A DNA stretch of 64,000 nucleotides, taken from an archaeon. GTDB lineage: Archaea > Iainarchaeota > Iainarchaeia > Iainarchaeales > JAAZKV01. A model generated the notes under the pieces. It did no database searches. It had not been told where the DNA came from and saw nothing but the letters and a program-made list of their open reading frames with translations. Shown here one piece after another: positions 1 to 64,000 of the stretch (position 1 is the stretch's first letter; each line of letters starts with the position of its first letter). A program made the translations under genes and the position numbers. The stretch is taken from the NCBI GenBank assembly GCA_041650735.1, contig JBAZKP010000001.1, positions 310,754 to 374,753 of the forward strand. The letters run 5' to 3'.

Positions 1-1
1 T

Positions 2-313
2 TATTCAAAGAAAGAACCTTTAATGATAACCACATTAAAAAAAGTTTCACGGGGAACTGATGGGGGGATAACTCTGCTTGGAGAAATCTCAGCTTTTTTT
101 GGAGGGTTAGTAATTGCAAGCATTTATTTTTTTGTTTACCAAAATTATTATGCAACAATACTTATTTTATTGGCAGGATTAGTAGGTTCTAATGTTGATT
201 CTCTCTTCGGAGCGCTTTTTGAAACAAAAAAAATGATGAACAACACGCAAGTAAACATGATTGGTTCTGCTGCAGGAGCATTGTTCTGCCTGCTGTTAGG
301 CTTATTAATTTAG
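2..313 (+). CDS. DUF92/TMEM19 family membrane protein (5' truncated by window edge)
   Basis: Frame open from nt 2; EPLMITTLKKVSRGTDGGITLLGE and GSNVDSLFGALFE...NNTQVN match remembered DUF92 motifs; hydrophobic. Confidence 0.75.
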   Translation, partial: YSKKEPLMITTLKKVSRGTDGGITLLGEISAFFGGLVIASIYFFVYQNYYATILILLAGLVGSNVDSLFGALFETKKMMNNTQVNMIGSAAGALFCLLLGLLI

Positions 314-343
314 TTAAGCAAGAATTTGTAAGAAAGGGATAGA

Positions 344-853
344 ATGGATTTAATGTTTACAATTATTTTCTTGCTTTATATAGTTCCCTTATACATTGCC
401 AATGCAACACCTATTTTGATTCACGGAAAAATGCCATTGGATTTAAACAAAAAGCTTTTTGGAAAACCTATTTTTGGGAAAGGAAAAACCATAATAGGTA
501 CTGTTTCAGGAATAACAGCGGGCATAATTGCAGGGGCGCTGATAATTATTTTATTTCCTTACTCCCTTTTAGTTATTCCCAATTATTTAGAGCTATCATT
601 TGCACTTGCATTTGGTGCTATTTTTGGGGATTTAGCAAAAAGCTTTTTTAAGAGAAGATTTGGAATAAAAAGTGGGGAAAGATGGGAACTTGCAGATCAA
701 TTGGATTTTATTATAGGGGGAATAATTATAAGCTCTCTATTAAGAGTTCCTGAGTTATGGTTAGTACTTGTTTTGTTAATAGCAACCTTTTTTATTCATA
801 AAGGCTCTAATTGGATAGCACACAAACTAAAACTTAAAAAAGTTCCTTGGTGA
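344..853 (+). CDS. carS: CDP-archaeol synthase (CDP-2,3-bis-(O-geranylgeranyl)-sn-glycerol synthase)
   Basis: YIANATP, PLD, GKGKT, GDLAKSFFKRRFGIKSG and DQLDF motifs of the CarS/DUF46 CTP-transferase family. Confidence 0.85.
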   Translation: MDLMFTIIFLLYIVPLYIANATPILIHGKMPLDLNKKLFGKPIFGKGKTIIGTVSGITAGIIAGALIIILFPYSLLVIPNYLELSFALAFGAIFGDLAKSFFKRRFGIKSGERWELADQLDFIIGGIIISSLLRVPELWLVLVLLIATFFIHKGSNWIAHKLKLKKVPW

Positions 854-857
854 ATAA

Positions 858-1409
858 ATGCGTGGAAAAAAAAAGACAATAAAAATAAAGAATGCAAAGA
901 AAAAACCTTTATTTGTGCATAAAAAGCAACACTTTTTTACAGAAAAAAAGCTTTTATTTTTTGTAGCAAAGTTTTTCATAATATTTGCAGTGCTAAACAT
1001 ATTGATTGAGTTAGCCGACCTTTCTTTTCTTACAAATTTTATAGCCTCTATCTCAGCATCTTTTCTTAATGCACAATATTTGCATAATGTTGTATTCGTA
1101 AAAAGTTTTTTTATAATAACAAATTCCTGCACAGGGTTTGTAAGTGCAAGCATTCTTGCTTCAATAATATTTGCTCTGAGAAAGCCTGCTTTGAAGAAAA
1201 AAATTATTTTATTCCTCTTAGGTACAGCGGTTCTTCTTATAGTGAATATTCCCAGAATAATTTTTGTACTCTATATGTCAAAAATTGGTTTTAATGCTGA
1301 ATTAATGCATGAAATGACTTGGTTTTTAATGAGTGCAATAGTTCTTGCCATCTGGTACTATGGAACAAAAAGAGTTGAAGGAATTAAAGAGTTCAATGAG
1401 CTGCTTTAG
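858..1409 (+). CDS. Archaeosortase/exosortase family membrane transpeptidase
   Basis: Multi-TM protein with ITNSCTG (Cys), VNIPRI (Arg) and LMHE (His) in the family's catalytic order; 4 nt downstream of carS. Confidence 0.75.
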   Translation: MRGKKKTIKIKNAKKKPLFVHKKQHFFTEKKLLFFVAKFFIIFAVLNILIELADLSFLTNFIASISASFLNAQYLHNVVFVKSFFIITNSCTGFVSASILASIIFALRKPALKKKIILFLLGTAVLLIVNIPRIIFVLYMSKIGFNAELMHEMTWFLMSAIVLAIWYYGTKRVEGIKEFNELL

Positions 1410-1428
1410 TTGAAATATTTTTTAGTAA

Positions 1429-3072
1429 TTATTTTTTGCTCTGTTCAGTTTCTTCTTTCTTGTGCACAATCATTTCAACTATTTTGGTAAAAGCAGGTCT
1501 TGTGATTAGTACTCCTATTATGGCCCCGAGAATTGCTACTACTGCAAAACCATATAATCCGCTCAAACCAGGCATTGATTTTGAAAGTAATACTATTGGG
1601 CCCATTACTCCAATCATTGTTATAGCCGAAGTGGTTATGATAAATAATCCCTCTTTGACTCGCTGTAAAAGAGAAAGAGTATCTCTCTTTGTTTTGTTCA
1701 TTAACTCATCCACAATTACAATTTCTGCATTTACTCCGCTTCCTAAAGCCGCAATTAATCCTGCAAAAGCTGCTAAATCAAATGGTTGTCTAAAAATAGG
1801 TAGAGAAAGTATTCCTATTAATATCAATGTTTCAGCTAGAACTGTTGCAAAAATAGGTGCTGTTAAAGGCAAGCTTCTGTATCTAATGAAGATTACTCCT
1901 GCTATTATTATTAATGCAAGTACCCCCATAAAGAAAATATTGTCTAAAAAAGCTTTTCCTAATGAAGCTGAAATAGTTTCTCTTGATATGTTTTTTACCG
2001 GGGTAGGCAAAGAACCAGATTCTAACAAAATAGCAAGTTCTTCCAAATCGGCTCTTGCTTCAGTCAAAACTTCTCTCTGTCCTGAAATTCGTAGTGTTGA
2101 AAATTCTTCTGCGCGAGAAATATCATCAACATTTTCATTTGTTATTCCTTCAGTCAAACTAATTATTTGCTTTGCTCCAGTAGCACTCCAAATCCAAGGA
2201 GTATTTTCTGATTTTTCAACAAAAGATATTTCAAAACCAATTGAATTCAAATCATTAATTATCCCAGAGTCTATGCCTGGAGAAACAATTACTTTTTTGG
2301 TTTTTGAAAGCTCGAAGGCAAGGGCATTTTTATCAATTAAAGAGTTAGAGTCTATTGTTATGACTGATAACATTGAATCTTGTATCAAATCCTCGATTTT
2401 TGTATCTGCGGGAATATTATTGAATCTGTTTCCTTCTAAGAGTAATTGTTCATCTTCGTCATATTGTTCAGTTGAAATAATAATTAATGCATTTGGTCTG
2501 TCAAGGAAGAAAGAGGTTTTCTCGCATTCATATTGAACAACTCCTGTTGAAGAAACCCCTGCAGTACTGCATTGATGGAAAGTTTTTTCCTTAAATCTTT
2601 TTGCTGCAGTTTCGTTTAATACAAATGGCAAGCTCCACTCATAAGCTGTGCCTGCTTTGAATACTCCAAAAGAATTCTCTCCTCTTAAAACTTTTCTTAA
2701 CTCATCCCCTGTAAAAACAATTTCCCCATTTAATGTTGCCTCAAATTTTCCTTGCTGTCTTATTCGGGACTCTATTTTTTCAAGTGCAACAGGGTTAGTT
2801 TCCTCAGTTTGAATTAAGATAAATTTTCCTCCCACTGGAGAAGGAGGAATGCCAAATCCATTAGGATCAATTCTTGCCTGAATTACATTAACTAACCTCG
2901 CCATTTCCTCATCGCTAATTTTTTCCTGTAATTCTACTTGGTAAAGGGTTCCTCCCTTAAAATCAATTCCATATTTTATTCCATAAAAGCCTATTGAAAA
3001 CAAGGATAAAAGAACGAAAGCTATTACTAGGGCGTATTGCCAATTTTTTAAAACATTTCTAACAATACTCAT
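1429..3072 (-). CDS. secD: Protein translocase subunit SecD (archaeal)
   Basis: GIDFKGGT after first TM, LESGSLP motif, six-TM SecD architecture, overlaps secF stop. Confidence 0.9.
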   Translation of the reverse strand: MSIVRNVLKNWQYALVIAFVLLSLFSIGFYGIKYGIDFKGGTLYQVELQEKISDEEMARLVNVIQARIDPNGFGIPPSPVGGKFILIQTEETNPVALEKIESRIRQQGKFEATLNGEIVFTGDELRKVLRGENSFGVFKAGTAYEWSLPFVLNETAAKRFKEKTFHQCSTAGVSSTGVVQYECEKTSFFLDRPNALIIISTEQYDEDEQLLLEGNRFNNIPADTKIEDLIQDSMLSVITIDSNSLIDKNALAFELSKTKKVIVSPGIDSGIINDLNSIGFEISFVEKSENTPWIWSATGAKQIISLTEGITNENVDDISRAEEFSTLRISGQREVLTEARADLEELAILLESGSLPTPVKNISRETISASLGKAFLDNIFFMGVLALIIIAGVIFIRYRSLPLTAPIFATVLAETLILIGILSLPIFRQPFDLAAFAGLIAALGSGVNAEIVIVDELMNKTKRDTLSLLQRVKEGLFIITTSAITMIGVMGPIVLLSKSMPGLSGLYGFAVVAILGAIIGVLITRPAFTKIVEMIVHKKEETEQSKK

Positions 3073-4139
3073 TTTTTCGCCTTCTCAGTAAACCATATTA
3101 ATAATGATGCGTTCATAAGCCAAGTAGCAATTAAATCGCCCACTAAACCAAAACATAAAATTGCTGCGATTTGGAAAACAACTTCGATTTGGAAAAGAAC
3201 TGAAATAACAATCATTGCTATTAATGCGGAAAGAGTTGTCGCATTCATGGTTAACCCCGTTTTTAGCGCAGAAAAGGTTCTTGAACTTGGGGTTCCGTCC
3301 TTTTCTTTAAGCACTTTTGAGGTAAGCATAATGTTTGTATCAACAGAAGAAGCAACAACCATTAACAATGCTGAAATCGTCAAAAGAGACAAAGGTATTT
3401 GGAGGAAAACCATTCCTGTCATTGCCATTAATACATCAAAAATCATTGCGCAAATTATGCCTAACACAGGGATAGTTTGGCGGAAAAAGATAAAAATAAT
3501 TATGATTAAACAAACCGCTGCCCAGAAAGCAATAACCATTCCTGATGAAAAAGCAGCTTTCCCAAATGTTGCAGAAATACTTCTGTGTTGAAACTCAACA
3601 TTTTCTCCAAGATCAAGTTTCTTAACAAGCACTTCTTTTAATTTATTTGAAAACTCCTCATTAAATTTAATCAAAGCATTTTGAGCTTCAGTTAGCGCAA
3701 CCTTTGCATTTGTGAAATTTTTGTCTTCTGAAGAAAGCAACTTAATTGCTTGGATTGAAAACTGAATGGATTCTTGCTCTTTTTTTTGCATTTCAGACTC
3801 GGAAGCATTATTGTCAGTTAAAGCTGTTTGGGCTTTTTCAATCAGTACTTCTGCTTCCAAAGCTTTTTCATCTTTATTATATTTTATGTAAGCGCCGTGA
3901 CTAGTTGGGGAGTTAATTGTGGATACATCAACAGGCATCCCAAATTCTGTTTCAATAATAGAAGTAACTTCTTGAGTAGATACTTCTTTGTCAAAACGAA
4001 TAATCAAAACATTTCCTCCTGTAATATCAATCCCTTGTTGGATTCCTGGGGAAATAAATACAAAAAACAGTAAAGGAATAGCAAGTATTAATGGAATAAA
4101 CACTACTTTTTTGTAGTTGTTTTTGTAAAAATCCTGCAT
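3069..4139 (-). CDS. secF: Protein translocase subunit SecF (archaeal)
   Basis: GIDITGG, ISATFG, SVDTNIMLT, GLVGDLIATWLMNA motifs; ATG at 4139 preferred over ORF-track start 4175. Confidence 0.9.
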   Translation of the reverse strand: MQDFYKNNYKKVVFIPLILAIPLLFFVFISPGIQQGIDITGGNVLIIRFDKEVSTQEVTSIIETEFGMPVDVSTINSPTSHGAYIKYNKDEKALEAEVLIEKAQTALTDNNASESEMQKKEQESIQFSIQAIKLLSSEDKNFTNAKVALTEAQNALIKFNEEFSNKLKEVLVKKLDLGENVEFQHRSISATFGKAAFSSGMVIAFWAAVCLIIIIFIFFRQTIPVLGIICAMIFDVLMAMTGMVFLQIPLSLLTISALLMVVASSVDTNIMLTSKVLKEKDGTPSSRTFSALKTGLTMNATTLSALIAMIVISVLFQIEVVFQIAAILCFGLVGDLIATWLMNASLLIWFTEKAKK

Positions 4140-4243
4140 AAAAAAACCTTTTTGCTTAGTAATAAATAAATTCAAAACAATTAAAAATGGTCCTAATTGC
4201 TTTGTCGTACCAATTAAAAAAGCTGTTAAACTGTAAATATGTT

Positions 4244-4669
4244 ATGAATACGAGAAAAAAAATGACTATTGCTCAAAGGTACAATGTGTATAAGTTTGTT
4301 CTTAGTGGATTGGTTGATACAGAGGCAGAAAAACAAGCAGGAGAAAGAGCAATAGCAAAATCAATCGCAAGGCACAGGGCAAAAATCAGAAAAATTGAGG
4401 AAAAAGCTGCAAGGAAAATGAAAATTGCTACTGAAAAAAAAATTCTTGTAAATATGCGAAAAGGAACAGCATTTAAAGACTCTGTGAAAACATTATTTAT
4501 TTCCTCCGCGAGAAGACTCTTAAAAGGAGGGATTGCTGCAGAAATTGCAAAAAAAGATTTGGAAGCATTTAAGAAAAAATATATTGAAAATCCAAACAAG
4601 GAAATAAGCAGATTAGCAATAAAAATAGTGGCGGAAATAAAGCAAGAAGCAAAAGAGGGAAAAAAATGA
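4244..4669 (+). CDS. Hypothetical basic helical protein
   Basis: Lys/Ala-rich ORF, stop overlaps the GTPase ATG (ATGA coupling); ATG at 4244 chosen. Confidence 0.55.
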   Translation: MNTRKKMTIAQRYNVYKFVLSGLVDTEAEKQAGERAIAKSIARHRAKIRKIEEKAARKMKIATEKKILVNMRKGTAFKDSVKTLFISSARRLLKGGIAAEIAKKDLEAFKKKYIENPNKEISRLAIKIVAEIKQEAKEGKK

Positions 4670-5652
4670 GTATTAATTTTATTGAAACGCCGCAAGTTCT
4701 ACTTGATGCTGCACTAACAAGAGGAAGAAAAGCTTCTTCAGAGTACCCAAAGCAAAAAACAATTTTTTATACAATAAAGGGAAAAGAAATTGCTAAAATA
4801 GATGCTTCAGCAAATTATCTTGAAGAAAAATTATTCAAAGCAGCACAACAAATGCCTAACTTTGACAGGCTTGAACCATTTTACTATGATTTGTATGAGT
4901 GCATACTTGACCTTGATGAAATGAAAAAAAACCTTTCAAGCATTTCCTCGGTTGCCCGATTGGTTAAAAAAATCAGGAGAGAAGCAATAGTTAGGTTAAA
5001 GGAAATGCGATACGGGGAAGGGATGGAAAAATATGCCAAAGCAATAACAGGGGCTTATATAGGGCGACTTGCTTCCTTGCTCAAAGGGTTAACAAAGAAA
5101 ATTGATTATTACAATGATGTTGCAAAAAAATTGCGTGAATTGCCAAGCATTAAAACACAGGAAGAATGCATAATGTTAGCAGGATTTCCAAATGTTGGGA
5201 AAAGCACTTTGCTTAAAAAAATAACTGAATCAAAGCCTGAAATAGCAAATTATCCTTTTACTACAAAAGGACTAAATGTAGGGTTATTTCATGTACGCTA
5301 TGTTCCAATACAAGTAATTGATACTCCTGGATTACTGGATAGGCCTTTGTCGGAGAGAAACAAAATAGAATTAAAAGCAATAACAGCTTTGCAGCATTTG
5401 AAAGGAATTATTGTGTTTGTTATTGACCCGACCTACGATATGGATAAACAAGAAAACTTATTTGCGGAAACAAAAAAACTTTTTTCAAAACACAAATTTT
5501 TAATAGCAATCACGAAATCCGATTTGGCAAAAGAGGAGCAAATTGAAGAGGCAAAAAAAGTATTCAAAGGATATGAAATTATTGTGGAAGGAAACAACCT
5601 GAATTCACTTAAAGAGTATCTTATTGGCAAAGGAACTCATTTGTTTTCCTGA
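4666..5652 (+). CDS. NOG1-family GTP-binding protein
   Basis: GFPNVGKST (G1), YPFTTK (G2), DTPGLLDRP (G3), TKSD (G4) with NOG1-type N-terminal helical domain. Confidence 0.9.
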   Translation: MSINFIETPQVLLDAALTRGRKASSEYPKQKTIFYTIKGKEIAKIDASANYLEEKLFKAAQQMPNFDRLEPFYYDLYECILDLDEMKKNLSSISSVARLVKKIRREAIVRLKEMRYGEGMEKYAKAITGAYIGRLASLLKGLTKKIDYYNDVAKKLRELPSIKTQEECIMLAGFPNVGKSTLLKKITESKPEIANYPFTTKGLNVGLFHVRYVPIQVIDTPGLLDRPLSERNKIELKAITALQHLKGIIVFVIDPTYDMDKQENLFAETKKLFSKHKFLIAITKSDLAKEEQIEEAKKVFKGYEIIVEGNNLNSLKEYLIGKGTHLFS

Positions 5653-5747
5653 AAATCTACCTACTTTAAAAAGCTTTTTTAGCTTTATTCCTTCTATTGG
5701 CTACGCGAATTTTAATTGATTTGTTCGCATAATTGCTAGGTGATTCT

Positions 5748-5990
5748 ATGAATGACGAAATTCAGCAAATAATGCAAGAAATACTTGCTGATAGAGCCGT
5801 TCCGAGAAACATTAGGGCGAAAGTTGATGAAGCATTGGCAAAAGTAAAAAGAGGGGATGTCACTGCTTTAAGTGAAGCAATCTACTTTTTGGATGACATA
5901 AGTAATGATGTCAATATGCCTGATCATACAAGAACAGATTTATGGCATGTGATTTCTCTGATAGAAGCAGAGAAAGAAAGAATGAAGTAG
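5748..5990 (+). CDS. UPF0147 family protein
   Basis: DRAVPRNIR and LDDISNDVNMPDHTRTDLW pattern typical of archaeal UPF0147; GGTGA SD upstream. Confidence 0.8.
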   Translation: MNDEIQQIMQEILADRAVPRNIRAKVDEALAKVKRGDVTALSEAIYFLDDISNDVNMPDHTRTDLWHVISLIEAEKERMK

Positions 5991-6059
5991 AAAGCAGAGC
6001 TAATCAACAAAAAACAAATCTAATTCTTTTCGGTGCCAAAAAAATAAGTAAGTGATTTA

Positions 6060-7586
6060 ATGGCAGAAACTTTTGAACAAGAAATACTTTCTTTTGCAGA
6101 ACAAACAGGGTTAATGCTTTCAAAAGAATCAATAAACCTTTTGGCTAAAAATGATTCCTGGAAAAAAATACTTGAAGAACTTGCGGAAGAAGGCCATTTT
6201 TTTGTAGAACCTAGTGCACTTGAAAAAAAACTTGCAAGAACAAAATTATCACAGATAGTAGAGGAAGTTGAGGTCAGAAAAGCTTCTTTTATGGCACAGG
6301 CGCGAGACAGAGCGCCCAATTTTCGTGTAATGACAGAATATGATGTTACTGGGCAAAGTAGTTCGGAAGGAAAAGTTGCTGATTTTTTAAGATTATTCAG
6401 GAGTAAGTTTGAGTTATTATCAAACATGCTAAAAACAAGGCATAATATGACTCCAATTCCAATAAAAAATCTTGCGACTGTGCGTGATAGAGAAAAAGTT
6501 GATGTAATAGGAATGGTTAACAAGAAATGGATTACAAAAAAAGGGCACACTGCATTTGAGATAGAGGATATGGAATCAAAATGTATTGCTTTAGTAATGG
6601 AGAAAGAAAAAGAAACAGTACAGAAAGCGGAGCATATCCTTGAGGATAATGTTGTTGGAATAAAAGGAACTAAATGGGGAAAAGATTTTATTATAATTAA
6701 AGAAGTTTTTTGGCCTGATATGCCAATAAGGACAGCAAAATTAATCAATGAGGATGTTTTAATTGGAGGGATAACTGATTTGCATATTGGGAGCAAATTA
6801 TTTTATGAAGAGCAATTCAAAAAACTCTTGGATTATATTAATGGTAAAGGGTTAAGTGAAAAACAACAAGAAAGAGTTGGAAAAATACAATACTTATTTG
6901 TAACAGGGGACAATGTAGCAGGGATAGGAGTTTATCCTGGGCAATTAGACGATTTAATAATAAAAGATGTTTATGAACAATACGCAAAATTTGAGGAATT
7001 AATGCTCCAAATTCCTGAATATATACATGTGTTTGTTTGTCCTGGGCAGCATGATGCAGTAAGAAGAGCAGAGCCCCAACCAGGAATTGCAAAAGAATTT
7101 GTTCCGCGCTTGTCAAAATTAAGAAATTTTCATTTCATCTCCTCCCCTTCCTGGGTGGAAACAGAGGGGCTGAAGAATCTTATTTACCACGGAGCAAGTG
7201 TTCATGACCTAATTAGTTCAGTGAGTTTTCTTGAAATGACAAAACCACAAGACGGAATGGTTGAGTTATTAAAAAAACGTGACCTAATGCCAAAATATGG
7301 GGGCAAGAACCCTTATGTTCCTGAAGGAAAAGATTATATGGTGGTAAAGGAAGAACCGGATCTTGTATGGATAGGGGATATGCATCATAAAGGATATGCA
7401 ACTTACAGGGGGACAACAGTAATTAATTCAGGGTGTTGGGAAGCTCAAACGGATTTTCAGAAAAAAATAGGGCACATTCCAACTCCGTGTGTATTTCCAA
7501 TAATTAATTTGAAAAACAGGCAAATAACTGAAGTGCATTTTTCAAAAGAAACCGTGGAAAGAGATGTTACTGAAGGGATGCAGTGA
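6060..7586 (+). CDS. polB: DNA polymerase D small (proofreading exonuclease) subunit DP1
   Basis: OB fold then calcineurin-like phosphoesterase motifs DLHIGS, GDNVAG, PGQHD, YHG, GDMHH, NSGCW. Confidence 0.92.
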   Translation: MAETFEQEILSFAEQTGLMLSKESINLLAKNDSWKKILEELAEEGHFFVEPSALEKKLARTKLSQIVEEVEVRKASFMAQARDRAPNFRVMTEYDVTGQSSSEGKVADFLRLFRSKFELLSNMLKTRHNMTPIPIKNLATVRDREKVDVIGMVNKKWITKKGHTAFEIEDMESKCIALVMEKEKETVQKAEHILEDNVVGIKGTKWGKDFIIIKEVFWPDMPIRTAKLINEDVLIGGITDLHIGSKLFYEEQFKKLLDYINGKGLSEKQQERVGKIQYLFVTGDNVAGIGVYPGQLDDLIIKDVYEQYAKFEELMLQIPEYIHVFVCPGQHDAVRRAEPQPGIAKEFVPRLSKLRNFHFISSPSWVETEGLKNLIYHGASVHDLISSVSFLEMTKPQDGMVELLKKRDLMPKYGGKNPYVPEGKDYMVVKEEPDLVWIGDMHHKGYATYRGTTVINSGCWEAQTDFQKKIGHIPTPCVFPIINLKNRQITEVHFSKETVERDVTEGMQ

Positions 7587-10500
7587 TTTTTATGGATAAA
7601 GAAATCAAAAAACAAGAAACCCAAAATGTTGGACAAGTTTTGGGTTCTTTACAAGAAAAAAAATTTGATACCCCCTTTACTGAAGAGGAAAAGAAAAGAC
7701 AAAGTACTGTAAAAAAACTTTCCTCTGCTGAAATGATTTCACAAGAAATTCATTTTCCTGCCGAACCACAGGTAAAAGAGTATTTTAAAATTATTCAAAA
7801 AGAAACAAGCAAGGTATTTTCACTTGCAGAGAAAGCAAAAAAAACAGGTTGTGATTTAACTGATTTTGTTGAAGTAACTCCAGCTGTTGATCTTGCAGAT
7901 AGAACTGAAATAATTATTGGTTTGCCGGGTCTTGCAAAAAGATTCAGGGAAATTTTTGCTGAAGCAAAAGACAGAAGAAAAGCATATTTTATTTTGTTTA
8001 GAGAAATTTTGGAACAAAAATGGTGGAAAATTCCTGATGATGCTAAGAGAATTGAAACAGCAATAAAAGCATGTTTGTTAATTGAAACGGAAGGAGTTGT
8101 TGTAGCACCACTTGATGGAGTGCCAAAAGTAGAGATTAACACTAACCCTGATGGGTCAAAATATGTTGATATTTATTTTGCTGGCCCAATAAGAGCGGCA
8201 GGAGGTTCATCAACAGTTGTGCCATTGCTTCTTGCAGATTATGGAAGAACACTAATGGGGCTAGACAGATACAAACCTACCCAAGATGAATTGGAAAGAT
8301 ATGTTGAGGAAATAGGAATATACCAAACAGAGGTTATCTCAAGACAATACACAATGAAGGATGAGGAAATAAGAATCATAATAACTGGTTGCCCGGTATG
8401 CATTAATGGTGTGCCAACAGAAGAAGTAGAGGTATCAGCACACAGAGACCTTGCAAGAGTGCCAACCAACAGAATACGAGGCGGAATGGGGCTTGTTGTA
8501 GCAGAAGGATTAGCACTCAAAGCACTATGGGTAATGAAGACAGCAAAAGAGCATGGATTAAACTGGGACTTTTTAGAAAAAATAGTTAAAGTGGAAAAAA
8601 CTCAGACAAAAATTGAAATAAAACCAAACAAAGCATTTCTTGACAGACTAGCTGCAGGAAGACCAATACTTGCTTATCCAAGTGCGTGGGGTGGATTCAG
8701 ATTACGTTATGGAAGGGGGAGAAACACTGGAATAATGGCAAAAGCAATTAATCCCGCAACAATGATTTTGGTTGATGAATTTATTGCCGTAGGCACACAC
8801 GGAAGAATAGAACGACCTGGAAAAGCAACACAATTTTTTCCCTGCACAACAATTGAGGGGCCCGTGGTTTTATTAAAAGACGGAACGGTAATGCGAGTCA
8901 ATACAAGAGAAGAAGCTGAAACTGTAAAAGCACAATTAGAAAAAATAATTTACTTAGGAGATTTGCTTGCAACATTTGGAGATTTCAAAAAAAGTGCCCA
9001 CCCATTAATTCCAGTTGGTTACTGTGAAGAATGGTGGCAACTTGAACTCAAAAAAATGTGCGAAGAAGAATCAAAGAAAAATAAACTCAAATCACTTGGG
9101 CTCGAGAATATTCTTATTGTGCGTATTGGGGAGGTAAGAAAAATTTCTGAAAAAGATGCATTAATACTTAGTCATGAACTTAATCTTCCATTACACCCTA
9201 ATTTTATTCACTTTTATAAAGCGTTAAACAAAAAAGAAATAGTAATGCTCCGTGAATATTTACTTACAGCAAAAATAGAAAAAAATTCTGACAATTTAGT
9301 AAAATTAATTGCTGAAAACAAACACGAAGAAAAAAAGTTGCTTGAACGAATTGGACTCCCTCACAAGATTCAAGAAGGATTTATTGTTATTGATGAAAAT
9401 GCTTTAAGTTTAATAGAAACATTTGCACTTGAAACAAAAAAGCAAAGCACCAGTGAAAATGTCCTTGACTATTTATCAGAAATTTCTGGAATTACAATAA
9501 AGGACAAAGCAGGTTCGTTCATTGGTGGAAGAATGGGCAGGCCAGAGCAGGCAAAGCCAAGACAAATGAAAGGAAATCCACATGTATTATTTCCGATAGG
9601 ATTGAAAGGGGGGAGCACAAGAAGCATAAACAAAGCGATTGATGAGAATTACAATGAAAGCGGAAAAGTAAATGTTGAAATAGCTGAATATTACTGTGCT
9701 CAGTGCAAAAAAATTTCCACAAATCATTTATGCACAACATGCAATATTATTGGGGCAAGGCTGAATTTTTGCAAACATTGCGGCAAATCAGTTACCGGAG
9801 AAAACTGTGGGATATGTGGAAACAAAACAGTTCGTGCAGGTGAACATGAAGTTGATTTGCGTACATTAGTTGAAAAAGCCCAGAAAAATATTTTCGAACC
9901 CGTGCTCTCTGATACAATTAAGGGCGTAAAAGGAATGATTGCTGAAGTAAAAGAAGTTGAGCCGCTTGAAAAAGGAATTCTCCGAGCAAAACACGATATA
10001 CATATGTTCCGTGATGGCACCTCAAGGTTTGAACTGCTTAATGCAGGAATAACTCATTTCAAGCCAACCGAAATAAATCTCAGCGTTGAAAAAGTAAAAG
10101 AGCTTGGCTATGTAAAAGATATTTATGGGAAAGAAATAACTGATACAAATCAAATGATTGAAATTTATCCTCAAGACATTGTTGTAAATGAAACGTGTGG
10201 TGACTGGCTCCTCAAAGTAAGCAGATTTTGTGATGATTTACTTGAAAAATTTTATAAGCAAAAAAGATTTTACAATGCAAAAACAAAAGAAGATTTAATA
10301 GGACACATAGTTTTAGGTCTTGCTCCACACACCTCCGCAGCAGTAAATTCAAGAATATTAGGGTACACAAAAGCACGCCTTGGCTTCGGTCACCCATATT
10401 TTGTATGCGCAAAGAGAAGAAACATTGATGGAGACCAGGATTCACTTCTACTCTTAATGGATGCACTGCTTAATTTTTCACAAAAATATTTATCGACAAA

Positions 10501-11170
10501 AAGTGGGGGCAGAATGGATGCACCCCTTGTTTTTACAATAATAATAAACCCTTCAGAGGTTGATGATGAGGTGCATAAAATGGAAACCTGCTGGAACTTT
10601 CCATTAGAATTATATGAAAAATCATTGAATGTATGCGAGCCCAATATTGAATTAGAAACAGTAAAAAACAGGTTGGAAAAAGAAAAACAATACTCAGGCA
10701 TGGGCTTTACTCATGATACAAATATTTTTGACGAAGGCCCAAAAATGTCGCGTTACATCCAGTTAAAAACAATGGATGAAAAAATCCAACGCCAAAACAA
10801 TTTACAGAAAAAAATAATGGCTGTTAATGCGAAAGATGCGTTGGAAAAAGTTATGGGCTCGCACTTCTTGCCAGATATAATTGGAAATGCGCGTGCATTC
10901 TCAAGACAAACATTTAGATGTACAACATGCAACGAAATATATCGTAGAGTGCCATTATCCGGGAAATGCTACAAATGCGGAAAAAGCACTATTATTCTCA
11001 CAATACATGAAGGCTCTGTGCGCAAATATTTGAAAATAGCGCAGAATATGGCAAAACAGGAAAACCTATCTTCCTATTTAATACAAAGGTTGGATATGAT
11101 AGAAAAAGAAATTGATTCAGTATTCAAATCAGACACAGTAAAACAAAAAAGTTTGTTTGAATTTGCTTAA
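7583..11170 (+). CDS. polC: DNA polymerase D large catalytic subunit DP2
   Basis: YFAGPIRAAGG, FRLRYGR, GGRMGRPE, Zn fingers, KRRNIDGDQD catalytic motif, GGRMDAPL; follows DP1; no intein-size insertion. Confidence 0.95.
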   Translation: MIFMDKEIKKQETQNVGQVLGSLQEKKFDTPFTEEEKKRQSTVKKLSSAEMISQEIHFPAEPQVKEYFKIIQKETSKVFSLAEKAKKTGCDLTDFVEVTPAVDLADRTEIIIGLPGLAKRFREIFAEAKDRRKAYFILFREILEQKWWKIPDDAKRIETAIKACLLIETEGVVVAPLDGVPKVEINTNPDGSKYVDIYFAGPIRAAGGSSTVVPLLLADYGRTLMGLDRYKPTQDELERYVEEIGIYQTEVISRQYTMKDEEIRIIITGCPVCINGVPTEEVEVSAHRDLARVPTNRIRGGMGLVVAEGLALKALWVMKTAKEHGLNWDFLEKIVKVEKTQTKIEIKPNKAFLDRLAAGRPILAYPSAWGGFRLRYGRGRNTGIMAKAINPATMILVDEFIAVGTHGRIERPGKATQFFPCTTIEGPVVLLKDGTVMRVNTREEAETVKAQLEKIIYLGDLLATFGDFKKSAHPLIPVGYCEEWWQLELKKMCEEESKKNKLKSLGLENILIVRIGEVRKISEKDALILSHELNLPLHPNFIHFYKALNKKEIVMLREYLLTAKIEKNSDNLVKLIAENKHEEKKLLERIGLPHKIQEGFIVIDENALSLIETFALETKKQSTSENVLDYLSEISGITIKDKAGSFIGGRMGRPEQAKPRQMKGNPHVLFPIGLKGGSTRSINKAIDENYNESGKVNVEIAEYYCAQCKKISTNHLCTTCNIIGARLNFCKHCGKSVTGENCGICGNKTVRAGEHEVDLRTLVEKAQKNIFEPVLSDTIKGVKGMIAEVKEVEPLEKGILRAKHDIHMFRDGTSRFELLNAGITHFKPTEINLSVEKVKELGYVKDIYGKEITDTNQMIEIYPQDIVVNETCGDWLLKVSRFCDDLLEKFYKQKRFYNAKTKEDLIGHIVLGLAPHTSAAVNSRILGYTKARLGFGHPYFVCAKRRNIDGDQDSLLLLMDALLNFSQKYLSTKSGGRMDAPLVFTIIINPSEVDDEVHKMETCWNFPLELYEKSLNVCEPNIELETVKNRLEKEKQYSGMGFTHDTNIFDEGPKMSRYIQLKTMDEKIQRQNNLQKKIMAVNAKDALEKVMGSHFLPDIIGNARAFSRQTFRCTTCNEIYRRVPLSGKCYKCGKSTIILTIHEGSVRKYLKIAQNMAKQENLSSYLIQRLDMIEKEIDSVFKSDTVKQKSLFEFA

Positions 11171-11227
11171 GATGAAAAGTATTTATTTGAGTTACTTGTA
11201 TGTATTATTAGTTTTGGTTTTGATTTT

Positions 11228-11485
11228 ATGAATACAAAAAAAGAAATTAATGCAATAAAAGAAAGGAATGCAAGAGTGGAGGCGGACAAAGCTTGGGAAG
11301 TTAGTCTTACCCGTAAAATAGTTATTGCAATCTTAACTTACTTAGTAATTGTTTTGTTTTTCCTTGTTGCAAATTTGCCAAACCCCTTTGTTAATGCAAT
11401 AGTTCCGACAGCGGGGTTTGCAATATCAACGCTTTCTTTACCATTTTTCAAAAACTTTTGGATAAAAAGAATTTATAGAAAATAA
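11228..11485 (+). CDS. Small two-TM hypothetical protein
   Basis: 85-aa ORF with AWEVSLTRK followed by two hydrophobic segments. Confidence 0.6.
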   Translation: MNTKKEINAIKERNARVEADKAWEVSLTRKIVIAILTYLVIVLFFLVANLPNPFVNAIVPTAGFAISTLSLPFFKNFWIKRIYRK

Positions 11486-11518
11486 TTATCTACAGAAGAT
11501 AATAGTTGTGGAAAATAA

Positions 11519-12730
11519 TTAATTCATTGCCTTAAATAATTCTTTTTCCAAAACAGTTTTGATTTTTCCTGCATCAAAACCTAATTTGATTAATCTTGTC
11601 TGACCCCTCATTCCTTTCCCGGATGTTGTAACCAAGATGAGCCCGTACATTTCCAGTTCATTAATGTATTGCCTGTACCATCTGCTGGTTATGGTGCGTT
11701 CCTCAAATTTTTTTGCAAACTCAAGATAAGTTTCAAAAATTTCTCCAGAATACAATACCCCTTCTTCTATTTCCCCACTTACTTTCCTTATCCCTCTTTT
11801 TTGAGTGGTAAGGTGCGCGATTGCATACAAAACTAGTTGTTGCTGTAAAGGCAAAGTAGAAATCATTGACAAAATAATTTCCTCTTCAACACTCGCTTTA
11901 GCTTTCTCAACATGCTTATCAGTAATTACTTCAGAACTTTCATTATCAGCAATTTCTCCCGCTCTTTGCATAAGCATTACCGCTGTTCTTGCATCCCCTG
12001 ATTCCTGTGCCGCAATAGCTGAAGCCAAAAAAATAGCTGATTCAGAAACGACATTAGCTTTGAAAGCCAATGCAGAGCGTTCATCCAATATTTGTTTTAA
12101 TTCATTCGCATTATAAGGATTGAAAACAAGTTCGTGCTCACACAAAGAACTTTTGGTCCGCGGATCAAGCTTTTCTTTAAACATTAAATTATTTGAAATT
12201 CCTATTAATGTGACTGAACCTGATTCAACTTCGTCATTTCCTCTGCTTAGGGAATAAACCAAATCATCAACATCCTTTACTTTATCAATCTCATCAAGCA
12301 CTAAAATAAGGTGGGCTTTTTTCTGATTAGCAAACTCAAGTAGTTTTTCGTAAACAAAAGAAGCGCTGTACCCCAAGAAATCTTTTTCAGGATAAAAACT
12401 TCTTAATGCTTTAAGTAGGGCTTTGTATTTGGAAGAATGGCTCCTACAATTAATATAACAAGAAAAAGAACTAATAGAATTCTTTTTTACAAAAAAATCC
12501 AATTGCTCAAGAACATGCTTAACAGTGCTTGTCTTGCCTGTACCTGTTTTACCATAAATGAACAGGTTATTTGGCTTGGAATTTTTTATTACCGCTGACA
12601 AAGCTTGTGTTATATCCTCAATTTGTTTCTCACGAAAAGGAAGTTTTTCGGGAATATAATGGGGGGAAATAATATCCTTATTCAAGAAAACAGAGTTTTT
12701 AGCCATTTGTTTTTCAAAAATATTTTCCAT
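11519..12730 (-). CDS. cdc6: Orc1/Cdc6 replication initiator
   Basis: Walker A GKTGTGKT, Walker B LVLDEID, GDART sensor, C-terminal winged helix; ATG 12730 with GAGGGTGA SD. Confidence 0.93.
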   Translation of the reverse strand: MENIFEKQMAKNSVFLNKDIISPHYIPEKLPFREKQIEDITQALSAVIKNSKPNNLFIYGKTGTGKTSTVKHVLEQLDFFVKKNSISSFSCYINCRSHSSKYKALLKALRSFYPEKDFLGYSASFVYEKLLEFANQKKAHLILVLDEIDKVKDVDDLVYSLSRGNDEVESGSVTLIGISNNLMFKEKLDPRTKSSLCEHELVFNPYNANELKQILDERSALAFKANVVSESAIFLASAIAAQESGDARTAVMLMQRAGEIADNESSEVITDKHVEKAKASVEEEIILSMISTLPLQQQLVLYAIAHLTTQKRGIRKVSGEIEEGVLYSGEIFETYLEFAKKFEERTITSRWYRQYINELEMYGLILVTTSGKGMRGQTRLIKLGFDAGKIKTVLEKELFKAMN

Positions 12731-12739
12731 CAAGCTCAC

Positions 12740-13000
12740 CCTCTTGATTTACCTAAATCAAGCCCCTTTTAAGTTATTAGTCATTAGAAACAAATAAAAA
12801 TACTGGCTCCTTCACTTCCGACAAAAAACTTCCACTAATATAGTGTCTTTCAAAATAATATACTTTAAGTGTTCGAAAACCAAACCAGAAAAGTGATTCA
12901 ACAAAGATTAGTTTTTTTTATTCATTTTTTGAAATATTTTTTTTAGTATTAAATTTTTTTTTAAATTAAAATTTTTGTTATGGTTAAATTATGTGGAATT
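12740..13000. other. Candidate replication origin (oriC) between cdc6 and sepF
   Basis: Non-coding gap upstream of cdc6; very AT-rich tract about 12905-12985; partial ORB-like AGTGGAAG (minus strand, about 12827-12836); 8-bp inverted repeat CTTGATTT-acct-AAATCAAG at 12743-12762. Confidence 0.4.
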
Positions 13001-13068
13001 GCCTCTCGCCATAGGGCTTTTATATGTTTTGCTTAAGAAAGAATAATTAAGACGCGCTTTTACGCGGG

Positions 13069-13434
13069 GTGGTTAGTTTGGGTTTTTTTGATAAAGTAAT
13101 GAAAAAAGATTCTTCAGTTGACTTGGATGATTTTTTGAATAATTTAGACCAAGTTCAGGAAGAGACATATGAAAATGCTGATGCTTTGGTTAAGCCACTT
13201 GACTTAAACACTGAAGTAGATGCAGATGCAGTAATAAAAGAAGTAAAACAAGGAAATCTTGTTTTAGCTAATATAGCTGATTTGAATAAGAGAAACAAAG
13301 CTAAGTTAAAAGAACTCTTGTCAAGAATAAAATCAGAGGTTAGAGCAATAGACGGCGATATGGCTGGAATATCAGCTGACAGAGTACTAGTAACTCCCTC
13401 AAAAGTAAAAATCATAAAGAAAAAAGGACAGTGA
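13069..13434 (+). CDS. sepF: Cell division protein SepF
   Basis: Acidic N-terminal linker, then KEVKQGNLVLANI...IDGDMAGIS...VLVTPSKVKI SepF core. Confidence 0.8.
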   Translation: MVSLGFFDKVMKKDSSVDLDDFLNNLDQVQEETYENADALVKPLDLNTEVDADAVIKEVKQGNLVLANIADLNKRNKAKLKELLSRIKSEVRAIDGDMAGISADRVLVTPSKVKIIKKKGQ

Positions 13435-13439
13435 GTTAA

Positions 13440-14252
13440 TTGTACTTAGGCAATCCATTGTTGCCTATTAATATAACCGCTATAGGCGCAGCTAGTTCTA
13501 TCAAAAAAGAACTGGAATCTAAAAATTGGCACGAGTATGAGTTAAGACCTTTAAAACTCAACTTAGTGCCCTATTTTTTGTTCAACTACCATTACTATCT
13601 TGAGAATGGAGGAGATAGCAAAAAAACAATTAAAAGCACTGTTCATGGATTACTTGCCGTTGATGGGCACAAAATTGAAGTGAGGGAGGACTTAGTTGAA
13701 TTGCTGAAAAGCAATTGGAAAAAATCTTCTCCAGAAATCCCGCGAGGAGAATTTTATGAAAAATGGAATAATGTTGATAAACGCGAACAAGATGAAGTGC
13801 TCCAGTTAAAAACAGCACAATTCTTTGGAGTTCCAAAACCCAATGTTGTTATCTCGAGTCCGAAAAAAATGCTTGTACCACTTTACAAAACAACGGCAAT
13901 TGTTGATGAAAAAGAATACTCTTTAATCATAAATGCCATTGATGGATCCATTCAAGGGATAAAAGAAATTCCTGAAAGAGAAAAAAGTTACATGGAAATA
14001 ACAAAAGAAACAATTAATGACTTGAAAAAACCAAGTTCATGGATAAGATACTCCAAAGAAGCTTTATTTGAAGGAAGCGGAGCAATAGCAAAAAAAATAA
14101 GCAATACTAATGCAGAAAAAAGTTCTACGGAAAAAAAAGCATCAAAAAGCATTGATTTATCCTTTCTAGACAGCAAATTAATTCTGATACTAATCATGAT
14201 ATTAGGCTTATTGCTAATATTCATGGGATTATTCAGGATAAAGCCAATATAA
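13440..14252 (+). CDS. Hypothetical protein with C-terminal TM anchor
   Basis: 270-aa ORF 5 nt after sepF; hydrophobic C-terminal helix. Confidence 0.65.
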   Translation: MYLGNPLLPINITAIGAASSIKKELESKNWHEYELRPLKLNLVPYFLFNYHYYLENGGDSKKTIKSTVHGLLAVDGHKIEVREDLVELLKSNWKKSSPEIPRGEFYEKWNNVDKREQDEVLQLKTAQFFGVPKPNVVISSPKKMLVPLYKTTAIVDEKEYSLIINAIDGSIQGIKEIPEREKSYMEITKETINDLKKPSSWIRYSKEALFEGSGAIAKKISNTNAEKSSTEKKASKSIDLSFLDSKLILILIMILGLLLIFMGLFRIKPI

Positions 14253-14285
14253 CTAATTGAAGAATCTGATTTTTATAGACTTTTT

Positions 14286-16997
14286 TTAGCTTGAAAGAGT
14301 TTCTCTTATTTCGCAAAGCCGAGCATCAGTAATTGTATCCTTCATTGCATCCAAATCTTGGAGTATTTTTTGCTGGTTCCAAAACAAAACCCATTTCTCT
14401 GAACTAGAACTGATTTTCTCGTTTGCAACACAAATCTCTTCACTCTTGATTTTATCGAAAACCTCTGCAACGCTATAAGCTTTATGTATTGAAACAGCTG
14501 GCTTCAAGGTTAAATTATCGCTGCCAGCAGGAACACTATTTATGTAAAACTTGTGACCTGCCAGGATTACTTGTACCTCTTCAGGCAAATAAACAACAGT
14601 TTCCAAGTACATACTGTTATTATCAACAACCCCTCCGTTTGATTCATCCTTCCATAGCTCAGGTATAACATAATTAGTGCCTGAAAGCGTATCAGGAACA
14701 CGGTAAGGTAAAGTCTTTACCCCGCCAGGAGGAGAAGCACTTGTTGTCACGCACCCATTTTCAAGAGTGCTTGCAAAACCTGACCAGTAAGTGAAAGTAT
14801 CTCCTGAATAATTAGTGGTTGTGAAACTCGCATCAGAAACCCCGTTTCCTTGTCCAGTAACTTTAATGAACAAAGGAATAGCATAAGTCTTGTAAAATTT
14901 ATTGTAATTAATTACAGACTCGTTTCTGCTAAAGTCCATTACCAAGCCCCTATCTTGGACATTTGAAGCATAAGCTGTAGGCACTTGGTTAACTAGTTCC
15001 ATTTTCTCAGCAAAAGAATCTGTGCTGTCATCCTCGTAAAAGAACCAATTGTAAGAAGGATTAGATTTTTTTTCAAGGGAAACAGTGATATTAATCAACG
15101 GGTTCAACTCTCCGCTTGGCAAGAACAAATAATTATCTGAATAATTAATCTCGCCCGTTAGTGCAGTACTAATTTTCACGTTATATAATCCTGATTCCAA
15201 TGCTTTATCGCTTGCAGAACCAGTTTTTTCATAAGCAATGCTTTTCATTAGTGCATCAAATTTTATTTTGCTGAAACCATAGAATCCTACGTTTACAAAA
15301 GGTATGTATTGTATTTTTGCCAAAGAATTGTTTATGGTTGTTGAATCAATGTTTTGTTTTCTCAAATAAGCGCTGAACGCGCTTAGGTTAGAATCCTCTT
15401 TCATTAAAGAAGCGATTTTTGTATTTGTCTCATCTATTTTTGCCTGATTGTTGGTTGACTGGTATAAGTAAAGATCCTGTTGAGCTTTATTTAGAGCTAA
15501 TCTTACCCCTTCGATTTTTTCAAGCTTTTCGGACAACTGTACTAAGAATTCTCTTTGTGAACAATAAACCCAATCAGGATTTTCAGGAGAACACTCATCT
15601 ATGGAAATAAGCTTTTCGTTTACAACCACTGTGCCAGCAGTGCTTTTTGTGTTAGAGCCTTCATTGTTGCAAGGTTCTTCCCATGTCTGTAAGCACTTAT
15701 TTTTGTCTTCGCACCAAGTATATCCAGCTGCAGTTAAGCACCCATACTCATCCCTATCCCCACCAATGACCTCACTTTCAGGTGCATTTTTTCTGCCGAA
15801 GTAAAGGTTTATTCTTGGGTAAACAATTTCCCCTGTTTTTCCTATTGTACCATCATCAGCTATACAATAACTTTCTTCTTCAGATGCAATAACCTCTATT
15901 TGGAAATCCTGTTTATCAAGGAAACCAACCTGGAAACTAACCTCATTGGAAGAATCATTGAAAGAACTTTTTGCGAGTGCAGTTGCAGAGTAATTTACAT
16001 TAAGTTTTATTCCTGAAATTGTTTTTGGAATCCCGCTAAAATTAAGAGTAACCGTTGCAGGAATAATCATTGATTGGTTAGGACTAATAGTAAATCCTTT
16101 ATATGTATCCGTGACACCGCAAGTAACCCCACTAGGGCAATCTAAAGAATAATTCTCTATTTTTTCGATGTAATGGGAAGTGTTTTTTAATGTGAAAAAT
16201 ATTTCTTCAGTTGTAGTGCCTGAATTGTTAAATGAATTTACTCTTTTTATTAGCGGTGCTATTATATCCATGCTTGGGTCTTCAACAAATATTTTTCCTC
16301 TGGTAATATCAGTGTGCATTATATAAGGAGAATAACGGCTTACTCCATTTGGAGAAATAGTGCCCAGTCTCAAAGAAATATCATATTCTCCTGCATTTTT
16401 GAAAATATAACCAATCCCTCCATCAGGCTTCTGAAAATCATCTCCCAATGCTCCGCCACCAACTATTATAATGTTTGATGCACTACAAGTTCCTTTTGCA
16501 GGAAAATAAACCCCGTTGTTTTTATAACAAATAGTTGCACTATCCGAAGCGGTTACACAATATCGGAATGGTTCCAAATTGGTTTCTTGATTTATTGGGC
16601 CTCCTTCATAGTTTAACCCAGCAGTAGCAAGTATTTCCCCAGTAGTATTATTGAACATGTCAACGTAATTAATCCAGTTTATTCCTTCAGGCTGGCTGTC
16701 TGAAGCAAACAATATACTCCGCAGTCCCCTAAAATAAAAAATGCTTCCAGTAGGGACAGTGTACACGAACTGTATGTTCCCCGAGGGCTTTTCAGGACCA
16801 GCAATAGAACCATTTTCATAAGCATTAATGTAATAACTCTCTGCAGGTGCAACAATCCTCGTTATTTCTTGCCTTATGCAATTATCAGTTGTTTCTGTTC
16901 CACCACTAGTGTATTCATATGCGAACACTGGCAAAGCAAGAGCCAAAACAAACAATCCTGTGTAGAAAAGCACTATTGCTTTGTTTTGCCCCATCAT
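14286..16997 (-). CDS. Large secreted/surface protein with small GGDRDEYGC Cys module and lineage-type C-terminal module
   Basis: Signal peptide from ATG 16997 (ATGA overlap with upstream gene); GGDRDEYGCLTAAGYTWCEDKNKCLQTWEEPC insert; Asn/Ser/Thr-rich beta content. Confidence 0.75.
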   Translation of the reverse strand: MMGQNKAIVLFYTGLFVLALALPVFAYEYTSGGTETTDNCIRQEITRIVAPAESYYINAYENGSIAGPEKPSGNIQFVYTVPTGSIFYFRGLRSILFASDSQPEGINWINYVDMFNNTTGEILATAGLNYEGGPINQETNLEPFRYCVTASDSATICYKNNGVYFPAKGTCSASNIIIVGGGALGDDFQKPDGGIGYIFKNAGEYDISLRLGTISPNGVSRYSPYIMHTDITRGKIFVEDPSMDIIAPLIKRVNSFNNSGTTTEEIFFTLKNTSHYIEKIENYSLDCPSGVTCGVTDTYKGFTISPNQSMIIPATVTLNFSGIPKTISGIKLNVNYSATALAKSSFNDSSNEVSFQVGFLDKQDFQIEVIASEEESYCIADDGTIGKTGEIVYPRINLYFGRKNAPESEVIGGDRDEYGCLTAAGYTWCEDKNKCLQTWEEPCNNEGSNTKSTAGTVVVNEKLISIDECSPENPDWVYCSQREFLVQLSEKLEKIEGVRLALNKAQQDLYLYQSTNNQAKIDETNTKIASLMKEDSNLSAFSAYLRKQNIDSTTINNSLAKIQYIPFVNVGFYGFSKIKFDALMKSIAYEKTGSASDKALESGLYNVKISTALTGEINYSDNYLFLPSGELNPLINITVSLEKKSNPSYNWFFYEDDSTDSFAEKMELVNQVPTAYASNVQDRGLVMDFSRNESVINYNKFYKTYAIPLFIKVTGQGNGVSDASFTTTNYSGDTFTYWSGFASTLENGCVTTSASPPGGVKTLPYRVPDTLSGTNYVIPELWKDESNGGVVDNNSMYLETVVYLPEEVQVILAGHKFYINSVPAGSDNLTLKPAVSIHKAYSVAEVFDKIKSEEICVANEKISSSSEKWVLFWNQQKILQDLDAMKDTITDARLCEIRETLSS

Positions 16998-18682
16998 TTT
17001 TTTCTCACCGTTTTGAGTGCGTTCATCCCAATAATTAATGCTACAATCAGGACTAATAAAGCTATCCATGCAATTAATGGGATAGAAAAAATTTGGTCCT
17101 CAAACATTATTGAAGGGATGCACTGACCCTTGCAACAAATACCTTGGTTTGAATTAAATGAGGAAGAAGTGCAAGTGAATCCTTGTCCGCAAACATTATC
17201 ATAACAATCAAACAGCTTTTCCGCGTTCTCATCATAAGTAGTTTCTCCTAGTTCGCCTTGGTTTCTTTTCTCAGAAGGCAAAGCAAGGTTCAGAGTAATC
17301 AACTGTTGTTGTTTAGTATCCAAATCATCCACTATGAGGAAAAGATTCTCTTTAGGTACAACAAGCATTTTTGAATACAAAACAAAGGTACTGATTTTTT
17401 CTTCAAACAAAGTCTTGTCAGTTGAAAAAAGCTTTACTTGTGCATTAATACTATTTTTCTTTAACGAAAAAGAAAGCACGCTTGTAGCATCATCAAAATT
17501 CCAATTAACCTCAACAGGGGTCGGGAAGGCCTCATCATACGCTGCTTGTATTTCTTCCTGCAAAGTGCCAAAGCACTCGTTTTCAAGCACATTATTTTCT
17601 TTTATAATCTTGATGCAGATGCTTGAGAAAGATTTTGAGTTCAATACTAACTCTTTCTTGATTACCTCTCCAGCTTTAATGAGGGTAATGCTTGAAGAAG
17701 TTTCTTCCACCAAAGAACTTCCATCAAACACCTCAGCTTTTACTAAAATATCTTTTGTTTCAGGGGTATTAATGTAATCAGGGCTCCCTGACAAAATAAT
17801 TGAAACAAAATAATTTTTTGTATCCCAGCCATTGACAAAAACTTTTCTCGCTTTAGCAGTTTCACCTTTAACAATAACCCTGTTCTTGTACACAGACTCT
17901 GTCTCATTCCCATTATACAACTTCATGTTTATTTCGTAAGCGGAAGGAATTTTTGGAGCAATAAGCTCAACATTCACTGTCACGCTTGAATTAGCAGGAA
18001 TACTAGGAACACTAAATTTCTTTTCATCATCTATATTACAAGACACTGAATCCCATTCGCAAACAGAAACCCCTATTTCCATAGAAGATTTTTGTGTATT
18101 AGAATTATTGTCTATTACAATACTCCCTGTTATTTTTTCTTCAGGTGAAACATAAGAACCCTGTTGGCCCGCAACCTCATTAAATTTTGTTTCAATTCTA
18201 TTAATCACTGCTCTTGTTTTTTTTGCTGTGCCTGAAACAGTGAATTGTTTTGAAGAAGGGGAAAGGAAAATACTGCTTACTCCAACAAACCTAGATTTTA
18301 TTACCCATGAATAAACATCAAGCCTATAATTACCACTACTTTGTGCATTTAAAGAAAAAGGGATTGATTTGTTAGAACCAGGCAAAACAAAATCAATAGG
18401 GATTATTTGTTCAAGGAAAACATTGTCGTTTTGTGAAGAATAAGTTCCTTCCGCAAGCTGGAGTACAAGGTTTCCCCCTATTAATGGATAAACCTCTGTG
18501 TTTCGCACAACAATATTTCCTGAAACAGGTTCATTTACAGAAAAAACATTTTTATCAAACTCAATGCTTGCAGTTCCATGCCACATAGCATCATTTGGAC
18601 TAAGCTCTGCTGCACTCACTCCGCAGAACAAAAACATTAACACTAATGCAATACCTAGCAAAAATTTTTTCTCCATAAACAT
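16994..18682 (-). CDS. Secreted Ig-like-domain protein with C-terminal TM anchor
   Basis: Signal peptide, beta-sandwich-like repeats, Cys cluster before C-terminal TM and basic tail. Confidence 0.75.
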   Translation of the reverse strand: MFMEKKFLLGIALVLMFLFCGVSAAELSPNDAMWHGTASIEFDKNVFSVNEPVSGNIVVRNTEVYPLIGGNLVLQLAEGTYSSQNDNVFLEQIIPIDFVLPGSNKSIPFSLNAQSSGNYRLDVYSWVIKSRFVGVSSIFLSPSSKQFTVSGTAKKTRAVINRIETKFNEVAGQQGSYVSPEEKITGSIVIDNNSNTQKSSMEIGVSVCEWDSVSCNIDDEKKFSVPSIPANSSVTVNVELIAPKIPSAYEINMKLYNGNETESVYKNRVIVKGETAKARKVFVNGWDTKNYFVSIILSGSPDYINTPETKDILVKAEVFDGSSLVEETSSSITLIKAGEVIKKELVLNSKSFSSICIKIIKENNVLENECFGTLQEEIQAAYDEAFPTPVEVNWNFDDATSVLSFSLKKNSINAQVKLFSTDKTLFEEKISTFVLYSKMLVVPKENLFLIVDDLDTKQQQLITLNLALPSEKRNQGELGETTYDENAEKLFDCYDNVCGQGFTCTSSSFNSNQGICCKGQCIPSIMFEDQIFSIPLIAWIALLVLIVALIIGMNALKTVRKK

Positions 18683-18717
18683 TCCTCAAATAATTTTCAT
18701 TAATTTTTTCTTTTATC

Positions 18718-21700
18718 CTAATTAACATAATCAACAATATTTATTACTCCATACTGGTCGCCAGAAACACCTGTGCTGATTACCCCTGTTTCAATGCTTC
18801 TATCACTATAACCAGAATAATTTTGCCCAACAAACCTTGCTTTTAACAAGTTTCCTTCAATCCAAACAATGACCGAACCTTCGATTAACTTTGTTGAACC
18901 ATTCGCTTTTACACTCTTAATTTGGATTGTATTATCAGTGCTTGTTTTTCCTAATTCTACCCCTTCGTTTAATTGGCAAACATTATAACCTCCACTGCTC
19001 AATTCCCCTTCATCATAATAAGTACATTTAACCCACTCATTACATTCTTCAACACTAGGTGCTTCATCGAAAGGAGCGTATGTTGCGCAAAGAGGAGAGA
19101 ATCGTGAAGACTCAATAACCGGTTTTAAAATTAATTCGAACTCTCCATTAGATTTTCTTACTAATGCGTAACACGATCCCGCACCAACACAGTCCCCTGT
19201 CCAAAACCCTTTGCTTAAATCAAAACCAATCCAAGGGAAAGGAGTACTAGTCATAGCTACAAGTAAATCACTGATTTCTTTTGTAGTAATAGGACCTGCT
19301 TCATCGCTAACATAATTACTCCTAATAATGTCTCCTGTAATTCCTTCAAAGAATCCTTTCTGGCAATGTTCTTCAGCAGAACCAATTCCTGTTGCAGGCA
19401 TGAATTGCCTTGTAACCCAAAACACGTGGCTCCCTTCATTAAATCCTTTAAGGAAACCTGCAAGACCTTGTTTATTGTAAAGGCAATACTTTTGCTTAGC
19501 AGCCAAAACCGCATCATTCGTTTTTTCATTCTCAGTAATACTCAATCCTGTACAATCAGTAGAAGTAGGTAGTGTTGAAGGAGTCATGAGAGTATAAGCT
19601 CCGCAAAGAGGAAGGTAATGGTTTGAGTCAGTTGGAGAAGCAGGCACAGGAAGAATTGTTCCATCAGGCCCCCTTACTAGTGCTGTACAAGTAATAGGAC
19701 CTAAACTAACAAAACCATCTGGGTGTTCAAAAAGAGTATAATCCGGTTTTATGTTTGTTTCAAAACAATCTCCTGTCCAAAAACCTTTGGTTATATCATT
19801 ACCTGCCCATGAATAAAGCGTGCTACTTATTGCAGTCATCAACTCATCAAATTCGCTATCACTAATATAACCATATTTAAACAAGGAAAACGGTGATAAG
19901 AGATAACCGGGTTGACCCTCAAAGAAACCTTGTTGGCAATATTCTTCAGCAGAACCAATTCCTGCTTTTGGCATTGTCTGTGCTTTAGTCCAATAAACTT
20001 TTCCAGTAGAGTTGAGTTGAGTTTTAGTTTCAGGGTACGTAAATCCTACAGGAATAGTTTTTATTTTCTGACAATACTGCCTCATCTCATCAACAACACC
20101 GCTATTCGACACCTTACCAAAGTTTTTTAGCACATAAGTCATTCCCTCAACAGGATAAATAGTGTAATCCCCAAAGTTAGTGCTAATACTAATGTTATCA
20201 TATTTTGGAGCAAAAGAATCCAAATCAACTCCTTCAAATGCTGAAGAAGCCTTTGGTATATAATAATCCTCAAAAGCAGTGTACTGGCAAGAATTATTAA
20301 TCGTGAAACCAGTCTCTGGATTTGTTTCATACAAATTGAATACGTCCTTAGAAATAGCAAAACACTCATTAGGATTAGAAACATGTACTTTTAGAGTTTC
20401 AGCTATAGAATATTTTTTTGAAGTATTAGCGTTCTTTGCTTTTACATAAATAGGGAATACTCCAAGAATATCAGAAAAGCTTACACTTGAAGAATAACCC
20501 TTGTTTACTCCTTTGATTAAAACATTGCACTCCTTGTTAGGAGAAAGAGAACCTGTTGGGCAATTATTAGTCATTACAAGTCCTGACTCAATTGAAAGAC
20601 TTACGGGGAAAGGGCAAGTGCTTTTTATAACTAAATTAGCATCTGTATTCCAATTAATGCTCGTTTCCTTTGGTTCAAGCTCGCCTATAGAACTTGGGAA
20701 ATAAGCTTTAACACAAGCAAGACTCTGATCCATTATTCCCCCTGAACCAGCAGGAAGCGTTAAAGAAAGATTCTCATACGAGGAATCAGTAGGATAAACA
20801 TCAACATCCAAGCAATCCGTTTTGTAAGCATAAATATCATTTATTATTTTGCTAAAATAATTCCCATTAATGTCACCAGTACTAACCCATTCACTGAACA
20901 CGTTAGTAGAGTTTGTGGTTTTACAATTTCTTTTTGCTTCCAAGAATACTCCTGAAATTCCAACCGGAACGTTTCCAGGCAAGCCAAAAACTTCTCCATC
21001 AAACTTCTGGTCCATCACACCAGCTAGGAATTTTGCTCCAATAAGCTTCAATTTTCTCGCAGTTGACTTAGTGTTAATAAACAACAAATAATTTCCATCA
21101 CTTGTCTGTGCCTCAATAACAATGTAAGAAGTAACATTAGGTGCTGACGAATAAAAATTGGTTATCGGTGAATAATTCCTGCTATAAGGACTCAGACTCA
21201 TTGTTGCAACAGTTTTTGATGAAGCACCTGTTAGGGAATCAAATTTTATTTTATCTGAAAGAGTGCCGGAACTAAAAGATTCAATTGCGCCAGAATAAGA
21301 GTACACCCTCACATTAACATCAGTCATACTAACTACAGAATTATTGTACAAAGAAACCTCTAGTGTATTGCCTGTATCATGCTCTATTTTAGCTGTTCCA
21401 GAATCATTTTTATAGAATTTTTTTGAATCATTTTCGAAAGGATAACTAGAACTATTAGTATCAATACTATTAATTTTGACATCAAAAAACAATTTTGGGC
21501 AATTTGAATCAAGGGATGAATCACAAACAGGAGCGCCTACTTTAAATGAAATCCTCCCCTTATCCTCTGAAACAATAGTTGAGTGCTTTTCTTTTGCACT
21601 GAAATTAATGTCAAGGAAATCATTGTCCTTTGCATTATCCATCGAAAATTCTACAACAAAATTATAAGTTCCTTTAACCAGAGTTCCTTGCCACTGGATA

Positions 21701-24045
21701 CCCGCTTGTCTTCCTGGGCTTACAGAATTATTCCTAATATAATAACTGTCAGGGTTAGGGGTTTGTTCAACAGGAGCACTTGCATAAATTTCGTTATCTT
21801 TATAAAATAAAGGAGTATGATAAGGCATATTGGTAATCCAAGCCTTGTTGTTGAATATTATAGAACCAAACAAGTCAGAGTAACTCAAATCCTTGTTTAT
21901 TACAGCATCAATCCTCGCAAAATACTTTCCTTCTTTGTTTAGTATTCCTAAAAACCTGTTACTCTTTGCATCATAAGTATTACTATCATACAATCCGTTA
22001 AAGAAAACATTCACATTATTGTCAAGCATACTCACAGGGTAAAGTCTCACTGTGTAATTATTTTCCCCAATATTCAAAGTACCAGAAGGGATTTCAATGA
22101 AATTAGAAGCATAACCACTCAAGTCAATAGTAACCAATAAGTGGTTTAATCTTTCATACCCTGCACTTACAAAGTACCCGCTTTGGTAAGCAAGAACCTC
22201 TGTGGGAGAGCTAGGAATTGAGGAAAATTTTTCTGAATCAGAAAATAATTTTACAGTTGCAGTGCTAGCATTTAAAATTGAGTTCTGATTATAGTTAACC
22301 AACCGGATTCTTACGAAAGAAGCATTTAGATTAATATTGACATCAAGGTTAATTGTTTGGTTTACATCAAGAGATTTTTTTGCAGAAAAATCCGAAACAA
22401 TTCCGCTAAGTTTGGCGCTCGCAAAATATGTTCCTGCAGGAAGCCCGGTAAAGAGAGAAGCGCCAGCAGAATTAGTTAACAAAGGGTCTTTTCGGACATG
22501 AATCTCGTTTATTCTAAGAGAAGAAGAATTATAGTAAAGGGAAGCCTCTGCTCCATACAATGCTCTCTGGTCAGATTTGCTTTTCACACTCACTTTTGCA
22601 AAACCACTGTTCGAACCAGAAACTTTTTCAAGGTAAACAATTTCAGGACCCTCACCAATCTTAAAAAAAACAGGCTTGATGAACTTGTAGACGTACCCGT
22701 CCTTGTAAATAGAAGCAACTCTTTTTCCATCATAAATAACATTTGTATTCATGGAAACAATTCCTGAAGAATCAGTCAAACAACTCTTACTCTCAATCCC
22801 TGTCTGTGTTATGCAATTCTCGCCAGATTCTCCTGTGACATAAGTCCCGTTAACATCAGTACTTGTATATTGAATAAACAATTTTGCGCCTTGGACAGGA
22901 GTATTGTGGTCAGATTCCTCAAGAACCTTAATTCTTAGGTACCTAATATTTCTTGGATCAACTTTCTCCATTTCTATTTCTATTGAAGAAGAAACCCCTG
23001 CGGAAATAGTAATCGTTTTTCTTTGATCGACATCAATGGAAAGATAAGTTCCGTCAAAAATTGAAGCAATTACTGTGTAAGTACCAGGAAGAAGCGAAGT
23101 CATTGATACTCCTCCATTATCAGTCCTTGCGTTTGCTGCAGTCCCTCCAACAGAGTCAAGGAAAGAAATATTGATTCCAGGAATCATTTTTTTTGGAGAA
23201 GAACTTTTTTCAGAAACAAAAACCATTGCAGTACCAGTACCAGCAGGATATGCTGTTAAACTAATAGAGTTTTTGCTTGCAGGCAAAGGCTTTGAAACTC
23301 CTGACAAAGGTTCATACCCTGGAGCAGAAGCCTCAACAGCAATAAATTCACAATTAGGTTCATTCAAAGTAAATTCGCCATCAAGTGCCCCGTCATCATT
23401 ATCTTTCACAATTTTTTCGGAAATATTTTTATTATTACATTTGAAAACAATTTCAGCCACTCCTGTAGAATCAATAATTGTTACTCCTGAACCAGAATCA
23501 ATTAACTCAGCAATAGTACTGTCAGGATAAGAAAAATCAGCAGGAACAGGGGATAAAGAAATTTGTGCATTCCTCGAACTGAGATTCACTTCCTGGTCCT
23601 TGACTTTGTTATACCCTGTTTTTTCAGCGGAAATAATGGCAGAAACATCTTCCTCAGAAGGGAAAATCATTTGCCCAAGCATTTCATAAGTGTTTCTTGT
23701 ATTTCCTGAAATAGTTAGAATTGTAGTTCCATCAGAACCAGTTATTTCACTAAACAAATCTCCATTAATTGTTCCTGAAAGCTTAACAGTAGGCAGAGTC
23801 TTATTTGTTTTAGCATCAATGGTTGTAAAAGTAACATCATAAGGGGAATTGAATTGAATAAGGTACCCAACGAAAACCATCATGAAAAGAACTAAAAGCA
23901 GAAAAAGAACAAAACTCGGAACAACTTTATCAATAGGGTCAATTACTTTGTAAATAGGGGCTTTTCCATCAATCTTATCAAGGACATCATACCACTTATC
24001 TTCAAAGAAGTAATATATTCCCTTAAGTGAACTCCCCAAACCCAT
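18718..24045 (-). CDS. Giant (1775 aa) N-terminally anchored surface protein with carboxypeptidase-regulatory-like beta-sandwich repeats and a duplicated C-terminal Cys module
   Basis: Single TM near residue 45-62; repeated T(D/N)xxG...LPxGTY patterns; two copies of GIGSAEExCQxGFFEG...KGFWTGDC. Confidence 0.8.
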   Translation of the reverse strand: MGLGSSLKGIYYFFEDKWYDVLDKIDGKAPIYKVIDPIDKVVPSFVLFLLLVLFMMVFVGYLIQFNSPYDVTFTTIDAKTNKTLPTVKLSGTINGDLFSEITGSDGTTILTISGNTRNTYEMLGQMIFPSEEDVSAIISAEKTGYNKVKDQEVNLSSRNAQISLSPVPADFSYPDSTIAELIDSGSGVTIIDSTGVAEIVFKCNNKNISEKIVKDNDDGALDGEFTLNEPNCEFIAVEASAPGYEPLSGVSKPLPASKNSISLTAYPAGTGTAMVFVSEKSSSPKKMIPGINISFLDSVGGTAANARTDNGGVSMTSLLPGTYTVIASIFDGTYLSIDVDQRKTITISAGVSSSIEIEMEKVDPRNIRYLRIKVLEESDHNTPVQGAKLFIQYTSTDVNGTYVTGESGENCITQTGIESKSCLTDSSGIVSMNTNVIYDGKRVASIYKDGYVYKFIKPVFFKIGEGPEIVYLEKVSGSNSGFAKVSVKSKSDQRALYGAEASLYYNSSSLRINEIHVRKDPLLTNSAGASLFTGLPAGTYFASAKLSGIVSDFSAKKSLDVNQTINLDVNINLNASFVRIRLVNYNQNSILNASTATVKLFSDSEKFSSIPSSPTEVLAYQSGYFVSAGYERLNHLLVTIDLSGYASNFIEIPSGTLNIGENNYTVRLYPVSMLDNNVNVFFNGLYDSNTYDAKSNRFLGILNKEGKYFARIDAVINKDLSYSDLFGSIIFNNKAWITNMPYHTPLFYKDNEIYASAPVEQTPNPDSYYIRNNSVSPGRQAGIQWQGTLVKGTYNFVVEFSMDNAKDNDFLDINFSAKEKHSTIVSEDKGRISFKVGAPVCDSSLDSNCPKLFFDVKINSIDTNSSSYPFENDSKKFYKNDSGTAKIEHDTGNTLEVSLYNNSVVSMTDVNVRVYSYSGAIESFSSGTLSDKIKFDSLTGASSKTVATMSLSPYSRNYSPITNFYSSAPNVTSYIVIEAQTSDGNYLLFINTKSTARKLKLIGAKFLAGVMDQKFDGEVFGLPGNVPVGISGVFLEAKRNCKTTNSTNVFSEWVSTGDINGNYFSKIINDIYAYKTDCLDVDVYPTDSSYENLSLTLPAGSGGIMDQSLACVKAYFPSSIGELEPKETSINWNTDANLVIKSTCPFPVSLSIESGLVMTNNCPTGSLSPNKECNVLIKGVNKGYSSSVSFSDILGVFPIYVKAKNANTSKKYSIAETLKVHVSNPNECFAISKDVFNLYETNPETGFTINNSCQYTAFEDYYIPKASSAFEGVDLDSFAPKYDNISISTNFGDYTIYPVEGMTYVLKNFGKVSNSGVVDEMRQYCQKIKTIPVGFTYPETKTQLNSTGKVYWTKAQTMPKAGIGSAEEYCQQGFFEGQPGYLLSPFSLFKYGYISDSEFDELMTAISSTLYSWAGNDITKGFWTGDCFETNIKPDYTLFEHPDGFVSLGPITCTALVRGPDGTILPVPASPTDSNHYLPLCGAYTLMTPSTLPTSTDCTGLSITENEKTNDAVLAAKQKYCLYNKQGLAGFLKGFNEGSHVFWVTRQFMPATGIGSAEEHCQKGFFEGITGDIIRSNYVSDEAGPITTKEISDLLVAMTSTPFPWIGFDLSKGFWTGDCVGAGSCYALVRKSNGEFELILKPVIESSRFSPLCATYAPFDEAPSVEECNEWVKCTYYDEGELSSGGYNVCQLNEGVELGKTSTDNTIQIKSVKANGSTKLIEGSVIVWIEGNLLKARFVGQNYSGYSDRSIETGVISTGVSGDQYGVINIVDYVN
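19195..20003 (-). repeat. Internal duplication of about 191 aa (about 573 bp offset) in the 1775-aa protein
   Basis: TTCTTCAGCAGAACCAATTCCTG shared at about 19369 and about 19942; CCTGTCCAAAAxCCTTTG shared at about 19196 and about 19771. Confidence 0.8.
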
Positions 24046-24103
24046 TAAACCACTAACCTAGTAACCTAGTATAGCTATAATATAATAGAAAGTGGTTAAG
24101 TAA

Positions 24104-26233
24104 TTAATAAAGGTTTTGTTGAGTACTTTTAGTTACAACCTGCTTTGAGGAAAGCTGTTTTTCGAGCTGATTTGCAACCAATTTTCCAAGCAAAGACTCA
24201 ACCTTATGCAAATTGTTTTTTACCTCGCTTGGCTTCCTAATCCCTGCATTAAAGAGTTTTCTTGCTCTTACCCTACCAATACCACGCAGTTCAACCAGCA
24301 AAAGCAATTCTTCTTTCACCCCATGCTTAATCCTCTTCCCAAGTTTTTGTGCTTGCACTAAATGTCTATCCTGTCCAAGGACCTTAGATAACTCAATAGT
24401 TGAGTAAGAAAGCCACTCAATAACCTGGGTTTTCCCGAAAAGCAAACCAGGAGCTAAACCAAAATCCTTAAACAATTCCTGTTCCTTTTTCTCATTAACC
24501 CATTTTTCAATCATTAATGCGGAAAAAAACTTTTCCAAAGATTCAGGTTCGAACAAAACTTTTTCCTGGGCAAAGGGCAACTCATCCAATCTGTTTGATA
24601 ATTCCTCCATAAGTAAAGCATGGCTGTTCTTAGGAGCACGCATCCAGGGAGAAAACTCCATGCAATTCACCCAAGAATAAAGATAAGAAAAAGAAGTAAA
24701 AGTTTTTTTTGCTGACAACGCCTTAATCAATTCAAAAGCCGAATCAGGGTCAAGGAAAAGGTCTGAAACACGCCTGCCTAAAAGAGTAGAGGAAAAAACT
24801 TCTCCCTTTCGTTCAACAAATTTATACTCAACAAGAGAATCAACTATCCCAAGAACATTATCAAGCAATTCCCCCATGTTCTGGAACTGATGAGCATACA
24901 AAGTTTTCTCAAAAAAAGCCTCAATGCTTTTTATATCATAAATATAGTTTGTTGCAATAAGCGCAAGAACATGCGTCCTAAGAATAGGAATAATAGAGAG
25001 CTTGGATTCAATAGGTTCTATTTGTCCGTTAATATATTTCTCCATAAACAAATCTTTCTGCTGATCAGAAGAAGCAATTAAAATAGATTTTCCCTCAGTG
25101 GAATACTTTGGCCTCCCAGCCCTTCCAACCATCTGCTTAACCTCCCTTGTAGAAATTAATTCCATCCCATATTTCTCAAACCTGTAAAGGCTTGGAATCA
25201 ATACAATGTCGGCTGGCGTGTTAACCCCTGCTGCAAGAGTAGGTGTAGCGCAAATAATTTTTATTTTTCCATTCCTAAAATTTTCCTCCACAATTTCTCT
25301 TTGAGTATTCATTAATCCTGCATGATGAAAAGCCGCGCCGAGCTTAATGGTTTCAGCAAGAGAAGAACACTGTTCCGTCGGAGACTCAAGAGCATTTAAT
25401 GCTTTCTCAGCAGCTTTATCCAAATGAATTTTATTTTTTTCCTCAACAAAATCTTTTGTTGTTTCCGAAATTTTTTTAGCCATTTGCTCAGCCCTCTTTC
25501 TTGAATTCATGAAAACAAGTAATTGCTTTTCTTCCTTCAAATTTTTCTGGATTATTTCCTCCAAAGAACCTTTCTCATTAGAACCATCATTAAATTCAGT
25601 TTCAGTTTCAAGCAACACTCCTTCACGTAATTTTACAGGCCTGTAATCTGATTGAACAAGCTCTGCACTAAGCCACTGGGAAAGTTCTTTTGAATTAGGG
25701 ATAGTTGCACTCAAACCAAGAATCATTAATTTAGGATTATTGAGACGCATCTGCGTTAACGCAATCTCAAGAACAGGCCCCCTATCCGAATCCAGCTCGT
25801 GAATCTCATCAACAATAATGCATCCAACTTCCTTTAACCAATCAGATTTATGCCTCAACAAACTCGCGAGCTTTTCATAAGTAGTCATAATTACATCAAA
25901 ATTTTTTAAATAAGAACTGCTTGAATCCAAATCACCAGTAGAAACAGCAAACTTTATTTTTGATTCACTTCCCTGCTCAGAGTATTTTTTTTTAAAATCA
26001 GAGTAATGCTCAGAAGCAAGCGCACGCAAAGGACAAGTGTAAATAACTTTTTTGTTTTTATTCAAAACCTCTTCAAGCATAAAGAGTTCAGCAATAATTG
26101 TTTTCCCGCTCGCAGTAGGAGCGGAAACAACAAGATTTTTTTCAAAACCCTTCCTAATACATTGTTCCTGCATGGGATTAAATTTTTCAAAACCATTTGC
26201 CTTAAGGACAAGCTCATTTATTTCATAATACAT
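24104..26233 (-). CDS. hel308: Ski2-like DNA helicase Hel308/Hjm
   Basis: APTASGKT, DEIH, GLSAT, ATPTLAAGVN, QMVGRAGRP, C-terminal HhH (LRGIGRVRAR); ATG 26233. Confidence 0.92.
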   Translation of the reverse strand: MYYEINELVLKANGFEKFNPMQEQCIRKGFEKNLVVSAPTASGKTIIAELFMLEEVLNKNKKVIYTCPLRALASEHYSDFKKKYSEQGSESKIKFAVSTGDLDSSSSYLKNFDVIMTTYEKLASLLRHKSDWLKEVGCIIVDEIHELDSDRGPVLEIALTQMRLNNPKLMILGLSATIPNSKELSQWLSAELVQSDYRPVKLREGVLLETETEFNDGSNEKGSLEEIIQKNLKEEKQLLVFMNSRKRAEQMAKKISETTKDFVEEKNKIHLDKAAEKALNALESPTEQCSSLAETIKLGAAFHHAGLMNTQREIVEENFRNGKIKIICATPTLAAGVNTPADIVLIPSLYRFEKYGMELISTREVKQMVGRAGRPKYSTEGKSILIASSDQQKDLFMEKYINGQIEPIESKLSIIPILRTHVLALIATNYIYDIKSIEAFFEKTLYAHQFQNMGELLDNVLGIVDSLVEYKFVERKGEVFSSTLLGRRVSDLFLDPDSAFELIKALSAKKTFTSFSYLYSWVNCMEFSPWMRAPKNSHALLMEELSNRLDELPFAQEKVLFEPESLEKFFSALMIEKWVNEKKEQELFKDFGLAPGLLFGKTQVIEWLSYSTIELSKVLGQDRHLVQAQKLGKRIKHGVKEELLLLVELRGIGRVRARKLFNAGIRKPSEVKNNLHKVESLLGKLVANQLEKQLSSKQVVTKSTQQNLY

Positions 26234-26274
26234 AAAAAAAGAATTATTCAAGAGAGTTAAAAAACTAAGCACAG

Positions 26275-27117
26275 CTATTTGCCGGCGCTGGTTTTTGCAA
26301 GCGCAATCCTTACTTTTTCTTCATCATCAGGATTCGTTACCCCAAACCATTGATCGTTGGTGGGAAGAAGTTTCATAGAGATTTTTTTTTCTTTAATTAA
26401 ATTGCCTAACTCAACAGGAAGCAAACACTCAATTTTCCTATCCCCTTTATGCTCCTCTTTGAATGAATCAAGTTTTTTGCTGAGCAAATCAAGTACTTGG
26501 GGAGTAAGACCAAATAAATTCATACTGCATAAATTTTTTTCATTCAACCCATTTTCATTCAACTTTGTTTTCTCTATATCAAAAATCTCTGCAATTTCTT
26601 CAACAAATCCTTTTTCATTTATTTTGAATATGCCTCTGTTTGTTTTTCCTTTCTCAGGAATCACTTTACCAAGTTCATAACCAATTGAAACACATTCATT
26701 TGCAGAAGAGTTTTCTAAAAAATCATGCGCAGCTTTCAAAGCTTTTTCTCCATACAAATCATCCCCATTGCACACAACAAAATTATTTTTAATAATTTTT
26801 TTTGCAGAAACAAGCGCATCAACAGTACCCCAAGGCTTATCCCTCTCATTTGGATTAAATTCTTGTTTAGCATAATTAATAGGAATTTTTAAATAATTAT
26901 TTCCAAATTTCTGCCTGAATGGTTCCTCTGTTTTTTCCCCGACAATGAAAACAATTTCATTAAAACATGCTTTAATTGCCTGTTGCATTGAAACCTCAAT
27001 AAGGGTTTCATTATTTGGGCCAATCTGTGCGAATTGTTTTATTTTTCCGCCAAAACGGGAAGACAAGCCAGCAACCATGTAAACAATAGAAATTTTTTTA
27101 GAAGGAATCATAACCAA
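26275..27117 (-). CDS. Sugar-phosphate nucleotidyltransferase family protein
   Basis: MVAGLSSRFGGKIKQ, KPWGT, VCNGDDLYG and WFGVTNPDD motifs; bacterial-type NTP transferase. Confidence 0.8.
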   Translation of the reverse strand: MVMIPSKKISIVYMVAGLSSRFGGKIKQFAQIGPNNETLIEVSMQQAIKACFNEIVFIVGEKTEEPFRQKFGNNYLKIPINYAKQEFNPNERDKPWGTVDALVSAKKIIKNNFVVCNGDDLYGEKALKAAHDFLENSSANECVSIGYELGKVIPEKGKTNRGIFKINEKGFVEEIAEIFDIEKTKLNENGLNEKNLCSMNLFGLTPQVLDLLSKKLDSFKEEHKGDRKIECLLPVELGNLIKEKKISMKLLPTNDQWFGVTNPDDEEKVRIALAKTSAGK

Positions 27118-27171
27118 TTCAACACTAAGGAATAATTAATTTTACTTTTATTAAACTTAGTGGTGCGATTA

Positions 27172-27402
27172 TCAGTTCTCTTTTATTGCAACAAAATGAT
27201 ACGCTTCCTGTAAAGCAAGAATAGCTTTCGGCAAATCATCAGTACGCAAAGAATTAGTTTTCTTCCAATCCTCGCCAGCCTTATAATTTCTTTCCATTGT
27301 TGTAGTGAAAAACTTTTTTCCTTCTTTGGAAGAGTTCTCCCAAACAGCAACTTCTACCGCGCCAACCTTTACTTTCTTTACCGGACCATTATTTTCAACC
27401 AT
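27172..27402 (-). CDS. Small PC4/SpoVG-like putative ssDNA-binding protein
   Basis: 76 aa VKVGAVEVAVWEN...RNYKAGEDWKKTNSL...DLPKA beta-beta-beta-alpha pattern; strong GGAGGT SD. Confidence 0.55.
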   Translation of the reverse strand: MVENNGPVKKVKVGAVEVAVWENSSKEGKKFFTTTMERNYKAGEDWKKTNSLRTDDLPKAILALQEAYHFVAIKEN

Positions 27403-27517
27403 AATATTACCTCCATTATTTTAAATTAATATAATTTTGTGTGGGAGTTACAGGAGGAAACAATAATTAGCGCCTTACAGCAGGGTGATGCGCTTGGCGC
27501 TATTATTGCTCCATCAA

Positions 27518-27595
27518 TTACATCTTAATATATGAAAAATTTGGTACTCTCATACCCGTAGCTTCAACAAACCTCATTATTCTTGATTCAACCAT
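27518..27595 (-). CDS. Unannotated 25-aa small ORF MVESRIMRFVEATGMRVPNFSYIKM
   Basis: ATG at 27595 with AGGTGAGGTG SD 5 nt upstream; TAA at 27520-27518; below the ORF-track length cutoff. Confidence 0.45.
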   Translation of the reverse strand: MVESRIMRFVEATGMRVPNFSYIKM

Positions 27596-27600
27596 ACTAA

Positions 27601-27681
27601 CACCTCACCTTGATTTTAAGAGGGCTCTAAAAAGAGCCCACTAATTCAAAGTACATTAAACCTATTTTTTTTGTATATAAA
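27601..27681 (-). promoter_or_regulatory. TATA box, 5' UTR hairpin and SD in front of the small ORF / PC4-like unit
   Basis: TTTATATA at 27681-27674; GGGCTCT-n4-AGAGCCC hairpin at about 27622-27639; SD at 27610-27601. Confidence 0.45.
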
Positions 27682-27715
27682 CGATTTGGAGGTTCCATGC
27701 CGGCGGAAAAGAAAA

Positions 27716-28402
27716 TTAGGCAGGTCGAGCAGTGAAATACATTAACATCAAAATCAAAAATACTACCATGATAATTAGTACGACTATATGCAAAAATAAT
27801 ACTGCTGCCACAGCTTTAATAGTGCTTGTGTTGTATAATTTTTTTACTACTTTTACTGATAAATACAAGCTAATTATGATGAAAATTAAAGAAGCTATTA
27901 AAGAAAATCCCATTATAATGTTTTCACTGAGGGAATAGAATGATTCATTTTCCTGGAAAGAAAGCAAAACGATACTGATAAGCAAAACAATTATTTGTAA
28001 TGGAATTGAATAAGTTAATTGAATACTTGACAAAACTTTTACTATCGCGCCCAAAGTTTTACTTAAATTGCCTTTGCACTTTAATATAGTCAAAAGGAAA
28101 TGGATGGCAAAACAATTCAAAAAATAATTTACTACAGATGAAAAAAGACCAAAGAAAATAAAAACTATAAAAAGAATAGGTAAAGTAAAATCAGTACCAT
28201 CTGAATTAACCAAGGTTGGCAAAGGCCCGAAATACATTTTGATGCTGAGAGTAGCAACGCTAATCAACACCCCCAAAAAAAGCAAACCAAGAAAAAACGG
28301 AAAATCCTTGTTAAAGTTTAAGTCTTTTAAAAACTTGTCAACAGGAACACGAAACAAGGCAAACCTTACTAAATCCTTAGCATATTTCATCATAATATTC
28401 AC
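27716..28402 (-). CDS. Yip1-like multi-pass membrane protein
   Basis: Five hydrophobic segments with spacing like the Yip1 domain (LKCKGNLSKTL, KKLYNTSTIKAVAAV). Confidence 0.6.
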   Translation of the reverse strand: MNIMMKYAKDLVRFALFRVPVDKFLKDLNFNKDFPFFLGLLFLGVLISVATLSIKMYFGPLPTLVNSDGTDFTLPILFIVFIFFGLFSSVVNYFLNCFAIHFLLTILKCKGNLSKTLGAIVKVLSSIQLTYSIPLQIIVLLISIVLLSFQENESFYSLSENIIMGFSLIASLIFIIISLYLSVKVVKKLYNTSTIKAVAAVLFLHIVVLIIMVVFLILMLMYFTARPA

Positions 28403-28522
28403 TTAACACATTCTCTTTCCTATATTTATTCATTTGCTAAATTACGGCTTAATCAACTTTCTTTAATTACCTTAGCTTCAAACAAACCTGCCTCTTTCGA
28501 ATTCATCAAATTGCCTTGTGAA

Positions 28523-28915
28523 CTATTTATTGATAATAGCATCAAGTCTGCCCGAGATTTTTGCCCACTTAAGTTTTTTATAATTTGGGGGCAATATTGT
28601 ATTAATTTGTTCACCGCAGTCAACAACTATTTTGGTGCCTTTTCTTTTTATTTCGCCGCTTATTTCATATCGAAAATTTTGTAGTTGGTTGATTTTTTTT
28701 GCTGGTTTTGATAATACGTCAATATTTAATGGATTTATAAATAACGACACATCTATAATTTTTCCTTCAAGATTTTTACCCTTATTCAAGTCCCATTCTT
28801 TTGAATATCCTAATTCCGTAAAGTCGGGCAGGAAACAATGTACTTGCTTTTTATTTATTTCTAGCAAAGCACTATCGCCGCAGTTAAAAAGTTTTATTAT
28901 TTTTGCCGAGCTCAT
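28523..28915 (-). CDS. Putative immunity protein 3 (paralogue family of the toxin locus)
   Basis: Directly after orphan toxin tip with AGGTG SD; shares CF, YxxxGxI, DCG and GRLD motifs with 29569-30009 and the N-terminus of 30006-30785. Confidence 0.65.
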   Translation of the reverse strand: MSSAKIIKLFNCGDSALLEINKKQVHCFLPDFTELGYSKEWDLNKGKNLEGKIIDVSLFINPLNIDVLSKPAKKINQLQNFRYEISGEIKRKGTKIVVDCGEQINTILPPNYKKLKWAKISGRLDAIINK

Positions 28916-28923
28916 GGAAACAC

Positions 28924-29544
28924 CTAATTTATCCTTGGATATGCTGTTTTTATTGCCGAATCTGTGGTATCAAAGGTTATTATTCTTACATCTATTTCTT
29001 TTTTTAAAGATGGCGAATAGACTTTTTTAACTAGCCTATAAGGGTCGGTTGGGTCTTTGGAAGCAGTTTTTGCTACGTTTTTTATGAAATCTTTAACTGC
29101 TTGATCTTCGTTTGCAAGATTAAAATATTTTTTAAAGTCTGCAGGATGCTTCCCAGCGACAATATGTTTCCATCCACCTTCACTTAAATCAATAACAGTT
29201 GATTCTTCCAGCCAAAGAGTTTGTGTGGCCCCTTTTGTAACGAAATGAGTTGAATCAAGTTTTGCACCTTTTTTAAGTGCTGTTTCCAGCATTTCGTTTG
29301 TTGCTCCAGCATTTTTTAGTTTAATAATTACTGTTTCTCCTTTGGTTGTGAACCATTTTGCTAGGTGTGTTGTGTTTGTTGTTATTCCTTTGCCTAAAAA
29401 ATCTACTTTCATTATTCCTAGTTCTGTTGCTCTTGCGATTCTTGTTCCTGAAATGGCTTCTTTTATTCCAAAAAAAGTCAAGTTAAGGGTTTTACCAATT
29501 TTTGATAATTTGGATAATGAGTTAACTATTTTGAATGCTTTGGC
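28924..29544 (-). pseudogene. Orphan toxin cassette: pre-toxin homology region plus alternative RNase-like tip, no clear start
   Basis: Frame open from 29544 (AKAFKIVNSLSKLSKIG) right after an in-frame TAA; matches residues of the 871-aa protein, then diverges to GGWKHIVAGKH...IKTAYP. Confidence 0.75.
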
Positions 29545-29545
29545 T
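29283..29545 (-). repeat. 263-bp copy of the toxin pre-tip region (partner 31233-31495)
   Basis: Ungapped alignment at offset 1950; about 69/87 aa identical by hand; includes an exact stretch of about 46 bp and one of about 35 bp. Confidence 0.9.
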
Positions 29546-29568
29546 TAAATTGATTAATATAATATTAC

Positions 29569-30009
29569 TTAAAAGCCATTTGTCCATTTAGTAAAATGCA
29601 GATTTATTCTTCCGGTTGCTTCTATCCACGCCCCTTTTTTAATATTTTTTTCAGTGGCTTTTATTTCAATTGGAAACCCGCAATCCAAAATTATTTTGTC
29701 TTCTGATTTATCCATTACTTGCCCAACAAGTTTGTATTGATTAACACTATTGGCATGTTTTTGAAGGTCAATGATTTTCTTTGTTCCATTTTTGTTTTTT
29801 TCAATTTGGAGACACATAAAGTCAAGAGAAATGTTAACATTAGATCCAATTTCTATATTTTTTATTTCTTGAATATCAAAATAATCGACAAAACACTTAA
29901 TTTTCTGACCTGTTTTTGCTTCGATAACTGCATTAGCTTCAGCGTCCTGCCATGCAGAAATTCTAAAATCCAAAAGTCTTGCCGCCCACCATTTATTCAT
30001 CATAATCAC
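29569..30009 (-). CDS. Putative immunity protein 2
   Basis: Overlaps the stop of the preceding tip (GTGA); IKCFVD, NQYKLVGQV, ILDCGF and GRINL motifs shared with paralogues. Confidence 0.65.
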   Translation of the reverse strand: MIMMNKWWAARLLDFRISAWQDAEANAVIEAKTGQKIKCFVDYFDIQEIKNIEIGSNVNISLDFMCLQIEKNKNGTKKIIDLQKHANSVNQYKLVGQVMDKSEDKIILDCGFPIEIKATEKNIKKGAWIEATGRINLHFTKWTNGF

Positions 30010-30785
30010 TCAGGAAATGCTGATATTACCCGCCCCTCAGTTTTTCTTGCTGTATCGGAACTCATTATCACTCGGATATTTTTTTCTATTCCATTTATTG
30101 TTACTCGTTTTTCAACCATATACTTACCATTAGAGTTATCACATATTGTGCCAGTTTTCAGTACATCTTCAATTACCTTTTTTACTGCTAAATCATTGTT
30201 AGCTAGCTTTAACGCGCTTTTAATATCATTATTATAATTATTAAACACAATATGCTTCCAGCCTAATTCATTGGTTGTTAGATTCACTTCCCAAAGTTTT
30301 GAAGCTTTCAATAAGCCCCCCAAAGATGACTTAATCTTATCTCCACAATATTTTCTATAAATTCCCCAGTTTTGGTGGTCAAGATACAAATCTATTCTTA
30401 CAATGGATTCCACATAATTCCCGACTTTTGCATTACAAAATCCATTTATCCCTATAATGAACCCGCATTCAATGAGCATTCGGTCTCCCTTTTTCTCAAT
30501 CACTTGTCCCACAAGTTTGTATTTGTTTACCGTAGGAGGGTGAGAAAGTTTTGTTATAGAGTTTACTGCTTGCTTAGCAAGCTCTATACTAAAAGGCATT
30601 GCGAATAGTCTAACCTTAATTTTTCCTTTTGGCTTCAAGGCAAGAAATTTTTCCGTTTCACTCGTGTCTAAAAAACATTCTATTTCATTTCCATTTACCT
30701 TAATTATTGCCTCACCTTCAGCATTTTGAAACGCTTTTGATTTGTATGAAAGAAGCTTGACAGTAATTGATTTTTTTAAAGACAT
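30006..30785 (-). CDS. Putative immunity protein 1 fused in frame to a degenerate second toxin tip
   Basis: N-terminal about 140 aa is in the immunity family (IECFLD, NKYKLVGQV, IECGF, VRIDL); C-terminal about 85 aa aligns ungapped to the toxin tip (ALKLANNDLAVK, SSDTxRKTEGR) but QKHH is replaced by NNYN. Confidence 0.75.
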   Translation of the reverse strand: MSLKKSITVKLLSYKSKAFQNAEGEAIIKVNGNEIECFLDTSETEKFLALKPKGKIKVRLFAMPFSIELAKQAVNSITKLSHPPTVNKYKLVGQVIEKKGDRMLIECGFIIGINGFCNAKVGNYVESIVRIDLYLDHQNWGIYRKYCGDKIKSSLGGLLKASKLWEVNLTTNELGWKHIVFNNYNNDIKSALKLANNDLAVKKVIEDVLKTGTICDNSNGKYMVEKRVTINGIEKNIRVIMSSDTARKTEGRVISAFPE

Positions 30786-30861
30786 AAATTCACCAGAATC
30801 ATTGTAATTTTAACTTCAATTAACAACTAATACTATTGATTACTATTAACTTTTATATCCT

Positions 30862-33477
30862 TTATGAAGTGGGGTGAAATGCAGTAATTATTCTACCCTC
30901 AGTTTTTCTTGTTGTATCGGAACTTACTATTACTCTTATGTCTTTTGTTAGACCATTTCTTGAAATTTTTGCAAGAATTTCATATTTACCATCTAGATTT
31001 TTAACAATAGTGCCTGTTTTTACCGCTTCATAAATTACTTCTTTTACAGCTAAATCATTATTAGCCAATTTCAGAGCTTTTTGTATTTCATTATGGTGCT
31101 TTTGAAATAATATGTGCCCCCATCCCCACCCATCTGCTTTGGCAATTCCATCCCCTAGGTAAGCAGTTCCTTTTTGCCAGTTGAATACATGTATAGTTTT
31201 ATTTAAAATTGTACTTCCTTTAGTAATTACTATTTCCAGCATTTCGTTTGTTGCTCCAGCATTTTTTAGTTTAATAATTGCTGTTTCTCCTTTGGTTGCG
31301 AACCATTCTGCCAAGTTTTCTGTGGTTGTTGTTATTCCTTTTCCTAAAAAATCTACTTTCATTATTCCTAGTTCTGTACCTCTAGCGATTATTGTGCCGC
31401 TGACAGGTTTTGCAACTCCTTTGAAGAACAAGTTCATTCCCGTGCCAATTTTTGATAATTTTGATAATGAGTTTACTATTTTGAATGCTTTGGCTCCGTC
31501 GCTCAGGAAGGCAAGAACTTTGGCTGCTTTTGCTGCGGCGCCAAGTTCTGTTCCGCCTACAGGTTCAATCATTATTACTGTGGAAACAACATCAAAACCA
31601 CAGCCAAGAGTAAGAATTCCATCATCAATGCAAGAACCAATGGTTATGAGTTTAGCGCCCTCTATTCCTGCTTCTATGGTGAACGCAGCCCAATCAATAT
31701 CCGTGAACTCGAAAGGAATTATTGTGGAATCACATGAATCAGCATAAGCTAAATCAGCTTTGTCTTCTGAATTAAGTGCTAAACCAGTTTTTGTGATTTG
31801 CATTTCTTGTATTTTGTAGGCTTTGGCCATTGCGTTTGAACAAGTGTTTCCGACATTAATCCTAACCCAGTTAGCGGTTATGGTCCATCCTGTAGTGGTT
31901 TTTACATATGGTGCAACATATATTGCGCAAACACCTTTTTTTGAAGAAACCATTGCGGCATAATTGCTTGAAGAATTAAGTTTTCCAGTAATTTTTATTG
32001 CATCACTCTTATCGCTTTTGTATGCAAAATAAATCCCTGTTTCGTTTACCCCTCCTTCTATGTTCCACTCAATAGAACCAACATAACCAACATCAATGCT
32101 TGAAGTATAATTAGTAACATGAACATCTCCAGGGACATAAGTGCATGAGCCATTATTGCACCCCCCTCCTTTGCAATCCTGTTTCAAATCTTCTTTTTGG
32201 TTACAAGAATTATACCAATAAGCGTTACCATTATAGCAAGCAGAGTAAAAGTGAGAAGTACATGTAGGAGTGGAATTACATGTTCCATTAGAACAACCCT
32301 TTCCTTGGCAATTCTGGACCAAGGATTCTTCTACCTGGCTATTTGAATAACAGTTATCACTACTGCATCCTTTTGAGAGATTTGTTCGTTGTTTATACAC
32401 GTTACCGCTTTTACAGTAATTTGCTCCCCAGCTTCCCGTTGAAGAAGAACCGCATTCATTTTTCTTGCTCTCTCTTTGGTTACAGGAATTATACCAATAA
32501 ACATCCTTGTTATAGCACTGGTAATATTCATGAGAATAACAACTAGGAGAATAATCACACGCTCCATCAGTACAACCGTTTCCCTCGCAATCTTGAATAA
32601 AATTTGTTTCAGAATCATCATTTGAATAACATGCATTATTACTACAACCCCTAGAAATATTTGTTAACCGCTCATAAACATTTCCATTGGAACAAAAAGA
32701 TTCCCACCATTCTCCCTGCTCGGATTCCCCACAGTCTTGCTTTATTTCTTCCATTTGGTTGCATGAATCAAACCAATACAAATCATTGCCAGAACAAGAA
32801 GAATAAGCATGAGAAGTGCATGAAGGAGAAGAATTACATAAACCATTTGAACAACCTTTGTCTTCACAATCCTGAACTCTTGTTTCCTCTATCTGCCTAT
32901 TTGAGAAACACGCTCCATTGCTACATCCTTTAGAAATATTTGTTCTCTGTTTGTAAACATCCCCGTTTTTACAATAATTTTCACTCCAATAACCAGTGAA
33001 AGGGTTTCCGCAATCCTCTACTTCTTTCCAATAATAAAAAAACCCGCACTCGGGAGAAGAAACATAAGAACCAACATATCTTTTTGGGTTACCAATCCCG
33101 CAAGTATAAACACCAGAATCAGTAAAATTTATTCCGAGAGAAACCAAATCAGTTCCTGCAATAGAAGCACAATCACAAGTGCTTGATTGGCATGGTTTTA
33201 CACAGCCAACCAAATTATTTGAAGCAGCATAACAAGTGTAACCATAAGCTCCGCCGCAATCAACAGAACCCTCAGCACTAGCCATGGAAGAACCATTGCA
33301 CCAAACATTGCCTGAAGAAGAAACAGCATAATTCACATGATAAAAAGTCCCATTCAGGTTCATAACCTCATTTTTAGGAATCCCTATTGCGGAAGAAGCA
33401 AATGAAAAAGAAAAAAGAAAACACAAGAATAAAAATAAGAAAGAAATTTTATTAAAATTTGATTTAATTGAACGCAC
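30862..33477 (-). CDS. Secreted polymorphic-toxin-like protein: signal peptide, Cys-rich repeats, beta-sandwich, hydrophobic pre-toxin region, predicted RNase tip
   Basis: GTG start and Sec signal; 93-aa Cys repeats; CGFDVVS...EPVGG...AKAAK pre-toxin segment; C-terminal GWGHILFQKH...GRIITAF resembling BECR/EndoU-type toxin tips. Confidence 0.75.
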   Translation of the reverse strand: MRSIKSNFNKISFLFLFLCFLFSFSFASSAIGIPKNEVMNLNGTFYHVNYAVSSSGNVWCNGSSMASAEGSVDCGGAYGYTCYAASNNLVGCVKPCQSSTCDCASIAGTDLVSLGINFTDSGVYTCGIGNPKRYVGSYVSSPECGFFYYWKEVEDCGNPFTGYWSENYCKNGDVYKQRTNISKGCSNGACFSNRQIEETRVQDCEDKGCSNGLCNSSPSCTSHAYSSCSGNDLYWFDSCNQMEEIKQDCGESEQGEWWESFCSNGNVYERLTNISRGCSNNACYSNDDSETNFIQDCEGNGCTDGACDYSPSCYSHEYYQCYNKDVYWYNSCNQRESKKNECGSSSTGSWGANYCKSGNVYKQRTNLSKGCSSDNCYSNSQVEESLVQNCQGKGCSNGTCNSTPTCTSHFYSACYNGNAYWYNSCNQKEDLKQDCKGGGCNNGSCTYVPGDVHVTNYTSSIDVGYVGSIEWNIEGGVNETGIYFAYKSDKSDAIKITGKLNSSSNYAAMVSSKKGVCAIYVAPYVKTTTGWTITANWVRINVGNTCSNAMAKAYKIQEMQITKTGLALNSEDKADLAYADSCDSTIIPFEFTDIDWAAFTIEAGIEGAKLITIGSCIDDGILTLGCGFDVVSTVIMIEPVGGTELGAAAKAAKVLAFLSDGAKAFKIVNSLSKLSKIGTGMNLFFKGVAKPVSGTIIARGTELGIMKVDFLGKGITTTTENLAEWFATKGETAIIKLKNAGATNEMLEIVITKGSTILNKTIHVFNWQKGTAYLGDGIAKADGWGWGHILFQKHHNEIQKALKLANNDLAVKEVIYEAVKTGTIVKNLDGKYEILAKISRNGLTKDIRVIVSSDTTRKTEGRIITAFHPTS
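31233..31495 (-). repeat. Pre-tip region of the full-length toxin, duplicated at 29283-29545
   Basis: Direct DNA comparison of the two segments. Confidence 0.9.
32140..33015 (-). repeat. About three tandem 279-bp (93-aa) Cys-rich repeats
   Basis: TNISKGC/TNISRGC/TNLSKGC recur at 32929, 32650 and 32371 (279-bp period); CxSHxYxxC...YWxxSCNQ in each. Confidence 0.9.
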
Positions 33478-33523
33478 AATTAGAATTTCTGTTAAAGGGA
33501 TTAATATACTCTTGGTAGAAATT

Positions 33524-33566
33524 TTATCAACCTGCAGGTTGATAATTTTACAACCAAAAAGTTGAT
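33524..33566. promoter_or_regulatory. Perfect 22-bp palindrome plus second CAAC-N6-GTTG site upstream of the toxin promoter
   Basis: TTATCAACCTGCAGGTTGATAA at 33524-33545; ACAAC-caaaaa-GTTGAT at 33550-33566; TATA-like TATATTAA (minus) at about 33501-33508. Confidence 0.55.
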
Positions 33567-33673
33567 TTTTTAAAAAGGAAAAAATCTGAAGTAAAAGATT
33601 CTTTTTATAAGTTTTAATAGTTTTCTTGTTAAAAATTTTTTTAATTAAAGTTTTGCAAAATAATTTTTTAGAG

Positions 33674-34324
33674 TTATTCTTTTGTCCATTTTTGCATTTC
33701 TTTCAAAGCTTTTTCTGTTTCATCTAATTCAGATAATTTTTCTTCAAGGTCCTTTACCTGTTTATCAGCAGCACCCATTCTAAATCCCTTTAAATCATCA
33801 GCGAACTGCGCAACTTTCTTATTTTTTTTGTAAATAATTGAAGTGTTAACAGTTTCAGTTAATTGTTTCCTGTACTCAATATCATTAACAAACATTTTCA
33901 CCATTGGCTGCCACTTTTTATCAGAAACAAGATGTGCAGGAAGCTTTACTGAATCAGCGTCTTTTCTGTAATCAGAATCAATCATGCTCTTAGCAACATG
34001 CTTCCAGTACAAAGGCTCAGCAAGTTTTTTTACTTGGTGGACCTGATGATACATTGAAGCGGAAAAATGCTGGTGTTTCCACTGGCCCAATTTTTGGGAA
34101 TAAATTTTTTTTTTCTCCCTAAGCTCTTTCAATTTTGAATCAATTACGCCAGAATTAGGGTACGAAAGCTGGGGCCATTCTTTTCCATTATCATGAGCCT
34201 TTACAACCCCATTAACCGCAAGATAATGCTCTAAGGCTTTTCTTCTCTCCCCGTTCTTAGGTGCTTTAGGAAAAGTTTTTTCAAAATCCTTAATGGAAGC
34301 AACAACCCCGTGCATACAACTCAC
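33674..34324 (-). CDS. Hypothetical protein with C-terminal coiled coil
   Basis: 216-aa ORF with ordinary composition; no recognised motif. Confidence 0.65.
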   Translation of the reverse strand: MSCMHGVVASIKDFEKTFPKAPKNGERRKALEHYLAVNGVVKAHDNGKEWPQLSYPNSGVIDSKLKELREKKKIYSQKLGQWKHQHFSASMYHQVHQVKKLAEPLYWKHVAKSMIDSDYRKDADSVKLPAHLVSDKKWQPMVKMFVNDIEYRKQLTETVNTSIIYKKNKKVAQFADDLKGFRMGAADKQVKDLEEKLSELDETEKALKEMQKWTKE

Positions 34325-34415
34325 TCAAAAAATTTTAGGCAAAATAACGCAATATGAGTAAGGAGTTGAAGCTTAAAAAGGTTTTCAAACAGAAAAATGA
34401 TTACAAGGTGAATAA

Positions 34416-34748
34416 ATGTTTCCAGGAGGAGTAAATCCAAAACAAATGAACCAAATGATGAAGCAATTTGGGATAAAAAATGAAGAAATCAATGCAAAAG
34501 AAGTAACTATTTTGCTTACCAACGGAAAAAAACTGATTTTCAGCAATCCCCAAGTAACAAGCATCTCAATGAGGGGAACAAAAACATACACAATTGCAGG
34601 AGAAGCAAAAGAAGAAAGTGGAGTACCTGAAGAAGATATTGCAATGGTTGCAGAGCAAACAAATGTCTCAAAAGAAAAAGCAAAAAAAGCATTGGAAGAA
34701 GCAAACGGGGATATAGCAGAAGCAATACTAAAAATAAAAAAAGAATAA
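34416..34748 (+). CDS. nac: Nascent polypeptide-associated complex protein (archaeal NAC)
   Basis: NPKQMNQMMKQFGI NAC domain; C-terminal UBA-like EEDIAMVAEQT...ALEEANGDIAEAIL. Confidence 0.92.
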   Translation: MFPGGVNPKQMNQMMKQFGIKNEEINAKEVTILLTNGKKLIFSNPQVTSISMRGTKTYTIAGEAKEESGVPEEDIAMVAEQTNVSKEKAKKALEEANGDIAEAILKIKKE

Positions 34749-34804
34749 AAAAATCTTTTTAATTTTTATTGAAAAATAAGGTTATTTTTTGTTTCTAAAA
34801 TAGT

Positions 34805-35551
34805 TTATGAATTATTATCAGCGCTTGGTGTATTTGAATCAATCAATGCATTTTGGTCAATCTGTAATTGATTTATATAATCCTCTAATTGTTTTGTTTG
34901 AGTCTTATTTTCTTTCTCAATCAATTCCAAAGCAAGAATAGCTTTTCCCTGAACCTTAATAGAGCCCTCAACAACAAGTTCATCCCCAGATTGAGTGGTT
35001 ATATTTGATAAAGCAGATAAAGTTGAATTAGGGAAAGAAAAATTTCTATCAATATTCAAATCAGCATTGTAAAGCATAACACTGCTAGGAGAAGAAATAG
35101 AAATATATTTCATTGCCTCAAAACCCTGTTCTTTATCAAAAAAATTAATATCAGAAATATTTTGGGCAACAGAAGAAACATCAAAACCTTTCTTCAAAGA
35201 AATTTCAGCAATGTAAACCCATTGGTTAGCATCAGCACTTGTTTTCTTGAACTGGGAAGAAACTTTTGAAACACCCTCAACTTTCAAAACATTCTCATCA
35301 ATCTCAGCTTTATTTGTATGAGAAGTCATTGCCCCCACCCTTATGGAAGAAAGTTCTTTCAAAGCAATAGTATCAAAAGACAAAGAATAAGTAAAAGCAT
35401 TTTCCGTAGGAGAAGGAAGTTGATCTCCTGTATCAGTATTATTTCCTTTATCAACATAAAGCAGGCCCATGGCAAGCATACTCAAAGCCATTACTGCGAC
35501 AACAAACAAACCAAGAAACCTTACAATCTGGGATTTATCCATAAAAACCAA
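34805..35551 (-). CDS. Hypothetical N-terminally anchored protein
   Basis: N-terminal TM then polar extracellular region. Confidence 0.65.
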   Translation of the reverse strand: MVFMDKSQIVRFLGLFVVAVMALSMLAMGLLYVDKGNNTDTGDQLPSPTENAFTYSLSFDTIALKELSSIRVGAMTSHTNKAEIDENVLKVEGVSKVSSQFKKTSADANQWVYIAEISLKKGFDVSSVAQNISDINFFDKEQGFEAMKYISISSPSSVMLYNADLNIDRNFSFPNSTLSALSNITTQSGDELVVEGSIKVQGKAILALELIEKENKTQTKQLEDYINQLQIDQNALIDSNTPSADNNS

Positions 35552-35663
35552 TAATAAAATAGTCGGCGCTATACGTTTAAAAACCTTAAACAGCTACTTT
35601 TTCTTTAGAAAGTTACTAGCAAAATGCTAGTAATAATAATGTATATAATATAAGGGTGGGCTG

Positions 35664-36593
35664 ATGGCTGAAAAGAAAAGAAAAATGGTTAGCGTGAACT
35701 TCATAGGAAAAGAATTACTTGAAAACAGAGTATTTGATACAACACTTGAAGAAGAAGCAAAAAAAGCAGGAATCTTTGAAGAAAAAAGAAAATACGCTCC
35801 CCTGAATGTAATACTTGGCGAAAAAGAATTATTAGAACAAGTAGAAAAAGAATTAGAAGAAATGAAAGAAGGAGAAAAAAGAATAACAAAAATGCTTGCA
35901 AAAAATGCTTTTGGGGAAAGAGACGCAAGATTGGTAAGAGTAGTGCCATTACAAAACTTTTTAGAACAAAAAATAAATCCATTTCCAGGATTAGTTGTAA
36001 GAATAGCAAACGCAATGGGAAAAGTACAAAGCGTAAGCTCAGGAAGAGTAAGAATAGATTTCAACAACCCATTAGCAGGAAGAGACATAGAATACCACAT
36101 AGAGTTAGTAAAAGAAATAAAAAACAAAAAAGAAATTGCTGAAAAAATATACGAAAAATATTACTCAAGAATACCAGGAACACAAAAAGAATATTCTGAA
36201 GGCAAATTAACTATTACAGCAACAGGAGATTTTTTGAAAAATCTGGAAAAAGTAAACGAAGCAATAAAAGGAATAGCAAAAGACTTTGATTTAGAACTAG
36301 AATTCAAAGAAATAAAAGTTACTGGAAAAGAAATAAAAGAAACTGCTTCAGTAGAAGAACACGTGCACGGACCAAATTGCAATCACGAACACGAAGAACA
36401 AGCTGCTGTAAAACAAGAAAAAGTTTTAGAAAAAACTGATACAGAAATAACAGGAAAAAAATTAGAGACAAAAGAAAAAAGCATTAACCAAATAGCAAAA
36501 GATATTGTAAAAGAAAAAAAAGGAACAGCACAATTCGATGTAACAAGAGACTCCTCAACAACAATACAAAGACCAAAGAAAAAAACAAAATAA
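35664..36593 (+). CDS. FKBP-type peptidyl-prolyl isomerase (long SlyD-like) with His/Cys metal-binding segment
   Basis: FDTT, AFGERD, IDFNNPLAGR motifs; EEHVHGPNCNHEH and charged tail. Confidence 0.85.
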   Translation: MAEKKRKMVSVNFIGKELLENRVFDTTLEEEAKKAGIFEEKRKYAPLNVILGEKELLEQVEKELEEMKEGEKRITKMLAKNAFGERDARLVRVVPLQNFLEQKINPFPGLVVRIANAMGKVQSVSSGRVRIDFNNPLAGRDIEYHIELVKEIKNKKEIAEKIYEKYYSRIPGTQKEYSEGKLTITATGDFLKNLEKVNEAIKGIAKDFDLELEFKEIKVTGKEIKETASVEEHVHGPNCNHEHEEQAAVKQEKVLEKTDTEITGKKLETKEKSINQIAKDIVKEKKGTAQFDVTRDSSTTIQRPKKKTK

Positions 36594-36632
36594 ATTAATA
36601 ATGCGGGGCGATATGCCCCTCAATTTATTTTT

Positions 36633-37027
36633 ATGGTTCATTCTTTGTTTGAAGTGCGTGCAGGTGCCTTCATTTTCAATAATAAAAAAGAACTTCTTTT
36701 AATGCAAAATACTAATGGCACATGGGGAATAGTGGGTGGGCACTTAGAAAAAAACGAAAGCATAGAAGAAGCGCTCCATAGGGAAGTAAAAGAAGAAACC
36801 GGGATGGAAATAGAAATAATTTCCCAATTAGGGACAAAAAATGATGGTGAATCTTTATTGTTGCTTTTGTTACAAAACACAAAAAAGGCAATGTAGTAAA
36901 AAGCCATGAACACTTGGATTTTGCGTGGGTGAAACTTGAAGAATTAAAAAAATATAAACTAACATTCCCTGAATTACCTGAAGAAGCTAAAAACGCGTTT
37001 AGAGTATTGGTTCAAAGCAAGAAGTAA
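36633..37027 (+). pseudogene. NUDIX hydrolase split by a single-base frameshift near 36850
   Basis: Nudix box GGHLEKNESIEEALHREVKEETG; another frame continues IFIVAFVTKHKKGNVVKSHEHLDFAWV to TAA at 37027; adding one A at GGTGAATC restores the frame. Confidence 0.7.
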
Positions 37028-37089
37028 AGCATTTCCAGTGGAGAAACTTTATTATACTTGGAGTTCCTATTCCTTGGACTGGTGAAGAA

Positions 37090-38400
37090 ATGGCTGGATA
37101 TGAGGATTTTGTTGATTTAGGCTACAAGCCCGGCGCAAAAGATGTGCTGGCTGTTTTTAAAGTAAAAGTTCCTGAATGGGAAACGCCTGAAAGAGCATTC
37201 GGGGCAATAGCTTCAGAGAGTTCAGTAGGAACTTGGACTGATTTGAATATATGGGCAAAGTACCCTCAAGTAAAAAAAGTTGCAGCAAAAGTATACAGCG
37301 TAGAGCACACTCCTGATGGTTACTGGATAAAAATAGCTTATCCTGAGGATCACTTTGAAATGGAAAACCCAAGCCAAATACTAGCATCAATCGCAGGAAA
37401 TGTATTCGGAATGAAAGCAGTTGATTCACTAAAATTACAAGATATACAGTTCACAAAAAACATCGTGAAAAAATACAAAGGGCCTGGAGTGGGAATTGAA
37501 GGAATAAGAAAAATGTTCAAAGCAGAAAAAAGCCCATTAACATTATCAGTACCAAAACCAAAAGTAGGGATGACAACAGAAGAACACGCACAAATAGGAT
37601 ATGATATTTGGACAGGAGGATTAGATTTGCTAAAAGATGATGAAAATTTAACAAACCAAAAATTTAATCCATTCAAAAAAAGAGTAGAAAGAACATTAAA
37701 GTTGAGAGACAAAGCAGAAAAAGAAACAGGGGAAAAGAAAAGTTATCTAGTAAATATTACTTCGCCAACAGTTGAAGAAATGCTTGAAAGAGCGAGATAT
37801 GTAAAAAAAATGGGTGGAGAATACGTAATGATTGATATTATTACTTCAGGATGGTGTGCACTAAATTCATTAAGAGAAGAGTGCGATGATTTAGGATTAG
37901 CAATTCATGCTCACCGAGCAATGCACGGAGCAATGACGAGAAACCCTGACCATGGATTCTCAATGAACTGTATATCAAAATTATCCAGATTAATAGGGGT
38001 TGACCAATTGCATATAGGGACAAGTGTTGGAAAACTAGTGAGCCCAAGAGAAGAAGTATTACAATGCCAAGAAGAATTAACTGCAAAAAAATCAAGAGCA
38101 AATATGAGAGAACATTGTTTAGAACAAAATTGGTACGGGTTAAAACAAACCTTCCCAGTATCCTCAGGAGGATTGCATCCTGGAATAGTTGATATGATAT
38201 TCAAATTATTCGGAACAAATATTATGATACAACTTGGTGGAGGAGTGCATGGTCACCCAAAAGGAAGTTACGCTGGGGCAGTAGCAATGAGGGCAGCAAT
38301 AGAAGCTTACCTTGACAAGCAAAGCGTAGAAGAAAAAGCAAAAGAATGCGTTGAACTAAAAGAAGCACTAAAAACTTGGGGAAGAACATTACCAAAATAA
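37090..38400 (+). CDS. rbcL: RuBisCO large subunit, archaeal form III type
   Basis: ESSVGTW, GNVFGMK, KPKVG, LKDDE, HAHRAMHG, HIGT...GKL, SSGG and GGG active-site motifs all intact. Confidence 0.93.
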   Translation: MAGYEDFVDLGYKPGAKDVLAVFKVKVPEWETPERAFGAIASESSVGTWTDLNIWAKYPQVKKVAAKVYSVEHTPDGYWIKIAYPEDHFEMENPSQILASIAGNVFGMKAVDSLKLQDIQFTKNIVKKYKGPGVGIEGIRKMFKAEKSPLTLSVPKPKVGMTTEEHAQIGYDIWTGGLDLLKDDENLTNQKFNPFKKRVERTLKLRDKAEKETGEKKSYLVNITSPTVEEMLERARYVKKMGGEYVMIDIITSGWCALNSLREECDDLGLAIHAHRAMHGAMTRNPDHGFSMNCISKLSRLIGVDQLHIGTSVGKLVSPREEVLQCQEELTAKKSRANMREHCLEQNWYGLKQTFPVSSGGLHPGIVDMIFKLFGTNIMIQLGGGVHGHPKGSYAGAVAMRAAIEAYLDKQSVEEKAKECVELKEALKTWGRTLPK

Positions 38401-38493
38401 ATCTCTAAAATAATGAAAATATTTAGTTCAAAATTAGCTTTATATATTCCTTGGAGAGTATTATTTTAGTATAATTACTCTGAGAGTGTTTTT

Positions 38494-40989
38494 GTGTCCA
38501 AAGGAAAAAAAAATAATAAATCTGTTTTTTTCGAAAATCTTTTAGCCCAAGCAACAATAGAATATCTAATTATAATTGGTGTAATAGTAATTATTTCTTT
38601 AGCAGTTGTTAGTTTAGTTGTTACTCAAACAGATTCAACAGGAAGCATTTCTAGTTCTGGCACCAGATTGAGCAATGCAAGCGAAGAAGTTAGTCTTACT
38701 GAACTTATAATTGATGATACAGAAAATGCTTTGCTTACTATAAAAAATAATTCACGCGCCCGTTTTTATGTAACAGGAATTAATATTGGGGGCACTGTAA
38801 GTAATTATAATGAGTTGATGCGTGTTGGAGAAAAAAAAGTTTTTTCCTTAGATACTAATGGTAGTAGTTGTTCCTGTGCAAATACAACAAGTAATACTAA
38901 ACAATGTGATATTGATGTAAACACATTGTCAGTTTATGGATTAACTCATGTTCATTACTTATCCCTGATAGGTAATTGTACTCAGGAAGCAAGCCCGGTT
39001 GATTTGAATGGGGTTGTCCAGCCTATTGCAGCAGCTTTTTTTTCAACGGATTTTACTTATGACCCTGATTTATCAGAGTTAGTAGAAATTGTTGATGGAA
39101 ACTATGTAATGACTGATTCTAACTCACAACTTGTTTCTGTAATTGATTTGCAATTAGTGGATATAATTGCTAATGATATTTTTAGTTATACTGGAGCAGA
39201 CCAAACATTTACTGTTCCTGCAGGGATAACTTCCATTGATGTAAAACTTTGGGGCGGCGGTGGGGGCGGGGGCGCTATTGGTGGTTGGAGTTATGGGTTT
39301 CCGGGAGGAGCTGGAGGATATGCTGGAGGAACACTAGCGGTAACACCTGACCAAAATATTACTATAATGGTTGGGGCAGGAGGAAATTCAGGAACTGTTC
39401 CAAACTCAAGCCCTAATTATGGTGGAGGAGCCAGAAACTGTAACACAGGGAGTGATTGCAGATACGGAGGACAAGGAGGAGGAAGATCAGAAGTAATTGT
39501 TGGTGAAACTAATTTTATTATTGCTGGTGGTGGGGGCGGGGGTGGATCAAGTAGAGCTTCAACCGGACAATTTGGTGGAGCAGGAGGAGGAAGTTATGCA
39601 AGAGATGGAACCTCATATACTGCTGCTTGTAAAGGACTAGGAGCTACATATTTAGTTCCAGGTGGTGCAACATCAGGATGCGCTAATGCACAAGGAGAAG
39701 CAGGGACACAATACTTCGGAGGAAATCCAGCATCTAATGCTTATGGTGGCTCAGGAGGAGGAGGTTATTTTGGGGGAGGTGGCGGAGGTTACGGAGAACC
39801 CAATGATATGGGTGGGGGCGGTGGAGGAAGCAGTAATGTAATCGGTCCCTCAATTACAACTGTTGGTGATTACACAATACAAACTTTTACTAATAGCGGA
39901 AACTTTATTGTACCCTCAGGGAGCACAAATGTAGAAGTACTAATTGTCGGAGGCGGCGGAAGTGGAGGAGGAAGACATGGTGGTGGTGGAGGTGGAGGTG
40001 GAGTTTTACATTTAACGGATGTACCAGTCTCTACTGGAAGTTACTCAATAGTTGTTGGAGCAGGGGGGCCTGCTGTTGGCGGAACTAGTATTGATGGAGT
40101 TAATGGGGAAGACAGTTCAGCTTTTGGTGAAACCGCGAAAGGCGGAGGAAGAGGAGGATCATATTGCTCAGGAACTGTAGATTTAAATGGAGGAAGTGGA
40201 GGAGGAGCTGGTCACCAAGATTGTGGAAATACTGCAGGAGTAGCAACACAAGGACAACCTGTTTCTCACACAGGAACAGGATACGGAAATAATGGAGGCG
40301 CTAGTCCAACTGGAAGCAATGAAGGTTCAGGAGGAGGAGGAGCAGGAGCAGTTGGAGAAAATTCTATTGGTGATGTATATGGCGGTGCTGGTGGAAATGG
40401 AATTCTAATTAATATTACAGGAGAAGATTATTACTGGGCAGGGGGAGGAGGCGGTGGCGGTTGGACAGAACCAGCAGGCAACGGCGGACTCGGCGGAGGA
40501 GGTGGCGGCGGCGGAGCAAATGGTGGCGCAGCCGGAACAGGGGGAGGAAGTGCACTTAATAGTGGAGCAACAGGTAGCAATACAACTGCATGCAATGGAG
40601 GAGCAGGTGGCGCAAACACGGGGGGTGGAGGAGGAGGATCAGGACAATGGTGTGATTGCGGATGGTATGGATATAGTGGGGCAGGAGGCTCAGGAGTTGT
40701 AATAATAAAATATTTAACTAATTCAATTCCAACTAATAATTATAATGAATCACTAACAGGATGGACTAATTTATCAACAATAGCAGGAAATGGAATTATT
40801 CCTGGAAATTCTTCTGACACTAATAGAGGAACAGCAGGAAATGGTGGAGCAATAGATACAGTAGGTAATTCTGGCAGAGTAGTTATTTCTTACCCAGACC
40901 AAGAAATAGTAACGTATTTAGAAACAGGAACTCCTGATTCAGGAATTGATATAAGCGAAGGATACATAGCACTAGGTGGTAACGAATGA
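38494..40989 (+). CDS. Class III signal (pilin-like) surface protein with two glycine-rich domains
   Basis: AQATIEYLIIIGVIVII N-terminus; two TF...VxxxGGGGxGG...GxVVIxY glycine-rich domains. Confidence 0.75.
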   Translation: MSKGKKNNKSVFFENLLAQATIEYLIIIGVIVIISLAVVSLVVTQTDSTGSISSSGTRLSNASEEVSLTELIIDDTENALLTIKNNSRARFYVTGINIGGTVSNYNELMRVGEKKVFSLDTNGSSCSCANTTSNTKQCDIDVNTLSVYGLTHVHYLSLIGNCTQEASPVDLNGVVQPIAAAFFSTDFTYDPDLSELVEIVDGNYVMTDSNSQLVSVIDLQLVDIIANDIFSYTGADQTFTVPAGITSIDVKLWGGGGGGGAIGGWSYGFPGGAGGYAGGTLAVTPDQNITIMVGAGGNSGTVPNSSPNYGGGARNCNTGSDCRYGGQGGGRSEVIVGETNFIIAGGGGGGGSSRASTGQFGGAGGGSYARDGTSYTAACKGLGATYLVPGGATSGCANAQGEAGTQYFGGNPASNAYGGSGGGGYFGGGGGGYGEPNDMGGGGGGSSNVIGPSITTVGDYTIQTFTNSGNFIVPSGSTNVEVLIVGGGGSGGGRHGGGGGGGGVLHLTDVPVSTGSYSIVVGAGGPAVGGTSIDGVNGEDSSAFGETAKGGGRGGSYCSGTVDLNGGSGGGAGHQDCGNTAGVATQGQPVSHTGTGYGNNGGASPTGSNEGSGGGGAGAVGENSIGDVYGGAGGNGILINITGEDYYWAGGGGGGGWTEPAGNGGLGGGGGGGGANGGAAGTGGGSALNSGATGSNTTACNGGAGGANTGGGGGGSGQWCDCGWYGYSGAGGSGVVIIKYLTNSIPTNNYNESLTGWTNLSTIAGNGIIPGNSSDTNRGTAGNGGAIDTVGNSGRVVISYPDQEIVTYLETGTPDSGIDISEGYIALGGNE

Positions 40990-43900
40990 ATAAAATAAAA
41001 ATTATTTTAATTTTACTTTTTTTATTATCACTTAATACAAGTGTTTTAGCAGTTGCCGAAGGATGTTACACTTCAAGTGGAGGATATAGTTGGCGTTATT
41101 CATCAGGCTCAGAATCATGTGATACAGTATGCGCAGGGTTTGGAGGAATAGATCCAAATAATCCTTATTGTACAATGTATGATCCTGGATGCGAAGCATG
41201 TCTTTACTTTAACCCTGGTGCTTCATGTGTTGATGGAGACATGGGAGAAGGACCAACTTTTAGTGGAAGCTGTAATGCATCCGGATGGTATGCAATGGAT
41301 TGCGCTATATATGAACCTAGTTATATTAGGTTATGCACTTGTGCTACCACTTGCTTCACCCCTTTAGCAGTAATACTAACAACCCCTTATGATAACCAAG
41401 TCTTCAATGACACCACGGGATTAAATCAAACACTTTCATGTGAAGCAGAAGGAACTAATGGGATAGAAACAATTACTCTTCATGTTCGAGATTCATCTTT
41501 AGTTGAAGTTTATAATGAACCAGTTGCAGTATCCGGAACAGAGGTTACCCAAAATTTTAATTATACTTTTCCATCAGCAGCTCCTTATTCATGGGCATGC
41601 GAAGCATGCAACACAGCTGAAGGATGTATTACAACAAGTTACAATGACATAAATTTTGCTCCAGTTGAAACTATGACAAAAACTTTTGCAGACACAACCC
41701 AAAAAGCATGGAATACAAGCAGTGGATCCCAAACACCACTCTCCCCAGGCAATGCTTCTTATGTGGAATATACTTCAGAACAGTACACTGCCGCAACAAC
41801 CGCAGACAGTACTAGAAATGCTTGGCATGGAGCAATAGAAGCTTCAAGTTATGAAAACTTGTTATTCAAATTCACACTTAATCAAAGCATAAAAGCATCT
41901 AACGTAAAAGAACTTTTATTTAACTGGGTTGGGTATGATGAACAATCAATGACTGGCATGTGGCACGCGAATAGTGCAAATAAAAGCTTTAAAATTTTTA
42001 TTTGGAATTTTAATAGTTCAGCTTGGGAAGAATTATACTCAACAACGACATCAAAATATAGTGATCAAAATTATTTATTCCCAATTATTGATGGATCCGA
42101 GCCAAATGTAAGTACTGTAATAACAAATTACATTGGGTCATCAAAAGAAATTTATTTTGCAATCTCAGGGGATTTTTATGGAGGAGCATATGCGGGAAGC
42201 TGTCCTTACTTGTTCCTCTCTGATGGAAATGAGTATAAATTTCACACAGATTTAATGGGGGCACCCCTTGCAAAAGACGCTAATATCTTCAAACCAGAGT
42301 ATTACAATGGAGGAATTTATTCGCTAGGGGATTTTACTCCAGTTAATGGAACCTATAAATTAAAAGTAAGAGAAACAATTGAAGAAGCAGATTATTTTGA
42401 TGAAGCAAAACTAATTTTGGTTGATACCCCAAAAGGATATGAAGTAATGAATAATTGGAGCCTTACCTCTCTATTAAGATATTCTTCCCCAAAAGATTTT
42501 GTAACAATTAAAGATCCTAAAAACCCAATCTCTGCGATTGATAAAAAAGGAAATAATGTGCTTGAAGAGATTACAAAAAATGATGGAATCCCAGTTCCTC
42601 TTTCATCCAAGGATGATAAAACTAGCGTAATAGTTGATTTTGGGAATATTGAAAGACCTGAAAATGCAAAACTCATTCTTACTGAATGGTCTTATTATGT
42701 AAACAGAATTAATGCTGATAAATCCCCTTATTCAATGGGAACAACAATTGAAATGATGAATGACAAAAATGAGTGGGTGGTAAAAAAAATCATTGGAAGA
42801 AACGGAGGATTTAATAGAAGCCTAATTTTTGATGTCTCAGATATTTTGGAAAAAAATAATACTAAAATGAGAATAACCTTATACAATCAACCGACTTATA
42901 TTGGAATCCTTGACCAGGTAATGCTTGATGATTCTGTCCCAGTGGATATTAATGTAACATATGTTGATGCGAGCGTTGCTGATTTAGGTTATGCCGGTGC
43001 AACTAATTACACTTATCCATCACTAACCCAAGGAGGAAGCTCTGATGATGCAAAAAATCCAGTTGACCCCAAATCTCTAATGTATGGAAATTTTACAAAA
43101 TACGGTGATGTAAAACCATTGCTAGAAAAAACAGATGACAAGTTTGTCATAATGGCTTCCGGTGATGAGTTAGCACTTGAATTCAAAGAACCTGAAAAAT
43201 CAATTGGTGCGGAGAGGCATGCTTTCCTTTACGCGGATGTATTTTATAGCATTAAAAGTACGGTAAAAAAATTTTTAACGGACAATATTTATCCTTTGCC
43301 TTTCCATGGAATGAAAACCTATTCTTATCCCGAAGAACAATGGAAATATAGATGGGATTCAAATTACAGAGAATATTTAGATACATGGAATACAAGAACA
43401 ATTGAGAAAACAAAAGGTACTCATACAATGTATGAAAATTCTTCCCAACTCAGCCTCAAGTATATTCCTGAATACGCTTCATCAGGAACTTTTACTTCAA
43501 ACAAAATAAATCTAAAACAAGCAAAAAAATTATCTTTAATTACCTTTACTGCAGAGACCCCAGTAGGAACCACAGTTAAATTCCAAATAAGGTCGGCTGA
43601 TACTAACGAAGGACTTGATACAGCAACATGGTTAGGTCCTGATGGAACAGGAGAAACTTATTACACAACAACTAATCAAGAAATAAGTTCAGTTCATGGA
43701 AATCCAATATGGGCGCAATGGAAAGCTTATTTATCAACAACAGTATCAACTCTCACTCCAAAATTAACTGCTGTAGATTTAGTTGTCAAAAATAAAGTGG
43801 ATGAAACCAGTTGGGCTACTTTTATTACAGGAAACGGAACAAGCACAGTGTGGAGCGCTTTTACTCCTGTTCAATATTTGAACGGAGGAAACATTGATTG

Positions 43901-44099
43901 GTATTACTCCGCTTACAATTCAGTTGAGGAACCTTGTTCACTTTTAAGCGAATGGACTTTATTAGAAATGACAGAAGGCACAGGTCAATTAGGAGGAGTT
44001 ACAAGTAATTATTTATGCCTCAGAGCATTAATGCATCCTGATGAAAATGCAAATAAAAGCCCTGAAATAACAAGCATGAGTATTGGCGTTCAAAGGTAA
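40986..44099 (+). CDS. Large secreted mosaic protein with an ASPIC/UnbV-protein-like C-terminal module inserted
   Basis: Signal peptide, Cys-rich N-terminus; GSCPYLF...EEADYFDEAKL...GDELALEF...WNTR module at 42195-43397; later SGTFTS...WLGPDG...TPKL module; ATGA coupled to upstream gene. Confidence 0.7.
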   Translation: MNKIKIILILLFLLSLNTSVLAVAEGCYTSSGGYSWRYSSGSESCDTVCAGFGGIDPNNPYCTMYDPGCEACLYFNPGASCVDGDMGEGPTFSGSCNASGWYAMDCAIYEPSYIRLCTCATTCFTPLAVILTTPYDNQVFNDTTGLNQTLSCEAEGTNGIETITLHVRDSSLVEVYNEPVAVSGTEVTQNFNYTFPSAAPYSWACEACNTAEGCITTSYNDINFAPVETMTKTFADTTQKAWNTSSGSQTPLSPGNASYVEYTSEQYTAATTADSTRNAWHGAIEASSYENLLFKFTLNQSIKASNVKELLFNWVGYDEQSMTGMWHANSANKSFKIFIWNFNSSAWEELYSTTTSKYSDQNYLFPIIDGSEPNVSTVITNYIGSSKEIYFAISGDFYGGAYAGSCPYLFLSDGNEYKFHTDLMGAPLAKDANIFKPEYYNGGIYSLGDFTPVNGTYKLKVRETIEEADYFDEAKLILVDTPKGYEVMNNWSLTSLLRYSSPKDFVTIKDPKNPISAIDKKGNNVLEEITKNDGIPVPLSSKDDKTSVIVDFGNIERPENAKLILTEWSYYVNRINADKSPYSMGTTIEMMNDKNEWVVKKIIGRNGGFNRSLIFDVSDILEKNNTKMRITLYNQPTYIGILDQVMLDDSVPVDINVTYVDASVADLGYAGATNYTYPSLTQGGSSDDAKNPVDPKSLMYGNFTKYGDVKPLLEKTDDKFVIMASGDELALEFKEPEKSIGAERHAFLYADVFYSIKSTVKKFLTDNIYPLPFHGMKTYSYPEEQWKYRWDSNYREYLDTWNTRTIEKTKGTHTMYENSSQLSLKYIPEYASSGTFTSNKINLKQAKKLSLITFTAETPVGTTVKFQIRSADTNEGLDTATWLGPDGTGETYYTTTNQEISSVHGNPIWAQWKAYLSTTVSTLTPKLTAVDLVVKNKVDETSWATFITGNGTSTVWSAFTPVQYLNGGNIDWYYSAYNSVEEPCSLLSEWTLLEMTEGTGQLGGVTSNYLCLRALMHPDENANKSPEITSMSIGVQR

Positions 44100-44136
44100 T
44101 TCTTTTCCAAAAGAAACAAAACAATGAGGATTATTT

Positions 44137-45240
44137 ATGTATGATACAAATCAAAATAATCAAAACCAAGAAATAGGGGCTGTTGGCGGGGAACAGAGAA
44201 GCAGTGCTCCTCCAGAAGTGATTCAACCTGAAAAACCAATTCAAGAAGAAAAAAAAGAGACAAAGAATAAAATAATTCTAATTTTGGCAATCTTATTAAT
44301 CCTTGTTTTTTTAGTTTGCGCGATAATACTATTTGTTTTCCCATCGTTATTGCCTTTTAATGAAACCCTCAAATCCCAATACTCTTGCGTTGGAGAGACA
44401 TTTGAAAACTCTGTTCTCTGCCCAGATTCAGATAAAAATTTAGTTAGTGATGTTACCACAGTTTTATCTGGTTCCTGCACTAATATAAAAAAATGTGAAT
44501 ATATATGCAAAGAAGGATATGAATATGAAAATTCTGTTTGTGTAAAAAAATACTGTGTTCTTTCAAATAATTTAGATCTCGCCGGATCAATTGTTGCAAT
44601 ATCCTCTTCAGGCAGAGACACAAATTTTGGGGTATCGCCTTTAGGTGCAACAGCCCCATATTTCCTTATTTTTGACAACAATTTGCTTATTGAAACCGCA
44701 ATAAATCCTTACTTAGAAAAAAATCCTGACCAAGTTGTTGCTGAATGGTTAGCTGGGAAAGGGGTAAAAAAAATAGTGGTAAGCGACGCCACCACTTTAT
44801 TTGAATCAAACCTAAACAAAAATAAAATAGCTTGCTTAAAAATGAGCGGCAAAATAAGTGATTTAGTTGGGGCAGGTCAGAATTTATCAGTTTACAGTTA
44901 TGCATCAAACAACTGCAAAAGCGTTGATTCAATTAGCCTTGCAGGGCCAAAGCTTGCTATCACAACTATTCGCCCCGATTTGAATAGCCCAATCTCATCA
45001 AGCCCTAGTTCAATAAAATATTTCTTAATATTTGAAAATGGCAAATTCGTTGAAGCAATAAAAAATGATTTTAATATTTTAAGCAAGAATTTTGAAAGTG
45101 ATATTGCGCAAATGCTTTTCAAAAAAGATGTTAACAGAGTGGTTTTAGGATACAGAAATATTCCACTTGTTATTGAATTAATGCGCCCAAAATTAGAGTG
45201 TGTGGTAGCCACAGGATTGGTCAGCGAAGTTATAAAATAA
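44137..45240 (+). CDS. Membrane-anchored protein with a Cys-rich module and two NifB/NifX-like domains
   Basis: TM at about residues 47-70; C-x-G...C...C...CEYxC module; VAI...APYFLIFD...NPY...WLAGKGVKKIV pattern twice. Confidence 0.65.
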   Translation: MYDTNQNNQNQEIGAVGGEQRSSAPPEVIQPEKPIQEEKKETKNKIILILAILLILVFLVCAIILFVFPSLLPFNETLKSQYSCVGETFENSVLCPDSDKNLVSDVTTVLSGSCTNIKKCEYICKEGYEYENSVCVKKYCVLSNNLDLAGSIVAISSSGRDTNFGVSPLGATAPYFLIFDNNLLIETAINPYLEKNPDQVVAEWLAGKGVKKIVVSDATTLFESNLNKNKIACLKMSGKISDLVGAGQNLSVYSYASNNCKSVDSISLAGPKLAITTIRPDLNSPISSSPSSIKYFLIFENGKFVEAIKNDFNILSKNFESDIAQMLFKKDVNRVVLGYRNIPLVIELMRPKLECVVATGLVSEVIK

Positions 45241-45244
45241 AAAT

Positions 45245-46609
45245 TTGAGAATGATGCTTATGAAAAAGAAAAATACAAAAAAATTAAAAGCTCCTAAAAA
45301 AAGATCTTTGTTAAAAAGGGGCAAATTAAAAAAATCTGTAATAGCTTCGCACTTCTTACTTAAAAAAATAATTTTGCTTAGCTTTATTATTTTAGTAATA
45401 ATAATTGCGATTGGGATATCTGTTCAGCAAAACAAACCAACTATTGGGCAATTTGTTTGTAAGGGCATTGTGCCTAAAAATGCGGTTCTTTGCTCAAATG
45501 ATGACATAGGATTGATAAAAAATACAAGCATAACCCTGGCTCCTTTTTGTACCTATGAAACAAAATGCCAGTATATTTGTGGTCAAGAATATAAAAAATG
45601 GGAAAATAATTGTGTTGACTTAAATGCACCTATTAATTTTTGTGTGGGCGATGTGCCTAAAAATGCGGTTCTTTGCGAGGAGGATAATTCAAATTTAGAA
45701 TGGAGTTCCCTGAATACATTGGTTTCTTCTTGTACTCCTGATAAAAAATGCGAATATGTTTGCGAATCCGGATTTATAAAAGAGGGGGCACGTTGCCTTA
45801 GAGAATATTGCGAACCTGTTGAAGACCTTAATTTTTCTGGTTCAGTAATTGCAATAACTTCTCAGAATGGAGATTTTTCTTCAGGAGTATCTCCATTGGG
45901 GACAAAAACAGCATTTTTTTTAATATTTAATAATAACAAATTTATTGAGGCTGCAAAAAATCCTTATTCTCAAGAAGAAAGTGATGTTGAAAGAAATGTT
46001 GTCCAGTGGCTGGTTGATAAAAATGTGGAAAAAATTGTTCTCGCTGATGCAGATATTGAGTTTGCTTCAAAAATAGGGGCAGCTGGAATAAAATGCTTAA
46101 AAATAACTGGTAAAATAGCAGCTATTATTGGGCAAGAGGAAAATATTGATACAAACAAACCCGTTTCATATAATGGGGGCCAGCTTGTTATTAATGGAAA
46201 AGATTTTTTTAAAGAGGTAATTGAAGAAAGTGTTATCCAACTAAGCAAAGGAGGAACCCAGAGCTCGGAAACTTTTTATTTGAATCAAGGGGACGAAATT
46301 ACTAGCAAGGATTTTAATGGAAAAGGAATAAACCAGGAATCAATTGTTTTTGCACTCTGCCCTTGCAGCAATTTATCTTCAATACAAATAGATATAGGAT
46401 TAAGCGATTCAAATGATTATTCTTACTTGAAATGGAAAACCAGTGAAGAAATAAAATTACAAGCAACAATTATCTGCGATAATAATGTCAGCACATTAAA
46501 AGAAACACTTAGTTCAATCGGAAAAGTAGTTTCAATCGACCCCGCAGGGTTATGCAAACCAAATACTTCGCCGTGCTGTGTGGTAATGCCAAGGAAATCT
46601 ATACAATAA
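45245..46609 (+). CDS. Paralogous membrane-anchored protein with two Cys-rich modules and one NifB/NifX-like domain
   Basis: Basic N-tail, TM, repeated CxGxVPKNAVLC (DNA repeat GTGCCTAAAAATGCGGTTCTTTGC at about 45470 and 45653), IAI...AFFLIFN...NPY...WLVDKNVEKIV. Confidence 0.65.
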   Translation: MRMMLMKKKNTKKLKAPKKRSLLKRGKLKKSVIASHFLLKKIILLSFIILVIIIAIGISVQQNKPTIGQFVCKGIVPKNAVLCSNDDIGLIKNTSITLAPFCTYETKCQYICGQEYKKWENNCVDLNAPINFCVGDVPKNAVLCEEDNSNLEWSSLNTLVSSCTPDKKCEYVCESGFIKEGARCLREYCEPVEDLNFSGSVIAITSQNGDFSSGVSPLGTKTAFFLIFNNNKFIEAAKNPYSQEESDVERNVVQWLVDKNVEKIVLADADIEFASKIGAAGIKCLKITGKIAAIIGQEENIDTNKPVSYNGGQLVINGKDFFKEVIEESVIQLSKGGTQSSETFYLNQGDEITSKDFNGKGINQESIVFALCPCSNLSSIQIDIGLSDSNDYSYLKWKTSEEIKLQATIICDNNVSTLKETLSSIGKVVSIDPAGLCKPNTSPCCVVMPRKSIQ

Positions 46610-46731
46610 TTGATTTGTAAGATTTTTTTGGTTTGATTTGTCAAAAGAAAAAGTTTATTAACAATGAAGCGATTAGTAGTATCGGAAAATTTGCCTTTAA
46701 AACAAAAGAGATTAGGTTATAGGGTGGTAAA

Positions 46732-47091
46732 ATGAGTCTAAGTACACTTACATTCGGAAGCATGAACAGTATTAATGCTAATTCTCACACAAGAGGAAAA
46801 GTAAAAGTAATTAAAGCAGAGAAATTTGTGGGCATGGAAGCAGTATGCATAATTGGAAGATTAGTTGAAGGAGCAGTGGCAAAAAAAATGCATGTTTCCG
46901 GAAATAATTCTACACAAATAATTAGCGTTGAATCAAAAGTAGGGGACGGTTATTGCACAAAACAGGGAGCACAAGTAGTTCTAATGGTTGAAGGAATAAA
47001 TAAAGAAGATTGCCCCACAGGGGTAGAAATAATATTTGAGAAAGGCGCTGATGAAGCAGTAAAATCAAAAGGAAAAATAATAATTGCATAA
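46732..47091 (+). CDS. Small stand-alone EF-Tu domain II-like beta-barrel protein
   Basis: IIGRLVEGAVAKKM...IISVES...GAQVVLMVEG pattern of elongation-factor beta barrels, no GTPase domain. Confidence 0.5.
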   Translation: MSLSTLTFGSMNSINANSHTRGKVKVIKAEKFVGMEAVCIIGRLVEGAVAKKMHVSGNNSTQIISVESKVGDGYCTKQGAQVVLMVEGINKEDCPTGVEIIFEKGADEAVKSKGKIIIA

Positions 47092-47167
47092 TACAGTCTT
47101 TTTGAGAGTGTATAGAGCTGATTGCTTGACCGAAAAACTTAACTTAAGTTCAGACACTTGTATAAGC

Positions 47168-47716
47168 ATGGTTCAACTATCTTGGAATAAACACAAACAC
47201 GTGCATTTTCACAATACTTTGCTTGCTAAGGAAAACAAGGAATTAATTTTGTACGCAATTGTATTATTTGTTTTGCCTTTGTTTCCATTAAACCAACTTG
47301 TTGCAGGAACAATAATCAATGCTTTGTTGATAAAAACAGCGATAACCTACAAATCAAACAAAGTTTTTTTGTTGTCTATAATACCAAGTACAGGAGCGCT
47401 TGCAGGAGGGATTCTTTTCAGCAACCTGGCAAGCCAATTAATTTTAATGCTTCCAATAATCTGGTTAGGGAATTTAACAATAATGTTTTTGATGAAAAGC
47501 CTTTATACAAAGAAGGGTAAAGAATTTTTTTACTCAGCTTTATTTTCAGGAACAGCAAAAACAATATTATTATTCAGTGCATCTGTTTTTCTTTTCTCAC
47601 AATCACTCGTCCCTGTGTTGTTCCTAACAATGTTTGGAATAAACCAGCTGATTACCGCTGAAGCAGGCGCTATATTAGTGGCAGCTACAAATTATATTGC
47701 TAAAGAAATTTTCTAA
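47168..47716 (+). CDS. Multi-pass membrane protein, ECF S-component-like
   Basis: QLVAGTIINALL...GINQLITAEAG six-TM pattern; ATG 47168 chosen. Confidence 0.55.
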   Translation: MVQLSWNKHKHVHFHNTLLAKENKELILYAIVLFVLPLFPLNQLVAGTIINALLIKTAITYKSNKVFLLSIIPSTGALAGGILFSNLASQLILMLPIIWLGNLTIMFLMKSLYTKKGKEFFYSALFSGTAKTILLFSASVFLFSQSLVPVLFLTMFGINQLITAEAGAILVAATNYIAKEIF

Positions 47717-47735
47717 ATAGCAATTAAAAAAAGAA

Positions 47736-48341
47736 TCAAAACTTTCCTTCATAAGCTCTAACTTTTTTCTTTATTTTCTCAAGCGTTTTTTCATTAGGCT
47801 TTATGTGAGAATTATTCAGCGCTTCGCCGAGCAATGCTTTTGTCCCGCCATAATCATGCCCTGGCCAAAGAATAATTCTTTTATCAAGAGTTGAAATAAA
47901 AGCAAGGGATAAATCAAGTTCTAAATCATTCCCCCCATAAGCGGTTGTCCCAATCCCTTTAACAAACAAAGTGTCTCCGCTGAACAAATTATTTTCAATT
48001 AAATAACAAACACTGTCACCTGTGTGGCCGGGAGTGTGTAATACTTCAATAGCAAGTCCTGCAGCACTAATTAATTCTTTTTTTCCAAGCACATCTTTTT
48101 TAGGGAGAAATTCTTTCGCCCCAATTGATTGAAAATATTTTAAGAGCTCACAGTGATCAGGATGATTATGGGTAAGCAAAACCATTTCGACCAAAAGATT
48201 ATTTTTTTTCAAAGCATTTAGAATTGTTTTCAAATCCCCTGTTGGGTCAATAAGAATGCATTTTTTCAAATTCTCTTTAAAGACTAAATAAGAAAAATTA
48301 TTGTCAAAACCTTGAACTTCAAGCTGAATTACCTTAACCAT
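47736..48341 (-). CDS. MBL-fold metallo-hydrolase (glyoxalase II-like)
   Basis: THNHPDH, HTPGHT, FSGDTLF and WPGHDY motifs. Confidence 0.88.
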   Translation of the reverse strand: MVKVIQLEVQGFDNNFSYLVFKENLKKCILIDPTGDLKTILNALKKNNLLVEMVLLTHNHPDHCELLKYFQSIGAKEFLPKKDVLGKKELISAAGLAIEVLHTPGHTGDSVCYLIENNLFSGDTLFVKGIGTTAYGGNDLELDLSLAFISTLDKRIILWPGHDYGGTKALLGEALNNSHIKPNEKTLEKIKKKVRAYEGKF

Positions 48342-48462
48342 AAAGAATTTATAATCGGAAAGAATTATTATTAGTATCCTCTTTTTTTCTCAAAAATACA
48401 ACGTTTTTAATCCTTCCCTTGCAGAAACTATTTTAACAAAAAGCGGAGCTTTTGTTAAACAT

Positions 48463-48604
48463 GCCTTGGTCGTCCAGTGGTCTAGGATCTACCCCTGTCA
48501 GAAACTTTTTCAAAGTTTCATCAAAAGCACTACCCTGCTTCGCGGTGTAGAGCAGAAAAGTTTACTGTTCGGGTGGGACCCGGGTTCGAATCCCGGCCAA
48601 GGCG
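48463..48604 (+). tRNA. tRNA-Asp(GTC) with 69-nt intron at 37/38 (intron 48501-48569)
   Basis: Acceptor GCCTTGG/CCAAGGC plus G73; D-stem GTCC/GGAT; anticodon stem TACCC/GGGTG; CT-GTC-A; T-arm CCGGG-TTCGAAT-CCCGG; bulge-helix-bulge with AAACTTTT/AAAAGTTT. Confidence 0.9.
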
Positions 48605-48677
48605 TAATTATACAATTTTTTGGACAAACATAAGCCTGTTTTTTATACTTCTTAAGGACTATTTATTTAGTGAATTT

Positions 48678-51170
48678 ATGCCAAAAATCTCTATTACACT
48701 TTTATTCTTTCTTTTTTTATTTACAGGCCTTGCATTCTCTTCATCCATAAGGACTATGGTTGATGAAGAAATAGGCCTTATGCTTGAGGGAAAAACAATT
48801 GTAATTGACCCGGGGCATGGAGGAGCATTTACCGGCACAGCATATCCTTTAGGAGGAAAAGCTGATTTCATAGAAAGAGATGTTGTTCTAGAAATATCGA
48901 AAAAAATAAAGAGTGAACTGGAATCCAAAGGAGCAAAAGTTTTTTTAACAAGAGAAAGCAACGAAACAAACCCCAAATTTTCTACGAGAAGAAATACTGC
49001 TGATGTGCCAAATTCTATTTTAATAAGTATTCACTTAAATGGAAGCAATAATTCCTCAGCAAAAGGAATTGAGATTATTTATGATAAAAGAGCAGTTAAG
49101 CAGGAAGAAAGCAAGAAACTCGGTGAAGCAATTATAGAGGAATTGAAACCAATTTTTTATGAAGTACGTGGAAAAGGATTAAAAGATGTAAAAGAAGTAG
49201 GAAAAGAAGAGCTAAGCGTGCTTTACAGTCCACAAAGCAAAAAAAATCCTCTCAGACCCTCTATTCTCATAGAAGCAGGTTTTTTGACCAACCCGAGTGA
49301 CAGAATTTTTTTGTCAAATGATTTGGGGAGAGAAAAAATAGCGAAAGCGATTTCGGAAGGAATACAAGAATATTTTTCTGCAAAAAGCAATATGACAAAG
49401 GAAAGCATTGCTGCAAAAAGCAGTAAAGAAAAAATAGCTGTTTTAGGCAATACTCTTGTGGGGACAAGCAGTGGAACAAAAAACACTGTGCAAAAAGAAT
49501 TTTTTTCTGAACAACAAACAACCGAAAAAAGAATTGTTAAGATAACTGAGGAAGAACAGCAGATAAAATTAGAAAATATTAGCGATACTAACAAAGATTT
49601 GAAACCAGTATATATTGTTTTTCTTCCATTCGGAGAAAAATTTTCTCCTGAAGGTTTGTCAATAGTTGAATTGAAAAAAATATTTTGGGGGGCGGATTAT
49701 TTGTCAAAAAATAGAGTTCCGCTTGGATCAAAAAACCTTGATTTTTGTGGCGCATATTCTGTTGATGGAAATAAAGAACTTGAAATAGATTTTGCAAAAG
49801 CATATGGTAATATGACAAGAGTGTGCTTCAAAGAAAACACGTTTGAGGAAAAAACTTTTTCAATTAAAATTTTGGGTTGGAATAAAAAAGAATTTGCATT
49901 TATTGCTGCACAGGATAATGGGAAAATAATTAATAGATTTGATGAAGGGGAAATAACAAAAATGTTTTATCGAAATGCACTAGAAAAGGCAGAACCTGTA
50001 ATAGCCCAGCGCACCCAATCAGCAACAAAATATTTGGCAAAGCAAAGCAAATTGTGGGGGTGGGATGTTGCTGATGATGAGTGTGAAACAAATTACTGTG
50101 ATTCAGAACAATTCATGGTTTCACAAATAAGAAAAATACAAAAAGTAATAAATAGAGGGCTTTCACAGGAAGAAGAACAGAAACTAGTGAAAACATATGC
50201 TTTCTTGAAAGAAGATGGTTTCTCAGAGGATTTCTTTTCCGATTTTAAGAAAAGCCTTAGCGAAAAAATATTTGAGGCACCTGAGTGGTTTAAAGGAAAA
50301 AACGGATTGGGGGAGTTTTTTAGCGGAAAAATAAAAATTGTTCCTGAAAAAATAACTAATCCTGGATTGTACCAAGTAATAAGTTATTTTGAGTCAGCTA
50401 ATCAACCGGATTTAGATGCTTCGTCTCCAGAAGGAAAGCTTCTTTCGGAAACACTCAAAGAACAAATGTTTTTCGACGGAAAGCCAAACGGAACTATAAT
50501 AATTGAGTTGAAAAAAATAAAAGATGCGGAAAGCGTTGCCCCTTGGCTGAGGATACCTGTTGACGGTTCACTTGGGCTTGATGGGCACAGGAATGGCTAC
50601 GGCTCACTAGTTGCTGATGGTCCTGCAATTGTATGGGAAGTAAAATCAAACGGAGAAAAAATAGTTATTCCACTTGCATTAGCAGGAAGCAATCCTGTAC
50701 AATGGATTCATTCAAAAGAAACTTATTCCTCAAAAGGCGGCGGGTTATCAATAAAACCAACAGGGTCATACTCAATAATTCTTGATAAGAATTCGTTTGA
50801 GAGCGTGGGAGAGGCAATTGAATCACAAGGAGAAATGATTCTTGCTGATGAAAATAATGAAGAAGCAAATTTTTTATTTTCAAACGAAGAATTGGGGGAA
50901 ATTTATCTTGATGAATCAGAACAAACAGAGACAACTGAAAATCAGGAAGAACAAAACTCTGTTACCCAAAATGTTTTAAACAATGAAAATTCAGAACAAC
51001 AAGTAAATTCGCAAACAGGCTCTGCAGAACAAAAATTCATTTTCCCTTTCAAAACCGAGTTCTTGATTGTAATTATAGTATTTGTTTTACTTTCTGTTGC
51101 TTTTCTTTTATCTGCAAAAAAATGGAATAAGGAAAACCCTAAAAGAAGAAGAAACAAAGAAGAATATTGA
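48678..51170 (+). CDS. Surface-anchored N-acetylmuramoyl-L-alanine amidase (Amidase_3) fused to a lineage-type surface module
   Basis: Signal peptide from ATG 48678; IDPGHGG, ERDV, SIHLN and LIEAGFLTN (three Zn ligands plus catalytic Glu); C-terminal TM and basic tail. Confidence 0.85.
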   Translation: MPKISITLLFFLFLFTGLAFSSSIRTMVDEEIGLMLEGKTIVIDPGHGGAFTGTAYPLGGKADFIERDVVLEISKKIKSELESKGAKVFLTRESNETNPKFSTRRNTADVPNSILISIHLNGSNNSSAKGIEIIYDKRAVKQEESKKLGEAIIEELKPIFYEVRGKGLKDVKEVGKEELSVLYSPQSKKNPLRPSILIEAGFLTNPSDRIFLSNDLGREKIAKAISEGIQEYFSAKSNMTKESIAAKSSKEKIAVLGNTLVGTSSGTKNTVQKEFFSEQQTTEKRIVKITEEEQQIKLENISDTNKDLKPVYIVFLPFGEKFSPEGLSIVELKKIFWGADYLSKNRVPLGSKNLDFCGAYSVDGNKELEIDFAKAYGNMTRVCFKENTFEEKTFSIKILGWNKKEFAFIAAQDNGKIINRFDEGEITKMFYRNALEKAEPVIAQRTQSATKYLAKQSKLWGWDVADDECETNYCDSEQFMVSQIRKIQKVINRGLSQEEEQKLVKTYAFLKEDGFSEDFFSDFKKSLSEKIFEAPEWFKGKNGLGEFFSGKIKIVPEKITNPGLYQVISYFESANQPDLDASSPEGKLLSETLKEQMFFDGKPNGTIIIELKKIKDAESVAPWLRIPVDGSLGLDGHRNGYGSLVADGPAIVWEVKSNGEKIVIPLALAGSNPVQWIHSKETYSSKGGGLSIKPTGSYSIILDKNSFESVGEAIESQGEMILADENNEEANFLFSNEELGEIYLDESEQTETTENQEEQNSVTQNVLNNENSEQQVNSQTGSAEQKFIFPFKTEFLIVIIVFVLLSVAFLLSAKKWNKENPKRRRNKEEY

Positions 51171-51224
51171 TTAAAACGCAGGGCAAGTGAAGAGTTATTA
51201 AACACAAATAAACAAAATTTTGTA

Positions 51225-53618
51225 ATGAAAAAACCTGAACTGATTTTGCCAGCCGGCACATTGGATATGCTAAAGGCGGCGGTGCTTAATGGGGCTGATG
51301 CTGTTTATTTTGGGGCAAAAAAATTTAATGCAAGAATTCCTGCAAAAAATTTTGAGGAAGAAGAAATAAAAAAAGGAATTGATTTTTGCCATTTTTATGG
51401 AAAAAAAGCTTATTTAACAATAAATATTTTGCTGAAAGATTCTGAAATAAAAGAAGCAATTGAACTGGCAAAAAAAGCTTACTGTTTAGGAATTGATGCA
51501 ATAATAGTCCAGGATTTGGGATTCATTAGGGCATTAAGAGAATTACTTCCTGAATTGGAAATACATGCTTCTACACAAACAACATGCCACAATGTACAGG
51601 GGGCAGAGCTGCTCGCAGAATTAGGGGTTAAAAAAATTGTGCTGGCAAGAGAACTAACCATTAATGAAATCAAAGAAATAAAACAAGCAATGATTAAACA
51701 CAATGTGGAGATAGAATGCTTTATTCATGGCGCACTATGCTTTTCTTATTCAGGGCAATGCTTGTTTAGTTCATTCGCCTTCAATAAATCGGGGAATAGA
51801 GGGCAATGCTTACAACCATGCAGATTAGAATATGATTTATATGAAAAAGAAAAAATGACAAAACTTTTTGGGCAAAAAAAGAAATTTGTGTTATCAATGA
51901 AAGATTTGAATACATTGCATGTAATCAAAGAGCTTACTGAAGCAGGAATAGATTCATTTAAGGTAGAAGGAAGATTGAAAGGAATAAGCTATGTTGCGGC
52001 TGTAACACAAGCATACAGAAAAGCAATTGATGATTGCTTTGTAGGAAATGAAAAAAAACTTACTCGTGGCGATGAAAACTTTATGAAAATCGCTTTCTCC
52101 AGAGAACCAACAAAAGGATATGCATTTGAAGAAAAAGAAATGACTTATATTGAAAGCCCTGCCCATAAAGGAATTCTTGTTGCAAAAGTAATAGGATTCA
52201 ACCAAGGAACGCTGAAACTCGAATTATTCGAACCATTGCAGCAATGGGATAGGATAGCAATTGTAAACAAAGAACGTCCTGAAGAATTTGAAATAAAAAA
52301 AATGTTTATAGGGTCAAAAGAAACCCAAAGCGCATTTCCTGGCCAATTCGTTTTCATCCAAACTGGGGAAAGACCTTTTGTTGAAATGGGTGCACAGCTA
52401 TATATGGTCTCAAGCAGAGCACTCGCCAACATTGCTTTTGCCTCATTGAAAAGAAATTCCCGGGTAAATTATGATTTACGTGTTTTTGTGGTTGAGGGGC
52501 AGGAATTAAATGCTGTTGCTGAATTTGTAAACAAAAAAGTAAGGATTGGTTCAGGATTTATTTTAAGCAAATCAAAAACAACCGAAACAACAAGCGACCT
52601 TATAAAAGAAAAAGTTTTTAAGTCCTCAGAGTTTTTTGCGCCAGGAGATTTTTCCTGCGAAATAAAAGGAAAACCATTTGTGCCTTTAAGCATTCTAAAA
52701 GATTTCAAAGCAATAATTGCACAAAAAATGGAGGAAAATCTTTTTGAGGAAAACAGGAAAAAAATTGATGAACCCAGTTTTCTTAACAAGTTTAATGCGT
52801 TGCTAAAAATTGAAAATAAAATTTCTCCTGCAAGCGAAAATATTTCTTTTGTTGTTTTTGTTGAAAATGATACTTCTCCAAAAATGATTTCTGAAATAAA
52901 CAAGCACAAAGAAATTTCCGCGATTGTTCAATACTTTTTAGGGCAAAAGGAAAATGTTTTTATGAAAAAGGAATTTGGTGAAAAAGAATTTTTTGTAAAA
53001 TCGCCAAATATCCAGACAACAAACCAATTGAACGCATTTAATTTAATTACAAAAAATGAGAATATTGTCTGCTCTAACGTAGGTGCACTATGGATTGCTG
53101 TTCAGAGAAAAAAATCCAGTAAAGAATTCAAATTCTGGGTTGACAGGGAATTAAATACATTTAATTCTTTAACAGAAAAATTAATGCTTGAAATGGGTGC
53201 TGAAAAAATCATTCCTTCAATTGAATGCTCTTTCGTGCAGGTAAGCGAAATGAATTTTAGTGGAAAACTAGTCCCTCTGGTTTTCTTTTACCCTCTATTG
53301 ATGACATCAAAAGCATACTCAAAAAATCCTGCTGTAAAAACAGGAGATTATTTGCTTGTGGACAGAAAAAAATTTGAGTACAAAGTAAAATTAGATGAAA
53401 ACAAGTTGCTCCGAATATACAATCCTGTTCCTGTTGATATGCTATTTGAGTTAGAAAAATTTTCTGGATTTGGATTAGCGGGAATTGATTTGATTTCAAT
53501 GAACGAAAAAGAATCCTTGCATGCAATCAAATTTGCGATGGAAAAACTTTTGGGAAAAAATCCTGCAAAAAAATTTGCCTCATTCACAAGAGGGCATTAC
53601 AAAAAAGAACTGGAATAA
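51225..53618 (+). CDS. U32 family protein (RlhA/TrhP-like RNA hydroxylation), long form
   Basis: GADAVYFG, HASTQ, LARE, FIHGALCFSYSGQC...NRGQCLQPCR, SFKVEGR motifs. Confidence 0.85.
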   Translation: MKKPELILPAGTLDMLKAAVLNGADAVYFGAKKFNARIPAKNFEEEEIKKGIDFCHFYGKKAYLTINILLKDSEIKEAIELAKKAYCLGIDAIIVQDLGFIRALRELLPELEIHASTQTTCHNVQGAELLAELGVKKIVLARELTINEIKEIKQAMIKHNVEIECFIHGALCFSYSGQCLFSSFAFNKSGNRGQCLQPCRLEYDLYEKEKMTKLFGQKKKFVLSMKDLNTLHVIKELTEAGIDSFKVEGRLKGISYVAAVTQAYRKAIDDCFVGNEKKLTRGDENFMKIAFSREPTKGYAFEEKEMTYIESPAHKGILVAKVIGFNQGTLKLELFEPLQQWDRIAIVNKERPEEFEIKKMFIGSKETQSAFPGQFVFIQTGERPFVEMGAQLYMVSSRALANIAFASLKRNSRVNYDLRVFVVEGQELNAVAEFVNKKVRIGSGFILSKSKTTETTSDLIKEKVFKSSEFFAPGDFSCEIKGKPFVPLSILKDFKAIIAQKMEENLFEENRKKIDEPSFLNKFNALLKIENKISPASENISFVVFVENDTSPKMISEINKHKEISAIVQYFLGQKENVFMKKEFGEKEFFVKSPNIQTTNQLNAFNLITKNENIVCSNVGALWIAVQRKKSSKEFKFWVDRELNTFNSLTEKLMLEMGAEKIIPSIECSFVQVSEMNFSGKLVPLVFFYPLLMTSKAYSKNPAVKTGDYLLVDRKKFEYKVKLDENKLLRIYNPVPVDMLFELEKFSGFGLAGIDLISMNEKESLHAIKFAMEKLLGKNPAKKFASFTRGHYKKELE

Positions 53619-53666
53619 CTTGCTTAAAAAAACAAAATTTGCTTCGAGAACAAAATACTAGAGTCT

Positions 53667-54038
53667 TTATGCTTCAATCATTTTCTTCAAATCAACTTTC
53701 TTTATTGTTATCTGAAGAGAACCAGCTGCTTTTCCTGAAAGCAATTCACCAGTAACAGGAGTAAAGCCAGAACTGCTGATTAAAGCATTCATCTTTAACC
53801 TGACTTCTTTTCCTTTTACCTCGATTTTTCCGCTCAAAGCATTAACCTCGAATTCGCGCTTGTAACTAATCTTTTCTACTGTTCCGCGCTGGCCGTGAGA
53901 AATAATATCAAAGTCCTTCAAAGCGCCTTTGCCTCCTGAAATAAAGCCATAACCAATGTCATTTTCCTTAGCAAAAGTCTCAAGAGCAGGAAAAATTTCT
54001 TCCCCATCATCCAGAATAACAGTATAAGTATTACCCAT
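53667..54038 (-). CDS. PPC/DUF296 domain protein
   Basis: LETFAKENDI...GKGAL...FEVNALSG...GELLSG pattern. Confidence 0.7.
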   Translation of the reverse strand: MGNTYTVILDDGEEIFPALETFAKENDIGYGFISGGKGALKDFDIISHGQRGTVEKISYKREFEVNALSGKIEVKGKEVRLKMNALISSSGFTPVTGELLSGKAAGSLQITIKKVDLKKMIEA

Positions 54039-54143
54039 GAAACCACCAAACAACTACAATCAATTTACTTAAACAATCATTTAAATAACTTAACTAAAAG
54101 GAGCAAAATTAAGGCAAAGTACTGAGAAAGTGTTTCATAAAAG

Positions 54144-54734
54144 TTATTTTACTTTAATAGTACGGTATTTTTTTACCCTTAAACCGGGTTTTTGCCATTC
54201 CTCAGGAGTTAACCCTGCTTTCATGCACAAATGCCTTAAGAAATCCTCTTTTTTTGGGAGCTGTTCCCACACACTTGGCAAAAAAGTAGCTTGGTTAAAT
54301 CCCTTTGAAATGATTAACCCGTCTTTTCCCGGAGAAATTTTTTTAAGCAAATCCTCTGCACTGGAAAAGTCAAATCCCATTGGGTCAGTAAGCACTGAAA
54401 TCTCAAACGCGAGAGAAGAAAATTCTTCTTTGCGCAAAGAAACAAACCGTGGATCAGAAAAAGCAGCAGCATAAGCATTTTCAATAATATCTTTGTACAA
54501 AGGCTGAAAAGAAGTCAAATGGCCAATACAGCCCCTCAATTCTTTTCCAATCATTAAAGTAACAAAACAAGCTTTTTCTTCAAGCAATTTTTTAGGAACT
54601 TTTTTCATTTCCTTTTCATCCAGTTTAAGCAAACAATCATTCCGAAGCGAATACTCTACGGATTTCTTTGCTAATTCAAGGCAAAATTTTTTTTCTTTTG
54701 CATTCAAAGAAAATTCTTTTGTTTTTCCAGACAT
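54144..54734 (-). CDS. amrA: AmmeMemoRadiSam system protein A (AMMECR1)
   Basis: ACFVTL, LRGCIG, AAFSDPRF, EISVL, ATFLPSVW motifs. Confidence 0.9.
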   Translation of the reverse strand: MSGKTKEFSLNAKEKKFCLELAKKSVEYSLRNDCLLKLDEKEMKKVPKKLLEEKACFVTLMIGKELRGCIGHLTSFQPLYKDIIENAYAAAFSDPRFVSLRKEEFSSLAFEISVLTDPMGFDFSSAEDLLKKISPGKDGLIISKGFNQATFLPSVWEQLPKKEDFLRHLCMKAGLTPEEWQKPGLRVKKYRTIKVK

Positions 54735-54735
54735 A

Positions 54736-55509
54736 TTACTTCCCTTCCTTATCAATAAAAGCAATTGATGCATATCCTACAACATTATTTTTGTTCCCTG
54801 AAGTGTCCCCTGAATTCTTGTATTCAAGGAGCAAAGGTTTCCATCCATATTTTTTTGCCAAAATAATTAAAACAGCAATACCTGTTTTGCCGCAAGCATC
54901 ACCTGATTCAATAAATGTATTTAAGTCAAGTTTAAGAACAGAATCAATTGACTCAGAATCAGATTTTTTTGCTAAATCATACGAAAGATAATGACTCAAA
55001 TCAGAGCTTGCAATGAACACAGTTTCTTTTTCAGAAAACTTTTCAATGATTTCACCAAGCTTCTTTGCAGAAATTTCACCATAAATAATAGGAGTAAAAG
55101 CAAATTTTTTCAAAACCTTTTGAAGAAAAGGAACTTGTACCTCAAGGCAATGCTCCTGATCATTTTTAATAACAGGCAAATCATTTTTTGAAACACTTAT
55201 TGAGCCTAAAGGAGTAACCCATTTTCCTTCAAAACTATTTGCTCCCTCAACAAAGTCATGATGGCTTGGGCCAAAAAGAACAATACGCTTTGGCTTTGCT
55301 TTTTTTAAAGCGCTGAAAGCAAAAGCAGCAACCTGTCCTGAATAAACATATCCTGCATGAGGAACAACAAGAGCCCTGAGTTTTCCGTTTATTTTTTTCT
55401 GTTCAGAATTTTTTAAAAAACCACCAATCATTTCAGAAAGAGCTTTTTTTCCAGACGGGTAAAAACTCCCTGCATACAAAGCATTCCTTGTAGTTTTTTG
55501 TTCCCTCAT
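54736..55509 (-). CDS. amrB: AmmeMemoRadiSam system protein B (MEMO1 family)
   Basis: AGSFYP, VPHAGYVYSG, GPSH, EHCLEVQVPF, SSDLSHY, ACG, VVGYASI. Confidence 0.9.
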   Translation of the reverse strand: MREQKTTRNALYAGSFYPSGKKALSEMIGGFLKNSEQKKINGKLRALVVPHAGYVYSGQVAAFAFSALKKAKPKRIVLFGPSHHDFVEGANSFEGKWVTPLGSISVSKNDLPVIKNDQEHCLEVQVPFLQKVLKKFAFTPIIYGEISAKKLGEIIEKFSEKETVFIASSDLSHYLSYDLAKKSDSESIDSVLKLDLNTFIESGDACGKTGIAVLIILAKKYGWKPLLLEYKNSGDTSGNKNNVVGYASIAFIDKEGK

Positions 55510-55529
55510 AATAGTTTCACTTTCATAAA

Positions 55530-56558
55530 TTAATCAAAAATTCCTTTAATTTTTTCTCCGCACCTAATGCATTTCCCTTTGTTTAATTCAAGAACCTGCG
55601 CATTAAACCCATCTCTCTTAATGAGCAAAGTATTGCATTTAGGGCAATAAGTATTTTCATTTCCCGCCCTAATATTTCCCCCATAAACAAAATTTAATCC
55701 AGTTTCTTTTCCAATTCTTACTGCGCGCATAATTTCCTCGGAACTTGCCGGTCGCACATTATTCATTCTGTGAGTAGGAAAAAAAGCGCTAACATGCCAA
55801 GGGATATTTTTGTCAATGCTGTGAATAAAATCTGCGATTTGTTCCAGTTCTTCACCAGAATCATTTTTTCCAGGAATAAGAAGAGTGGTAAGCTCGATCC
55901 AGGTTCCTGTTTTATAAAAATCCTTAATGCATTTCAAAACTTTTTCAAGTTCTGCTCCGCAAATTTTTCTGTAAAAATCTGCATTAAATGATTTCAAATC
56001 AATGTTTGTCGCATCAAGCCTTGTTTTTGATTTTTTTAATTCAGTTATTTGTTCCTCGCTTGCATAACCATTGCTCACATACACTGTGCCGAGTTTTGGT
56101 TTCTGTTTTTTTGCAAGCTTAATTGCGTCAATATTATATTCCACGCTAATTGCAGGCTCGTTATAGGTAATAGCAATGCTTTTTGCAGAGCTTTTTTTTG
56201 CAAAAGAAATAAATTCTTTTGGTGAAACAGTTTCAATTTTTTTTACTTGCTCTTCGAGTAATTTTCCCCTCATACAGGAAATATCATAATTCTGGCAAAA
56301 GTCGCATCTAAAATTGCATCCAAAAAAACCAATGCTTGCAACCGTGCTGCCCGGCAAGTAATGAAACAAAGGTTTTTTTTCTATAGGATCAATATGCAAA
56401 GAACAGGGTTTTGAATGAGTAAGAAGAATTATTTTTCCTTCTATATTTTTCCTTGCACCGCACAAACCGAAACGATTTTCAGGAATAATGCAGTTATGCC
56501 TGCAGGCAAGACACCTAATATTCCCTGATTTTTCTTTTTTAAAAAAAACTTTTTCCAT
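55530..56558 (-). CDS. amrS: AmmeMemoRadiSam radical SAM enzyme
   Basis: DPIEKKPLFHY, GCNFRCDFCQN (CxxxCxxC), TYNEP, C-terminal CPKC/CIRC zinc sites. Confidence 0.92.
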   Translation of the reverse strand: MEKVFFKKEKSGNIRCLACRHNCIIPENRFGLCGARKNIEGKIILLTHSKPCSLHIDPIEKKPLFHYLPGSTVASIGFFGCNFRCDFCQNYDISCMRGKLLEEQVKKIETVSPKEFISFAKKSSAKSIAITYNEPAISVEYNIDAIKLAKKQKPKLGTVYVSNGYASEEQITELKKSKTRLDATNIDLKSFNADFYRKICGAELEKVLKCIKDFYKTGTWIELTTLLIPGKNDSGEELEQIADFIHSIDKNIPWHVSAFFPTHRMNNVRPASSEEIMRAVRIGKETGLNFVYGGNIRAGNENTYCPKCNTLLIKRDGFNAQVLELNKGKCIRCGEKIKGIFD

Positions 56559-56620
56559 GAATAGTATTAATTCAAAAGCAATTAAAAAATGATTTAATTT
56601 TCATGCCGAGGGCAAGGTGG

Positions 56621-56651
56621 AAAAAAAGCAAGGTTTGCTAAATCGCAAACC
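56621..56651 (-). terminator. Hairpin plus T-run downstream of the small coiled-coil gene
   Basis: GGTTTGC-n6-GCAAACC stem followed on the minus strand by TTGCTTTTTTT. Confidence 0.4.
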
Positions 56652-56670
56652 AGTTTAATGAATAATTCAA

Positions 56671-56931
56671 TTAAGCCCAAGGGGATTTTTCACTAGATTC
56701 AGAAATTATTTTTGCCCTTGTGTGCTGTGATTCAAGCCTGCGTACTTTCATTCTCAAATCATCAATTTGCCTGCTCGCTTCGCGCAAGTCATCTTTTATA
56801 CTATTTTCTTCACTAGAATCAAGCAAATTAAGTTTTCTTCTTCTATCATAATTTTTTTCTAAACTAGCCTTTACTCTAAGAGCTTTTTCATACTCGTATT
56901 TCAATTCTTCAAGTTCCTGCTTTGAATTCAT
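56671..56931 (-). CDS. Small coiled-coil hypothetical protein
   Basis: ATG 56931 with GGTGG upstream; heptad-rich charged sequence. Confidence 0.55.
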   Translation of the reverse strand: MNSKQELEELKYEYEKALRVKASLEKNYDRRRKLNLLDSSEENSIKDDLREASRQIDDLRMKVRRLESQHTRAKIISESSEKSPWA

Positions 56932-57064
56932 AATCCCACCATCCACCCACCAATAATCATTGGTTGTAAAAGCTATTATCCCTAAACTCTTTAAAAAAGC
57001 AATCTTTGGGCTAAAACAATCCAAAAAACTCGATTTTAAATACTAGAAAAGATACTAACTAGTA

Positions 57065-59758
57065 ATGCAAAAAAGAATTCTAGTACTATTTTTTGTTCTG
57101 ATACTTGCATTAACAGCTTTTGCTACTGATGGTAATAACACTGATTCAAATAGCATTGCTTGTGTTGCCGTGTATGACCCGGTTTGTGGTTCTGATGGAA
57201 TAACTTATTCAAATTCTTGTTACGCGGGATTAGCAGGAGTAAGTATTGCTTATGATGGAGAATGTACTGTTGACTCAAATGCTACTTGTACAAGGGAAGG
57301 AGAAAGTTATCCAGTTGTTCCTGGGTATAAGTGCTGCGAAGGATTAACAGGAATACAACCAACCGCAACGCTAGTTGGTGATGAATGTAAAATGATGGTT
57401 GGTTCAACCCTTTGCTCTAATTGTGGAAATGGAACATGTGAAAAATGGGAAAACAAATGTAATTGCCCAAGCGATTGTTCAAGTACGATTTGTGCAAATA
57501 CGGGCGAGGCTGTTTATATTACTGAAGATTTTGGCCCCACTTATTGTTGTAGTAAAAACGATGGAGTAAAGCCAGTTGTATTTTATAGTGAAGGTGCGTG
57601 TATAGCACCAACTAATGGGCAGAAAGGAACTTGTGTTGCTATTTGGTGGAAAACTTGTGGGGATGGATACTGTGATTCAGCAACAGAAGATAAATGCAAT
57701 TGTGAAAAGGATTGTGATAAAACTCAAAAAGAAAGAGCGGCACTTGGAGAAAAATTTGATCTCTCACAAGGAAAAAACATTATTATTTTTGATAGCAAAG
57801 AAGGCACCATTTCAAGTACTTCAGATTTATTCACAGTGCAACTTGATTCAGTAATGGAATTAAAGACGCAAGTTGAAGCATGTGCCCCTGGTGCCATGTG
57901 TCCTATTCCTGTTGATTCAATAGCAGAACTAACAGTTACAGGAATATGCAATGCTCCTGAAGGGGCTGTGTGTGGAGTTGCTGCAATGAGGGTGAAAGTG
58001 GCAATTAGGGACAAAGCGGAAATTTTTTCTGATTATGAAATAAGTTTTTTGAACTTTTCAAGCAATGTAGCAACATTTGTGGTTAAGAAAAAAATACCTG
58101 AAATTTGTCCAAGCCTTTATGACCCTGTGTGCGGTGGAAAAGAAATATGTGTTAAGTGTGCTTCAATATTAACAAGTGACTCTAATACAAGTAGTAATGA
58201 TAAGTGCCTTAATGGCGGAGGATGTTTTGTAGAGCAAAAAACTTATGCAAACAAATGCATAATGGAATTAGAGGGAGCAAAATTCCTTTACGCTGGAGAA
58301 TGTGGCGCAGCAAAAACAAATTACAGAAATGCTTATTGGCAATGCACTAATGGAAAAGAATACAAAGAAGGAGGAGAAAGTTCATGCAAACCAGAAAGCC
58401 TTTGGAGACAATATGCTGATGAATCCTGTAAAAAAGCATGTAATGAGGATTCAAATTCAACAAATGTTTCAGGTTATGAAAAATGCGGAATAAAATCATT
58501 TAGTGTTTCAAACGAATGTTCTGATAATGAATTAACTTGCGGGGGAATACAAGGAAAAATGTGCCCTGAAGGATATTATTGTGTTTACAAAGGAAATTAT
58601 CCTGATGCTGATGGAAAATGCGTAAAAAAACCTTTAGGGGATTTCTATAAAGGAGCTTATTGGAAATGCAGTAATGGGAAAGAATACAAGGAAACTTCAG
58701 AAAAGTGTTTGTCGAGTGCGGAATGGAAAAATATTGCGAGAAAAAAATGCGGAGCAATGAGTGCTAACTGCGCAACAAGCACAACCCCCACAGTTGTTTC
58801 AGTTCCACCAACAGAATCTGTTGCACAGGACCCTATACAAAGTCAAGCAGCTCCTTCAAGTCCAATCACTGCTTTTATTCTTGCAATTGTCAACCCAATT
58901 ACACAAGCTTCAGTTGTAAACCAAACAACAACTTCTGGGGGAGCAGGCGGAAATTCTGCAAACACAATAAATTCCGCAAACTCAATAAATGCAATTAATG
59001 CAAATACACAAACAGAAACTAATTGCGGTGGGGAAGTGTTTGTTTCAGAATTTCAGCTTTTTGATGAATGCACTCCAAAGGCATGCACGCATTATATTGA
59101 TATGAATGGTTGTCAGGTAAAAAAATGTGAAGGTGAAACAGAACAAAGCTATTGTCCTGGTGAATGCAGAAACCAGAATATTGATGAAATAAAAAACATA
59201 AAAGAAGAGTGTGCTAAAAACAATGGACAAGTAATCGCAAGTATTAATGAAAAAGGTTGTTCATTATATGTTTGTACAAAAAATATTGATGCAAATACGT
59301 GTATGAAAAAAGCAAGCGTGCCTGAAGAAAAATACCTTTCCTGCAAAGAAAAAGGGGGAGAATTAATTGTTAAAGAGCTTGGAAATGGCTGCGTATCTTT
59401 CATTGATTGCATAGGATCAACAAGTGATACGAACACAGTAAAAGTTCCTGAACCAACTGATTTACTTGAACTTGCATTAAAACTTGAAAACTTAAACATA
59501 GAATTAGGAAAATTAAAGGTAAAACTTACAGCAATACAAAACTATTACATTGATACAAATAATACAACTGATGCAAACAGAATAGGGAATGCAATAACCG
59601 TGCTGGTTTCAATAGAAACAAAAATTGTTGAATTAAGGGCAGAAATAAAAGAAAAAATAAATAATTTTACTGAAGAAGATGCAAGTGCTTTGAGAGAAGG
59701 AATAAGAGAAATAAAAGAAACAAAAATAAAAGAACTAGTAATAGCGTTGCTTGGATAA
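57065..59758 (+). CDS. Secreted Cys-rich protein with two Kazal-type domains and C-terminal coiled coil
   Basis: Signal peptide; CVAVYDPVCGSDGITYSNSC...YDGEC; second Kazal with insert; repeated Y(R/K)xAYWxCxNGKEYKE; coiled-coil tail. Confidence 0.8.
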   Translation: MQKRILVLFFVLILALTAFATDGNNTDSNSIACVAVYDPVCGSDGITYSNSCYAGLAGVSIAYDGECTVDSNATCTREGESYPVVPGYKCCEGLTGIQPTATLVGDECKMMVGSTLCSNCGNGTCEKWENKCNCPSDCSSTICANTGEAVYITEDFGPTYCCSKNDGVKPVVFYSEGACIAPTNGQKGTCVAIWWKTCGDGYCDSATEDKCNCEKDCDKTQKERAALGEKFDLSQGKNIIIFDSKEGTISSTSDLFTVQLDSVMELKTQVEACAPGAMCPIPVDSIAELTVTGICNAPEGAVCGVAAMRVKVAIRDKAEIFSDYEISFLNFSSNVATFVVKKKIPEICPSLYDPVCGGKEICVKCASILTSDSNTSSNDKCLNGGGCFVEQKTYANKCIMELEGAKFLYAGECGAAKTNYRNAYWQCTNGKEYKEGGESSCKPESLWRQYADESCKKACNEDSNSTNVSGYEKCGIKSFSVSNECSDNELTCGGIQGKMCPEGYYCVYKGNYPDADGKCVKKPLGDFYKGAYWKCSNGKEYKETSEKCLSSAEWKNIARKKCGAMSANCATSTTPTVVSVPPTESVAQDPIQSQAAPSSPITAFILAIVNPITQASVVNQTTTSGGAGGNSANTINSANSINAINANTQTETNCGGEVFVSEFQLFDECTPKACTHYIDMNGCQVKKCEGETEQSYCPGECRNQNIDEIKNIKEECAKNNGQVIASINEKGCSLYVCTKNIDANTCMKKASVPEEKYLSCKEKGGELIVKELGNGCVSFIDCIGSTSDTNTVKVPEPTDLLELALKLENLNIELGKLKVKLTAIQNYYIDTNNTTDANRIGNAITVLVSIETKIVELRAEIKEKINNFTEEDASALREGIREIKETKIKELVIALLG

Positions 59759-59783
59759 TTATATGGTTAGTGAAGGTGGAAAA

Positions 59784-60014
59784 ATGGATAAAGAACAAGT
59801 GAAAAGAGCAACAGTTTTTTTGATAATAGCAGTGCTTTTAGTTGGAACTTTTTTTTCCAGTGGATGCGTTCTTTCTGGCACAAGCACTTCTGATGATACT
59901 AATGCCAAAATAACTAATGATGCAGATGTGCAAAAAGCGCTTAATGATGCGGGCACTGATATTTCAGGAATAAACAATTCGCTTTCGGAAATAGATCAAA
60001 ATCTGAGCCAGTAA
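59784..60014 (+). CDS. Small putative lipoprotein
   Basis: Hydrophobic stretch ending SSGC, then Ser/Thr/Asp-rich tail; GAAGGTGG SD before ATG 59784. Confidence 0.55.
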   Translation: MDKEQVKRATVFLIIAVLLVGTFFSSGCVLSGTSTSDDTNAKITNDADVQKALNDAGTDISGINNSLSEIDQNLSQ

Positions 60015-60072
60015 AATACTCAGGCTTTTCTTTAAGCTAAATTAATTAAATCTTTTCAAACAAGGTTATAAT

Positions 60073-60978
60073 ATGTCTAAACAAAAAACTTTTTTCCCTG
60101 AAGAGTTCATTGAAAAATATGAAACCCTGCTTGGGGAAGAATGGCCAGCATTTTTTTCCTGCATCCAGCGCAAACAGCCAAAGGCATTTTGGCTTAATAC
60201 AAATAAAGCGCTTCCAAAAGAAACAATTACTTCGCTTGAAAATCATGGGGTAAATCTCAAACAATTACCATTTCATTTACAGGCTTTTAGCATTGATTAT
60301 GAAAGGCCGGGAACATTAAGGGAATTTGAGTTTGGCAAAATATCTTTACAGGAAAAAGCCGCAATGTTGCCAGCGATTGTTGTTGCTCCGCGAGAAAATG
60401 ATTTAGTGCTTGATGCATGTGCTGCGCCAGGAATGAAAACAATACAACTAAGTACACTCATGCATAATAAAGGCAAAATAATTGCATGTGATGTTAACAG
60501 TGAACGCACAAAATCACTTGAACACAATAAAACAAAATATGGGTTAAATAATGTGGAAATAAAACGCATGGATTTCAGGAACCTGTTGCCTGAATATAAA
60601 GAAAAATTTGATAAGATTTTACTTGATGCCCCTTGTTCAAGCGAAGGGCTTGTAAGAAAAGATAGGGAAGCACTGAAAGGGTGGGCAACAAAACTTGTTG
60701 AGAGAAAAGCCCAAACACAAAAAGAACTTATACTTGCTGGATTTGACTTATTGAAGAAAGGGGGAGAACTTGTTTATGCTACCTGTTCTTTTGCTCCTGA
60801 AGAAAACGAAGAAGTTGTACTCAAATTGTTGGACAAATTTGGTAATGCTGAAGTTTTGAAAGTAGAATTATCTGGAATAAAAATCAGAGAAAATAAATTA
60901 TGTAAGAATTGTGTTAGGTTGTATCCACAGGATAATGACACTCAACAGTTCTTTTTTGCAAAAATAAGAAAAAATTGA
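60073..60978 (+). CDS. RsmB/NOP2 family RNA m5C methyltransferase
   Basis: LQEKAAM, VLDACAAPGMKT, ILLDAPCSSEG, VYATCSFAPEENE motifs. Confidence 0.9.
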   Translation: MSKQKTFFPEEFIEKYETLLGEEWPAFFSCIQRKQPKAFWLNTNKALPKETITSLENHGVNLKQLPFHLQAFSIDYERPGTLREFEFGKISLQEKAAMLPAIVVAPRENDLVLDACAAPGMKTIQLSTLMHNKGKIIACDVNSERTKSLEHNKTKYGLNNVEIKRMDFRNLLPEYKEKFDKILLDAPCSSEGLVRKDREALKGWATKLVERKAQTQKELILAGFDLLKKGGELVYATCSFAPEENEEVVLKLLDKFGNAEVLKVELSGIKIRENKLCKNCVRLYPQDNDTQQFFFAKIRKN

Positions 60979-60995
60979 TTTTGTTTTTTTGATTT

Positions 60996-62126
60996 TTAAG
61001 GAATAATTTCTGCACAATTATATTTTAAGAATTGTAAATTTTTTTTCTTTATTTTCTTTTCTCCAATTAGTTTCTTCACGCACGGAGAAATTCTTTCCAT
61101 TTCTGAAATTAAGTGTTCAATTGTCATACAAATTTCTTTAACTCCTTTTTTTGGCCAAACAGGATTCAAATTACTATACAAACACCTGCCTCCGCATAAT
61201 TCATACAAATTACATTTATTGCAAGGGGCGCCAACAACCAACCTAAAAGGTAATTTTTGCGGGGTTGTCTTCCTAATATTCCCAAGATAATATTCTTTTA
61301 CTCCCGACATTATTGGGCAGGAAGAAATTTTCCCATTAGGGAGAATAGTAAAGTTGCCTACTCCTGAACCGCATCTTAGATAATATTTAGTCTCATAAAG
61401 CAAAGAATCAACTAATCCCATGAAAGGATATAAACGCAAAACAGTTCCTTGTTCCAATTTTTTTACCCAGTAATCAGCAAGCTTGGAAATATCCTTGTTG
61501 TATTGCTTATTCCATTCTGAAAAATTTCTTTTCTCGTAATCATGCCACATGTTTGCATCTAATTGCCAGTGCACTGAAGAAAACACAAAAGCTTCCTTGT
61601 TTTTTGGTTCAACCAAATCCATTACATCTGTAAAAAAATTTGTTGGTTCTTCCACAGTCATTCTAGCAATGATTTCTCCATTAAAACCGTTTTTTCTTAT
61701 TAATTTTAAATTAGAAGTAACTTTCTCCCAAGTGGCTTCTCCGCGATTCTTATTAGTCCTTTCCTTTCCTCCGTCAATTGAAATAAGGATTGTGTGGAAC
61801 CTGTTAACATATTTTGAAGGAAGCTTGTCAAGCAAGGTTCCATTAGTTTGAATCAAAAAGTTTTTTACTGTTTTGTATTTTTCTTGTGAATCCATTACTT
61901 TTTTTATAAAATCAATGTTCAGCAACGGCTCCCCGCCGTAAAAAATAATTGAAACAGGCTTATCCAGGTCTTTCTTTAGGAAATTATTTAGTTCATCTAA
62001 AGAATACTCAGGCTTTGAAGGCACAGGTTCAAATTTTAATTTTGATTCAGGCTCGGAAAAGGATTTTCCACAGCAGTACTCACAGCATAAATTACATTCA
62101 GGAGTGGTAATAATATGATAAATCAT
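60996..62126 (-). CDS. Radical SAM/SPASM protein (AF0577/TIGR04084-like)
   Basis: CNLCCEYC, FYGGEPLL, SIDG, SPASM Cys set (CGSG...SCP...CNKC...CGGRC), C-terminal EIIP. Confidence 0.75.
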   Translation of the reverse strand: MIYHIITTPECNLCCEYCCGKSFSEPESKLKFEPVPSKPEYSLDELNNFLKKDLDKPVSIIFYGGEPLLNIDFIKKVMDSQEKYKTVKNFLIQTNGTLLDKLPSKYVNRFHTILISIDGGKERTNKNRGEATWEKVTSNLKLIRKNGFNGEIIARMTVEEPTNFFTDVMDLVEPKNKEAFVFSSVHWQLDANMWHDYEKRNFSEWNKQYNKDISKLADYWVKKLEQGTVLRLYPFMGLVDSLLYETKYYLRCGSGVGNFTILPNGKISSCPIMSGVKEYYLGNIRKTTPQKLPFRLVVGAPCNKCNLYELCGGRCLYSNLNPVWPKKGVKEICMTIEHLISEMERISPCVKKLIGEKKIKKKNLQFLKYNCAEIIP

Positions 62127-62161
62127 ACTAAATTCTTTTTGGAAAAGTAATAAAAATGCAG

Positions 62162-63103
62162 TTAAAACTCTTTTGAAAAGTCAATTCCTTTAATATATTT
62201 CTCAACACCTTGTTTTCCATCCATACTCTCTTTCTTTGCAATATTAATATAACCTTTCATGCTTAGTTTCTTCAAAAACACAGGCATGTTGCTTTTTACT
62301 CCCGGTCCGCCAATACATCCACCGGAGCAAAACAAAATGTCATAAAACACTTTGCCCGAATGCTTACTAAACAAATCCAGCAAATCCTTACAATTATCAC
62401 AGGAAACCATCTGCTCTTTTTTCAAAATACTTTTTGAATGAAGGGTTGCACTTAATCCTCCTGAAAGTGGGTAAATCTTAGTGTAATCATTATAGAATGA
62501 ATCAAATTTATGGGAAACTTTTTTTGGAACAGTTTTTTCTTTTGACAAAATTTTTTTCAGTTCATAAAAAGTTATTACTCCTTCAATTAATTTTTTTCCT
62601 TTTTTATTAACTAATTTTTCAGCTTCAAGTTTTTTCGCGGCGCAAGGGGAAAGAAAAACAATTTTGTGTTTTGGAAAACTTTTTTTCACAATCTTAGCCA
62701 TTGCCCCCATAGGTGAATCAAAAGGCATTAAATATTTTTTTAATTCAGGAAAACGGTTCTTTATCAGCTCAATTGAGGAGGGGCAGACACTTGCAATAAA
62801 TTTTTCTTGAAAATTTTTATCCTTTTTTTTTCCATTCTTAACATAATCAGTGAAATGTTCCTTAATGTATTTGTGGTAATGCATATTTACCACTTTTGCC
62901 CCAAAAGTAAGTTCAGTCACTTTATCAAAACCAAGCGATTTCATCAAGGGTACAAATGAAAAATAATCGAAATCGACTACAAAGCTTGGGGCGGTCATTA
63001 AACAGATTTTTGCGCCATTTTTTTTCTTTGATTGCGCAAGCAAAGACAAAACCTTTTTTTGGTCAGAGTTATACCCGGGGATTTTAAAAAAAGTATTTGC
63101 CAT
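62162..63103 (-). CDS. Minimal [FeFe]-hydrogenase-like H-cluster domain protein
   Basis: APSF, ASVCPS (P1), SPCAAKKLE (P2), FCSGGCIGGPG (P3); four H-cluster Cys and Lys present; no ferredoxin domains. Confidence 0.75.
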   Translation of the reverse strand: MANTFFKIPGYNSDQKKVLSLLAQSKKKNGAKICLMTAPSFVVDFDYFSFVPLMKSLGFDKVTELTFGAKVVNMHYHKYIKEHFTDYVKNGKKKDKNFQEKFIASVCPSSIELIKNRFPELKKYLMPFDSPMGAMAKIVKKSFPKHKIVFLSPCAAKKLEAEKLVNKKGKKLIEGVITFYELKKILSKEKTVPKKVSHKFDSFYNDYTKIYPLSGGLSATLHSKSILKKEQMVSCDNCKDLLDLFSKHSGKVFYDILFCSGGCIGGPGVKSNMPVFLKKLSMKGYINIAKKESMDGKQGVEKYIKGIDFSKEF

Positions 63104-63208
63104 GATTAGAAAAGAAATAAACTTGTATTTATTACTTAGGGGTGCGAAACAGGGTCTCTTTCAATTATTTTCCGCAATCCTTAAATATAGCTCAAGAGTA
63201 TCTTTTGT

Positions 63209-63985
63209 ATGCGCTTGAAATTTGCCTTTATAATAATTTTGCTTTTCTTTAGCATTCAGGGAATAAATGCGCTGGAACTTAATGTTGAAAAGACAATTCC
63301 TGCTGGGGTTCAGTGGACAGCAAGCATTGATTACTCTCTTCCCTCGGGTAGTGAATTAAATGTTTATTTGGATGACGAACTCTTTTTTAGTGTATTTAAC
63401 AAATCCTCGACGATTTTTGTTGACGAAAAACAAAAATCTCCTGATGTACTTGCATATAGTATTTCGGATGACAAGCTTGTGCTTTCAATTGCAGGAATGA
63501 GCGAAGGGAGTAAAGTGATTTCTGCAAAAACCTTTTTTGGTTCAACACAAACAGACTTTGTAGAGGAAAACATTGTTTTTTTCCAGGCAATTTCTTATAC
63601 AGAAAGAAATGAGTTAATGCGGCAAATAAATTCTCTTCAAGAAACAATTTCAAATTTAAAACAGGATCTGAACACAAAAAATGAACAAATAAAATCCCTT
63701 AGTGATTCTGAAAAAGATTTTATTGAATCACTCAATAAAATCAATTTAGAGATTTCTTCTCTCCAGCAAGATAACAATATCAGGCAGGAATCACTTACAA
63801 AAATCAGCTCTGATTTGAACGAGTTAATAATTCAGCGTGAAGAACAAAAAAATCCTTTAGGAGAATTATTTGGTCTTGGTTCCTCTAATTCACTTATTAT
63901 TGGAACCATATTTTTAATAGCAATTGGATTAATAGGAATAGTTCTTTACTCACGCACGCAAAAAGTCTCTTTATATAAAAAGTGA
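63209..63985 (+). CDS. Secreted coiled-coil protein with C-terminal TM anchor
   Basis: Signal peptide, beta domain, long heptad stretch, LFGLG then TM and basic tail. Confidence 0.7.
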   Translation: MRLKFAFIIILLFFSIQGINALELNVEKTIPAGVQWTASIDYSLPSGSELNVYLDDELFFSVFNKSSTIFVDEKQKSPDVLAYSISDDKLVLSIAGMSEGSKVISAKTFFGSTQTDFVEENIVFFQAISYTERNELMRQINSLQETISNLKQDLNTKNEQIKSLSDSEKDFIESLNKINLEISSLQQDNNIRQESLTKISSDLNELIIQREEQKNPLGELFGLGSSNSLIIGTIFLIAIGLIGIVLYSRTQKVSLYKK

Positions 63986-64000
63986 ATTTGTTTTAATCAG

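Follow-up and report, generated by a model that had tools for sequence, protein, structure and literature searches.

A predicted membrane-tethered Amidase_3 protein in an Iainarchaeota archaeon and its possible action on bacterial cell walls

The locus described here lies in a window of 64,000 nucleotides (the whole stretch of DNA that was analysed) and raises the question of what an archaeon does with a domain of the N-acetylmuramoyl-L-alanine amidases, and on whose wall such an enzyme would act. The open reading frame at 48678-51170 on the forward strand encodes a protein of 830 amino acids. A candidate longer frame from a GTG at 48573 runs into an intron-bearing tRNA-Asp gene (about 48462-48605), so the ATG at 48678, already chosen in the first-pass annotation, is the sensible start and is kept. 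TTTATA, an archaeal TATA-like sequence, is located about 32 nt 5' of this ATG. The tRNA gene was found by ARAGORN in intron mode (-i), while the default ARAGORN run and Rfam overlooked it. The features, including the two genes that bound the slot of the amidase gene, are as follows.

48462..48605, + strand: intron-containing (69 nt) tRNA-Asp(GTC) gene, immediately 5' of the amidase gene, 5' edge of the slot (ARAGORN -i; cloverleaf fold)
48678..48746, + strand: residues 1-23, predicted N-terminal export signal, consisting of MPK, a 17-residue hydrophobic core and AFSSS (hydropathy; cleavage presumed)
48798..49367, + strand: residues 41-230, Amidase_3 catalytic domain of the short CwlD/LytH/CwlV type (Pfam, alignment, fold)
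49383..49544, + strand: residues about 236-289, low-complexity linker rich in Ser, Thr, Lys and Glu, predicted to be helical and then disordered (pLDDT, composition)
49545..50027, + strand: residues about 290-450, β-rich domain A
50028..50747, + strand: residues about 451-690, lineage-wide surface-protein module
50748..51053, + strand: residues about 691-792, final scaffold strands followed by an acidic, disordered stalk rich in Asn, Gln, Ser and Thr (composition, pLDDT)
51054..51170, + strand: residues 793-815, transmembrane helix, and residues 816-830, basic cytoplasmic tail KKWNKENPKRRRNKEEY, with the stop codon (hydropathy)
51225..53618, + strand: U32-family gene, 3' edge of the slot

The N-terminal head is matched by Pfam PF01520 (Amidase_3, N-acetylmuramoyl-L-alanine amidase, EC 3.5.1.28) at residues 41-230 with E=3.5e-35 and 122 bits against a gathering cut-off of 27, over positions 1-173 of the 174 of the profile; the whole-genome Pfam scan scored the same domain at 125 bits. 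The motifs GHGG46, ERD66, SIH117 and IEAGF198 align column for column with the metal and catalytic motifs of CwlD (7RAG), LytH (7TJ4) and 4RN7. In this alignment all three residues that bind zinc (H47, E66, H119) and the catalytic residue E199 are in place, E199 in IEAGF being aligned with IECGF, LELGY and IECGF of the solved amidases; in LytH the metal ligands are H128, E145 and H193 (PMC9245657). In the AlphaFold model the domain (pLDDT 80-97) takes up the six-stranded α/β amidase fold, and Foldseek gives TM-scores on the target of 0.79-0.85 for 7RAG, 7TJ4, 5EMI, 4RN7 and 1JWQ. Its ranks 1-34 are all solved peptidoglycan amidases, ahead of any other enzyme class, and ranks 35-43 include PghP and aspartoacylase, which cut other amides. 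The complete catalytic site claimed in the first-pass annotation is therefore borne out by both profile and alignment. By score, zinc ligands, glutamate and fold the protein is assigned to the Amidase_3 family, and hydrolysis of the MurNAc-L-Ala bond is predicted.

The catalytic site is intact and is under purifying selection. The orthologue P0225, which is 42% identical, keeps the motifs as DPGHGS, EKD, SIHLNG and VEIGF, and dN/dS against the 90% identical orthologue is 0.14 in the head and 0.10-0.13 in the scaffold, with a relaxed value of 0.43 in the disordered stalk. Narrower names were tried and rejected. The scores for the AmiA, AmiB and AmiC division amidases (71, 43 and 37 bits) are far below the NCBIfam cut-offs of 400, 532 and 700; AmiA (8C2O) aligns in two pieces round its autoinhibitory helix insert, which the 830-residue protein does not have, and Pfam finds no AMIN domain in it. 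The score for the CwlD equivalog (TIGR02883) is 93.8 bits against 221.55, and the host is not a spore former.

A domain of bacterial type in an archaeal assembly could come from a chimera or from contaminating bacterial DNA, a concern that accompanied the first-pass annotation, but this is effectively refuted and the gene is native. It lies within a 375-kb contig with archaeal genes on either side, and the same contig encodes PolD (DP1/DP2), a form III-like RuBisCO and a Hel308-type helicase that has the archaeal domain 4; the titles of the closest PolD relatives name Candidatus Forterrea or Iainarchaeum. The genome is that of a member of the Iainarchaeota (DPANN), in agreement with the archaeal setting first proposed. 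In addition, orthologues (90% and about 45% identical) occur in two independent assemblies, and their JGI and ENA contigs share the gene order RuBisCO...MBL-tRNA-Asp-amidase-U32...AMMECR1-Memo. GC3 and codon use of the amidase gene equal those of native genes, the TATA-like TTTATA stands upstream, and the C-terminal two-thirds of the protein are a module specific to this archaeal order.

Within this conserved order the amidase gene is a presence/absence polymorphism located exactly between the tRNA-Asp and the U32 gene. Most species of the genus lack it, and in relatives without it the U32 gene follows 83-650 bp from the tRNA-Asp. The amidase also diverges faster than its neighbours (about 45% identity against 63-86%). 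No integrase lies nearby, and no att-like direct repeats connect the 3' end of the tRNA with the distal flank of the amidase gene; no recognisable partner or activator gene adjoins it. The patchy presence at a fixed locus resembles the gain-and-loss pattern of weaponised hydrolases (PMC12352652).

The head is of bacterial, CwlD/LytH-like ancestry. The closest bacterial sequences, mostly without names, are only 36-40% identical to it, and a first scan of genome contigs with the head as query gave no match. A tree of 98 amidase domains supports only the clade of P0001, P0002 and P0225 (99) and a weak tie (94) of this clade to the G099 amidases; the head sits on a long stem and the branches at the base of the tree do not separate. 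From the phylogeny suggested earlier the donor can therefore be named only as CwlD-like, probably of the Firmicutes. The closest environmental homologue, P0101, is located after rplM-rpsI, which we take to be the position of cwlD in Firmicutes.

In the hydropathy profile there are two hydrophobic segments, a stretch near the N-terminus (residues 4-24) and a helix near the C-terminus (793-815) with a basic tail behind it, in keeping with the positive-inside rule; both segments of the first-pass annotation are recovered. The AlphaFold model places the C-terminal helix at residues 793-819, and pLDDT falls below 50 in linker residues 258-286 and stalk residues 721-790. From hydropathy, the N-terminal segment may be a Sec signal peptide, or it may stay uncleaved as a signal anchor and thus hold the protein at a second point. 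Inspection by eye rejected two other sorting routes: no PGF motif of a PGF-CTERM/archaeosortase signal precedes the C-terminal helix, and the N-terminus is without the short charged leader and Gly/Ala cleavage site of a class III (pilin) signal.

Between head and stalk the protein carries a scaffold of about 430 residues without Pfam or PDB match. Its β-rich domain A is common only to P0002, P0225, P0226 and one G069 protein. The module of about 240 residues behind it, on the other hand, is present in 140 of the 196 genomes of the order, mostly within giant surface proteins, and is recognised by the motifs WxW..C..YCD..QF, DGFSxDF and PxDGxxG...RxGYG, all of which are present in the amidase protein. 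Leaving aside the query itself and its two full-length relatives, a search with the module gave 62 matches, most of them in proteins 2000-2900 aa long, with nearly invariant columns across the matches. Moreover, hhalign relates it to a 927-aa protein of the same window with 96.4% probability. The scaffold gave neither a recognisable fold nor a wall-binding relative in Pfam at E up to 1 or in Foldseek searches of PDB and BFVD with a confident structure model, and it holds no recognisable peptidoglycan-binding domain. It is conceivable, and we propose it tentatively, that scaffold and C-terminal anchor are a general display platform of the Iainarchaeales with exchangeable heads, and that the amidase is one tool of a bacteria-directed contact apparatus; the heads would then be an amidase here and in P0225, one of another kind in P0226 and long arrays in the giants of 2000-2900 aa.

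Whose wall the head would act upon can be approached from the genomes. Neither Mur_ligase_M nor a PBP transpeptidase was found in the own genome (88% complete), so the amidase does not serve the archaeon's own wall. The relatives have at most one Mur-ligase-type match each, and the same is true of the murein-free controls M. jannaschii and H. volcanii. Remodelling of an own murein-like or pseudomurein wall is accordingly very improbable. It is true that CwlD and LytH, the closest relatives with a characterised function, do housekeeping work in wall maturation and are anchored in the membrane of their producer; however, most species of the genus lack the gene although the locus is otherwise conserved, and pseudomurein has no MurNAc. 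Other members of the order carry Amidase_3 in fusions with glucosaminidase, NlpC/P60, M23, GH3, SLT-like and RlpA-like domains (the last two identified by eye), also in a closed genome of 1.24 Mb, and profile scans find SLT in 60 and glucosaminidase in 24 of the 196 genomes. Since relatives combine Amidase_3 with murein-cutting domains, bacterial murein is indicated as the substrate.

The evidence, which is indirect, agrees best with an exported, surface-held archaeal enzyme that would act on bacterial murein and not on an own wall. Stated fully, a zinc-dependent N-acetylmuramoyl-L-alanine amidase of bacterial ancestry, fused to the archaeon's own surface scaffold, would act on the walls of bacteria that the cell touches, and to this reading we give a probability of about 0.45. 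The protein would be exported through Sec and stay fixed to the archaeal membrane through its C-terminal helix, the basic tail remaining in the cytoplasm; linker, scaffold and acidic stalk, together about 550 residues, would lie between the membrane and the head at the distal N-terminus. Because neither murein nor pseudomurein is made by the archaeon itself, the head most likely removes stem peptides from the peptidoglycan of touched bacteria; a wall thinned or opened at the contact site could then lead to attachment, to access to the bacterial membrane or to killing. Substrate, contact dependence and purpose are what we infer. The first-pass annotation had proposed such a surface enzyme, and this part stands on the intact and selected site, the missing wall genes and the murein-cutting company.

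Several observations count against action on touched bacteria. Lysis of a cell takes more than an amidase, and in the own genome profile scans for SLT and glucosaminidase and tblastn with the multi-domain hydrolases of the relatives found no further lytic domain. If the N-terminal segment is uncleaved, the head would be kept close to the membrane of the archaeon itself instead of standing out on the stalk. CwlD and LytH are active only together with a partner protein (PMC9245657), so the lack of a recognisable one beside the gene is counted here as well, together with the apparent lack of a wall-binding domain and with the identity of 36-40%, at which a shift in substrate may have occurred.

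The same enzyme evidence would equally suit scavenging, in which the tethered amidase frees stem peptides, close to the membrane, from murein debris or muropeptides of dead bacteria that arrive at the surface, and so provides amino acids to an auxotrophic archaeon with a small genome. Products of a tethered enzyme would stay by the cell, the locus couples the amidase to neither a toxin nor a pilus gene, and the sole murein-cutting domain found in the genome, a poor weapon by itself, is enough for peptide release. Scavenging is nevertheless unlikely, if worth keeping in mind: the genes beside the amidase include no transporter for peptides or muropeptides and none for their further breakdown, absence from most species of the genus would be odd for basic nutrition, and faster divergence than the neighbours is more typical of interaction genes.

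A changed substrate, in which the head cleaves some other amide, for example in a glycoconjugate of the own envelope or of that of an archaeal host, would fit a head whose identity to bacterial amidases reaches 40% at most and whose stem in the tree is long, that has no wall-binding domain beside it and shares its scaffold with the giant surface proteins of the lineage, and whose distant fold relatives PghP and aspartoacylase cut other amides. We regard it as rather improbable, as the close solved fold matches are all murein amidases and relatives in the order join the domain with unambiguous murein-cutting ones; we know of no non-murein substrate for any member of Pfam Amidase_3. Highly improbable is a head that only binds: it would catalyse little or nothing and, as an adhesin, hold on to the murein of a bacterial partner. 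A surface-tethered protein without another wall-binding module would suit it, but a binder could lose the zinc ligands and the catalytic glutamate, which are kept across 42% identical orthologues at a dN/dS of 0.14.

Compared with known systems, action on bacterial walls would make the protein a further example and not a new kind. The novelty first claimed for it was overstated, since murein hydrolases of DPANN archaea and the idea of attack have been published (PMC9723730, PMC10936187, PMC12352652), as has the general idea of murein-directed archaeal enzymes (Strock 2025, Vigneron 2022). Strock et al. 2025 (PLoS Biol, PMC12352652) describe archaeal peptidoglycan hydrolases of bacterial origin such as the M23 enzymes of Halogranum, and the available rows of their S2 table list a LysM+Amidase_3 protein from Woesearchaeales and no Iainarchaeota entry. 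Like these enzymes, the present protein has a bacterial-type murein-cutting domain in a murein-free archaeon, a predicted export signal, a patchy occurrence among relatives and a proposed action on bacteria; unlike them it is predicted to be membrane-tethered and not secreted, is fused to an undescribed lineage-specific scaffold and is known here from sequence. It has the catalytic domain but, in Pfam and fold searches, no wall-binding domain of their modular hydrolases. That survey required a Pfam wall-binding domain (PMC12352652), so it would have missed this protein.

The best sequence and structure matches, CwlD of C. difficile (7RAG) and LytH of S. aureus (7TJ4), are likewise membrane-anchored short Firmicutes Amidase_3 enzymes with the same metal ligands and catalytic glutamate and without the blocking helix of AmiA/B/C. 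They differ in that identity is only 25-37%, the archaeal protein has 600 extra residues and a predicted C-terminal anchor, and not an N-terminal one alone, its host is without a wall, and nothing like the partners GerS or ActH is visible. In Woesearchaeota and Pacearchaeota, including the AR20 genome, large extracellular "murein-like lytic transglycosylase" proteins have been described (ref 11 in PMC9723730; PMC10936187). They are similarly big surface or secreted proteins with a murein-cutting domain, read there as anti-bacterial tools, but they are SLT/GH23 glycan cutters from another phylum, whereas the present enzyme would strip peptides and its genome has no SLT. The GH25 lysozyme of Aciduliprofundum is another antibacterial wall hydrolase that moved from bacteria into an archaeon. 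Of a different enzyme family, it is reportedly a free enzyme with demonstrated antibacterial activity, while that of the amidase is predicted from its gene. The GH25 transfer is referred to Metcalf et al. 2014 (eLife; ref 30 in PMC12352652).

If the head is active on murein, the Iainarchaeota join the DPANN lineages equipped for bacterial walls, and with a solution different from that of the secreted wall-binding hydrolases known from surveys, namely a catalytic head tethered to its producer and grafted on a lineage-specific surface scaffold. This suggests that screens which need a known wall-binding domain undercount archaeal murein hydrolases. Residues about 25-240 are a small expressible protein for testing whether uncultured archaea target bacteria. 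As it is found across most of the order's genomes and resembles no known fold, the scaffold module merits its own description. Furthermore, if the scaffold is indeed a display platform, then, with SLT in about a third of the order, it would be bacteria, and not archaea, that Iainarchaeota commonly live on or exploit.

The amidase gene stands directly behind a tRNA gene, and the two features are arranged as follows.

48678-51170, + strand: amidase open reading frame, translated into 830 residues (protein P0001)
48462-48605, + strand: tRNA-Asp(GTC) gene, interrupted by a 69-nt intron in the canonical position, missed by default ARAGORN and Rfam

A longer amidase reading frame from GTG at 48573 would run through the tRNA gene, so the ATG at 48678, which has a TTTATA box about 32 nt upstream, is the likely start. 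The same tRNA gene carries an 80-nt intron in the strain with the 90%-identical orthologue P0002 (locus L010), and the intron is absent from locus L020, which encodes the ~45%-identical orthologue P0225, and from three genomes of the same genus (L083-L085). By hydropathy, the protein has a hydrophobic segment near the N-terminus (residues 4-24) and one C-terminal helix (residues 793-815) followed by a basic tail, in agreement with the membrane anchor proposed in the first-pass annotation; an acidic Asn/Gln/Ser/Thr-rich stretch, the stalk, directly precedes the helix.

Pfam assigns the catalytic head, residues 41-230, to Amidase_3 with 122 bits (cut-off 27; E=3.5e-35), and the NCBIfam models for CwlD, AmiA/B/C and Rv3717 all match below threshold; it is therefore a member of the Amidase_3 family which falls into none of its named subfamilies. 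The complete motif set read from the DNA at first pass holds in the comparison with solved structures: in phmmer alignments GHGG46, ERD66, SIH117 and IEAGF198 coincide with the columns of the metal ligands and catalytic residues in CwlD (7RAG), LytH (7TJ4) and 4RN7, the LytH ligand assignments being those of PMC9245657. The phmmer alignment with the solved structure of AmiA splits into two pieces, which is consistent with the absence here of the helix that blocks division amidases. The AlphaFold model has pLDDT 80-97 over the head. The best-supported reading is a murein amidase tethered to the membrane, which would act outside the archaeal cell on the peptidoglycan of bacteria.

The gene resides in an archaeal contig, as the first-pass annotation had assumed. 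The window closes a 375-kb contig, of which it makes up the final 64 kb; the genome has 984 kb (88% complete, 0.7% contamination). Upstream of the amidase are both PolD subunits (DP1, DP2), SecD/F, RuBisCO and a Hel308-type helicase that has the archaeal domain 4, and downstream are a U32-family protein, AMMECR1 and Memo as well as a radical SAM enzyme. In the PolD large subunit, identity to sequences from Candidatus Forterrea and Candidatus Iainarchaeum amounts to 72-85%. The head has a GC3 of 0.25, and its GC3 and codon use equal those of PolD, RuBisCO and U32. Furthermore, the gene order is retained around P0002 on a 135-kb JGI contig and around P0225 on an ENA contig, and dN/dS between P0001 and P0002 is 0.14 in the head, 0.10-0.13 in the scaffold and 0.43 in the stalk. 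A chimeric assembly and a decaying gene can both be set aside.

The three genomes with this amidase all have its gene exactly between tRNA-Asp and U32. Three other genomes of the genus (G124, G125 and G126) keep the block RuBisCO, p119, membrane protein, MBL, tRNA-Asp and U32 and miss the amidase, the distance from tRNA-Asp to U32 being 83-650 bp. Neither flanking repeats nor an integrase were found at the amidase locus. Between the two lineages retaining it, the amidase is more diverged (~45% identity) than its neighbours (63-86%). The surroundings contain other variable or unusual genes:

L020 6866-7294: 142-aa cupredoxin gene between amidase and U32 in the P0225 genome, absent from the window
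Window 38494-46609, + strand: four secreted or surface-protein genes between RuBisCO and the 119-aa gene, encoding an 831-aa glycine-rich-domain protein, a 1037-aa protein and Cys-rich membrane proteins of 367 and 454 aa
Window 57065-59758, + strand: 897-aa protein whose N-terminus carries a Kazal-type protease-inhibitor domain, unusual for an archaeon

Because RuBisCO and the 119-aa gene are merely 0.1-1 kb apart in the sister strain (L010), L020 and L083-L084, the insertion of about 8 kb is specific to the window strain.

The entire C-terminal part of the protein is common only to P0002, P0225, one G069 protein and P0226, a protein with another head.

L022 8001-10550: P0226, 849 aa, same scaffold and C-terminal anchor, different 330-residue head without a Pfam match

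The P0226 gene lies in an unrelated archaeal neighbourhood adjoining LonB and PheRS genes, and its composition suggests that heads may be swapped on a shared scaffold. The core of the scaffold, a module of some 240 residues (~451-690) with the motifs WxW..C..YCD..QF, DGFSxDF and PxDGxxG..RxGYG, was found in 62 representative proteins, mostly of 2000-2900 aa, in addition to the query and both of its full-length relatives. It occurs in 140 of the 196 genomes of the order and in five copies in the organism's own genome; a divergent copy is at residues 487-679 of a 927-aa protein (window 14286-17069, - strand; hhalign probability 96.4%, E=1e-9). The scaffold model (residues 290-720), built from a 36-sequence alignment, has mean pLDDT 81 and pTM 0.63 and has no counterpart in the PDB (best E 0.55) or in BFVD (best E 1.0), and Pfam gives zero matches. 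The enzyme head is thus mounted on a so far undescribed surface scaffold that is peculiar to the lineage.

Among the 196 species genomes of the order surveyed (215 in the phylum), Amidase_3 is present in eight, belonging to 7 of 73 genera, and several copies are parts of multi-enzyme proteins.

L011 (G084, C1, 655707-658754; closed 1.24-Mb genome): Amidase_3, RlpA-like barrel, PKD, glucosaminidase
L012 (G153, C26): Amidase_3, NlpC/P60, glucosaminidase, in a 3381-aa reading frame
L013 (G109, C4): Amidase_3, CBM4_9, M23, GH3, RlpA-like domain
L016 (G099, C54): Amidase_3, SLT-like segment, RlpA-like domain

Two of these labels, RlpA-like and SLT-like, come from reading the sequences by eye, since Pfam matches neither; the RlpA/DPBB-like domain, seen in several of these proteins, is Cys-rich. 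Of the 196 genomes, 60 (from 30 of 73 genera) encode SLT lytic-transglycosylase domains and 24 encode glucosaminidase domains, so that, judged by domain content, murein-cutting capacity is a common trait of Iainarchaeales.

The tree of amidase domains places P0001, P0002 and P0225 in one clade (support 99) and recovers neither a donor nor a single origin of the Iainarchaeales copies. The closest heads outside the clade are ~220-aa proteins of 36-40% identity. The gene of one of them, P0101, follows rplM-rpsI and adjoins a SleB-like gene and a LysM amidase, which we take to be the cwlD arrangement of Firmicutes.

For the role of the enzyme, we give a probability of 0.45 to contact-dependent thinning of the bacterial wall, in which the tethered amidase would serve attachment or attack. 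The main weaknesses of the murein-amidase reading are that a murein-binding domain is not recognisable in the scaffold (Pfam, PDB, BFVD) and that the amidase stands alone, tblastn with relatives' hydrolases and SLT and glucosaminidase profile scans giving no second murein-cutting enzyme in its own genome; in addition, CwlD and LytH, relatives of the head, rely on partner proteins (PMC9245657). Scavenging of wall debris by the amidase is a weaker candidate, and a changed substrate of the head is more doubtful still; the best 34 PDB matches of the head model are all peptidoglycan amidases (TM-score on target 0.79-0.85), and other amidohydrolases appear solely at E 1e-3 or worse. Binding only, remodelling of the organism's own wall and artefact jointly take a very small share. 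Neither Mur_ligase_M nor a PBP transpeptidase was found in its own genome (88% complete), and relatives that carry the amidase show one Mur-ligase-type match at the most, as do murein-free control archaea; because of this, the organism is unlikely to have a wall of its own.

Murein hydrolases with inferred attack on bacteria have already been published for DPANN archaea, namely for Woesearchaeota (PMC9723730) and for DPANN MAGs of oxygen-deficient zones (PMC10936187). The survey of archaeal peptidoglycan hydrolases by Strock et al. 2025 finds them prominent in Nanoarchaeota, lists Amidase_3 among the catalytic domains and shows that two haloarchaeal enzymes kill bacteria; because its screen was restricted to proteins with a wall-binding domain of Pfam, it leaves out proteins such as the window amidase, in which none was recognised (PMC12352652). 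Literature searches combining DPANN, Iainarchaeota or Diapherotrites with peptidoglycan or N-acetylmuramoyl-L-alanine amidase returned no paper describing a murein amidase, or murein-cutting capacity, in this phylum. Since DPANN murein hydrolases are already in print, the window amidase is a further instance of them, and what is new is the scaffold and the tRNA-Asp/U32 slot in which the gene is present or absent.

Follow-up and report, generated by a model that had tools for sequence, protein, structure and literature searches.

A probable ultraminimal group E [FeFe] hydrogenase in a DPANN archaeon of the phylum Iainarchaeota

The 64,000-nucleotide stretch of archaeal DNA analyzed here (the window) carries a gene for a short protein that resembles the catalytic H-domain of [FeFe] hydrogenases and has replacements at positions important for catalysis in prototypical enzymes. 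This raises the question of whether the protein is a minimal enzyme that releases fermentative H2 or an Fe-S protein of other function, the two options named in an earlier note on this DNA. The gene is the following.

62162 to 63103, minus strand: hydA, putative group E "ultraminimal" [FeFe] hydrogenase, 313 aa, 35.5 kDa, H-domain only

The description of this gene as a 313-aa stand-alone H-domain holds. The open reading frame is real and starts with ATG, and its product matches the Pfam family Fe_hyd_lg_C (PF02906) over residues 33 to 267, which cover profile positions 3 to 245 of 245 (E = 2.8e-38). Pfam gave PF02906 alone and no further domain in the 313-aa protein, in agreement with the reported absence of accessory Fe-S domains, so that the protein shares the H-domain-only architecture of group E. 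The top NCBIfam match was TIGR04105, the group B model, with 123 bits against a cutoff of 450, and the match is limited to the C-terminal half of the profile (positions 208 to 460 of 462); TIGR02512 scored 59.6 against a cutoff of 406. An AlphaFold2 model built with 27 homologs as input reached a pLDDT of 89.1 and a pTM of 0.88, and the best PDB matches returned by Foldseek for this model were all [FeFe] hydrogenase H-domains (CbA5H, CpI, and HydABC among them), with TM-scores of 0.72 to 0.76 normalized to the query length.

The protein is longer than the average of about 286 aa given for group E because of a loop insertion, seen as a gap in the presumed biochemically characterized group E enzyme introduced below.

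62804 to 62860, minus strand: Lys-rich loop insertion of 19 residues (approximately residues 82 to 100)

The blocks of this loop were modeled with a pLDDT of 67 to 69, and in the motif table compiled for the family the loop is present only in the protein itself and in loci L008, L010, and L013, which are its closest relatives.

The active-site residues were located through a phmmer alignment to the hydrogenase CpI of Clostridium pasteurianum, which gave the following equivalences.

62984 to 62992, minus strand: A38-P39-S40, aligned with CpI A230-P231-S232 ([2Fe] subcluster pocket, CN- contact)
62777 to 62794, minus strand: P1 motif A-S-V-C-P-S, residues 104 to 109, aligned with CpI TSCCPG
62630 to 62650, minus strand: P2 motif S-P-C-A-A-K-K, residues 152 to 158, aligned with CpI MPCTSKK
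62303 to 62332, minus strand: P3 motif F-C-S-G-G-C-I-G-G-P, residues 258 to 267, with LFCSGGC aligned with CpI MACHGGC

The three motifs lie where they had first been read, and the four H-cluster cysteines and the P2 lysine are all present: C107 corresponds to CpI C300, a ligand of the [4Fe-4S] cluster, C154 to C355, K157 to K358, C259 to C499, and C263 to C503, the bridging cysteine. S130-P131 aligns with S319-P of CpI. [quoted passage not shown] The replacements fall on three other positions, with V106 at the place of the proton-relay residue C299, S152 at that of M353, and L257 at that of M497.

The earlier note described the catalytic motifs as altered. They are no peculiarity of this gene but the consensus of a family whose members are encoded in 398 species-level genomes. 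A search at E <= 1e-5 retrieved 1010 homologs of near-equal length, and residue counts were made on the best 120 of these, all of which are about 280 to 330 aa long and contain PF02906 only. Among these 120, A38 and P39 are invariant and S40 is kept in 102. The position of C299 is occupied by V in 98, T in 11, P in 7, and A in 3. The P2 motif takes the form [SA]-P-C-x-A-K-K, in which P, C, and K occur in 120 of 120 and position 152 is divided between S (74) and A (46). The P3 motif takes the form L-F-C-x-G-G-C-I-G-G, with C, G, G, and C invariant or nearly so and L257 present in 111. According to the motif table, the ExxE..R proton relay motif is absent from the protein and from all clades of minimal enzymes, whereas groups A and B have it. 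The same table shows that the C299 position holds V, T, or A in the clade of the window, N together with a Cys three residues upstream in the Forterrea-like clade, V, T, P, or A in Nano-, Woese-, and Pacearchaeota, and P in bacteria of the candidate phyla radiation (CPR).

In prototypical enzymes the replacement of the relay Cys abolishes activity, with the exception of Asp (PMC3485046), and M497L is damaging (PMC10055695). The V and L that the alignment places at these two positions would therefore speak against an active hydrogenase. The resemblance to sensory groups that had been remarked upon is borne out, since the sensory enzymes have aliphatic or small side chains in place of C299, M353, and M497 and retain cofactor binding, with lower activity (PMC10055695). 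Group D enzymes use a proton path that differs from the prototypical one (PMC10407848).

The phylogenetic position of the protein was determined with IQ-TREE (LG+C20+F+G4 PMSF) on 64 rows and 290 columns. The rows comprised 50 minimal enzymes and outgroups from group A (9), group B (3), and group C (2); the set was built without groups D, F, and G, Nar1, and the published Na enzyme. Annotated genes served as outgroups; they were drawn from plasmid records and the same phylum and verified by Pfam and NCBIfam. Those of group A were bacterial A and A6 enzymes together with long and minimal A1-type enzymes from Iainarchaeota, those of group B were three proteins that score 560 to 620 bits with TIGR04105, and those of group C were R. 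albus HydS (locus L096), encoded beside a SpoIIE phosphatase, and an MCP-fused protein from Acetoanaerobium. The protein and the 49 other minimal enzymes formed one clade (ultrafast bootstrap 100, SH-aLRT 99) on a stem of approximately 1.0 change per site, with groups A, B, and C outside it and group C as nearest outgroup on the reference set used. Within this clade, the groups of the window, of Forterrea-like archaea, of Nano-, Woese-, and Pacearchaeota, and of CPR bacteria are each well supported. The CPR enzymes, from Saccharibacteria and Dojkabacteria, are 280 to 303 aa long (loci L055, L059 to L061, L064, L068, L069, L075, L079, L080, L082, and L084) and form a well-supported clade inside the otherwise archaeal group E-like one, a placement that implies transfer between domains of life among organisms with small genomes.

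The nearest loci in species-representative genomes come from Ca. Forterrea sp., Ca. Iainarchaeum, and genomes labeled only "archaeon," and the host is therefore placed among the DPANN archaea, in Iainarchaeota (Diapherotrites). Its assembly comprises 983,729 bp in 16 contigs, is 88% complete, and contains one PF02906 gene; the window lies on contig 1. Ultraminimal hydrogenases of this kind have been described from DPANN phyla, Iainarchaeota and Nanoarchaeota included, as the H-domain-only group E with an average of 286 aa (Greening et al., Cell 2024; PMC11216029), as the earlier note had remarked. By its residues and its position in the tree, the gene is assigned to this group and is of a known kind.

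The group E enzyme for which that publication gives activity in its text is Fm, from Ca. Forterrea multitransposorum (PMC11216029). Fm is a 33-kDa protein with one [4Fe-4S] cluster that takes up synthetic [2Fe]adt, shows the H-cluster states Hox, HoxH, and Hred' in FTIR, and works in both directions with a preference for H+ reduction (PMC11216029). In our set, P0121 (286 aa, 33.5 kDa), from the closed one-contig genome G027 (839,632 bp) of the sister family f9, is very probably Fm, its mass agreeing with the published value. The window protein shares 36% identity with P0121 (E = 7e-61) and the same NCBIfam pattern, TIGR04105 first and TIGR02512 second. Both belong to the phylum Iainarchaeota, consist of the H-domain without accessory clusters, lie in the clade supported at 100/99, carry F-x-x-P-C-x-x-K-K and D-x-L-F-C-x-G-G-C-x-G-G-P-G, lack ExxE..R, and come from genomes without HydEFG. 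The phylogeny called for by the earlier note thus places the protein with the presumed Fm and apart from the groups A, B, and C that were included. The two proteins differ in P1, which reads A-S-V-C-P in the window and C-G-N-C-P in the presumed Fm, where a Cys stands three residues upstream, in the 19-residue Lys-rich loop, and in their gene neighborhoods, with Taw1 upstream in the Fm lineage and U32 upstream and a TIGR04084 radical SAM gene downstream in the lineage of the window. At the positions of C299, M353, and M497, the window protein has V, S, and L and the presumed Fm has N, G, and L, so that both appear "sensory-like" in the second sphere, yet Fm is active. A literature search found no follow-up biochemistry on group E, and no activity of a Val-type group E enzyme was found in the published text (PMC11216029).

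The other groups of [FeFe] hydrogenases fit the protein less well. With groups C and D (TmHydS, TamHydS, and R. albus HydS) it shares a non-Cys residue at C299, a small one at M353, a non-Met one at M497, and the absence of the canonical proton pathway, with Y-x-x-x-[IL]-K-E standing where ExxE would be. These enzymes, however, have N-terminal Fer4 and C-terminal Fe-S, PAS, or MCP parts and adjoin phosphatases or kinases, whereas the window protein has no signaling or additional Fe-S domain, is neighbored by a radical SAM/SPASM gene and a gene for a coiled-coil membrane protein (compare loci L096 and L099), and falls in a separate, strongly supported clade; membership in these sensory groups was rejected. 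Group B provides the best NCBIfam model for the H-domain, but members of this group carry a pair of 2x[4Fe-4S] domains at the N terminus and retain TSCCP and the P3 Met. Prototypical group A was also rejected, given V106, S152, and L257 at key positions, the absence of ExxE..R and of the proton relay C299-E279-S319-E282-R286, and a TIGR02512 score below the cutoff. The archaeal minimal A1 enzymes (Mu and Ia, about 363 aa) are likewise small and stand-alone and occur in the same phylum and order, but they keep TSCCP, MPC, ExxE..R, and the small-subunit domain PF02256 and lie within group A (100/100), far from the window protein.

A further size-reduced enzyme was observed in the phylum. Locus L106 (genomes G003 and G005, family f2) encodes a 363-aa hydrogenase that has the H-domain only, reads TSCCIGW, lacks the small-subunit domain, and forms a long branch inside group A; it represents a second, independent kind of reduction.

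A Nar1- or NARF-like protein had been the remaining option. Such proteins are eukaryotic and have a ferredoxin-like Cys cluster at the N terminus, and for eukaryotic Nar1 an origin from group A is assumed. The window protein has C34 as its sole Cys before P1 and therefore no N-terminal Cys cluster, its host is an archaeon, and its clade lies on the B-C-E side of the tree, away from group A, in a tree that held no Nar1 row; this option found no support.

The metabolic context was read from the host genome. Its gene complement includes a 2-oxoacid:ferredoxin oxidoreductase (POR_N, 225 bits), directly preceded by the gene for a Fer4 subunit, and small 2x[4Fe-4S] ferredoxins; ferredoxin genes lie on contig 1 at 270588 to 270734 and on contig 2 near 119934. 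A [NiFe] hydrogenase was not found in it. The oxidoreductase and the ferredoxins are compatible with fermentative H2 release. Ferredoxin-coupled fermentative H2 production has been proposed for group E, and in Nanoarchaeota genes for 2-oxoacid:ferredoxin oxidoreductase adjoin the hydrogenase (PMC11216029). The maturases HydE, HydF, and HydG, reported missing from the window, gave no profile match above noise in the window or in the 0.98-Mb, 88% complete genome, and profile models were equally negative for every one of the 38 genomes in the taxonomic family, of which 34 carry the hydrogenase. The absence of HydEFG is thus real and not an assembly gap. The host accordingly corresponds to those described for group E, a DPANN archaeon with a small genome (0.98 Mb) and without HydEFG. 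A full HydEFG set was reported from only five of 130 archaeal genomes, which makes its absence a general archaeal feature, and the authors consider that an alternative maturation pathway probably exists (PMC11216029).

Taken with the clade, the residues, and the genome content, these observations favor the first option of the earlier note. We consider it likely that the gene product is an ultraminimal [FeFe] hydrogenase of group E, from an archaeon of the Iainarchaeota, and that fermentative H2 release is its most likely role. The protein would hold one [4Fe-4S] cubane through C107, C154, C259, and C263, with C263 bridging to a [2Fe] subcluster in a pocket lined by A38-P39-S40, S130-P131, K157, and G261-G262. 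The [2Fe] subcluster would be made or acquired in vivo without HydE, HydF, and HydG. With V106 in place of Cys and without ExxE..R, protons must arrive by another route, probably directly from solvent, because published models show the cluster exposed in stripped-down enzymes. By analogy with Fm, H-cluster binding and turnover by such a noncanonical, probably solvent-exposed proton route are to be expected. In the cell, the enzyme would work in the direction of H+ reduction, reoxidizing ferredoxin that 2-oxoacid:ferredoxin oxidoreductase has reduced and releasing H2.

The genes around the hydrogenase were compared across its relatives. Intergenic regions were read by eye. The downstream part of the locus is arranged as follows.

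62127 to 62161, minus strand: 35-nt spacer between the hydrogenase and radical SAM/SPASM genes, with an AT-rich, TATA-like TTTTTATTA approximately 22 to 31 nt before the ATG of the latter
60996 to 62126, minus strand: radical SAM/SPASM protein of the AF0577 family (TIGR04084), 376 aa, 294 bits against a cutoff of 225, with PF04055, Fer4_12, and SPASM
60073 to 60978, plus strand: RsmB/F-type rRNA/tRNA cytosine methyltransferase (PF01189, 1.1e-53)

The co-oriented radical SAM/SPASM gene 35 nt downstream is therefore present as reported. At the spacer, both co-transcription and a separate leaderless promoter appear possible from the sequence. Upstream of the hydrogenase, the window has a divergent gene for a 258-aa coiled-coil membrane protein. 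The order in its family is U32 peptidase, hydrogenase, radical SAM/SPASM; U32 (PF01136, 266 bits) lies upstream on the same strand in 20 of the 31 loci of the clade (L009 to L041), which places three Fe-S-type enzymes in a row, an arrangement that has been lost in the window and in L008, its nearest relative. In the sister family f9 (L090 to L093 and L119 to L132), the wyosine radical SAM gene Taw1 (PF08608 and PF04055) directly precedes the hydrogenase in all 18 loci, always on its strand and in most with a gap of 0 to 16 nt, a tighter coupling than that of any neighbor in the family of the window. Among relatives of the Nano type, the beta subunit of the oxidoreductase overlaps the start of the hydrogenase in 9 of 34 loci, and other neighbors are an MBL-fold protein, an EamA transporter, and a class II aminoacyl-tRNA synthetase; in CPR, cytidine deaminase or CTP synthase is found.

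Other features of the window were recorded along the way. A gene on the plus strand at 57065 to 59758, syntenic across the family, encodes a very Cys-rich 897-aa protein with a signal peptide, a Kazal-type inhibitor-like domain (PF07648/PF00050, E ~2e-6) at its N terminus, and a coiled-coil C terminus. On the minus strand at 54736 to 56558, a Memo-like gene (PF01875) and a radical SAM activase-like gene form the usual AmmeMemoRadiSam pairing, which loci L022 and L067 likewise have close to their hydrogenase gene. A tRNA scan of the 64-kb window found no tRNA genes.

The neighborhoods bear on a different use of a true H-cluster enzyme, namely, that its main function is H2 sensing at low turnover or H2 uptake for neighboring Fe-S enzymes. 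In the uptake version, low-potential electrons would go to U32, to the radical SAM/SPASM protein, and, in the sister family, to Taw1, in place of H2 venting. The second sphere resembles that of groups C and D, with a nonionizable residue at C299, Ser or Gly at M353, and a non-Met residue at M497; the canonical proton relay is missing, and group C is the nearest outgroup on the reference set used. Moreover, in two families of Iainarchaeota a radical SAM gene adjoins the hydrogenase, TIGR04084 in one and the unrelated Taw1 in the other, and the host genome as a whole has only 9 radical SAM genes. Two of the 14 recurrent neighbor clusters are radical SAM, against approximately 1% of genes genome-wide (9 genes), which is a suggestive enrichment near Iainarchaeota hydrogenases, noted post hoc and reflecting two or three events. 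It does not extend to the wider family. In Nano loci, radical SAM candidates amount to 5 of 389 genes, which is the background level, and no candidates with CX3CX2C were found in 12 CPR loci. The coupled neighbor in the Nano-type loci, the oxidoreductase beta subunit, points instead to fermentative H2 release. The protein has no signaling domain, and no longer fused relative was found at E <= 1e-5, although the latter is weak evidence; Fm, with a similar second sphere, is bidirectional and biased to H+ reduction. On balance, a sensor or uptake role is improbable.

It could also be that the protein never receives the [2Fe] subcluster in vivo and works as a plain [4Fe-4S] electron carrier or as an Fe-S handler analogous to Nar1. 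The absence of HydEFG throughout the family agrees with this, as does the origin of the activity data for group E, which in the published text all come from artificial maturation and include no observation in a native host (PMC11216029). The equivalents of K358, P231/S232, and S319-P and the GG of P3 are, however, invariant or nearly so across divergent hosts, and such conservation of the [2Fe] pocket is hard to explain without the cofactor. The lack of a Nar1-type N-terminal Cys motif and the placement on the B-C-E side of the tree speak against it as well, and we regard a [4Fe-4S]-only protein as quite unlikely. To a similarly slight degree we would entertain that the ultraminimal hydrogenase of Iainarchaeota is tied to the adjoining U32, TIGR04084, and Taw1 proteins, either as a redox partner, driven by H2 or venting it, that determines how reduced their clusters are, or through a role of one of them in HydEFG-independent [2Fe] assembly.

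The earlier note had suggested following the conservation of the linkage with the radical SAM gene. It holds only inside one taxonomic family and is missing in the sister family, which includes the presumed Fm. In the clade of the window, 28 of 31 loci have a TIGR04084 gene no more than three genes downstream of the hydrogenase; in 22 it is the next gene, and in some loci insertions of up to 1.9 kb split the pair. RsmB/F accompanies it in 26 related loci, and the block has other conserved genes as well; the whole block being conserved, synteny is not confined to the hydrogenase and radical SAM pair. Co-occurrence was surveyed in 215 genomes of the phylum. Of the 37 genomes of the window's own family, 33 have the hydrogenase and 29 the radical SAM gene (34 of 38 for hydrogenase in the maturase survey); of the 22 in family f9, 20 have the hydrogenase and 2 the radical SAM gene. 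One of these two f9 genomes has no hydrogenase and the other carries the genes on different contigs, and the closed Forterrea-like genome gave no TIGR04084 match. Conversely, the radical SAM gene occurs without any PF02906 in genomes G015, G026, G081, and G150 (97% complete for the last), together with long group A enzymes in others, and also in Sulfolobus acidocaldarius. Outside one family the two distributions are uncoupled, and the radical SAM protein is hence neither required for nor specific to group E; on this genomic evidence it would be a syntenic, inherited neighbor and not a general helper. A HydE- or HydG-type maturase was rejected, as the protein matches TIGR04084 and peptide-maturase models and not TIGR03956 or TIGR03955; among named proteins it is most closely related to maturases of peptides and proteins, PapB and anSME for instance, and a literature search on the function of TIGR04084/AF0577 gave chance matches only. 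That it belongs to a HydEFG-independent route of [2Fe] building or insertion is thus hardly credible, even with the short same-strand gap, its adjacency, in convergent orientation, in the distant Nano/Pacearchaeota loci L076 and L078, and the published argument for an alternative maturation pathway (PMC11216029).

The likely assignment to group E with a role in fermentative H2 release places this archaeon in a family whose small size, unusual relay residues, and missing maturases were already published in 2024, and the gene itself adds little to that picture. As a minimal scaffold with a fully aliphatic residue at the relay position, it may be of some interest for enzyme design.
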